A stretch of 33,577 nucleotides of DNA from Chthoniobacterales bacterium (GTDB lineage: Bacteria; Verrucomicrobiota; Verrucomicrobiia; Chthoniobacterales; UBA10450). The stretch spans positions 1 through 33,577 of the forward strand of contig DATELT010000204.1 of assembly GCA_035276245.1 (NCBI GenBank). The letters are read 5' to 3'. Each line of letters starts with the position of its first letter. Positions within the stretch are counted from its first letter, which is position 1. Below, in pieces: positions 1 through 33,577 of this stretch. Under the pieces are notes generated by a model that worked only from the letters and a program-made list of their open reading frames with translations, did no database searches and was not told the origin of the DNA. The translations under genes and the position numbers were made by a program.

Positions 1-231
1 CGGCACTATTTCGTCGCCAGTGGCGCCGAGCGCGCGAATAGTTTCCTCGACCAGCGGCGGATCGTTTGTCGCGTAAACTGCCATCGAATCACCGGGCTCG
101 AAAGTTAATCCCGAACCGGCCAGCGAAATCTCGTGGTGCCGGGTTTCTTTGCTGCGATTTCCTTCGTTCAGCCGTCGATTAACGACCATCTTCGCCGGGA
201 ACGGATTGGTGCGGGAATAAGGCGACGTCAT
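1..231 (-). CDS. FAD/NAD(P)-binding oxidoreductase of the CysJ / ferredoxin-NADP reductase type (N-terminal 77 aa only; the gene runs off the left edge)
   Basis: Absent from the ORF track because there is no stop in the window. Manual minus-strand translation from the ATG at 231-229 gives MTSPYSRTNPFPAKMVVNRRLNEGNRSKETRHHEISLAGSGLTFEPGDSMAVYATNDPPLVEETIRALGATGDEIVP. The order NPFPA..N..L...KETRH.E..L..SGL.FEPGD matches the FAD-binding barrel of sulfite-reductase-flavoprotein/FNR-like reductases. It lies 88 nt downstream of a ferredoxin gene on the same strand. Confidence 0.6.
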   Translation of the reverse strand, partial: MTSPYSRTNPFPAKMVVNRRLNEGNRSKETRHHEISLAGSGLTFEPGDSMAVYATNDPPLVEETIRALGATGDEIVP

Positions 232-319
232 CGTCTGCACCTACGCGGCGTCATCGTTGATGCAACTGCTGCATCGCTCATTAGCACCGTGTCGATGAAA
301 TCGTAAATTAGACAGCATT

Positions 320-556
320 TTATAACTCGCCGTCATCCCCGATGGCAAGTGTAGGGCAAACGTCCATGGCACGCTCCGCTGCGATTTCTTCTTCAGGCGT
401 CGCTGGCTGGCGTCCGAAGTACACGTGCGTTTGGTCTTGGCTGTATTGCAGCAGTGCGGGTGCTTCTTCAAGGCAATTTCGGCAGAGCGCACAGGAAGCA
501 TCGACATACCATCGCCCCGGTGCGTTCTCCGGTTGTTTCATCGTTTTGTCTGCCAT
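320..556 (-). CDS. Small [4Fe-4S]-type ferredoxin
   Basis: 78-aa ORF containing CxxCxxC (CALCRNC) and a distal CP (VCPTLAI), the classic single-cluster ferredoxin pattern. It sits upstream of the reductase fragment on the same strand. Confidence 0.8.
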   Translation of the reverse strand: MADKTMKQPENAPGRWYVDASCALCRNCLEEAPALLQYSQDQTHVYFGRQPATPEEEIAAERAMDVCPTLAIGDDGEL

Positions 557-633
557 GTTGGAATGTCAACAGCATTAGATAGCTTCGAGCCTTGCAGCAC
601 AAGGGCGCGACGCTAGCCTCTCGCGCATTTTCC

Positions 634-2007
634 ATGAACCACGACGAAGCACCACCGGTTGCCCCGCCCGTTGCTCCCACCTCGCATGATCCTTACGCCG
701 CTTTTCGCTTTGCCAGTTTCAATCTTTATATGACAGGAAATTTTCTGGCCTTCGTCGGCCGCCAAATGTTGGCCGTCGCAGTGGAATGGGAGATTTACCG
801 ACGCACGCATTCTGCGACTGCGCTTGGATTGGTTGGTTTGGTGCTGGTGATTCCGGTGGTGTGTCTTTCACTTCCCGCCGGACACCTCGCCGACAAATAC
901 AGCCGGAAACACATCATCATGATTGCGCAGTTTTTCATCGCGATCACTTCGGCGATGTTAGCGCTCGTTTCCTGGAAACATCTGTCCATTCCGGCCTGGT
1001 CGATTTTGCAGCAAGGCAACAGTGTGTTGCGTGCCATCGCCTCAGTTTTCGAACGTCATCAGCAGGCGTTTCACTTCGATGATTTCTCCATTCCGGTGAT
1101 TTACCTTTTGCTCTTTATTTCAGGAATTGCTCGCACCTTCGCCTGGGCCGGGCGCGCCTCGTTTTTCCCGACCCTCGTACCACTTGACGTCTTCGCCAAC
1201 GCGGTCACCTGGAACAGCAGCGTCTTTCAAATTGCCTCAGTCGTCGGGCCTGCCATTAGCGGGTTCATTGTGGTGCATATTAGTTTTTCCTGCGTTTACA
1301 TCATCGATGCCATCACTTCGTTCCTCTTTTTCCTTCTGGTGTTGCCAATTCCGCGTGCGCCAGACAAGAAAAAGCACGAGACTCTGGATACCTGGCGCAG
1401 TTTGCAGGCGGGGATGCGTTTTGTTCTGAGCAAACACGTCATTCTCGCAACCATCACGCTCGATTTGTTCGCGGTGTTGCTCGGTGGTGCGACTGCGTTG
1501 CTCCCAATGTTTGCCGATCAGATTCTACGCGTGGGCGCAATCGGTCTCGGTTGGATGCGCGCTACGCCAGCGATCGGCGCGTTTATCACTGCCCTCGTCG
1601 TTGCCTACTTGCCGCCGATCAAGCGTGCCGGTGTGACTTTGCTTTGGTGCGTCACTGGTTTTGGACTCGCCACCATTCTTTTTGGATTGTCACAAGTGTT
1701 CTGGTTCTCGCTCGCGATGCTTTTTCTCATTGGCGCCTTCGACAGCGTCAGCGTGATCATTCGCGGGACTATCGTGCAGTTGGTCACGCCCGATGAAATG
1801 CGTGGCCGCGTTTCCGCTGTTAACAATATCTTCATCGGGACTTCGAATGAGTTCGGCGCCCTCGAATCCGGCCTCACTGCGGCATTGTTCGGCCCGGTGA
1901 TTTCCGTCGTTGGTGGTGGCATCGGGACAATTCTGGTCGTTCTCGGCGTCGCAAAATGGTGGCCCGAAACGTTGAAGATCGGAAGGTTGGACAAGACGCT
2001 CCGTTAG
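634..2007 (+). CDS. MFS transporter
   Basis: ORF 592..2007. I prefer the ATG at 634 (MNHDEAPP...). There are about 12 hydrophobic spans, and the layout resembles the MFS_3/EntS-like subfamily (LPAGHLADKYSRK loop after TM2, long C-terminal half). Confidence 0.85.
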   Translation: MNHDEAPPVAPPVAPTSHDPYAAFRFASFNLYMTGNFLAFVGRQMLAVAVEWEIYRRTHSATALGLVGLVLVIPVVCLSLPAGHLADKYSRKHIIMIAQFFIAITSAMLALVSWKHLSIPAWSILQQGNSVLRAIASVFERHQQAFHFDDFSIPVIYLLLFISGIARTFAWAGRASFFPTLVPLDVFANAVTWNSSVFQIASVVGPAISGFIVVHISFSCVYIIDAITSFLFFLLVLPIPRAPDKKKHETLDTWRSLQAGMRFVLSKHVILATITLDLFAVLLGGATALLPMFADQILRVGAIGLGWMRATPAIGAFITALVVAYLPPIKRAGVTLLWCVTGFGLATILFGLSQVFWFSLAMLFLIGAFDSVSVIIRGTIVQLVTPDEMRGRVSAVNNIFIGTSNEFGALESGLTAALFGPVISVVGGGIGTILVVLGVAKWWPETLKIGRLDKTLR

Positions 2008-2128
2008 GAACATAGGCTTTTAGCCTGTGTACAGCCGGGCTTTGCTCCGCTGCCGGGAGAAATACTTAAAAATATGCTGGGCGCACAGGCAAACTGCCTA
2101 TGTTTTTGTCAGGATCGCAAAGGTCGTT

Positions 2129-2914
2129 ATGAAAATCGCCGCTGCCCAAATTGCCTGTACTCCGGGCGAAGTCTGCGCGAATCTGCGCAAGATTCGCGAG
2201 TTTACTTCGCGGGCGAAAAAGGCCGGCGCGGAATTGATCGTTTTCCCAGAGATGTCCGACACCGGTTATTCGATGCCGGTCATCCAGGAAGCCGCCACCG
2301 ATTGGAACCAAGGCGCGGTGCCGCGGCTCGAAGATATCGCGCGTGAGTTCTCCATCGCCATCATCTGTGGCGTGTCGGAACGGGAGGAGGATCGCATTTA
2401 CAATTCCCAGGTCTTCTTTGACGCCGCTGGGAACATGATCGCGAAATATCGCAAGACCCATCTCGTGACCGCATCGCAGGTCGACGAGCGCTCCGTATTC
2501 ACTCCGGGCAATTCGTTTGTTAGTCGCCAGTTCGGAAATTATGTTTTCGGGCTGACCATTTGCTACGATCTCCGTTTCCCGGAAGTTTGCCGCAAGCTCG
2601 CCGTGGGACAAAACGTAAATGTATTCGTGAATTCATCGGCGTGGCCGATCGTGCGCGTCGAACATCTGCGGGTTCTTGCCATCACGCGGGCGATCGAGAA
2701 TCAATGCTATCTCATTCTGGCGAACCGCACCGGCGCCGATAATGATGGTACCCTTTGCGGGACGTCTGTTATCGTCGATCCCTATGGTGTGATCCTCTCG
2801 GCGGCGTCGGTCGATCGCGAAGAAATCATTTACGCCGAGATTTCAAAAGATGTTGTCGATGAAGTTCGCAAACGCATGGCGGTATTCGATCACCGCCGAG
2901 CGGATTTGTATTAG
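2129..2914 (+). CDS. Carbon-nitrogen hydrolase (nitrilase superfamily) protein
   Basis: Start taken at the internal ATG 2129 (MKIAAAQIAC...). The Glu-Lys-Cys triad context is visible: VFPEMSDTGY, YRKTHL, LTICYDLRFPE. Confidence 0.85.
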   Translation: MKIAAAQIACTPGEVCANLRKIREFTSRAKKAGAELIVFPEMSDTGYSMPVIQEAATDWNQGAVPRLEDIAREFSIAIICGVSEREEDRIYNSQVFFDAAGNMIAKYRKTHLVTASQVDERSVFTPGNSFVSRQFGNYVFGLTICYDLRFPEVCRKLAVGQNVNVFVNSSAWPIVRVEHLRVLAITRAIENQCYLILANRTGADNDGTLCGTSVIVDPYGVILSAASVDREEIIYAEISKDVVDEVRKRMAVFDHRRADLY

Positions 2915-2996
2915 TTGTAGAGGCGCTTGTTCTAAGCGACTTTGTTTCAAGCCGTTTGTCAGAAACGCCGCTACCAACCCGGCATCCGGTTCGCAC

Positions 2997-3872
2997 CTAG
3001 AACGCGCCATGGACCGCGATCATTCCATAGGGAGCACTGCCATCTTCGTGGAACCGGACATTAGCGCGATAGAAATCAAAGGTGCGATACGGCTGGTAGC
3101 CGGCCTCGGCATTGAGCGAGAGCCATCTGGCAAGTTTCCAATCAAATCCGACGCCAGTTCGCACTTCGCTATAGGTCAGTACAGCGTGGTCGAGTCGGGG
3201 TATTCCATGTTCGCGGCCGAAGTCGTCGCTCACCCGGAAGTTTGTTTCCTTTAAAGTTGCACCGAGATACAGCGTGAGGTTTTTGTTCCATTCGTATTCG
3301 AGACGCGGGGTCGGAGCAACCGCATTCAGGACCCATTGCGGCTGAAATCTCCAACGAATCCCACCGCCGGGAATGACCGGATACTTGCGTTCGACATCAA
3401 TGCTAACGCCGAGAACCAACTGAAGATCGGGACTATAGATATAAGTGCCACCGATCTCGAAGGGCGTGTTGAAGTCGGTCGATCCTGGCCGGAACGCCTC
3501 GCTGTAGACTCCCGGCGTGGTTTCGATCCTAACGAGAATTGAATCGGAAAATTGAGTATCGATCCCGACGATGGCGGCGACCGATTGCAGGGTATTCGGC
3601 AGCGGTGCGTTTTTGCTCAAGCCGAAAGAGAATTGTTCGTATTCGAAACCAAGCCGAAGGACACCGAGCTTCACCCGCGGCGTGAAAACGAACCGGAGCA
3701 GGGTGTCGCTCTCATCGAAATCTTCCACTCGCTTCGATCCGCGCGCGACCGTGGATTCACCGATGTACGTTTCCTCGAAGGAGTACTCGAGCGGCCAAAA
3801 GTCACTTCCGAATGAGGCAGTGGCCAGCAAAGTCGCGACCAGCAATTGCGGGGTAAAAGAACGGGCGACCAC
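2997..3872 (-). CDS. Putative outer-membrane beta-barrel protein (paralog A), unknown function
   Basis: 291 aa with a hydrophobic N-terminal leader, alternating beta-strand-like pattern and a C-terminal ...HGAF ending in Phe. It shares ordered motifs with ORF 8263..9192: PGGGI.W, L.AV.P.P.L.Y, LD.AV..YSE.R.G, R.FDF.R.N, APY..IA, terminal F. Confidence 0.55.
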   Translation of the reverse strand: MVARSFTPQLLVATLLATASFGSDFWPLEYSFEETYIGESTVARGSKRVEDFDESDTLLRFVFTPRVKLGVLRLGFEYEQFSFGLSKNAPLPNTLQSVAAIVGIDTQFSDSILVRIETTPGVYSEAFRPGSTDFNTPFEIGGTYIYSPDLQLVLGVSIDVERKYPVIPGGGIRWRFQPQWVLNAVAPTPRLEYEWNKNLTLYLGATLKETNFRVSDDFGREHGIPRLDHAVLTYSEVRTGVGFDWKLARWLSLNAEAGYQPYRTFDFYRANVRFHEDGSAPYGMIAVHGAF

Positions 3873-3875
3873 GAC

Positions 3876-4877
3876 TCAGCGACTGCGTTCCTGGCGGAAC
3901 CGCGCGATGGATTTGGCAACGTCTTTCATCATCGCCGATTCCGAGCCGAGTTTTTCCACGCCATGCAAGTCGGCCAGTGCGGCCGACGAGACCATATCAC
4001 CCCGCCAGACTAGAGTATGTGGTTTGCCGTCTATATCAACCGGCCACATTTGATGCAACGTGAGAGTGGCGTAAAAACCGCCGCTGGAATAGTAAAAAGT
4101 ATCAGCCACCTGCACCACACCACTCGCGTTGCGCGAATAAAAAGCGCCCAGAGTTGCCACCGCCACATTATCGGCGTTGAGCAATTCCCAATACAAATCC
4201 GGCTTGAGTGATCCCGCACCCCGCCCAATGCCGCTGCTGTCGAGGAGTCCAGCAAACTGCTTCCGAATCTTTGATTGCTCGCGCAGGAGACCATTTAACT
4301 CCTCGCCCGGTTTGATGGACGGACTAGCGTGATCGTACGGCGGCTGCGCCGAAGTACCGCCGCTGATGTAGGCGCGGGTGCGCCCGGCCAGAACGCCCAT
4401 CCAAAAATCGCCGCCCGCAGCGGAAAGCGCAGCATTACCGCCCTTCCATCGCGCCGCCTCTTCGCGGCTGAGCTGCAAATCGTTGCCCATTTTGGCGGTC
4501 GCATTCACCAGCGCTCGCACCGGACCGTTGTCTGGTGCGTTCTTGATTCTGGCAAAGGAAGACTCGCTTATTGCACCAGAGAGGTCGCCGTGTAGAAGCA
4601 CCTTCGGTTCATGATGCTCGGACGGGTTCCAGTTGCGCATCGCTTCGAGATGCGGTCCAGGCGCTCCAGGCAAAACGTAGACGCTTTGCACCGACAAGAA
4701 CCGCGAATTGCTCATGGGCGGTCCGTGTGCAGTTTTCGCATCGCTTTTTGCCAATTGCGCCAGATCGATTTTATCGAAAATAGAAAAGCCACTGAGTTCC
4801 GAGACCGGATCGGCTAACGCCGTGCGGATGCCGGCGAGAATCGCCAAGAGCAGGGAGGGGAGACAGCTCTTTCTCAT
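3876..4877 (-). CDS. Secreted hypothetical protein (signal peptide, no recognisable domain)
   Basis: 333-aa ORF with N-terminal MRKSCLPSLLLAILAGIRTALA/DP that looks like a Sec signal. Its stop lies 3 nt upstream of the start of the beta-barrel gene, so they are probably co-transcribed. Confidence 0.6.
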   Translation of the reverse strand: MRKSCLPSLLLAILAGIRTALADPVSELSGFSIFDKIDLAQLAKSDAKTAHGPPMSNSRFLSVQSVYVLPGAPGPHLEAMRNWNPSEHHEPKVLLHGDLSGAISESSFARIKNAPDNGPVRALVNATAKMGNDLQLSREEAARWKGGNAALSAAGGDFWMGVLAGRTRAYISGGTSAQPPYDHASPSIKPGEELNGLLREQSKIRKQFAGLLDSSGIGRGAGSLKPDLYWELLNADNVAVATLGAFYSRNASGVVQVADTFYYSSGGFYATLTLHQMWPVDIDGKPHTLVWRGDMVSSAALADLHGVEKLGSESAMMKDVAKSIARFRQERSR

Positions 4878-4945
4878 GCGGACACTTCTAACGGTACGTT
4901 GCCGGGTTGCAAATCTTGCTCTGCCATCGCAATAACCTTTCGAAA

Positions 4946-5902
4946 ATGGATGAACCAGTGATCGTGCTCGAGAAGCTGAGCAAGCATTTTGGCGATGTTC
5001 AAGCAGTGCGAGACGTTTCCTTCACCATTGCTCCGGGGACAATCTTCGGATTTCTTGGTGCTAATGGCGCGGGCAAGACGACGACCATCCGGATGTTGTG
5101 TGGCCTGACCCATCCGACCGGCGGAAAAGCAACCATCGCCGGCCACGACGTCTGGCAGGAACGGCAGCAAGTGCGGACGAAGTTTGGTTACGTCGCGCAA
5201 CGCTTCAGTTTGTATCCAGACCTCACGGTGGAGGAGAATTTTCGCTTTTTCGGCGGCGCCTGTCGCGTGCCAAAAACGGAACTGGATGAACGGATCGCGA
5301 ATCTGTTGGGCCTCACTGATCTCAGGGAAAAACGCAATACGGCGGCTGGTAGCTTGTCGGGCGGAATGCGGCAGTTGCTCGCACTCGGCTGCGCGCTCGT
5401 GCATGACCCGCCTTTGCTCTTCCTCGATGAACCGACGTCGGGTCTCGATCCGGTTCATCGGCAACACATTTGGAATCTCCTCTATGACTTAAGTCACGCC
5501 GGTAAGACGATCTTCGTTACGACTCATTACATGGATGAAGCGGAGCGCTGTACCGAAGTTGGTTTTATTGAGAGCGGCCGAATCCTCGCCAAATCGTCAC
5601 CGCGAAATCTGAAAGCGAGTTTTCGCACCAAATTGCTCGAGATCGATGTCGATCCGGTCATGCCGGCGCTGGTCCAGTTGCGCAATCTCCCCGGCATTCT
5701 TGGTGTCTCGTTGCGCAGCGGCGCGCTTCGAATCTACGCGCCCAATCCGGAAGCACTGCTTCAAACCTGGCAGGCAAGCTGGCCTTTCCCCGATTTGAAG
5801 TTGTTAGGTGAACGCTGGGTCGAACCGGACATGGAAGACGTGTTTACAGCGTATTCGCAAGGGTACGATGCGGTGCTGAAGGGAAGCGACGCAGAAGAAT
5901 GA
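4946..5902 (+). CDS. ABC transporter ATP-binding protein (ABC-2 / CcmA-type exporter ATPase)
   Basis: Start at ATG 4946 (MDEPVIVLEKL...). Walker A GANGAGKTT, Q-loop, signature LSGGMRQ, Walker B LLFLDEPTSGLD and H-loop TTHYMDEAE are all present. Confidence 0.9.
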   Translation: MDEPVIVLEKLSKHFGDVQAVRDVSFTIAPGTIFGFLGANGAGKTTTIRMLCGLTHPTGGKATIAGHDVWQERQQVRTKFGYVAQRFSLYPDLTVEENFRFFGGACRVPKTELDERIANLLGLTDLREKRNTAAGSLSGGMRQLLALGCALVHDPPLLFLDEPTSGLDPVHRQHIWNLLYDLSHAGKTIFVTTHYMDEAERCTEVGFIESGRILAKSSPRNLKASFRTKLLEIDVDPVMPALVQLRNLPGILGVSLRSGALRIYAPNPEALLQTWQASWPFPDLKLLGERWVEPDMEDVFTAYSQGYDAVLKGSDAEE

Positions 5903-5936
5903 AGCGACGCAGAGGAATGAAGCGACGCAGGGGAAT
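5883..5936. repeat. Three tandem 18-bp units, GAAGCGACGCAG(A/G)(A/G)GAAT
   Basis: Read directly: 5883-5900, 5901-5918 and 5919-5936, differing only at positions 13-14. The TGA ending at 5902 recurs in frame at 5918-5920 and 5936-5938. Confidence 0.9.
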
Positions 5937-5957
5937 GAAGAGAAAGCCGAGTAGATT

Positions 5958-6030
5958 CAACGCCCCAACGCCCATCTAATTTGAAGAAGAAAACATCGAA
6001 CATGGGACGCCGAACACCGAACGCCGAATG
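5958..6030. repeat. Left-arm heptamer arrays (CCAACGC x2, then CGAAC(A/G)C-type x4) flanking the four-helix-bundle ORF
   Basis: caacgccccaacgccca at 5958-5974 and atcgaacatgggacgccgaacaccgaacgccgaatg at 5995-6030. These are reverse complements of the arrays downstream of the ORF. Confidence 0.8.
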
Positions 6031-6049
6031 GAATTTGCATGCGTTTCGG

Positions 6050-6446
6050 GTGCATGAGGACTATTCCGAATACAGAGTCTCGAAGAAAACGAAGTATGAT
6101 CTTAAAGACAGATTATTGGAGTTTGCAGTCGCGGGTTTTTGAACTGACTGATGACTTGCCCAACACGAGAGCCAGCAACCACATTGCAGGCCAGCTTCTC
6201 AGATGCGGAACATCACTGTACGGTCATCATGGCGAAGTTGAAGCTGCAGAGTCCCGTAAAGATTTTATTCATAAGCTTAAGGTCTGTTTAAAAGAGCCGC
6301 GCGAAACTAGACGCTGGCTTAGGCTGGTATCGCGGCTCAAGAAGATGAATCGCGATCCGCGCCTGACTTCGTGCCTCGCTGAAGCCGAGGAGTTGATGAG
6401 AATCTTTGTCGCAAGCGTCCGGACGGCGGAAAAACGCAACCTATGA
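6050..6446 (+). pseudogene. Four-helix-bundle protein (23S rRNA intervening-sequence protein family), apparently disrupted by a 1-nt frameshift
   Basis: The frame-0 ORF gives ...RVFELTDDLPNTRASNHIAGQLLRCGTS...AAESRKDFIHKLKVCLKEPRETRRWLRL..., typical of this family. The expected helix-1 sequence KYDLKDRLLEFAV is encoded at 6092-6130 in a different frame that stops at 6140-6142. Skipping one nucleotide near 6131 restores EFAV-RVFELTDDLP. A truncated product starting at ATG 6096 is the alternative. Confidence 0.55.
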
Positions 6447-6462
6447 TGTCACACCACGTGTA

Positions 6463-6609
6463 CTTCGACGTTCGACGTTCGGTGTTCAGCGTTCGGCGTT
6501 TACCGCGTGCCGCGTCATTAGGCGTTGGGCGTTGGGTGTTGGACGTTGGGCGTTTTCTTTTGTCGTTTTCTGTGATCGATGTTCGGCGTTCGGCGCTCGG
6601 CGTTCGATG
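6463..6609. repeat. Right-arm heptamer arrays: (C/T)GTTC(G/A)(G/A) x5, GCGTTGG x4.5, (C/T)G(T/C)TCGG x4
   Basis: 6463-6500 cttcgacgttcgacgttcggtgttcagcgttcggcgtt; 6521-6554 ggcgttgggcgttgggtgttggacgttgggcgtt; 6578-6609 gatgttcggcgttcggcgctcggcgttcgatg. The reverse complement of 6008-6028 matches 6478-6498 at 18 of 21 positions. Confidence 0.8.
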
Positions 6610-6618
6610 TTTTTGCTC

Positions 6619-7803
6619 ATGAACTCCTCTTTCCACGCCATCCTCAGCGTCGCCTACAAGGAGTTTCTCCACATTTATCGCGACAAACGAGTGCTGCTTT
6701 TGCTTTTGATTTTGCCGCCGCTTTTCATTTTGCTCTTCGGTTACGCTTTCGAATCGAGCGACATTACCGATGTCCCCAGCCTGCTGATTAATCGCGACAA
6801 CACACCGCGCACCCAGCGTTTTATCGATATCGCGCTGCAGAACAAAACGTTTCAGTGGCGACAGGCTCCGCCGAACACCAGCAACGAATCCGATCTTCTC
6901 GCCCACCACGTCCAGGCCGCGTTGATCATTCCATCGGGCTGGAGCGATTCCCTGAACGCCGGTAATCCGAAACCGCTGACCCTTTACGTCGATGGGAGCG
7001 ACATCAATACAACCGAGGTGGTGGAGGGCGGAGTGCAGAAAAGTCTTGCCGATTTCCAGATGAAAGAGCGCGACCTTATCGTTGAGGACCTGCCGGATGA
7101 AGTGATCGAGTTGGGCAAACAATTGCCGGTGCAGATTCGGAAGCAATTCGTCTCGCTCATGGAAGCGTGGACTGCCAAGAGAATAGTGCTCTACAACCCG
7201 AAAGAGCGTTTTATTGACTATGTTATCCCGGGAATTATCGGGCTCATCTTACAATTGCTCACGGTCACGCTGATGGCTTGCACCATCGCGCGCGAACGCG
7301 AGTCCGGAACGCTTTACCAGTTGATGGTGACGTCGCTGAAGCGTGGCGAAATCGTGATTGGCAAAATCCTGCCGTATCTCGGTGTCTCGATCGTGATCAT
7401 CGCAGTGATCGCGTTTGTCGCCGGTTTTCAATTTCATGTGCCATTCTATCAACCGCCCGCATTAATGCTGATCTGTCTCCTTTTTCTGCTTTGTTCACTC
7501 GGGCTCGGGCTTTTGATCTCGGCTTTTTCAAAAACCCAGACCCAGGCGATTCAATTCTCCGTGTTCTTTTTGCTGCCGGTATTTGTCTTGTCCGGCGCCT
7601 TTGCCCCGCTCGAGCAACTGCCCAAAGCCATCCAATACCTTTCGGAGATTTTTCCGCTCACTCATTTCTGCCGCGCGTTTCGCCTGGTGAACATGTATCA
7701 AGCCCCAACGGCGTTTTATTTGAAGGACCTAATAATTCTGTTTGCCGGCGCGATTATCGCCTTTATCGGCGCTGCACTTTTGTTGCGGCGTATCGAAGAG
7801 TAG
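6619..7803 (+). CDS. ABC-2 type transporter permease with a large extracytoplasmic loop (YbhS/YhhJ-like)
   Basis: ORF 6406..7803. The first 71 codons translate the heptamer repeats, so I take the start at ATG 6619 (MNSSFHAILSVAYKEFLHIYRDKR...; ATG 6607 is also possible). TM1 is followed by a soluble loop of about 190 aa and then 5 TMs, the ABC2_membrane_3 layout. Confidence 0.85.
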   Translation: MNSSFHAILSVAYKEFLHIYRDKRVLLLLLILPPLFILLFGYAFESSDITDVPSLLINRDNTPRTQRFIDIALQNKTFQWRQAPPNTSNESDLLAHHVQAALIIPSGWSDSLNAGNPKPLTLYVDGSDINTTEVVEGGVQKSLADFQMKERDLIVEDLPDEVIELGKQLPVQIRKQFVSLMEAWTAKRIVLYNPKERFIDYVIPGIIGLILQLLTVTLMACTIARERESGTLYQLMVTSLKRGEIVIGKILPYLGVSIVIIAVIAFVAGFQFHVPFYQPPALMLICLLFLLCSLGLGLLISAFSKTQTQAIQFSVFFLLPVFVLSGAFAPLEQLPKAIQYLSEIFPLTHFCRAFRLVNMYQAPTAFYLKDLIILFAGAIIAFIGAALLLRRIEE

Positions 7804-7837
7804 CGAGGTTAAGCGGCCAACTACGGCCACGGCAACG

Positions 7838-8266
7838 ATGCTGATTCGAGCAGTGAAAGAGAGGAACTCGTTATTTTTCGCGAGAATTGCTACTCTGGCC
7901 GCGTTGATCAACGTGGGCACCGCCCTGGCGGCGTCGAATGAGCCGCCCAATGCGACGCCGCAGGATGTGTTCGATGCCATGCGCGACAGTTTTCAACCGG
8001 CAAAAGCAAACGGTGTGCACGCTCGTTATCAATGGGACTTGAGCGGACCAAACGGTGGCAAATGGTGGATCGAGGTAAACAACGGGACCTACAAGATGGG
8101 CAAAGGAAAAATCCCCGATCCAAATGTCATTTTCATAGCAAAAGACAAGGTTTGGGTCGCTATCTGCCATGACCAACTCAGCGGCACATGGGCCTATCTT
8201 ACTGGCCGACTAAAGATTCGCGGCGATCAGGGAATAGCCAGAAAGCTCGGCGAAATGTTTCCTTAA
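7838..8266 (+). CDS. Secreted SCP2 (sterol-carrier-protein-2-like) domain protein
   Basis: Start at ATG 7838. The signal-like N-terminus is MLIRAVKERNSLFFARIATLAALINVGTALA/AS. The mature part (...YQWDLSGPNGGKWWIEVNNGTYKMGKG...FIAKDKVWVAI...LTGRLKIRGDQGIARKL) follows the SCP2 / alkyl-sulfatase-C-terminal pattern. Confidence 0.7.
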   Translation: MLIRAVKERNSLFFARIATLAALINVGTALAASNEPPNATPQDVFDAMRDSFQPAKANGVHARYQWDLSGPNGGKWWIEVNNGTYKMGKGKIPDPNVIFIAKDKVWVAICHDQLSGTWAYLTGRLKIRGDQGIARKLGEMFP

Positions 8267-9192
8267 AATTTCGCTTCCGCTGCAATTCTGATGTACGGCG
8301 CCGGATCAGTCCGCTTGGACTGATTGACCCGGAAGAAATCGAAATTGCGCTGAATTGTAGCGCCTGCGCCTACACTGATCTTAAACGGTTTAAAACCCGA
8401 ATACCCGACCTGCAAACCGGCGCGATACTCACTGTATTGAACCACAGCGTCGTCTAGTTGCAGTTTCCGCTCCGTTGTGTGCACTTGATCTGTGCGAGCT
8501 CCGAGAAAGTTGAGTTCCCCAATTGCCCGTATGTCCCAGTCGTCATTTGGCTGATACACCAGCGCAGGCTTTGGAAATACAGCCTGCAAGCGCAGTTTGT
8601 CGTTAATCAGCCAGGTAATGCCACCACCCGGGGCGACAACTGGATCCTGGAATTGGCCCCAGCCGAAACCGACCGTAGCGAAGATTCTGTCCTTCTTCAA
8701 CGGGAAGCTCACGTAAGCTCTGCCGGGTAAATCGAAAGCGTTCCCGCTGATGTGATCTTGGAAGTAAACTCCAGGCTCCAGCTCGATACCTGCGCCTGGA
8801 TGATCTTCCACCACGTACTCCAGCGCCAGATGTCCATACAGTCCTTGCAGATGATCAGGCAGGCCATTGCCGGTGCCGCCAAAATCATAGCGCTCGTATT
8901 CGACGCCAGCTCGAAAGTACCATTTCCCAGTGATCAAAAATCGATGGTCGTAGCTGAAGTCGTCGTAAAGCGAATCGCCATGCCCCAGCTTTGATTCCTC
9001 AAAATCGCTCTGGAACGTGTACGTCGTCTCGTAGCTAAAAAGATCGTGTGAATTCTCCGACCCGGGTGTGGCAGCCGGCTGGATTGCCGGTTCGGGGCCG
9101 GCGAAGACACCACCGATTCCGGCCATGGTCAGCATTGTTAAAGTGAAAACGGCTGGTATTCTCAAAACTTTTTCAAGCAGGATTTTCTTCAC
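8263..9192 (-). CDS. Putative outer-membrane beta-barrel protein (paralog B), unknown function
   Basis: ORF 8263..9297. I prefer the GTG at 9192, which gives VKKILLEKVLRIPAVFTLTMLTMAGIGGVFA/GPEP as a signal-like leader. It ends ...AAEAKF and shares ordered motifs with ORF 2997..3872. Confidence 0.55.
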   Translation of the reverse strand: MKKILLEKVLRIPAVFTLTMLTMAGIGGVFAGPEPAIQPAATPGSENSHDLFSYETTYTFQSDFEESKLGHGDSLYDDFSYDHRFLITGKWYFRAGVEYERYDFGGTGNGLPDHLQGLYGHLALEYVVEDHPGAGIELEPGVYFQDHISGNAFDLPGRAYVSFPLKKDRIFATVGFGWGQFQDPVVAPGGGITWLINDKLRLQAVFPKPALVYQPNDDWDIRAIGELNFLGARTDQVHTTERKLQLDDAVVQYSEYRAGLQVGYSGFKPFKISVGAGATIQRNFDFFRVNQSKRTDPAPYIRIAAEAKF

Positions 9193-9644
9193 GGTGATTA
9201 CGGTTATGAAGTAGATCGCACGTGCGGGCCGTTGTTGATGTATCGGATTGCGCCTTATTCGGCAAGTGATGATTACACAAAAGACGATTTCAGGCACTTG
9301 TCGTCCAGGAACTATCTGCCAGAATGCTTTGCACCGGATACTGGACTCTGGATTCTTGGTGCTGAATTAGTTTGCCGGCTGCGCCGCCCATCTTCGATAT
9401 CGGTCATAGGCCGACTGGCATTTTCGGATCGGCCGATCCACCATATTTTGCATCCCGGAATCAAGTCAGAGGGAAGCGAGCTGAAATCTCTAACGTGTGG
9501 TCCTAGCGAACCTTTCTTCTGGGGGCGTTCTCGTATTCGGGGAGGCACGTGCGCTCCCCGAACAAGATCGGGAAAGCGGCCGTCCCTTGTTTTCGCTAGT
9601 TGCGACCAAGGTGGACTGTGTTCACGGTCATTCCTCGATCGAAC

Positions 9645-10649
9645 ATGAAAACCGGCGGCAAACTTAAACTCACATTTTTCTTGCTCGGTTTCGCGGGCGC
9701 CGCGCTCTTCACTGTTCTGCTCATTCGCCAAGGGGTGATGTCGGTCGGCACCGCAGTCGCGACCGCCGGCTGGGCCGTAGTCGCGATCGCCGCGTTTCAT
9801 TTCATCCCGATTTTTCTCGATGCCACTGCCTGGTATGTCCTTTTTCCAAAGGTAGTTCGCCCGCGTCTGCAAAGTTTGTTCTGGATGCGTTGGATCGGTG
9901 AATCGATCAGCAATCTGGTTCCTTCGGCTGCGGTTGGCGGCGATATTGTCCGTGCGCGCCTCGCCACCATTACCGGCACCCCAATGGCAGCGGCCGCGGC
10001 CAGTGTGATCGTTGATGTCACATTGGGGGTTGTTGTCCAAATTGCGTTCACCCTCCTCGGTCTTGTCCTCCTGGTCCACGCCACTGGGCGAAGCAGTCTG
10101 GTCGGTCCAACATTGATCGGAGCTGTTCTGGGAGTTCTTGCCATTGCCGGCTTCTACGTCGCCCAACGACTCGGCATGTTTCGTTTTGTCAGCGTGATTA
10201 TTACCCGCCTGGTAAAATCGAAGGAGTGGAGCTCGCTCGTTCAAAGTGGTGAGACGCTGGACCAAACCGTGCGCGAAATTTATGGGCGGCGGCGCGGCGT
10301 TATCGCCTGTTGTATTGTGACGATAGCGTCGCTCATTGGTAGCTCCGGCGAGATCTATATCGCGTTAGCTGCGGTTGGCCTGCACCCGACCTTCTGGAAT
10401 GCGGTCATTCTCCAGAGCATGGCGATGACGGTGAAATCGGCGGCTTTTCCTGTTCCCGGCCAGCTTGGGGTGCAGGAAAGCGGTTACCTCGTGATCGGCA
10501 ATCTTCTTGGTATCCCGGGCGAAACCGCCTTCGCCATTTCCCTTTTGGCGCGCTTCCGCGATTTGCTCGTCGGCATTCCAGCTCTCCTTCTCTGGCAGAT
10601 AATCGAAGGCCGCCGTTTGTTGCGCGCCGAACCGGTCGCTGGCGAGTGA
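9645..10649 (+). CDS. Lysylphosphatidylglycerol-synthase-TM-domain (UPF0104 / HpnL-like) membrane protein
   Basis: Start at ATG 9645 (MKTGGKLKLTFFLLG...). There are 8 or more TMs, and the characteristic WR(W/Y)IGE.ISNLVP...GGD.VRA segment is present (WMRWIGESISNLVPSAAVGGDIVRARL). Confidence 0.75.
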   Translation: MKTGGKLKLTFFLLGFAGAALFTVLLIRQGVMSVGTAVATAGWAVVAIAAFHFIPIFLDATAWYVLFPKVVRPRLQSLFWMRWIGESISNLVPSAAVGGDIVRARLATITGTPMAAAAASVIVDVTLGVVVQIAFTLLGLVLLVHATGRSSLVGPTLIGAVLGVLAIAGFYVAQRLGMFRFVSVIITRLVKSKEWSSLVQSGETLDQTVREIYGRRRGVIACCIVTIASLIGSSGEIYIALAAVGLHPTFWNAVILQSMAMTVKSAAFPVPGQLGVQESGYLVIGNLLGIPGETAFAISLLARFRDLLVGIPALLLWQIIEGRRLLRAEPVAGE

Positions 10650-10794
10650 TAAAGTTCCGAGCCGAACCGACACAATCCCAGTGTGTCGATGGCACGACGC
10701 AAGCCTGAAGCCTGCGTGTTAGTTTTGCGTTCGAAATAAAATTGGTTCGCACATTCCACCAAATTAACGCCAAGCCAGGGCACTCGATCGCGCA

Positions 10795-11541
10795 TCAACT
10801 GGACAACGAAATAGTTTCGCCGGGTTTCATTGCCTGAATCTGCGCCTTTGAGCCAAGTTTTTTTAATTCACCGGCCAGCATCTCGGGCGTTCCCGTCAGA
10901 ACCGGGAAGGTGCCAAAGTGAATTGGGATTACAGATTTCGCCTTTACCAATTCGACAGCTCGTGCCGCGCGCGCCGGCCCCATGGTAAAATGGCCGCCCA
11001 TGCACACGAGCATCCAATCGATAGGTCGCTCGAGCGAAACCAATGCCATGTCGGAAAACAAATCGGTGTCGCCGGTGTGATAAATCGTCGGGCCGTTTCG
11101 AATCGACAAAACAACGCCGCTGGGTGTTCCGCCATAGATTGGCGGCGATTTTTCATTTGGCATAATCGCCGTGCCATGCCACGCGGGAACAAAACGGGCG
11201 GTAATTTCGCCATTGAGCACATTGATCTCGCCACCGAGATGCCCTACGAGCGAAGAATCGTCCCCTGGAAAGCCGAGCCCATTTCGTAAGGCGACTGCAA
11301 GATCAAACGTGCAGAGAAGTTTTGGTTTCGTTTTCTTGGCGATTTCCACTGAATCGCCGACGTGATCGAAGTGCCCGTGGGTGAGGCAGATTACATCCGC
11401 GCGATCTAGTTTCTTCAGTTCCTCTTCGCCTTTTTTGAACAAGGGATTTTTCAGCCACGGATCGATCAGCAAGGTCTTCCCGGAGGGCGTTTGAAGTTTG
11501 AATCCAGCATGACCGAAATAGGTGAGGTGAGTGGTTGCCAT
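10795..11541 (-). CDS. UPF0173-type metal-dependent hydrolase (MBL fold)
   Basis: The 248-aa ORF begins ...HLTYFGHAGFKLQTPSGKTLLIDPW and has the THGHFDHVGD metal motif. Length and layout are typical of the UPF0173 family. Confidence 0.85.
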   Translation of the reverse strand: MATTHLTYFGHAGFKLQTPSGKTLLIDPWLKNPLFKKGEEELKKLDRADVICLTHGHFDHVGDSVEIAKKTKPKLLCTFDLAVALRNGLGFPGDDSSLVGHLGGEINVLNGEITARFVPAWHGTAIMPNEKSPPIYGGTPSGVVLSIRNGPTIYHTGDTDLFSDMALVSLERPIDWMLVCMGGHFTMGPARAARAVELVKAKSVIPIHFGTFPVLTGTPEMLAGELKKLGSKAQIQAMKPGETISLSS

Positions 11542-11603
11542 GCTGAGGACGAAATCGAAAACGGATTACCGGGCAAGCACGAATGGCGATGGGACAATTT
11601 CAA

Positions 11604-11736
11604 TGACGAATGATGACAATCGCAGGTTAAAAAGGTTAAAAGCGTTACAAAGTTAAAAAAGAGGGATGCCGTTTTAACCGTTTAACCTTTGTAACGATTC
11701 AACTTTCTTTACGATTCGTCATTCGTGCTTCGTCAT
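11604..11736. repeat. Composite palindromic extragenic element (outer TGACGAATGA/TCATTCGTCA arms, inner GGTTAAA/GTTACAA-word core with a GTTAAAA...TTTTAAC hairpin)
   Basis: tgacgaatgatgaca at 11604-11618. The core at 11625-11696 is ggttaaaaaggttaaaagcgttacaaagttaaaaaagagggatgccgttttaaccgtttaacctttgtaacg. acgattcgtcattcgtgcttcgtcat at 11711-11736. The core recurs at 12369-12444 and the arms at 14528-14603. Confidence 0.75.
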
Positions 11737-11744
11737 TTTAGTAT

Positions 11745-12374
11745 GTGCGCATGAATCATGACGAAGCGCATCGCCACCTTTCCGCAAGCGATAGACGCTT
11801 GGCATACTTGATCTCGCATTCCCGTCGTTACGAAATTGAGCCAAATCCGAAGGTAAGAACATTTGACGCACTGGCCGAATCGATCGCTTACCAGCAACTG
11901 AGCGGTAAAGCGGCTGCCACCATTTGGAAGCGGGTGCGCGCAATTTTTCCCAAACGAAAATTTCTCGACCCCAAGTTGGTGCTGAAAACGCCGGATGAAA
12001 CATTGCGCGCGGCCGGTTTGTCGCGGAGTAAAGTCGTAGCTCTGAAAGATCTGGCGGCGAAAACGATCGACGGCACGGTGCCGACGGCGCGGGCGATGGC
12101 CAAAATGACCGACGACGAGATTGTCGAGCGGTTGATTCAGGTGCGCGGGATTGGGCGTTGGACGGTAGAAATGTTGTTGCTCTTCGATCTGGGGCGTCCA
12201 GATGTCTGGCCGGTACACGATTATGGGGTGCGCAAAGGATTCGCGAAAATTTTCGGAAAACGAAAATTGCCGACGCCGAAGCAGATGGCGAAACACGGAA
12301 AGCGATTTGCGCCATATCGCTCTGCGCTGGCGTGGTACTGCTGGAGAGCGCTGGAGGAGGCGGGGAAAAGTTAA
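11745..12374 (+). CDS. DNA-3-methyladenine glycosylase II (AlkA-like, HhH-GPD superfamily)
   Basis: 209 aa from GTG 11745, or from ATG 11751. The helix-hairpin-helix segment LIQVRGIGRWTVEMLLLF is followed by the catalytic-Asp context PDVWPVHDYGVRKG. Confidence 0.8.
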   Translation: MRMNHDEAHRHLSASDRRLAYLISHSRRYEIEPNPKVRTFDALAESIAYQQLSGKAAATIWKRVRAIFPKRKFLDPKLVLKTPDETLRAAGLSRSKVVALKDLAAKTIDGTVPTARAMAKMTDDEIVERLIQVRGIGRWTVEMLLLFDLGRPDVWPVHDYGVRKGFAKIFGKRKLPTPKQMAKHGKRFAPYRSALAWYCWRALEEAGKS

Positions 12375-12444
12375 AGGGTTAAAAATGTTACAAGGTTAAA
12401 CAGGGCGGCCGTTTTAACGATTTACCGCCTTTAACAATTTAACG
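12369..12444. repeat. Second copy of the GGTTAAA/GTTACAA-word element
   Basis: agttaaagggttaaaaatgttacaaggttaaacagggcggccgttttaacgatttaccgcctttaacaatttaacg aligns with 11625-11696 in the same orientation. It overlaps the glycosylase stop codon at 12372-12374. Confidence 0.7.
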
Positions 12445-12505
12445 TCGCGGCGAAGTCACACTTCAACGCTTGCTACCAGCGCCGCTACGACGTAAAACGC
12501 CGGAC

Positions 12506-13384
12506 ATGGCTACATTTCACATCAATCGCAGCGGTACGAGCCTCGGCACGTTTTCGGAAGATGATGTTCGGGCTGGACTTCGGAGCGGACGTTTCTTCGG
12601 GACTGATCTCGGCTGGCGTGACGGCATGGCGACGTGGCAACCGCTGGCACAAATTTCCGAATTCGCGCAAGACATCCCAGCAACGGGCGCCCCGGTTCCG
12701 CCGCCACAGGCCGCGAGTCCTGGATCAGCTCCTCCCGTCACAGTGGCGAGCGCGCGCACCGGTTTGCCGTGGGATGACCGGCAGCAAAAAGGATTTTTCA
12801 CTGCTTTTATCGAAACGCTGCAAATGGTTCTGACCCGACCAGCGGAAGCCTTCACCGTTATGAAACGCGAAGGCGGCCTGGGCGAGCCGCTCCTTTATGG
12901 AGTCGTTGGCGGAAGCGTGGGCGCGATCGTGGCATTCTTGTTTTCAATTCTCTTTCGCTCGTTCGGAATGTTTGCGGACCAGCGAAATCCGTTCAACGCG
13001 ATGGCCGGCATGGGTATTGGTTCAATCGGGTTTCTCATCCTTGCTCCGCTGGGGATCGTCATCGTCTTGTTTATTGGCGCTGCCGTTGTTCATCTGTGTT
13101 TGATGATTGTCGGAGGAGCGAACCAACCGTTTGAAACGACGTTTCGCGTCCTGGCCTTTACTCAAGGATCAACCGGCGTACTGCAATTGATTCCGGTTTG
13201 TGGCGGACTGATCGCGTCGGTGTGGGGAATCGTGGTGAATTGCATTGGCCTGGCGCGCGCCCACGAAACCGATACCGGCCGCGCCGTGCTGGCGGTCCTC
13301 CTTCCGGTGATTGTTTGCTGCGGTGGCGCAGTTGTGCTCGGCATTATGCTGGGGTTCGGCGCTTTCGGATTGCCGCACCATTAA
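12506..13384 (+). CDS. GYF_2 (DUF4339) domain plus Yip1-like multi-TM membrane protein
   Basis: Start at ATG 12506. The N-terminus MATFHINRSGTSLGTFSEDDVRAGLRSGRFFGTDLGWRDGMATWQPL follows the GYF_2 pattern. A Pro-rich linker is followed by 5 TMs with a Yip1-type layout. Confidence 0.7.
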   Translation: MATFHINRSGTSLGTFSEDDVRAGLRSGRFFGTDLGWRDGMATWQPLAQISEFAQDIPATGAPVPPPQAASPGSAPPVTVASARTGLPWDDRQQKGFFTAFIETLQMVLTRPAEAFTVMKREGGLGEPLLYGVVGGSVGAIVAFLFSILFRSFGMFADQRNPFNAMAGMGIGSIGFLILAPLGIVIVLFIGAAVVHLCLMIVGGANQPFETTFRVLAFTQGSTGVLQLIPVCGGLIASVWGIVVNCIGLARAHETDTGRAVLAVLLPVIVCCGGAVVLGIMLGFGAFGLPHH

Positions 13385-13396
13385 CTAGCGAGATTT

Positions 13397-13819
13397 ATGC
13401 AGCTTGTACGTCGGCCACTCGCCCCCGGCGAGCCGAATCATGAACTCATCTGGCTCAGTGTTTCTTCAGGCGGACTGGCGCTGGCGGCAACGTGGCTGGC
13501 CTTAAGATTGCCGTGGCCGATCTGTCTCTTTCATGCGCTCACCGGCCATCCTTGCCTCACTTGTGGTGCAACCCGATCGGCGATTGCATTTTTTCATGGG
13601 CATTTGCTAACCGCATTGCAATGGAATCCTCTCGCATTCCTTTGTTACTGCGCGCTTTCGTTGTTCAATGCCTACGCGCTTGCGACTGTCGTCATGCGCA
13701 CGCCGCGTCTGCGCGTCGCGCACGTAACCCCCGGCGAGAGGAAATTTGTTCGCGGCTCTGCTATCGCGCTGCTGGCATTGAATTGGGCCTACCTGCTGCT
13801 GGCAAATCCAACTCTCTGA
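13397..13819 (+). CDS. DUF2752 family membrane protein
   Basis: The 140-aa ORF has the family hallmark C.F...TG.PC..CG.TRS (CLFHALTGHPCLTCGATRS) and hydrophobic helices. Confidence 0.7.
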   Translation: MQLVRRPLAPGEPNHELIWLSVSSGGLALAATWLALRLPWPICLFHALTGHPCLTCGATRSAIAFFHGHLLTALQWNPLAFLCYCALSLFNAYALATVVMRTPRLRVAHVTPGERKFVRGSAIALLALNWAYLLLANPTL

Positions 13820-13832
13820 ATTAGGAGTCCGG

Positions 13833-14510
13833 TCACGGAGTCGCTTCAGTTGGCGATGTCGGTTTTGTCCGCCCCACATCATCCTCTGGCGCCCCGCGAT
13901 GTTTGGCGATGAATTCGGTGGGATTTAGCCAGCCGGCCGTATTCTCCCGATAGCCTGGTCCGATGAATGGCGTAATGAACTGGCGCATTTCAAAATGCAG
14001 ATGAGCGAAATATTGGCCGCCGGCAGTTCCAACGGTCGCGATTTTCTGGCCACGGTGCACCTCGTCGCCCGCGTGAACCAATATTTCCTGACAATGGCCG
14101 TAATAGGATTGGACGTAACGGCGCGTGCCGTTTTCCTCGATCGCGTGTAAAACAATGATAACGTTGCCCCAGCCCGGCCCGCCATCGCGCGCTAGCAAAA
14201 CGCGGCCATCCGCCACGGCATAAATCGGATCACCAAGATCGGAATTTTCACCCCCGATACCGTTAAGGTCATCGCCGAGATGATGATTTTCAGTGAAATG
14301 CTGGGCGTTATACGTGAGGGCACCGTGCTCGCTACCGAGGGGGAAATCAAAGCGCGTCGCCACCGGAAGCGACGCGAGTTCGAAGGGCGAAGGAAGTTGA
14401 AAGGCCGGGTCGAGATGGGTGGGTCGAGTGAGCTCGGGCATGAGGCGCCAGATCAATGCTGCAAGTGCGCCGAGAACAAATAAGGCCAGGCAAAGGGCGA
14501 GCCGTTTCAT
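13833..14510 (-). CDS. M23 family metallopeptidase (LytM-like)
   Basis: Signal or anchor MKRLALCLALFVLGALAAL; HxxxD context HHLGDDLNG; PIYAVADGRV; HLHFE motif. Confidence 0.85.
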   Translation of the reverse strand: MKRLALCLALFVLGALAALIWRLMPELTRPTHLDPAFQLPSPFELASLPVATRFDFPLGSEHGALTYNAQHFTENHHLGDDLNGIGGENSDLGDPIYAVADGRVLLARDGGPGWGNVIIVLHAIEENGTRRYVQSYYGHCQEILVHAGDEVHRGQKIATVGTAGGQYFAHLHFEMRQFITPFIGPGYRENTAGWLNPTEFIAKHRGAPEDDVGRTKPTSPTEATP

Positions 14511-14527
14511 GTTAAGCGTTCGCTAGG

Positions 14528-14603
14528 TGACGAAGCACGAATGACGAATGACAAAGTAAGAGAGAGAGCCACCGCGCAAGCATTCGTCATTAAGGGTTCG
14601 TCA
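14528..14603. repeat. Palindromic element with GACGAAGCACGAATGACGAATGAC arms
   Basis: The left arm 14528-14553 is the reverse complement of 11714-11736 (gattcgtcattcgtgcttcgtca). The right arm 14581-14603 is cattcgtcattaagggttcgtca. It lies in the divergent spacer between the M23 peptidase and epimerase genes. Confidence 0.7.
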
Positions 14604-14653
14604 TTTATGCGGCTTCGGTTGGCAAGCGCCGCCTACGAAACTAAGCTCGCCTC

Positions 14654-15601
14654 GTGCGCATTCTCGTTACCGGTGGCGCTGGATTTATCGGTTCGCATTT
14701 GGTCGAAAAACTACTCGCTCTCGGGCATGGCGTCGCGGTTCTCGATGATTTCAACGATTTTTATGATCCGCGAATCAAACATGGCAACATCGCCGCCGTG
14801 AAAAATGATGTGCCGGTTTTTCAAATGGATCTGCGCGATAACAATGCCGTGCGTAGTCTGTTTCATCGGGAGAAATTCGATGCCGTCGCGCATTTGGCGG
14901 CGCGTGCCGGGGTACGTCCATCCATTGCCCAGCCGCAGCTTTATTATGATGCCAACGTAAACGGGACACTTCATTTGCTCGACGCGGCCCGCACGGCCGA
15001 AATCGAGCGTTTCATTTTTGCCTCGAGTTCGTCGGTCTACGGAATCTGTAAGGACGTTCCATTTTCAGAGGATTTTCACCTTACCCAAACCATCAGTCCG
15101 TACGCCGCCACCAAAATTGCTGGCGAATTTCTTTGCTCGACATTCTCACACCTCTACCAGATGCGGGCGGTGGCGCTGCGTTTTTTTACGGTTTACGGAG
15201 CGCGGCAACGTCCCGATCTGGCGATCCATCAATTCACTCGTAGGATTTTAGCCGGCCAGGCCATCGATCAATTCGGCGATGGCACGACTCGGCGCGATTA
15301 CACTTACATTGACGACATTATTCAAGGCGTGATTGCAGCGCTGAATTACGACGGCGCGAGGTGGGACATTTTTAATCTCGGGGAAAGCGAAACCGTGCCA
15401 TTGAAGGATCTGATCGAAGCGGTCGAAACTGCGGTTGGAAAAAAGGCAAAGATCAACCGGTTGCCGGAACAGCCGGGTGACGTGCCGCTGACGTGCGCCG
15501 ATATTTCGAAAGCTCGTCGGCTCCTTGGTTACAATCCAGCCACGAAATTGCGCGACGGTTTGCCGAAGTTCGTTGAATGGTTTCGGGCCCAGCAACAATG
15601 A
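14654..15601 (+). CDS. NAD-dependent nucleotide-sugar epimerase (extended SDR, UDP-glucuronate 4-epimerase-like)
   Basis: GTG start at 14654. Motifs: TGGAGFIGSH Rossmann, catalytic YAATK, and GDGTTRRDYTYIDDII, which is typical of this subfamily. Confidence 0.9.
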   Translation: MRILVTGGAGFIGSHLVEKLLALGHGVAVLDDFNDFYDPRIKHGNIAAVKNDVPVFQMDLRDNNAVRSLFHREKFDAVAHLAARAGVRPSIAQPQLYYDANVNGTLHLLDAARTAEIERFIFASSSSVYGICKDVPFSEDFHLTQTISPYAATKIAGEFLCSTFSHLYQMRAVALRFFTVYGARQRPDLAIHQFTRRILAGQAIDQFGDGTTRRDYTYIDDIIQGVIAALNYDGARWDIFNLGESETVPLKDLIEAVETAVGKKAKINRLPEQPGDVPLTCADISKARRLLGYNPATKLRDGLPKFVEWFRAQQQ

Positions 15602-16611
15602 ACCTGCCATTTGCGCAGCGCGCCTGTTTTGCCGCGGGCCAGGCCAAATCGGGGACAACCCTGCTCATCGCTCTGCTCGACGGGCATCGGCAGCTGCTCG
15701 TGTTACCCGAGGAAACTGCCTATTTCCCGACCGCTCTTAATAAGTACGAGAAATTCGGCCGCCGGGCACAGGTTGATTATTTGACCAAAGAAGCCCTATC
15801 CCGCGTTCTTTTCGGCGGACCGCCGGAGTGGGAAAAAGCGGATTACGGCCATTTTCCGACAGGCCAGTTCCGCGAACGCTTCGAAGCTGCTGCGTTCGAC
15901 CCGAATAATTCAGACAAGGATTTGCTGGTATTGCTGATGGAGACGTATGCGGAGATTCTAGGGATTCCGCTCGACTTGATTGTGCGGTGGGTGGAAAAAA
16001 CGCCAGCTAATCGCCGTTTCATTCCGCAGATTTTGGAGCGGTTTCCGCAGACAAAGTTTTTGATAACCATGCGCGATCCGCGGGCGATCCTGGCCGCGCA
16101 GATCGCTCTCGAGAAGATGCGGAAAACGCGGGAGTTTTCGGTTTACTATTGCGTCTCTCATTGGCTCCAAGCCGCCAAACTTGCCTTGCGCGCGGAACGA
16201 AAGGAACTTTCGGGCATCGTAATCCGTTACGAGGATTTGGTCGCCGACCCGGCCGCTCCGATGCAACGGGTCTGCGATTTCCTGGAAATATCGTTTGATC
16301 GCAATGTTGTCTTAACGCCGACAAAGGCGGGAAAATTCTGGGCCGGAAACTCGGCGACTGAGCGCGAATTCACCCGCGTAAGCGAGGAACGGGCAGGTAG
16401 TTGGCAAAACGAATTGTCGGTGGACGAAATTGGCTGGGTGGAATGGCATTGCCGGGAGCTGATGGCACATTTTGGCTATACTCCGCGAAGTTCGCACCGG
16501 AGGTTGTTGCACCATTGGGCGAGACCGATCCGGCAGGAACGTCCGAAGCAGTATTTTAAGTCCCGTTATTACTCAATCAGGGACAACTTGCTCGGACCGC
16601 GCAATAAGTGA
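15598..16611 (+). CDS. Sulfotransferase family protein
   Basis: The ATG at 15598 overlaps the epimerase stop (ATGA). The 5'-PSB loop is GQAKSGTTLL and a 3'-PB-like element is ITMRDPRAILAAQ. Confidence 0.8.
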   Translation: MNLPFAQRACFAAGQAKSGTTLLIALLDGHRQLLVLPEETAYFPTALNKYEKFGRRAQVDYLTKEALSRVLFGGPPEWEKADYGHFPTGQFRERFEAAAFDPNNSDKDLLVLLMETYAEILGIPLDLIVRWVEKTPANRRFIPQILERFPQTKFLITMRDPRAILAAQIALEKMRKTREFSVYYCVSHWLQAAKLALRAERKELSGIVIRYEDLVADPAAPMQRVCDFLEISFDRNVVLTPTKAGKFWAGNSATEREFTRVSEERAGSWQNELSVDEIGWVEWHCRELMAHFGYTPRSSHRRLLHHWARPIRQERPKQYFKSRYYSIRDNLLGPRNK

Positions 16612-16918
16612 GCGGGGGCTTGCAATCCCCGCCAGCCAGCCGATAGTGGAGCCGTTAACGGTGCCGGCAAGGCTTTGATCCGCCCGCATCCGACGACTCA
16701 GATTTTGGAACTTATGATGCGAAAGCTCGCATGTCCCCTGTTTCGTTGGCTGAATGTCGTGCGATTTGGATTAAGGCCAGTCTGGCAATATGAGGCGAAG
16801 TTTCCGGCAGCGGGGGCCCATCGACTTGAATGGGCCTCGCGAAGTTCGCGCGCTGCTGGCCGTGCATCCCTCGATGCGCTTCGCCCGAGTAATCATCAGA
16901 AATTCATCAAAAATAAAC

Positions 16919-17410
16919 ATGAAATCTTATACCTCCGGGAGGTCGCGCCGCCGGCGCGGTCGTCCCCGCCGCCGCAGCGGCGATGGCCAGGGGCGTCGGT
17001 CCGACGCCAAAGCTGCGCCACAGAAGAAGGGATTCTGGTCCAGAATCGCCGGTTTTTTTACAGCTCCCGAAAAGGACGAACAACGCAATGGATCCCATTC
17101 GCGCCAGCAGACGCGCAGCCCGCATAAGCCGGAGCCGATCGAGGTTACCTCACCCCGGCTCTATGTGGGAAACCTGTCATTCGATGCGACGGAGAGCGAC
17201 TTGTTCGAGCTGTTCAATGGCGTCGGCCACGTCCAAAACGCCGAGGTTGTGAGCTACAAACACAACCAGCGCTCGAAGGGTTTCGCATTCGTGCAAATGC
17301 AAACCGTGGAAGAAGCGAAGCGAGCCGTGACCGAACTTCACGACAAGGAGTTCCTCGGCCGCAAGCTGGTCGTGAGCGGGGCGAAATCGACCGACCATTC
17401 GCGGAACTAA
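16919..17410 (+). CDS. RRM-type RNA-binding protein with an Arg-rich N-terminal extension
   Basis: Start at ATG 16919 (MKSYTSGRSRRRRGRPRRRSGDG...). RNP2 is LYVGNL and RNP1 is KGFAFVQM. An extension of about 80 aa precedes the RRM. Confidence 0.85.
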   Translation: MKSYTSGRSRRRRGRPRRRSGDGQGRRSDAKAAPQKKGFWSRIAGFFTAPEKDEQRNGSHSRQQTRSPHKPEPIEVTSPRLYVGNLSFDATESDLFELFNGVGHVQNAEVVSYKHNQRSKGFAFVQMQTVEEAKRAVTELHDKEFLGRKLVVSGAKSTDHSRN

Positions 17411-17428
17411 TTGTCGATCCGGATTCAA

Positions 17429-17469
17429 TCGGGAGACGTGGCCTCAAGCCCGTCTCCCGATTTTGTTTT
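17429..17469 (+). terminator. Rho-independent terminator downstream of the RRM gene
   Basis: The stem tcgggagacg (17429-17438) pairs with cgtctcccga (17451-17460) around a 12-nt loop, followed by ttttgtttt. Confidence 0.7.
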
Positions 17470-17525
17470 AAGTATTGTACGTTGGGCGTTGATAGGACTG
17501 GCCGATAAATAACCGGTCCATTGTC

Positions 17526-18446
17526 GTGAAGGATACATTCTTCATCGTTGGGCCCACTGCAGTCGGGAAAACTTCGCTCGCGATCGAGCTTGCGAAACAA
17601 TTCGATGCCGAAATCGTCAGTGCCGATGCCTTTCAAATCTATCGCGGCCTCGATATTCTTACGGCGAAACCCAATTCGATAGCACAACGTCAGGTTCGGC
17701 ATCACCTGCTTGGCCAAGTCTCGTTAGCCGAGACAATGTCAGCGGTAAGATTTGGTGAACTGGCAGGCTCCGTCTTGGCGGATATCCGTTCCCGCGGCAA
17801 GAACGCGATCATCGCCGGCGGGAGCGGGCTTTATGTTAAAGCGATCACCCATGGATTTGGTGAAGTTCCACCGCCAGATCTGAAGTTACGCGAGGAATTA
17901 AGTTCGCTTTCGATATCCGAATTAAGTCGACGCCTTAAGGAATTGAATCAGGACGTCGCTGCGCGCACTGACTTGAAGAATCCGCGTCGCGTAATCCGTG
18001 CGATCGAAATTGCCTCGGTTGCGACCGCCAACTCCGGCGGCAGTGGAGGAAACGCCACCGCGACGGCGGCCATTACCGAGAGCAATGGGAGCATTTCCGA
18101 GCCGGCCGGCGTGCTTCTCCTGCGCGACCGTAACGATCTCTACCAGCGAATTAATGAGCGAGTGAACGCGATGTTTCAAGAGGGGGTCGAAGACGAAGTG
18201 CGAGCGCTGCACAATATTGGTCCAACGGCAGCTAACGCCCTTGGATTAAAGGAAATTCGCGCCTTACTCGGCGGCCAGATTTCACGCGCGGAATGCATTG
18301 CGAAAATCCAACAGGCAACCCGCCGCTACGCCAAGCGTCAGTTGACCTGGTTCCGTCATCAAACTACTTTTCCACAGCTGAATTTGACACCGTTTTCACA
18401 TCGGGAAGCAGTCCGCGCGATCACGCGAGTGTTTCAGGAGGAATGA
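17526..18446 (+). CDS. miaA: tRNA dimethylallyltransferase
   Basis: GTG start. P-loop GPTAVGKTS is followed by SADAFQIYRGLDILTAKP and a C-terminal YAKRQLTWFR. Confidence 0.9.
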   Translation: MKDTFFIVGPTAVGKTSLAIELAKQFDAEIVSADAFQIYRGLDILTAKPNSIAQRQVRHHLLGQVSLAETMSAVRFGELAGSVLADIRSRGKNAIIAGGSGLYVKAITHGFGEVPPPDLKLREELSSLSISELSRRLKELNQDVAARTDLKNPRRVIRAIEIASVATANSGGSGGNATATAAITESNGSISEPAGVLLLRDRNDLYQRINERVNAMFQEGVEDEVRALHNIGPTAANALGLKEIRALLGGQISRAECIAKIQQATRRYAKRQLTWFRHQTTFPQLNLTPFSHREAVRAITRVFQEE

Positions 18447-19714
18447 TCGAGACCAAATCGAAGAGGCAGGCAGAACGCGCATTGCTCATCGGCCTTGAAC
18501 AGGATGGCGTCTCCAAATGGGACTTGCGCGATTCGATGGAGGAATTGCGCGAGCTCGCTAGCTCGGCGGGCGCTGAAGTGGTCGACACCGTGACGCAAAG
18601 ACTGCCTAAGCCGACGGCGCCATTTTATATCGGCAGGGGAAAAGCCGAAGCGATCAGAGATTCGGTGCAAAGCCAGCGCGTCACTTCGGTGATTTTCAAC
18701 GACGAGCTTTCACCGGCGCAGGGACGTAACCTGGAAAATCTCTTCTCGCGCAAAGTGCTCGACCGCACCCAGCTTATTCTCGATATTTTTGCGCAGCGGG
18801 CGCGGAGTCGCGAGGGCCGGCTGCAGATTGAGCTGGCGCAGTTGCAATATCTGTTGCCGCGTCTAACGAGAATGTGGCATCACCTTTCCCGCCAGACCGG
18901 CGGAATTGGAACCCGCGGACCGGGCGAGACACAATTGGAAGTTGATCGTCGCCGGGTACAGGAACGGATTGCACGGCTTGAGCGCGAGCTGGAAGGGGTG
19001 CGCAAAGTGCGCAGTGTACAGCGACAGGGCCGAAAGCGACATCAATGGCCGGTGGCAGCGGTTGTGGGTTATACCAATGCCGGGAAATCGACCCTGTTGA
19101 ATTTGATGACCGGCGCCGATGTCCTCGCGGTCGATAAACTTTTCGCCACGCTGGATCCGACAACACGCAGTTTCACCCTTCCTAACAAGCAACGTGTTCT
19201 TTTGACGGATACGGTCGGGTTCTTGCGCAAGCTGCCGCATACTTTGATCGAATCCTTCAAGGCTACGCTCGAGGAAGTCACCGAAGCCGATCTGCTTATT
19301 CACGTAGTAGATCTCAGTCATCCTCGGGTAGAGGAACAGATGGCGGCAGTCGATAGTGTGATCAAGGAACTCGATGCCTTTGGCAAACAAACACTGATCG
19401 TTTTCAACAAGATCGATTTGCTGGAAAACCCGGAGCTGGCCTCGATTTATTGCCGGCGATTTCCCGGGAGCGTCGCGATTTCCGCCAAGACCGGGCGAGG
19501 TATCGATCAATTTGTCGAAGCTATGCAAGCGGCTCTCGGTGCCTGGCGGTTGCGCTCGCATTTTCGGATTCCGCTGAGCGAGTCAAATCTCATTGCGGAA
19601 CGTCATCGCGTCGGCCATGTCCTTGAGGTGCAATATGAAGGCGAAAACGCTGTGATCACCGCTCATGTGCCGCCGCATCTCGAACAACGGCTGACGAATC
19701 TCATCGCGAAATAA
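18443..19714 (+). CDS. hflX: GTPase HflX
   Basis: The ATG at 18443 overlaps the miaA stop (ATGA). The HflX N-domain is visible (IFNDELSPAQGRNLE, LILDIFAQRARSREGRLQIELAQLQY). G motifs are GYTNAGKST, DTVGF and NKID. Confidence 0.9.
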   Translation: MIETKSKRQAERALLIGLEQDGVSKWDLRDSMEELRELASSAGAEVVDTVTQRLPKPTAPFYIGRGKAEAIRDSVQSQRVTSVIFNDELSPAQGRNLENLFSRKVLDRTQLILDIFAQRARSREGRLQIELAQLQYLLPRLTRMWHHLSRQTGGIGTRGPGETQLEVDRRRVQERIARLERELEGVRKVRSVQRQGRKRHQWPVAAVVGYTNAGKSTLLNLMTGADVLAVDKLFATLDPTTRSFTLPNKQRVLLTDTVGFLRKLPHTLIESFKATLEEVTEADLLIHVVDLSHPRVEEQMAAVDSVIKELDAFGKQTLIVFNKIDLLENPELASIYCRRFPGSVAISAKTGRGIDQFVEAMQAALGAWRLRSHFRIPLSESNLIAERHRVGHVLEVQYEGENAVITAHVPPHLEQRLTNLIAK

Positions 19715-19761
19715 CCCCGGGTCGGGTTTGCGCGGCGAAGTAACTAACCGAGACTCTTTTT

Positions 19762-20037
19762 GTGAATCGTTGGTTTCAGAAATGGATTACTCGCTTCGGA
19801 CTCGATGCCCGGCCGGCGTTGCGCCGATTTCTCATCGGTACCATTGGATTCAGCGTGTTATTCATCGGAGTGGCCATGATCGTTCTGCCTGGACCTGCCT
19901 TCATCCTTGTTCCGCTCGGATTTGCGATTTTGGCGAGCGAATTTGCCCGGGCTCGCCGCGTCTGGCGTCGCCGCCGCATCATGGTCTCGCGTGTGCGCGG
20001 CAAACCTATTGTTCGCGAGCCAATTGAAACGCGATGA
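19762..20037 (+). CDS. PGPGW-motif small transmembrane protein
   Basis: 91 aa from a GTG start, with the segment VLPGPAFILVPLGFAILASEFARARR typical of the PGPGW family. Confidence 0.6.
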   Translation: MNRWFQKWITRFGLDARPALRRFLIGTIGFSVLFIGVAMIVLPGPAFILVPLGFAILASEFARARRVWRRRRIMVSRVRGKPIVREPIETR

Positions 20038-20175
20038 GCAGGCACAGGGAACATCGGCCTCTGACCTGTGCGCCAAACAGGCTTTGAGCCCCTTTCGTTT
20101 TCGCTTGAACGTGTTTCTTTCGGCCGGCTAAAAACCGGCTGGCGCACAGACAGGAATGCCTATGTTCCGGTGAGG

Positions 20176-20838
20176 ATGACCACTCGCGAACGCGCGCTCG
20201 CTCTCGCCCAGCGATTCCGCAAAGTTTACCCCGACGCGCATTGCGAACTCGATTTCAAGAATCCGCTGCAGCTTTTGGTCGCAACGATTCTCAGCGCACA
20301 ATGCACAGACAAGCGGGTGAACATGGTTACGCCTGCACTGTTCAAAAAGTACCGCGACGCACGGGCCTTCGCACAGGCGAAACCGGCTGCATTCGAGAGT
20401 GAGATCCGCTCCACCGGCTTCTTCCGAAGCAAAACCAAAAGTATTCTTGGCGCTTGCCAGGCTATTGTCGCGAAACACGACGGGAAGGTTCCCGATACTA
20501 TGGACGGGTTATGCGCGCTGCCGGGCGTCGGACGAAAGACGGCGAACGTCGTGCTCGGCAACGCTTTTTCGAAAAACGAGGGGATCGTGGTCGATACTCA
20601 CGTCATCCGTTTGTCCCAGCGCTTTAAGCTAACGAGACATAGGGATGCTGACAAAATCGAACAGGATTTGATGAAGATTGTGCCGCGGCAGGATTGGACG
20701 CTCTGGAGCCATTGGCTGATCTGGCACGGACGCCGCCGCTGTTTTGCCCGCAAACCGGATTGCGCCAACTGCGAAGTCTTCGATGTCTGCCCAAGTGGCA
20801 AAGTTTTTCTCCGGACCGGCCAGGCAAAAAAACCGTAG
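20176..20838 (+). CDS. nth: Endonuclease III
   Basis: Start at ATG 20176 (MTTRERAL...). Motifs: LVATILSAQCTD, HhH LPGVGRKTANVVL, VDTHV, and the 4Fe-4S cluster loop C.ARKPDCANCEVFDVCPS. Confidence 0.9.
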   Translation: MTTRERALALAQRFRKVYPDAHCELDFKNPLQLLVATILSAQCTDKRVNMVTPALFKKYRDARAFAQAKPAAFESEIRSTGFFRSKTKSILGACQAIVAKHDGKVPDTMDGLCALPGVGRKTANVVLGNAFSKNEGIVVDTHVIRLSQRFKLTRHRDADKIEQDLMKIVPRQDWTLWSHWLIWHGRRRCFARKPDCANCEVFDVCPSGKVFLRTGQAKKP

Positions 20839-21046
20839 TACAGCCATCCCGGCTGTGGGGCAACGGGCATCTGCAGGTTGTTAATCGCTGCGGACGATAA
20901 GCTAGAAGGTTATCGGCCGAGGTCCGAGGCGGGCTGGCGGATGGTGGTCCCCATACTGCTGTAATCAACGGGCAAAATGCCCCTTGGCCCCCACAGGTAA
21001 AATGCCTGTGCGACAACTCGTGCCACAGGGAGCAACGATTGATTGT

Positions 21047-21523
21047 TTACCCGGGATCCGAATCTGTCGCCGGAATTTCGTGGCGATGGTGTCCGTCGTG
21101 TTCGGCTTTTAAGCGGAGCCGTTCGAATTGCTTCTCCAGCTTCTCAAGATCTTCGTCTGAAAGTTTTTCTAGATCGACAAGTTCATTGCGTGCGTTTTTG
21201 AGGGCGCGAATGACTTCATCCAGCTTCAGTTGCATCGCTTTGGAATCGCGGTTCTGCGTGTTTTGGATTAGGAAGACCATCAGGAAAGTGACAATGGTCG
21301 TACCCGTATTAATAATGAGCTGCCAAGTGTCGGAAAAGTGGAAGGCGGGACCGGTCAACCCCCAGGTGACAATGATTGCAATGGCAATGGCAAACGCCCA
21401 CGCGCTCCCGAGAATTAACGAAGATTTTCGTGCGAAGATGCGGAAGACATCGCGCACGACACCGACGGGACGACGTCTGGCTTCCTCTTCTTTCAATCTT
21501 TGCTTTTGTGTTTCCAGCGCCAT
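21047..21523 (-). CDS. Low-affinity iron permease (Fet4-like) family membrane protein
   Basis: The 158-aa ORF has the segment FSDTWQLIINTGTTIVTFLMVFLIQNTQNRDSKAMQLKLDEVIRAL, which matches the conserved core of that family as I recall it. Confidence 0.65.
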   Translation of the reverse strand: MALETQKQRLKEEEARRRPVGVVRDVFRIFARKSSLILGSAWAFAIAIAIIVTWGLTGPAFHFSDTWQLIINTGTTIVTFLMVFLIQNTQNRDSKAMQLKLDEVIRALKNARNELVDLEKLSDEDLEKLEKQFERLRLKAEHDGHHRHEIPATDSDPG

Positions 21524-21650
21524 ACAACTTTAGCTTCGCACATCGCTCTAAAAGTGCGTGCACAGGAATTGACACGCGCAGAAATGCACTCCCGGAAGTC
21601 TAAAGCCGGGCGTTGATCTTCATTACTTCCAAGGGTTAATTAGTGTAGCC

Positions 21651-22499
21651 GTGATGGACGCAAGTGAAGTTCATCTCGATCTCGACAATGCATGGCGAGA
21701 GATCGCAGACGATTTGCCGAAGATTGATGCCACGAAATGGGGACCACACCTCCGTTTTTCCACTTCGCCCCGAGTAGTCGAACAATTTTATCGCGAGATT
21801 CAGCCGCATTTCAGCAAATTCGTTCTCTATGGCTCCGGCGACTTTCATCACCTGACCGCTCTGTGGCTTCGACGCATCCACGAACCGATCACGCTGGTTT
21901 CGTTTGATAACCATCCGGACTGGGATGTTCGTCCGCCGCGCTGGTGTTGCGGCGGCTGGATCAATCGCGCACTTGAATTGCCGCACGTCCGGCAGGCGAC
22001 AATTTGGGGGTGCGGAAATTTCGAGTGCTGGTGGCCGCATCAAATTTTTGGCAATCGCAAAGCGGAACGCGCCGGGACGCTTATCGTCCATCCGTGGGCG
22101 GACGATCGGCCACCGAGCGCACAAAAACGAAACGGCGCGATTTTGCGCAAGAATTGGCGGGAACAATTCGAAAAATTCGCGAACGAACTGATCGGCTCGA
22201 ACATTTACATTACGATCGATCTGGATTGCTTGGCGTCGGATTACTCCTGCACAAATTGGGAAAGCGGAAGGTTTGATCTCGATGACGTTAGGTGGGGACT
22301 GGAGACGCTGAGGCACCACGCTCATGTCCTGGGAGGAGACATTTGCGGCGCTTATTCCCCGCCGGCCTACGCGCGAAGGAAGCAACGATTCGCGTCGGAA
22401 ATAGATCATCCAAAATTGAATTTTCCAGCGCCGGAAAAGATTCGTGCGCTTAATCAGCGCGCGTTCGAAGCGCTTTGGCCGGTGTTAACGTGTCGATAG
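21651..22499 (+). CDS. Arginase/ureohydrolase-fold family protein (divergent)
   Basis: 282 aa from GTG 21651, or from ATG 21654. Motifs appear in the right order for the arginase fold: GSGDFHH, FDNHPDW, ITIDLDCLASDY, GGDICGAYSP. Confidence 0.55.
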   Translation: MMDASEVHLDLDNAWREIADDLPKIDATKWGPHLRFSTSPRVVEQFYREIQPHFSKFVLYGSGDFHHLTALWLRRIHEPITLVSFDNHPDWDVRPPRWCCGGWINRALELPHVRQATIWGCGNFECWWPHQIFGNRKAERAGTLIVHPWADDRPPSAQKRNGAILRKNWREQFEKFANELIGSNIYITIDLDCLASDYSCTNWESGRFDLDDVRWGLETLRHHAHVLGGDICGAYSPPAYARRKQRFASEIDHPKLNFPAPEKIRALNQRAFEALWPVLTCR

Positions 22500-22591
22500 G
22501 GCGCATTGTTACTGTGGCGGTGGTCTATGACCGACATCGCTTCAGCTCATCGCAGACTTCGGAGTCCATAGGGCGCCGCTGCATGATCCAT

Positions 22592-22924
22592 CTAGCTTAA
22601 CGAGACCATTACAACGCCACCACTGATCAACGCGGCGCCAAAAAGAAGACGCGGCGTTAATTTCTCCCGCAAAATCACTGACGCCAAAATGCTGATGATG
22701 ACCACGCTCAATCCCTGAAAAGGGTAAAGATAGCTCAGGTCGAAACGTTGGAGTAATCCAAGCGTAATAAAAAATGAAAAGGTCATCGTCGCCAGACCTG
22801 CTCCGAAAAATTTCGCGAATCGGTCACTGCCAAGATCGCTTTCCATCGCATGCTTGAGGAAGAGTTGGCCGAGAATGTAAAGAATCAGCGCAACGAAAAT
22901 GAGCAATGCCGAAACAAGGGTCAC
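22592..22924 (-). CDS. Small 4-TM DMT/SMR-like half transporter (ArnE/ArnF-sized), subunit 2
   Basis: 110 aa with four hydrophobic helices. Its start overlaps the upstream stop by 4 nt. Confidence 0.7.
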   Translation of the reverse strand: MTLVSALLIFVALILYILGQLFLKHAMESDLGSDRFAKFFGAGLATMTFSFFITLGLLQRFDLSYLYPFQGLSVVIISILASVILREKLTPRLLFGAALISGGVVMVSLS

Positions 22925-23328
22925 AATTTTTCCTCCATTCGTGCAACCGGTTTAGCCACGATAAGAACTCCGATCAGAACCAGCGCGATCCCACACCAGC
23001 GTTGGGTGGAAATGATTTCACCGAGAAAAACCCACGAGCTTAACGGGATCAGCACGTGAACAAAATTGGAGAGGGGATAGGCGATGGTCAGTGGAATGAA
23101 ACGCAGGACGTAGAGCCAGCTGATGAAACTCGCGATCACGAACAAGATCCCGTACCAGACATTGGCCGAGGCGAGGCCGGAAACGCCGGTCCAGTTCACT
23201 TCGGCCGGCAAACGCGGCGCTTCGACTGCGCCACGCTTAAGGAAGAGTTCCGAAGTTGTAACTAAGAGCACGGTGAGACAAAGCTGAAACCACGGATTGA
23301 GCAAAACCTTCTTAGCTTTTTGAATCAT
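22921..23328 (-). CDS. Small 4-TM EamA-like half transporter (ArnE/ArnF-sized), subunit 1
   Basis: 135 aa with four helices and an EamA-like end, GEIISTQRWCGIALVLIGVLIV. It has 4-nt overlaps with both neighbouring genes. Confidence 0.7.
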   Translation of the reverse strand: MIQKAKKVLLNPWFQLCLTVLLVTTSELFLKRGAVEAPRLPAEVNWTGVSGLASANVWYGILFVIASFISWLYVLRFIPLTIAYPLSNFVHVLIPLSSWVFLGEIISTQRWCGIALVLIGVLIVAKPVARMEEKL

Positions 23329-24515
23329 CGGAAAAGGTGCCGGTGACTCCGCAGCACTGGATCAGTGCGAGTTGGTTCGAAAACGCGAGCGAATGCCTTG
23401 ATAAACGGGTTAAGCAGGGGCGACGTGTGTTTCACATAAACGTCCACCGCTTGCGGTTCAAGCCGCAGACGCAGTTTCGCATCGTAATTAAACGGCGCGC
23501 TAGCATAGCGATGCAAGCCGTTCGCCAGCGCCCAATTCAGTAGATCACGAAACGTGACATAATACAGATTCAGTTCATATGCGACAGAGTAGTCCAACCC
23601 GATATCATTGTCGTAGAGCGTTCCATCCCAGATGGTGCAAAAGCTGAACGCCACCGCACGCGAACCCTGGCGCCAGATGAAATAGCGGAATTTTCCGGGC
23701 GCGCTGCGACCCGCCTCCAGAAAGTATTCGCGAGTGAAAATCTCGAACTGGATCGCGCTGGTCTCCGCCACCGCGAGGTAGAGTGGATAAATTTCGTCGA
23801 TGATCTGCTCGGCGTCAGTCCAGACTTCGAAACTAATCACGGGCGAGGCACTGTCCGCGGCACGAAATTTTCGACGCAAATTCTTCCGGGTCGCCCGGCT
23901 TAGTTGCTTCGTCGCATACTCTTCGAAGGAAGCGAAATTGAGATCGAGGATTAATGGTGGAAATCCGTTTACGCGGACGTAGCCGGTCTGCTTGAGACTG
24001 GAAAAAGCGGAACGCGTTTTGGCGGGGAAGTCCTTGAACCCTACCAGTCTAATTCCAACGCTGTCGGCATACGTTTCGATGGCTTCGGCGACGAGTGGGG
24101 CCGTGGTTTCAGCCGATTCCACGGTGCCCATTTTTCCTTCACCTACAAGACAGCCCGCCAACGCAATGCGGCTTTTCAAAAAGTGCGGCCAGTGCGTCCG
24201 CAATTTCCCCACAAGTCGCGCAACGCTTGCACCTGCAGAAATAGCGAGGTCCTGACGGGCAAGAAGGAGTGGTTGCAGTGCAAGCGGTCGATCATTTTCG
24301 TCGAACACGAGCAGGTATCGGTAATCAAAACCCCACCTCATCGTCTGCTCGATCAAGTCGTAATATTGAAAATCTTTCCAGCTGTCGGAAAAACCGCGCT
24401 CCCAGAATCCCATTGGGACATCGCGAGCGTGATTAAAGACGAGCACCTGGCCGTGCGAAAGGGCAAGGGCGGGAGTTCGCGTGTCGGATAACGTGCACGC
24501 AAGCTGAGTCGTCAT
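23325..24515 (-). CDS. FemAB-like / BioF2-like (Acetyltransf_6-type) GNAT acyltransferase, paralog 2
   Basis: 396 aa. It is collinear with the upstream paralog through shared blocks: GC..GEG..G, KDF..K.R.A.S, L.L.F..F..Y, R.TRKNLRRKFR, YPLYLAV.E.S...FE..T.EY, FRYFIWR, LGLDYSVA..L.LY, Y.S.P.NYD.KL.L, EPTR.DPVL. Confidence 0.65.
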   Translation of the reverse strand: MTTQLACTLSDTRTPALALSHGQVLVFNHARDVPMGFWERGFSDSWKDFQYYDLIEQTMRWGFDYRYLLVFDENDRPLALQPLLLARQDLAISAGASVARLVGKLRTHWPHFLKSRIALAGCLVGEGKMGTVESAETTAPLVAEAIETYADSVGIRLVGFKDFPAKTRSAFSSLKQTGYVRVNGFPPLILDLNFASFEEYATKQLSRATRKNLRRKFRAADSASPVISFEVWTDAEQIIDEIYPLYLAVAETSAIQFEIFTREYFLEAGRSAPGKFRYFIWRQGSRAVAFSFCTIWDGTLYDNDIGLDYSVAYELNLYYVTFRDLLNWALANGLHRYASAPFNYDAKLRLRLEPQAVDVYVKHTSPLLNPFIKAFARVFEPTRTDPVLRSHRHLFR

Positions 24516-25672
24516 CCGTAAAGTTCGGCGGCGTTGGCGAATTTCGGCAGCACGGGATCGTGTCGCGTCGGCTCAAGCAACTTCACCACGCGGCTAAAAA
24601 TGGCATTCAAGAGCGGCTGAGTGTGTCTCACATAAAGATCGAGTGGTGCCAGATCGCAACCCAGATGCAGCTTCGGATCGTAATTGAGCGGACTGCTGCA
24701 ATAGAAGGTCAGATGGTGATCAATCGCCCAGCGCAGGATGTCGCGCAGGGTGTAAAAATAGAGATGCAAATCGAGCGCGACCGAATAGTCCAGGCCAAGA
24801 TATTCGTCGTAGATCGTGCCGCCGTGGACCATGCAAATGCTGAAAGCAATGATGCGCCGATCGAGGCGCCAGATAAAAAAGCGGACACGTTCCGGCATGA
24901 GCTGACCGAGCTTCGCCAGGTATTCCTTGGTCAGCTTTTCGAATTTCATCGGCGACCGCTCGTGCACCGCCAGGTAAAGCGGGTACACCTCGTCCAGATA
25001 TGGCGTGATATCGCTAACGATTTCGAGATCGATCTTGGCGGCGCGTTCGGTTTTGCGAAATTTCCGCCGCAAACTCTTGCGCGTGCCATAGCTTAAATGC
25101 GCGAGATAATCGTCAAAGTCGCGAAAATTCAGCGCCAGCCGGGTCATTGGCATGCTTGGGACGCGGGTAAAGTCATTGCCTGAAAATCCGGAGAGTGCAT
25201 CCCGGTATTTGGAAGAGAAATCTTTGAGAACGATTAGTGAGGCTCTGGCCCTACGTGCGATCTGCGGCAGGCAGGCGTGCAATGCTTCGGCGATCCAGGC
25301 AGAATCCTTCGAAGCGAGGGCGCCGAGATGCCCTTCTCCAGCGGCACAGCCGACCATTAGTACACGCATCGTTAGAAACCTTGGAAACTGTCTGCGAATC
25401 GCGTCAACCATGCGTCGGACTCCGCCGGGAATTCCTTCGATCAGGTTTTGCTGGACGAAAAAGAAAGGCTGAATGCCGCGGACGTTGCCGGAGAGATCTC
25501 GCAGGATCAAATATTGGTACTCGAAATCGTTCGCCAGCGTGTCTTCGATGATTTCATAGAAGCGATGATCCTTGCAACAATCCCGAAAAGCGTTACGCCA
25601 GTCTTCGTATTGCTGGAGTTCGCCCCGTGAGACGACGGCAGCGCTCCCCTCTTTAAAAGGAAACGTTGCCAT
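24512..25672 (-). CDS. FemAB-like / BioF2-like (Acetyltransf_6-type) GNAT acyltransferase, paralog 1
   Basis: 386 aa with the same block structure as paralog 2. It starts 3 nt after the MscS-like stop and overlaps paralog 2 by 4 nt. Confidence 0.65.
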   Translation of the reverse strand: MATFPFKEGSAAVVSRGELQQYEDWRNAFRDCCKDHRFYEIIEDTLANDFEYQYLILRDLSGNVRGIQPFFFVQQNLIEGIPGGVRRMVDAIRRQFPRFLTMRVLMVGCAAGEGHLGALASKDSAWIAEALHACLPQIARRARASLIVLKDFSSKYRDALSGFSGNDFTRVPSMPMTRLALNFRDFDDYLAHLSYGTRKSLRRKFRKTERAAKIDLEIVSDITPYLDEVYPLYLAVHERSPMKFEKLTKEYLAKLGQLMPERVRFFIWRLDRRIIAFSICMVHGGTIYDEYLGLDYSVALDLHLYFYTLRDILRWAIDHHLTFYCSSPLNYDPKLHLGCDLAPLDLYVRHTQPLLNAIFSRVVKLLEPTRHDPVLPKFANAAELYG

Positions 25673-25675
25673 CTC

Positions 25676-26800
25676 TTACGCGCCGTCCGCCACCGGGCGC
25701 TCCGGCTTTGTCTTCGGCCCTGTGAGTTCGACCCGCACGAACCCTTCGCGGAAATTGATGTCACGCTGTGGACTTGGAATCTCAATGCCGACTTCACGCA
25801 ACTTCCGCGCGATCGCGAAATTCAAATCGCTACGGAATCGGCGCGGCCGATAACTCATTTCCCGGCTCCAGACTACCAGTTCCAAATTGACCGAGCTTTC
25901 CCCGAAAGTCTCCAAAAATACAGTTGGCTCCGGCTCGTGTAACACATGGGAATCCTCTCGAGCGACTTCAAGCAGAGCGTCTCGCACTTTGTCCAGATCG
26001 CTGCCGTAGGCGACGCCCACCGGAATGCGAAACCGCACTCGCGGGTCGCCGTAAGTCCAATTCGTGACCGGTGAATCAATGAACTTCGTGTTCGGCACGA
26101 TCATGGTGATGTTGTCGTTGGTAAGAATGACAGTGCTGCGTGCGCGAATTTGCTGCACCTGGCCGGCAATACCCGCAACCTCTACACGATCGCCGATGGT
26201 GATCGGTCGTTCTGCCAAAATGACAAGACCACTAATGAAATTGCTGGCGATATTTTGCAGCCCAAAGCCGATGCCGACACCGACTGCGCCGGCAAAAACG
26301 GCGAGAGTGGCAAGGTGAATGCCGGCGTTGTCCAGGACAATGAAAATGCCGACAACGAGGACGACATTGCTGACGATTTGCGAGACGGCATATTGTAGCG
26401 ACCGATCGAGGCCGCTGTTTACAAGGAAGCGGTTAAAGAGAAATGATTTTGTCCGCGCCGATACCCAAAAGACTCCGAGGAGGAGAGCGACGAGCAGAAA
26501 AATCTGGACGAGCGTGAGCGCGATGCCAGGCAACGGTTGATTCCAAGCCAGCGGAATGCCTGCCGCGTTGATGGCGGTGACTGTGAAAAATATCAGTGTG
26601 ACAGCGCTGAAGATTGCTGGGATGACGGAGACGAAATTCTTGCCGAGTTTGAGTCGGGTAAGGAAACGCCGGAACGACTCACTTTGAAATAGTCTTGCCA
26701 GCGATAATCCGGCTCCAAAGAACACCGCAAACGCAATCAGGCCGGCGGCTGTAATGTAATTGCTGCCGACGTGAAATAGCGGTTCAGTTAGGTACTGCAC
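25676..26800 (-). CDS. Mechanosensitive ion channel family protein (MscS-like)
   Basis: GTG start at 26800. N-terminal TMs are followed by the pore helix and beta-domain motif, GLQNIASNFISGLVILAERPITIGDRVEVAGIAGQVQQIRARSTVILTNDN. Confidence 0.85.
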   Translation of the reverse strand: MQYLTEPLFHVGSNYITAAGLIAFAVFFGAGLSLARLFQSESFRRFLTRLKLGKNFVSVIPAIFSAVTLIFFTVTAINAAGIPLAWNQPLPGIALTLVQIFLLVALLLGVFWVSARTKSFLFNRFLVNSGLDRSLQYAVSQIVSNVVLVVGIFIVLDNAGIHLATLAVFAGAVGVGIGFGLQNIASNFISGLVILAERPITIGDRVEVAGIAGQVQQIRARSTVILTNDNITMIVPNTKFIDSPVTNWTYGDPRVRFRIPVGVAYGSDLDKVRDALLEVAREDSHVLHEPEPTVFLETFGESSVNLELVVWSREMSYRPRRFRSDLNFAIARKLREVGIEIPSPQRDINFREGFVRVELTGPKTKPERPVADGA

Positions 26801-26940
26801 TCTCTACACTGTGATTGCACGGGCGCGGCGCAACCAAAAACACGTGGCTCGCTATCTTGCGGATAATGCACCGGGCTGCCATTGACTAGCGCCATTGGCG
26901 CAAGCAGCCAAAGCTTTAATATCAGGCCGCCAGTGGGCTT

Positions 26941-27195
26941 CTACCCTTCCTTCGGCTTCGCCCGTTCCTGGATGTATTTGATGACGTCGCCGACCGTTTG
27001 CAACTTCTCGGCGTCCTCATCGGGCACCTCTACCGAAAATTCCTCCTCGAACGCCATCACCAGCTCCACGATGTCCAGTGAGTCCGCCCCCAAATCTTCG
27101 ATGAATGAAGCCTGCGGCGTCACCTGTTCGGGGTTAACACCGAGTTGTTCGACGATGATGTCCTTAACCTTCTCTTCGATTGATTTGTCGGCCAT
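26941..27195 (-). CDS. acpP: Acyl carrier protein
   Basis: Start at ATG 27195 ([20 protein letters not shown]...). The phosphopantetheine attachment site is [19 protein letters not shown]. Confidence 0.9.
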
Positions 27196-27478
27196 AAAAT
27201 TTCGGTTTGTTCCGTCCGCCGCGATAACGCGGGCTGAACACGTTGGCAAGTAAAACAATTCAAATTCTTGTCAACGAATTTCAAGTAATCGGAGAGCAAT
27301 CGAATTCAATCCAAGCGCTGCCGCGCCGTCCCGAACCGGGCAGAGATGAGCGACCTCTCAAATGGATAATGTTCTTGAGCGATGGGAGATCTTTCGCCGT
27401 CTTCACGGGCTCAGAATGACAAGGAATGAAGGCGACTGACGAGTGTTCACAAACGCTTCGGTTTTACTTCTCTGGTTC

Positions 27479-28999
27479 ATGCAGTACATGAGAAGTGTGC
27501 CATCGGCTGGCGAACCGCTTGATCTGATTGACCTGAAGTTTCTTCCCGCATGGGTGAAGGAAGATTGGTCTGCTCCGCGGCGTGCCGAATGGGAAGAAGA
27601 CCAGGAACCGTGGCCTCGCGGTGGCGAGCAGCGGCGTGATCGTCCACCTCGGCTGCCGCGTCGCGAACAAAAGAACCGCGGCCGGCGTGATCGGCGATCG
27701 CGCGACGAGCGCAAAATGCCGGACCGCAAAGATAGGAAACGTTCTGGCGATTTTCCTGCGCGACGCGAAGCACCTCCTCCGCCGCCGTTGCCACAGCTCG
27801 ATGTTCATTTTCTTCCGCAGGCAGCGGCCTTCGAAAATGTCGCAGCTCAGATTAAATCTGGTACGGTCGCATATTCTGTTTATGCGCTGGCTCGCCTCTT
27901 TTTGCAGAAACCCGAGCGTTACAACGTTAGGGTGAAAACGAAGGACGCGCGTCCACTTTTCCGTCTCGGCGAATCGAACGGAGTATCGACAAATCGCACC
28001 GCGCTCGAGGACTCCGCCTTTCGCCTGATGCGAGAAAAATTTTACGAGACTAAGGTGACTTTGAATGATCCAATCAAGGGCGACTTTAATAGCGTCGCAC
28101 GGGACCGTACGACCGGAACATTGCTCGGGCCGACCAACCACCACAGCTACCAGCCGCAACTCCGGCGCCTTTATGAGCAACGCTTCAGCCGGCGCATGAG
28201 TTTTCTCGATTTCCAACGGCAGATCGAAAACGTCAGCGATCCCGCGCTGGTCGAGCAATGGAAGGAGGAAGCGCGCAAGGTGACTACGTTTGCCACTCGC
28301 CAGGAAACACCGGCTCAGACTTTCAACACCGAGGCTGAGGCGGAACGCCATTTTCGCGAGAAATATTTGCCCCCTCTCATCGCTGAGACGCCGGAAGCGG
28401 AGATCGACGGCGTCACCAGTCGACGCTTGCCGGACCGCGGAATCGCGCGCCTGATCGAGAATGGGTGGTCGGCGGAAGTCCGCTCGCCTTCAAGCATGAT
28501 GCAGGAGCTGACCGGCCGATTTCGCGGCACCGGCCTGCAAATTTTTCGTCATCGTAAAGGGATGCTTTTCGTTTCGCCTATTCGGTTAAAACCGATCAAC
28601 GAATCCGCGGTCTCGGATTCGGTCCGTCAGATTCTGGAAACGCTTAAAGCTTCACCGCGAATGAATCGCAAAGAGCTGGCCGAGAAATTGATCGCGCCGG
28701 AGACAGGGCCGGCCGAAGCTGAGAAAACGAAATTGTCCCTCGCCTCCGACTTGCACTGGATGATCCGAGAGGGTCACGTCATTGAATTCAACGACGGTTC
28801 GCTCGACCTGCCCCGAGCTAAACCAGCGAAGAAGGAAGCGAGTGAAGCCGCGTCGAATCTGCCGCCGGAAATGGCAATCGAGCCAAATGTAAAAGAGATG
28901 GTCGTCGCGGAACAGCCAGTCCTCGTAGAGGAGGCACCGCCTTCTATACCCGGTATCCCGAGCGAAGTCGAGGCAGCCCGTGGCGAGACGAGCAGTTAG
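27479..28999 (+). CDS. Hypothetical protein with an Arg/Asp/Glu-rich low-complexity N-terminal region
   Basis: ORF 27443..28999; the ATG at 27479 is preferred and the exact start is uncertain. Residues around 40-110 read RRAEWEEDQEPWPRGGEQRRDRPPRLPRREQKNRGRRDRRSRDERKMPDRKDRKRSGD. I recognise no domain in the remainder. Confidence 0.55.
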   Translation: MQYMRSVPSAGEPLDLIDLKFLPAWVKEDWSAPRRAEWEEDQEPWPRGGEQRRDRPPRLPRREQKNRGRRDRRSRDERKMPDRKDRKRSGDFPARREAPPPPPLPQLDVHFLPQAAAFENVAAQIKSGTVAYSVYALARLFLQKPERYNVRVKTKDARPLFRLGESNGVSTNRTALEDSAFRLMREKFYETKVTLNDPIKGDFNSVARDRTTGTLLGPTNHHSYQPQLRRLYEQRFSRRMSFLDFQRQIENVSDPALVEQWKEEARKVTTFATRQETPAQTFNTEAEAERHFREKYLPPLIAETPEAEIDGVTSRRLPDRGIARLIENGWSAEVRSPSSMMQELTGRFRGTGLQIFRHRKGMLFVSPIRLKPINESAVSDSVRQILETLKASPRMNRKELAEKLIAPETGPAEAEKTKLSLASDLHWMIREGHVIEFNDGSLDLPRAKPAKKEASEAASNLPPEMAIEPNVKEMVVAEQPVLVEEAPPSIPGIPSEVEAARGETSS

Positions 29000-29017
29000 C
29001 CTTTGTGCAAACCTAAA

Positions 29018-29118
29018 GCGCGTCATCCCAAGCCGCGCAGACGTGAGGGAGCTCACAAGTGTTCGGATGCGTCTGACCAATTGTGAGATCCCTCGCATTC
29101 GCTTGGAATGACGAGCGC
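29018..29118. repeat. Palindromic element of about 100 bp of the GTCAT(C/T)CC...GGAATGAC type
   Basis: agcgcgtcatcccaagc (29018-29034) pairs with gcttggaatgacgagcgct (29102-29120). Inner arms are gtgagggagctcacaa and ttgtgagatccctc. It fills the spacer between convergent genes ending at 28999 and 29120. Confidence 0.75.
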
Positions 29119-29119
29119 T

Positions 29120-29509
29120 TTATTCCCCAACGACTTTGAGCTCCGGTTCGATCCCTTCCTGTCGCACCACGCGATTCTTTTCGTCGAGAACAAGAATGCG
29201 TGGCTGGTGTTTGGCTGCTTCTTCAGCGGAATAGCTTCCGAAATTCATGATCGTAATCCGATCGCCGATTTTCCCAAGGTGTGCAGTCGCCCCATTCAGC
29301 TCGATCAAACCTTTGTGCGGTTCGCCGTAAATGACGTAGGTCTCAAACCGCTCACCGTTACTTAGATTCCCAACTAGAATTTTTTCGTACTCGCGGAGAT
29401 CGACCAACTCAGCAAGGTCGGAGGAAATGGTAAGGCTGCCTTCGTAATGCAAACTCGCCCCGGTCACCGTGGCGCGGTGAATTTTCGATTTCAGCATGGT
29501 CAATTGCAT
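29120..29509 (-). CDS. panD: Aspartate 1-decarboxylase
   Basis: MQLTMLKSKIHRATVTGASLHYEGSLTI..., with the self-processing Gly-Ser site (YEGS) and a GERFETYVI segment. Confidence 0.9.
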   Translation of the reverse strand: MQLTMLKSKIHRATVTGASLHYEGSLTISSDLAELVDLREYEKILVGNLSNGERFETYVIYGEPHKGLIELNGATAHLGKIGDRITIMNFGSYSAEEAAKHQPRILVLDEKNRVVRQEGIEPELKVVGE

Positions 29510-29537
29510 TGCGCCTGACCGTCCCGTCGATTATGTC

Positions 29538-29807
29538 TCAGGCGGCGATGACGCCGGCCTTTTTCAACGCGCGATATGCTCCGTTTTTGTTGATCGTCTT
29601 CAGCCCCCGCGCCGTTACCCGAAGACGGACGAATTTCTTGATCTCAGGTACCCAGATGCGGTGCTCGTGCAGGTTGGGGTGAAATTCGCGTCGTACATTC
29701 TTGGTCACGTGCCGCCCGACGCCGCCTTTTTTCTTCGCCATACCACGGCGATGAATGACGCTACCGCGCGTGACGCGAGACCCGGTAATACTGCAAATCT
29801 TAGGCAT
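29538..29807 (-). CDS. rpmB: 50S ribosomal protein L28
   Basis: Start at ATG 29807: MPKICSITGSRVTRGSVIHRRGMAKKKGGVGRHVTKNVRREFHPNL. Confidence 0.9.
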   Translation of the reverse strand: MPKICSITGSRVTRGSVIHRRGMAKKKGGVGRHVTKNVRREFHPNLHEHRIWVPEIKKFVRLRVTARGLKTINKNGAYRALKKAGVIAA

Positions 29808-29981
29808 GGACAGAAAGGACGATTGACTCAATCGCCCGGATTTGAATGGGGGCGTAAGCTGCAATGCGACGCCGCGCCGGTCAAGCGATTCTTCACAACC
29901 ACATCAAAGCGCCCGGACCAAAATTTCTAGGTTGAACAGTATGCGTGTGTTGTGGTCAAAGATTCTTCTAGGGAGGAACTA

Positions 29982-31019
29982 ATGAGTCGAAACGGCAACC
30001 ACAAATTACGGATCGGCATCGTCGGCGCCGGCGATATCGTAAAGCGAAGGCATTTGCCCGGGTTCAAACGACGTCATGACATAGAGATCGTAGCGGTTTC
30101 AAATTCGACCTACGAAAGCGCGGAAAAGTTTTGCGAGGAAAATGTCCCAAGCGCTGTCCCGATCGCGAACTGGCCCGCTCTGGTCGCTCTGCCTGATATC
30201 GACATCGTCTGGATCGGTACTCCGCCCTATATGCATTCCGCAGTTACCATTTCGGCGCTCGAAGCCGGCAAACACGTTTTTTGTCAAGCGCGGATGTCGA
30301 ATGATCGCGCCGAAGCCGAAGAAATGCTGTTGGCCTCGCGGCGATTCCCCAAGCAAGTGACGATGCTATGTCCGCCGCCCTACGGATTACGGGGCGATCT
30401 GATTGTAAAAAAGTTGCTCGCGGAAAATTTTCTCGGGCAAATTCACACGATCAAGCTTCAAAGTTTTCACGGCAATTATTTGAACCCAAGCGCACCGGCG
30501 CACTGGCGGCAACGCATTGAGATCAGCGGACTCAACGTTATGACGTTGGGGATTTACGTCGAAGTGTTGCACCGGTGGTTCGGCGACATCGACGGCTTGT
30601 TTGCGCGCGGGAAAATTTTGTATCCGGACAGAGAAGGCTACAATGTTATCATTCCGGATGTACTCTCGGTGCTTTGCCATTTCGCCAATGGTGCGGAAGG
30701 CGTGCTCGAGTTCAGCGGCATCCACGCGCACGCCACTGGCGACAAGCTGGAAGTCTACGGCTCTGCAGGAACGCTGGTTTACGATTTTACCGCCGATGTG
30801 ATCAAAGCCGGGCGCGTTGGGGATCGCGTATTGGAAGAAGTGAAAGTACCGAAAGAACTCGCCCGCGAATGGAACGTGGAAAATGACTTTCTCGATGCTG
30901 TCAAAGCAGGCGGTCAGGATCGGCCATATCCGACTTTCGAAGATGGGTTGCGGTACATGAAAGTAGTCCAAGCTGTGGCCGATTCCCGCGCTCGCAACGA
31001 ATGGATCACGATTACGTGA
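29982..31019 (+). CDS. Gfo/Idh/MocA family oxidoreductase
   Basis: The ATG at 29982 is preceded by GGGAGG. The Rossmann segment is LRIGIVGAGDIVKRRHLP, and EAGKHVFCQARM corresponds to the family EKP-type motif region. Confidence 0.85.
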   Translation: MSRNGNHKLRIGIVGAGDIVKRRHLPGFKRRHDIEIVAVSNSTYESAEKFCEENVPSAVPIANWPALVALPDIDIVWIGTPPYMHSAVTISALEAGKHVFCQARMSNDRAEAEEMLLASRRFPKQVTMLCPPPYGLRGDLIVKKLLAENFLGQIHTIKLQSFHGNYLNPSAPAHWRQRIEISGLNVMTLGIYVEVLHRWFGDIDGLFARGKILYPDREGYNVIIPDVLSVLCHFANGAEGVLEFSGIHAHATGDKLEVYGSAGTLVYDFTADVIKAGRVGDRVLEEVKVPKELAREWNVENDFLDAVKAGGQDRPYPTFEDGLRYMKVVQAVADSRARNEWITIT

Positions 31020-31023
31020 TTTG

Positions 31024-31046
31024 AAAGGCGCGAACGCGCTTTTTTG
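31024..31046 (+). terminator. Possible intrinsic terminator after the oxidoreductase gene
   Basis: aaaggcgc-gaac-gcgcttttttg: a short GC stem with a tetraloop followed by T6. The stem is short, so this is tentative. Confidence 0.4.
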
Positions 31047-31130
31047 TCATTCCGGCCGGAGTGAAGAAATCGCTAAGTATTTAGCTTGTCGAAGAAGAGT
31101 TAGAGATGTCTCGACTTCGCTTGACATGAC
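31046..31130. repeat. Second, degenerate GTCATTCC-type palindromic element
   Basis: The left arm is gtcattccggccggagtgaagaaatc and the right arm is gatgtctcgacttcgcttgacatgac (reverse complement gtcatgtcaagcgaagtcgagacatc). Same family as 29018-29118. Confidence 0.5.
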
Positions 31131-32148
31131 AGGAAAATGGATATGCGACAATGGTATTCTGTTACCCGAGCGCGGTCACTTGCCGCGCCGTAGTCTTGCG
31201 GCTTCGGGGCGGGGGCCGGGCGGACTCTTTAAATTAGTGCTCGTCTTCTTCGTAAGCACGCAAATTGCGATCGCTGACCTCGAAAGATACTCGACACTGA
31301 TCGTCGCTGATTCAGCAGACACGAAACCAAAGGCGGGAACAGTGCGTGTGACCTACCTTGGCGTGAATGGTTACCAATTTGAGGCAAACGGGCACGCCTT
31401 GCTAGTGGATCCGTACTTCACTCGGGCGGGATTAACTTCAATCGCATTCCAACAACCGCTCGAAACTAACGAGACACGGATTAGTTTTGGCCTGCAACAT
31501 GTCCGATCGCGCGTCGACGCGGTGCTGGTAACGCACGCGCACTTCGATCATCTTCTCGACGTCCCCCAGATTATGAAGCGAACGAACGCGAGGCTGGTCG
31601 GGGGATTGACGGCGGCGAATCTGACGATGTCGTGTGGGCTCGATCGTAGTCTTGTCGTTGAGCCTGGTTTTACGCGAGTGCTCGGACCGTGGCGTATTCG
31701 TGTTCTGCCGTCAACACACGATCGAATTTTTGGTTGGCTGCCGTTCCGCGGAACGAAAACACAACCCGGGAAATGCCCGGCAAAAGCATCCGACTGGCGT
31801 CTTGGCGAACAGATGGCGTTTCTAATCGAAGCGAATGGCAAACGTATTTACGTCGATTCGGGCGGCACGATGGATGTTCTGCCACCGGCCCAAGGCGCGG
31901 GAGTCGATCTCGCCATTTTGGGCGTGGCCTTACCCGACAGTCGAAAAAGGTTGCGGACCACAATTGAGCGGCTCCGACCGAAATATGTTCTGCCGAGTCA
32001 TCAGGATGATCTCTTTTCGCCGGTCGAACGCGGATTTGTCTTTGGGAAATTGACCGACTTTCCGGGGATTTTGCGCCTATTCCAACGCCACGAAATTAAC
32101 TCGCATCTTATTTTGCTCGATTATTTTCGGCCGTGGACAATTCCGTGA
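31126..32148 (+). CDS. MBL-fold metallo-hydrolase, probably exported
   Basis: ORF 31021..32148. The first 35 codons translate the repeat, so I take the start at ATG 31126 (TTG 31180 is an alternative, giving MPRRSLAAS...LFKLVLVFFVSTQIAIA). Motifs are THAHFDH and YLGVNGYQFEANGHALLVDPYF. Confidence 0.7.
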   Translation: MTGKWICDNGILLPERGHLPRRSLAASGRGPGGLFKLVLVFFVSTQIAIADLERYSTLIVADSADTKPKAGTVRVTYLGVNGYQFEANGHALLVDPYFTRAGLTSIAFQQPLETNETRISFGLQHVRSRVDAVLVTHAHFDHLLDVPQIMKRTNARLVGGLTAANLTMSCGLDRSLVVEPGFTRVLGPWRIRVLPSTHDRIFGWLPFRGTKTQPGKCPAKASDWRLGEQMAFLIEANGKRIYVDSGGTMDVLPPAQGAGVDLAILGVALPDSRKRLRTTIERLRPKYVLPSHQDDLFSPVERGFVFGKLTDFPGILRLFQRHEINSHLILLDYFRPWTIP

Positions 32149-33577
32149 CAGATGAAGTTTCGCCGCGCGCGCGTCGCTACGGTCTTCTCGTCACTGCGCT
32201 GGCGCCCGTCATTCCGCAAATCCTCGGCAGCGTTTTCAATATTTGGTACAACGCCATAGTCATCGCGCCGTTGCTGGTGACGGAAGAATTGCGGCATCGC
32301 TTCACCGCGACGGTGATATTTTATAATGCAATCGTTTATCCGGTAGCGATCGCAATCTGGATTTATGTCATCTTGTCGCTGCGCCCAAGTTTTCGCGCGT
32401 TGATCACAGGCGATAGGGTTGCGCCGGAAGAACTCGATCGAGCGCAGCGGCGTGTTGTGCATTTGCCATGGATCGCGTTCGCCATTTCCGGCACCGCATG
32501 GCTTGCTTGTGTTCCTGTTTTCCTTTCCGCGCTAACGACAACTGGAAGTCCGGTCGGCTCGCAACTGTTCTGGCATCTGCCAATTTCATTTTTGGTTTCG
32601 GCTTTCATCGCCGTTACGCAAACGTTCTTTCTTGTCGAACTGGCGAGTCAGTGGGCGCTTTTTCTGGTTTTCTTTCGCGATACCCGACCGGACCGATTGG
32701 AAGGAATTCATCCGCCATCGCTGCGCACTCGCGGATTAATGTGGGCGATTTCGGCGGGCCTTTGCCCCATCGGTTCATTACTTCTCTTAATTTTTGCACC
32801 GCAATCGCCCAGCTCAAATCCGCAATGGTTCGCGGTCTTCGTCGGCACGGTTGGCATTGCCTTCGGTCTTTGCTCTGCCGTGCTGATTACACGCTTGGTT
32901 GCGAAACCTGTCGATGAATTGCGCCTTGCCTTTCGCGCTGTTGGCGAAGGACAACTCGATGTGCAGGTTCCGCTGCGCCGCGCAGATGAATTCGGTGCCT
33001 TAGTTGGCGATTTCAATCAGATGGTGGTCGAGCTGCGGGACAAGGAACGGTTGCGCCGCGCGTTTGGTCTCCACGTTGGTGAGAAAGTTGCGCAACAAAT
33101 CCTGGCGCGCGATCCGGCGCTCGGAGGCACCGAGCAAGTAGTCACTCTTCTATTTCTTGATCTTCGCGCATTCACCGCGCGCACGGCCCAGATCGAACCA
33201 AAAATGGTAGTCAATTTTCTGAATCGATTTCTGCAACTGATGGTCGAGATTGTGGAGACAGACCACGGCGGAATGGTGAACAAATTTTTGGGCGACGGTT
33301 TCATGGCGATTTTCGGTGCCGATTCGAGTGCAACCACCCATGCCGACGACGCCGTTACTGCGGGATGTGCGATGCTACGCCGTCTCGAACTTTTCAATGC
33401 CGATCTAGTGCGTGGGAATGAAGCTCCCCTGGGCATCGGAATCGGAATCAATACCGGACGTGCGATCGTGGGCAGCATCGGTTCGGCAGAACGGATGGAG
33501 TTCACGGTCATCGGGAACACGGTGAACGTGGCGTCGCGGATCGAAGGATTGAACAAAAAGCTCGGTACGTCGTTGCT
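32145..33577 (+). CDS. Membrane-bound class III adenylate/guanylate cyclase (multi-TM sensor, HAMP, cyclase domain); 3' end lies outside the window
   Basis: Absent from the ORF track because there is no stop in the window. The frame is open from GTG 32145, which overlaps the MBL stop (GTGA), to the window edge. Manual translation gives about 6 TMs, then HAMP (KPVDELRLAFRAVGEGQLDVQVPLRRADEFGALVGDFNQMV), then the cyclase core (VTLLFLDLRAFT..., KFLGDGFMAIFG, GIGINTGRAIVGSIGS..R.EFTVIGNTVNVASRIE). Confidence 0.85.
   Translation, partial: MTDEVSPRARRYGLLVTALAPVIPQILGSVFNIWYNAIVIAPLLVTEELRHRFTATVIFYNAIVYPVAIAIWIYVILSLRPSFRALITGDRVAPEELDRAQRRVVHLPWIAFAISGTAWLACVPVFLSALTTTGSPVGSQLFWHLPISFLVSAFIAVTQTFFLVELASQWALFLVFFRDTRPDRLEGIHPPSLRTRGLMWAISAGLCPIGSLLLLIFAPQSPSSNPQWFAVFVGTVGIAFGLCSAVLITRLVAKPVDELRLAFRAVGEGQLDVQVPLRRADEFGALVGDFNQMVVELRDKERLRRAFGLHVGEKVAQQILARDPALGGTEQVVTLLFLDLRAFTARTAQIEPKMVVNFLNRFLQLMVEIVETDHGGMVNKFLGDGFMAIFGADSSATTHADDAVTAGCAMLRRLELFNADLVRGNEAPLGIGIGINTGRAIVGSIGSAERMEFTVIGNTVNVASRIEGLNKKLGTSL

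Follow-up and report, generated by a model that had tools for sequence, protein, structure and literature searches.

The conserved unit in this stretch of Chthoniobacterales DNA (the window, 33,577 nucleotides) consists of a tandem-GNAT transferase, a pair of ArnE/ArnF-like EamA half transporters and an arginase-fold gene, here termed ArgL, and not of the five-gene set (an MscS-like channel, two transferases and two half transporters) that a sequence-only reading had put forward as a module. The interpretation offered in that reading is partly supported; ArgL was missed. We lean towards a model in which the transferase, an antiparallel EamA heterodimer and ArgL would modify and flip a membrane-anchored substrate. 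No characterised equivalent of the whole system was found, in agreement with the earlier statement that none was known.

The minus strand carries, in order of transcription, acpP, encoding a canonical acyl carrier protein of 84 aa (27195, ATG, to 26941, TAG), an MscS-like gene for a 374-aa channel-family protein with extra N-terminal TM helices (26800, GTG, to 25676, TAA), the transferase genes GNAT1 (25672-24512, 386 aa) and GNAT2 (24515-23325, 396 aa), and the half-transporter genes EamA-A (23328-22921, 135 aa) and EamA-B (22924-22592, 110 aa, GTG start). ArgL lies on the plus strand (21654-22499), convergent with EamA-B. The open reading frames and the minus-strand sequence bear out the close packing of the last five minus-strand genes, with a 3-nt gap (GAG, 25675-25673) between MscS and GNAT1, and place acpP 140 nt upstream on the same strand; as had been claimed, acpP stands apart from fab genes, none of which occurs among the scanned window ORFs. 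Three ATGA overlaps had also been described, and two are present (GNAT1/GNAT2, 24515-24512; GNAT2/EamA-A, 23328-23325), whereas the third, EamA-A/EamA-B at 22924-22921, reads GTGA because EamA-B begins with GTG. Operons commonly show 4-nt overlaps between genes, and the above-chance feature is the preservation of the arrangement in other genomes rather than the overlaps themselves. The earlier family assignments agree with Pfam and TIGRFAM scores, including TIGR00517 for acpP (117 bits, cut-off 70) and PF00924, PF21082 and PF21088 for the MscS-like protein, all above their cut-offs.

Conservation was surveyed in 172 related loci picked through the transferase, and the resulting co-occurrence counts are conditional on that selection and phylogenetically non-independent. 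Two EamA units come after the transferase in 117 of the 128 loci with enough downstream sequence, and relatives on Omnitrophota-type contigs, about 30% identical, keep the transferase with two EamA units. At least seven separate clades contain proteins in which the transferase is fused to EamA. An intermediate clade (L093-L097, L102, L103, L163, L169) carries the transferase with neither EamA nor ArgL. Of the gene order described earlier, the transferase-EamA-EamA portion is thus widely kept, while MscS and GNAT2 are not constant. These data support a single functional unit made up of the half-transporter pair and one or both transferases, as the sequence-only reading had suggested. Adjacency across deep divergence, together with recurrent fusion, rules out that the small proteins are independently distributed drug pumps.

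Both transferases, each of about 390 aa, are placed by their profile scores in the uncharacterised COG3146 / PF04339 / PF13480 family. GNAT1 scores 48.1 bits against PF13480 and 45.3 bits against PF04339 (FemAB_like; cut-offs 22 and 27), and GNAT2 scores 46.1 and 23.9 bits, the latter slightly below its cut-off. The literature and databases yielded no biochemical data on any COG3146/PF04339 member, and no known unrelated role of the family was found. GNAT1, with more than 6000 homologues, is the core synthase, occurring in every related locus (the loci having been chosen via the transferase). GNAT2 shares 41% identity with GNAT1, forms a clade of its own in a neighbour-joining tree, and is found in 39 of the 172 loci and missing from 133, making it an old paralogous clade and an optional accessory rather than a fixed partner. 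In some relatives GNAT2 is the copy fused to EamA-A, as in the 538-aa GNAT2::EamA proteins P0230, P0233, P0235 and P0236 and at locus L005.

The AF2 model of GNAT1 (pLDDT 89.6) shows a tandem-GNAT fold, and its top Foldseek matches, at E-values of 5e-13 to 1e-10, are FemX (5e-13), Sbb17/Sba18 and the MprF/aaPGS catalytic domains (A-PGS, L-PGS, MprF). Acyl-CoA enzymes of the same fold (clavulanate tandem GNAT, Eis, NMT) rank lower in the same list. By this model, GNAT1 is nearest in fold to FemX, Sbb17 and the MprF synthase domain, and all the top matches are aminoacyl-tRNA transferases, a class described as marked by a helix of positive charge and by a Lys or Arg that takes part in catalysis (PMC6103681). 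GNAT1 carries a basic helix at 195-211, in which R198, K199, R202, R203, K204 and R206 are invariant in the alignment of GNAT1 with GNAT2 (A1); R198 is also invariant in alignment A3 and near-invariant in the wider alignment A2, while K334 is invariant in A1 and family-wide in A2. The Fem transferases (FemX, FemA/B, MurM) and the Sbb17/Sba18 peptide synthases, its top structural neighbours, likewise combine a basic helix with an invariant Lys towards the C-terminal end of the second GNAT repeat, and they share the Pfam clan-level families PF13480 and PF04339.

Such kinship raises the prospect of a peptidoglycan-precursor branch, in which a Fem-type enzyme would add an amino acid to an Und-PP-linked precursor, lipid II or another, with the EamA pair serving as an auxiliary flippase for the modified precursor. 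FemX as the best structural match and the Pfam label of PF04339, 'peptidoglycan biosynthesis/recognition', fit this proposal, as do polysaccharide/peptidoglycan deacetylases and a LysM amidase downstream of the L086 module and a divergent PMT_2::Polysacc_deac_1 gene in L087. However, these cell-wall neighbours each occur in single loci only, no mur, fts or pbp genes adjoin the module in the window or the surveyed loci, and the FemX equivalog model, whose cut-off is 500 bits, scores 16, rendering this branch highly improbable. The transferase further differs from Fem enzymes in having no PDB sequence match, even by profile search, and in its context, where an arginase-like gene and two half transporters stand in place of cell-wall or antibiotic clusters.

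EamA-A and EamA-B each contain four hydrophobic segments and match PF00892 above cut-off (30.5 and 34.6 bits). The best named matches of these 4-TM halves are ArnF and ArnE (EamA-A: ArnF 44 bits, cut-off 99, and ArnE 37 bits, cut-off 92; EamA-B: ArnE 33.7 bits, cut-off 92), so the earlier description as ArnE/ArnF-sized half transporters stands for size, fold family and closest match, but the scores place both far under the membership cut-offs. Like ArnE/ArnF (PmrM/PmrL; the Und-P-L-Ara4N flippase, lipid-SMR subtype), the module has two adjacent 4-TM genes of about 110-135 aa, and its TM1 motif GQLxxK resembles that of E. coli ArnE. Unlike ArnE/ArnF, the pair lies in a window without arnA/B/C/D/T genes and is obligatorily partnered by a tandem-GNAT transferase, with which the A half frequently forms a fusion. 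Lys and Arg of EamA-B are strongly concentrated in loops 1 and 3, with a K+R bias of 0 versus 5 in the window and of 0-1 versus 4-9 in orthologues. The N-terminus of EamA-A is inferred to be cytoplasmic because relatives fuse EamA-A to the transferase C-terminus; this fusion-forced orientation and the charge bias of EamA-B together lead to the prediction that the halves are oppositely oriented and form an antiparallel heterodimer.

ArgL is found alongside the module in 92 of 111 loci and takes three arrangements, being co-directional with and overlapping GNAT in L098, L100 and L105; it tracks the module more faithfully than MscS or acpP does. It is a putative, divergent metallohydrolase of the arginase/agmatinase fold and, by its motifs, forms a distinct subfamily. 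The Pfam match is weak (PF00491, 17 bits, below the gathering score of 22), while a profile search against the PDB retrieved arginase and agmatinase at E 0.003-0.009, with DxHxD and DxD metal motifs aligning directly to their chains. GSGDFHH, FDxHPDW and DxDC are invariant across 22 orthologues, including the L087 copy at 31% identity. GSGDFHH aligns weakly to the GGDH-type region of the arginase/agmatinase/formiminoglutamase ureohydrolases, from which ArgL differs by the additional invariant motifs NWE and DHP. Its structure model is of low confidence (pLDDT 40).

The arginase/agmatinase fold also suits a soluble-metabolite route, in which the transferase would N-acylate or aminoacylate a small amine or guanidino compound (agmatine, arginine or a polyamine derivative), ArgL would strip the amidino group, and the EamA pair would export the product in the manner of MdtIJ, Gdx or EamA-type metabolite exporters. 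EamA/DMT proteins mostly transport soluble metabolites, and small solutes are likewise the usual cargo of paired SMR proteins. Aminotransferase, HAD phosphatase, alpha/beta hydrolase and AMP-ligase neighbours (L087, L089, L092) resemble small-molecule metabolism, and some halves show weak MdtI, EbrA/B and EmrE matches. Paired SMR exporters (EbrAB, MdtIJ, YkkCD/Gdx) resemble the module in having small, neighbouring 4-TM genes that overlap by 4 nt, and in the antiparallel heterodimer, predicted here from the B-half charge bias. SMR subtypes for polyamine (MdtIJ) and guanidinium (Gdx) have been described, and the central Glu is often missing from lipid-flipping SMRs (PMC9574504). In the module, however, the central TM1 glutamate that proton-coupled SMRs need is not a conserved residue of both halves, a trait shared with ArnE/ArnF, and among 18 halves scored with NCBIfam models ArnE outscores all other models in 18 and ArnF in 17, the SMR and metabolite-exporter models being outscored in every half. 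The EamA pair is tied to the transferase in the surveyed loci, unlike the independently distributed SMR exporters, and the window contains no guanidine or other riboswitch. The tether between transferase and half transporter, and nearest structural relatives that use lipid or lipid-linked acceptors, better suit a membrane substrate, leaving the soluble route possible though rather unlikely.

MscS is a lineage-specific neighbour outside the conserved core. Of the 124 loci with upstream sequence, 88 have an adjacent MscS and 105 have ACP; MscS adjoins GNAT only in U518/ACP-syntenic loci, and acpP is kept upstream only in Chthoniobacterales loci. Given the 3-nt gap, MscS is probably co-transcribed with GNAT1 here, only in this verrucomicrobial lineage. 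The acpP-MscS spacer ranges from 140 to about 400 nt across loci and varies in length and sequence, except for a block of about 43 nt (26801-26843, minus strand) directly upstream of the MscS GTG start that is nearly invariant in seven related loci. Promoter and terminator prediction gave no consensus call at 26801-26843, which is possibly a promoter or 5' leader of the MscS-GNAT-EamA unit. These observations bear on the sequence-only reading as written, in which acpP, MscS, two GNATs and two half transporters would form one fixed-stoichiometry machine with an acyl-ACP donor and MscS as a structural or regulatory subunit. The narrow MscS-GNAT1 gap and the ACP-MscS-GNAT1 order seen in most Chthoniobacterales loci are in its favour, as are a KS-ACP pair set apart from the L087 module by about 5 kb and, in L089, an MscS-like gene some 4 kb upstream. 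Yet the module has ACP and MscS beside it only where the wider housekeeping synteny persists (rpmB, PhoU, PHO4, HflX, MiaA), MscS is missing from L035, L065, L067 and L138, and inserted antisense genes part it from GNAT1 in L057, L129, L141, L142 and L157, a two-component system in at least five loci. Distant modules dispense with both (neither is adjacent in the Omnitrophota-type L086, L088, L091 and L092), GNAT2 is usually absent, and the ACP scores as a canonical housekeeping AcpP behind a variable spacer. A fixed machine is thus quite doubtful; acpP and MscS are co-located in this lineage without being obligatory components, acpP being a synteny neighbour and candidate participant only.

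The preferred reading, a modified and flipped membrane-anchored substrate, finds its closest parallel in MprF/aaPGS, which shares a same-fold tandem-GNAT catalytic domain (Foldseek E ~1e-10, TM 0.5-0.6) and a synthase coupled, often fused, to a membrane translocator. MprF systems encode accessory hydrolases in the same operons (PMC6103681), paralleled in the module and its relatives by ArgL, alpha/beta-hydrolase neighbours and one hydrolase fusion. In contrast, sequence-level similarity and any PF09924 match of the transferases are absent, and the module's translocator is a 4-TM EamA/ArnEF-like pair at or after the transferase C-terminus, whereas that of MprF is a 6-14-TM N-terminal domain. 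By analogy, the module is most likely a split MprF/Arn-like system whose product would be made on the inside and flipped outward. We infer that the transferase, covalently tethered to EamA-A in many relatives, would act at the inner face of the membrane, where it would aminoacylate or acylate an amphiphilic molecule anchored there; candidate acceptors are the head group of a phospholipid and a sugar or peptide carried on polyprenyl phosphate. Aminoacyl-tRNA is the most likely donor. Acyl-activation genes that recur beside the module (acpP in this lineage, the L087 KS-ACP pair, and a PaaK-like AMP-ligase in L089 and L090) could instead indicate a thioester or adenylate donor. The EamA-A/EamA-B pair would then move the product to the outer leaflet, and ArgL may edit or recycle a guanidino or amide moiety, either on the head group or on its precursor. 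The module would probably build and flip an envelope molecule in abundant soil bacteria.

The five minus-strand genes downstream of acpP are closely packed in this genome. The acpP gene runs from an ATG at 27195 to a TAG at 26941, and a 140-nt spacer separates it from an MscS-like gene extending from a GTG at 26800 to a TAA at 25676. After a 3-nt gap (GAG) follows GNAT1 (25672-24512), the first of two tandem-GNAT transferase genes, which overlaps the second, GNAT2 (24515-23325), through an ATGA; GNAT2 overlaps EamA-A (23328-22921, a 135-aa membrane protein) in the same manner, and EamA-A overlaps EamA-B (22924-22592, a 110-aa membrane protein) by 4 nt. The sequence-only reading had taken this layout for a candidate five-gene modification-and-flip module, and the ORF table and minus-strand sequence bear the layout out, with a sole slip: the last overlap, claimed as ATGA, reads GTGA because EamA-B begins with GTG. 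Convergent with EamA-B on the plus strand lies ArgL (21654-22499, 281 aa), a putative partner that this reading overlooked.

Elsewhere in the window, at 14654-16611 on the plus strand, a gene for an NDP-sugar epimerase/dehydratase (PF16363, PF01370) overlaps the sulfotransferase gene (PF13469) downstream of it, a possible sulfated-glycan pair. Two DUF6268 paralogues (2997-3872 and 8263-9297, minus strand) are each paired with an unannotated minus-strand ORF upstream of them (3876-4877 and 9312-10265, respectively), with an ABC-2 permease and an SCP2 protein between the two sets.

Conservation was assessed in 172 related loci, obtained from contig look-ups, a scan covering each GTDB species with one genome and a metagenome scan seeded with an intermediate clade, and annotated by phmmer and jackhmmer from the window's proteins. 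The species scan based on A1, the alignment of GNAT1 and GNAT2, gave Chthoniobacterales alone at identities of at least 62%, and the deep conservation thus comes from other sources; the distant contexts were reached by contig look-ups, by the third of the protein searches and by the metagenome scan. Among public sequences, the window is closest to soil Verrucomicrobiota/Chthoniobacterales MAGs, with 93% protein identity in GNAT1.

Of the 128 loci whose sequence continues for 1.3 kb or more past the transferase, 117 have two EamA units, a co-occurrence count that, like that for ArgL, is conditional on the transferase and drawn from loci that are not phylogenetically independent. The transferase-EamA gene order therefore extends beyond this genome, and the trio is kept in relatives about 30% identical, the named ones being labelled Candidatus Omnitrophota. 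Nine loci have no EamA halves; seven of them (L093-L097, L102 and L103) match the P0243-led protein query at 51-86%, and L163 and L169 match it at 46%, while L021 and L105 carry one EamA unit apiece. In L169, a locus of an intermediate clade, an ABC-2 transporter stands immediately upstream of the transferase, which follows an ABC ATPase and ABC-2 permease pair (4785-6914). In L105, likewise from an intermediate clade, the transferase lies between a fatty-acid desaturase and an arginase-like gene (5924-9048). Transferase::EamA fusion proteins, 509-558 aa long, are scattered over at least seven separate positions of the family neighbour-joining tree, and are also found in the assembled loci L005, L024, L058, L087, L089 and L090. 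No other evidence speaks as strongly as this Rosetta-stone pattern for a common substrate of the transferase and the half transporters.

The genes upstream of the transferases behave differently. AcpP is a canonical housekeeping protein (TIGR00517, 117 bits against a cut-off of 70; NF002148, 126 bits against 71), and the MscS-like protein matches the TM2/3, beta and C-terminal families PF21088, PF00924 and PF21082 at 26, 72.5 and 65.8 bits, all above their cut-offs. Both, together with a 518-aa protein, U518, accompany the module only where the rpmB, PhoU, PHO4, HflX and MiaA synteny is kept, and ACP and MscS adjoin it in none of the distant relatives of about 30% identity. Neither gene is present in the fetched flanks of L086, L088, L091 and L092; L087 carries a separate KS-ACP pair some 5 kb from the module, and L089 has an MscS-like gene about 4 kb upstream of it. 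Within the syntenic group, MscS is missing from L035, L065, L067 and L138. The tight MscS-GNAT coupling is broken in further relatives because an antisense response regulator and sensor kinase separate the two genes in L057 (4477-6173), L129 (5257-6903), L141 (5278-6834), L142 (3357-5099) and L157 (about 5300-6918); other inserts occupy the same interval in L074, L081 and L155. The N-terminus of the inserted kinase appears DUF4118-like by eye. The five-gene operon stands as a tightly packed arrangement in this genome and is not the conserved unit: GNAT2 is found in 39 of the 172 loci and MscS is lost or separated in several relatives. Likewise, acpP and MscS, proposed as parts of the module, are tied to Chthoniobacterales housekeeping synteny, with an acpP-MscS spacer ranging from 140 to about 400 nt across related loci. 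Tight packing of five genes in a single genome overstates the true functional unit.

In seven related loci, the roughly 43 nt immediately preceding the MscS GTG start (26801-26843, minus strand) are near-invariant, as would fit transcription of MscS and the downstream genes from a start of their own; this block may be a promoter or leader. A GCGCC-AAT-GGCGC hairpin after the acpP stop is mostly conserved and may represent a non-canonical terminator. Folding of the acpP-MscS spacer was no better than that of shuffles (z 0.78), promoter and terminator scans of the window remained at chance level, and no Rfam families were found in it. U518 (27443-28999, plus strand) has an Arg/Glu/Lys-rich N-terminal third and no match in Pfam or NCBIfam; it is conserved divergent from acpP in nearly all Chthoniobacterales loci.

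ArgL is found in 92 of the 111 loci with enough downstream sequence. The orthologue in L087 is 31% identical, and in L098, L100 and L105 ArgL is co-directional with the transferase, comes immediately after it and overlaps it. Its PF00491 match of 17 bits (E 0.0044) is below the gathering cut-off of 22. A profile of 22 ArgL orthologues matches plant arginases and an agmatinase with E-values of 0.003-0.009 through the metal-binding motifs, and GSGDFHH, FDxHPDW and DxDC are invariant in these 22 sequences. In alignments with agmatinase 3lhl and arginases 6vsu and 6vss, the DxHxD and DxD motifs of ArgL fall on their counterparts, and the GSGDFHH region aligns weakly to the GGDH-type region; a single-sequence AF2 model reached a pLDDT of 40. 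Based on the profile matches and the invariant metal motifs, ArgL is treated as a putative, divergent arginase-fold metallohydrolase. A low-affinity iron permease (21047-21523, minus strand; PF04120, 176 bits) adjoins ArgL and lies near the module in most Chthoniobacterales loci, which is probably synteny only.

Examination of the transferases places both in PF13480 (Acetyltransf_6, BioF2-like/CelD-type GNAT), which matches the second GNAT repeat at 48.1 bits in GNAT1 and 46.1 bits in GNAT2 (cut-off 22). PF04339 (FemAB_like; DUF482/COG3146) matches GNAT1 at 45.3 bits, above the gathering cut-off of 27, and GNAT2 at 23.9 bits, slightly below it, with a precomputed match in many GNAT2 orthologues. 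Two of the three subfamilies put forward earlier are thus assigned; the third, the PEP-CTERM-associated FemAB-related protein TIGR03019, has no match in either GNAT (NCBIfam, E ≤ 0.01). The family is large, with more than 6000 GNAT1 homologues at E ≤ 1e-5 among 8000 candidates scored (90%-identity clusters), and 2653 relatives among 50%-identity representatives in an exhaustive search, 190 of them below 1e-30. The best 120 GNAT1 homologues are at least 64% identical, the named ones being Verrucomicrobiota, Chthoniobacterales or "predicted N-acyltransferase", and the COG3146/PF04339 family includes plant plastid homologues. GNAT1 and GNAT2 share 41% identity, and both are probably active, since all family-invariant residues are retained in each. 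Recent tandem duplication was rejected because GNAT2 forms an old clade of its own in the neighbour-joining tree. Fusions of other kinds occur in the same family: P0456 (683 aa) joins the transferase to an alpha/beta hydrolase domain, and P0245 (552 aa) carries a DUF4118 membrane domain in place of the EamA half.

Sequence and profile searches against solved structures (PDB) yielded nothing meaningful for the GNAT, so only structure comparison was informative. The AlphaFold (AF2) model of GNAT1, built from 25 homologues, has a pLDDT of 89.6 and a pTM of 0.87. Foldseek ranks 1-6 are FemX structures, with E of about 1e-12, TM-scores of 0.56/0.63 and both repeats aligned. The structural neighbours are, in order, Weissella FemX, the peptide synthases Sbb17 and Sba18, which depend on aminoacyl-tRNA, and the A-PGS, L-PGS and MprF catalytic domains, with acyl-CoA tandem GNATs ranking below all of these. 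Within helix 195-211, six basic residues (R198, K199, R202, R203, K204 and R206) are invariant in A1, and in the wider alignment A2 (43 sequences) R198 alone among them is near-invariant; K334 is invariant in both alignments. Aminoacyl-tRNA transferases commonly possess a catalytic Lys/Arg and a positively charged helix binding the tRNA acceptor stem (PMC6103681), and helix 195-211 together with K334 suggests, short of proof, such an enzyme. The modelled fold neighbours, together with the basic helix, favour aminoacyl-tRNA as the candidate donor. Acyl-thioesters or adenylates are kept in play as donors because acyl-activation neighbours recur: AcpP here, the KS-ACP pair of L087 and, in L089 and L090, a PaaK-like AMP-ligase.

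Likeness to the Fem proteins (FemX/FemAB/MurM) lies in the tandem GNAT fold common to the GNAT1 model and FemX; the FemX equivalog NF047883, with a cut-off of 500 bits, gives GNAT1 16.1 bits and GNAT2 nothing. Similarity to MprF and related aaPGS enzymes is likewise at the fold level, PF09924 (LPG_synthase_C/DUF2156) being absent from the GNATs (Pfam, E ≤ 0.01). MprF has an N-terminal multi-TM flippase domain, whereas the GNATs have no N-terminal TM segment and their relatives carry a C-terminal 4-TM EamA half. A literature search revealed no published function for COG3146, PF04339 or DUF482, and searches on PF13480, on ArnE/F with acyltransferase and on FemAB with EamA revealed no functional characterisation. 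An earlier prediction of COG3146 as a pterin-dependent enzyme was experimentally invalidated (PMC3223725), a phosphonate antibiotic cluster contains a weak COG3146 match (PMC8976061), and a plant homologue is given the name acyl-CoA N-acyltransferase in PMC4488762.

EamA-A and EamA-B both belong to PF00892 (EamA) and have four hydrophobic segments each. Like ArnE and ArnF, which are encoded by adjacent genes as 4-TM proteins of about 110-130 aa, they form a pair of 135 and 110 aa, here with a 4-nt gene overlap. Their best named NCBIfam models are ArnF for EamA-A (44.1 bits) and ArnE for EamA-B (33.7 bits), both sub-equivalog against cut-offs of 99 and 92 bits. Among 18 halves from close and distant loci, ArnE outscores other NCBIfam models in all 18 and ArnF in 17, all far below cut-off, and SMR drug, polyamine and guanidinium exporter models give sporadic weak matches. 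The main rival explanation assumes a soluble metabolite: an amine or guanidino compound would be modified and then exported. Proton-coupled paired SMR transporters (Qac/Gdx/MdtIJ) have a central TM1 glutamate in both protomers, unlike the EamA pair: no TM1 glutamate common to both protomers was found in the 18 halves, where the TM1 polar position is Glu in Chthoniobacterales A halves only and Gln elsewhere. Lipid-flipping SMRs such as ArnE/F often have no central glutamate, and paired SMRs show opposite Lys/Arg bias (PMC9574504). Columns K31, L75, L102, E104, G113 and G120 are invariant across the 18 sequences, and a TM1 lysine, a glutamate preceding TM4 and two glycines are invariant in both halves. 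The B halves exhibit a strong K+R bias to loops 1 and 3 (0-1 versus 4-9), and the A halves are near-neutral (e.g. 5 versus 3). Fusion to a cytoplasmic transferase requires the N-terminus of EamA-A to be inside, and the orientation of this half rests on such fusions. With the B half strongly biased and the A half N-in by virtue of these fusions, EamA-A and EamA-B are predicted to form an antiparallel heterodimer.

Genes of an arnBCADT-type L-Ara4N operon were found neither among the window ORFs scanned nor in the 12 looked-up loci (L001-L005 and L086-L092). L087, alone among these 12, has a divergent PMT_2::Polysacc_deac_1 gene; this PMT_2::polysaccharide-deacetylase fusion (4929-6773), next to GNAT::EamA-EamA-ArgL, recalls a combination of ArnT and ArnD. 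In the same locus, positions 9881-15270 contain consecutive genes for DUF347, class-III aminotransferase, HAD phosphatase, alpha/beta hydrolase, ACP and ketosynthase; three of these, for the aminotransferase, the hydrolase and the HAD phosphatase, are found again immediately before the transferase in L092. Other neighbours that recur in distant loci, namely DUF347, the alpha/beta hydrolase, the HAD phosphatase and the class-III aminotransferase, raise the possibility of a longer pathway there. The ornithine-lipid synthases OlsBA, OlsF and OlsHI were considered as the identity of the system and rejected. OlsB and OlsF are not known to be tandem-GNAT/COG3146 enzymes. A 2026 review describes the three ornithine-lipid pathways OlsBA, OlsF and OlsHI, with OlsH and OlsI being GH3-like and alpha/beta-hydrolase proteins (PMC12971839). 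The literature search found no characterised system of this composition; the underlying logic of synthase, flippase and hydrolase is already known from MprF and Arn.

The best-supported reading is that the module may be a split analogue of MprF or the Arn pathway, with donor, acceptor and ArgL role inferred. A membrane-proximal tandem-GNAT enzyme would modify an amphiphilic acceptor at the cytoplasmic face, an ArnE/F-like heterodimer would translocate the modified product, and the arginase-fold ArgL would edit or recycle a guanidino or amide group. A fully specified version, comprising tRNA-dependent aminoacylation (possibly with arginine) of a lipid or polyprenyl-phosphate-linked sugar, an ArnE/ArnF-type antiparallel flip and arginase-fold trimming (e.g. 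arginyl to ornithyl), is improbable as it stands. If true, it would be a previously unrecognised way for Chthoniobacterales and Omnitrophota to make cationic envelope lipids, and would give COG3146/PF04339 its first function.

Adjacency and repeated fusion provide a testable idea of a synthase, a translocator and a head-group editor. The carriers recovered are Chthoniobacterales, mainly from soil MAGs, and Omnitrophota-type contigs, including those of groundwater metagenomes. If envelope lipids or glycolipids are the molecules modified, the module would represent a new "modify inside, flip outside" solution beside MprF and Arn, with consequences for surface charge and for resistance to antimicrobial peptides or stress.
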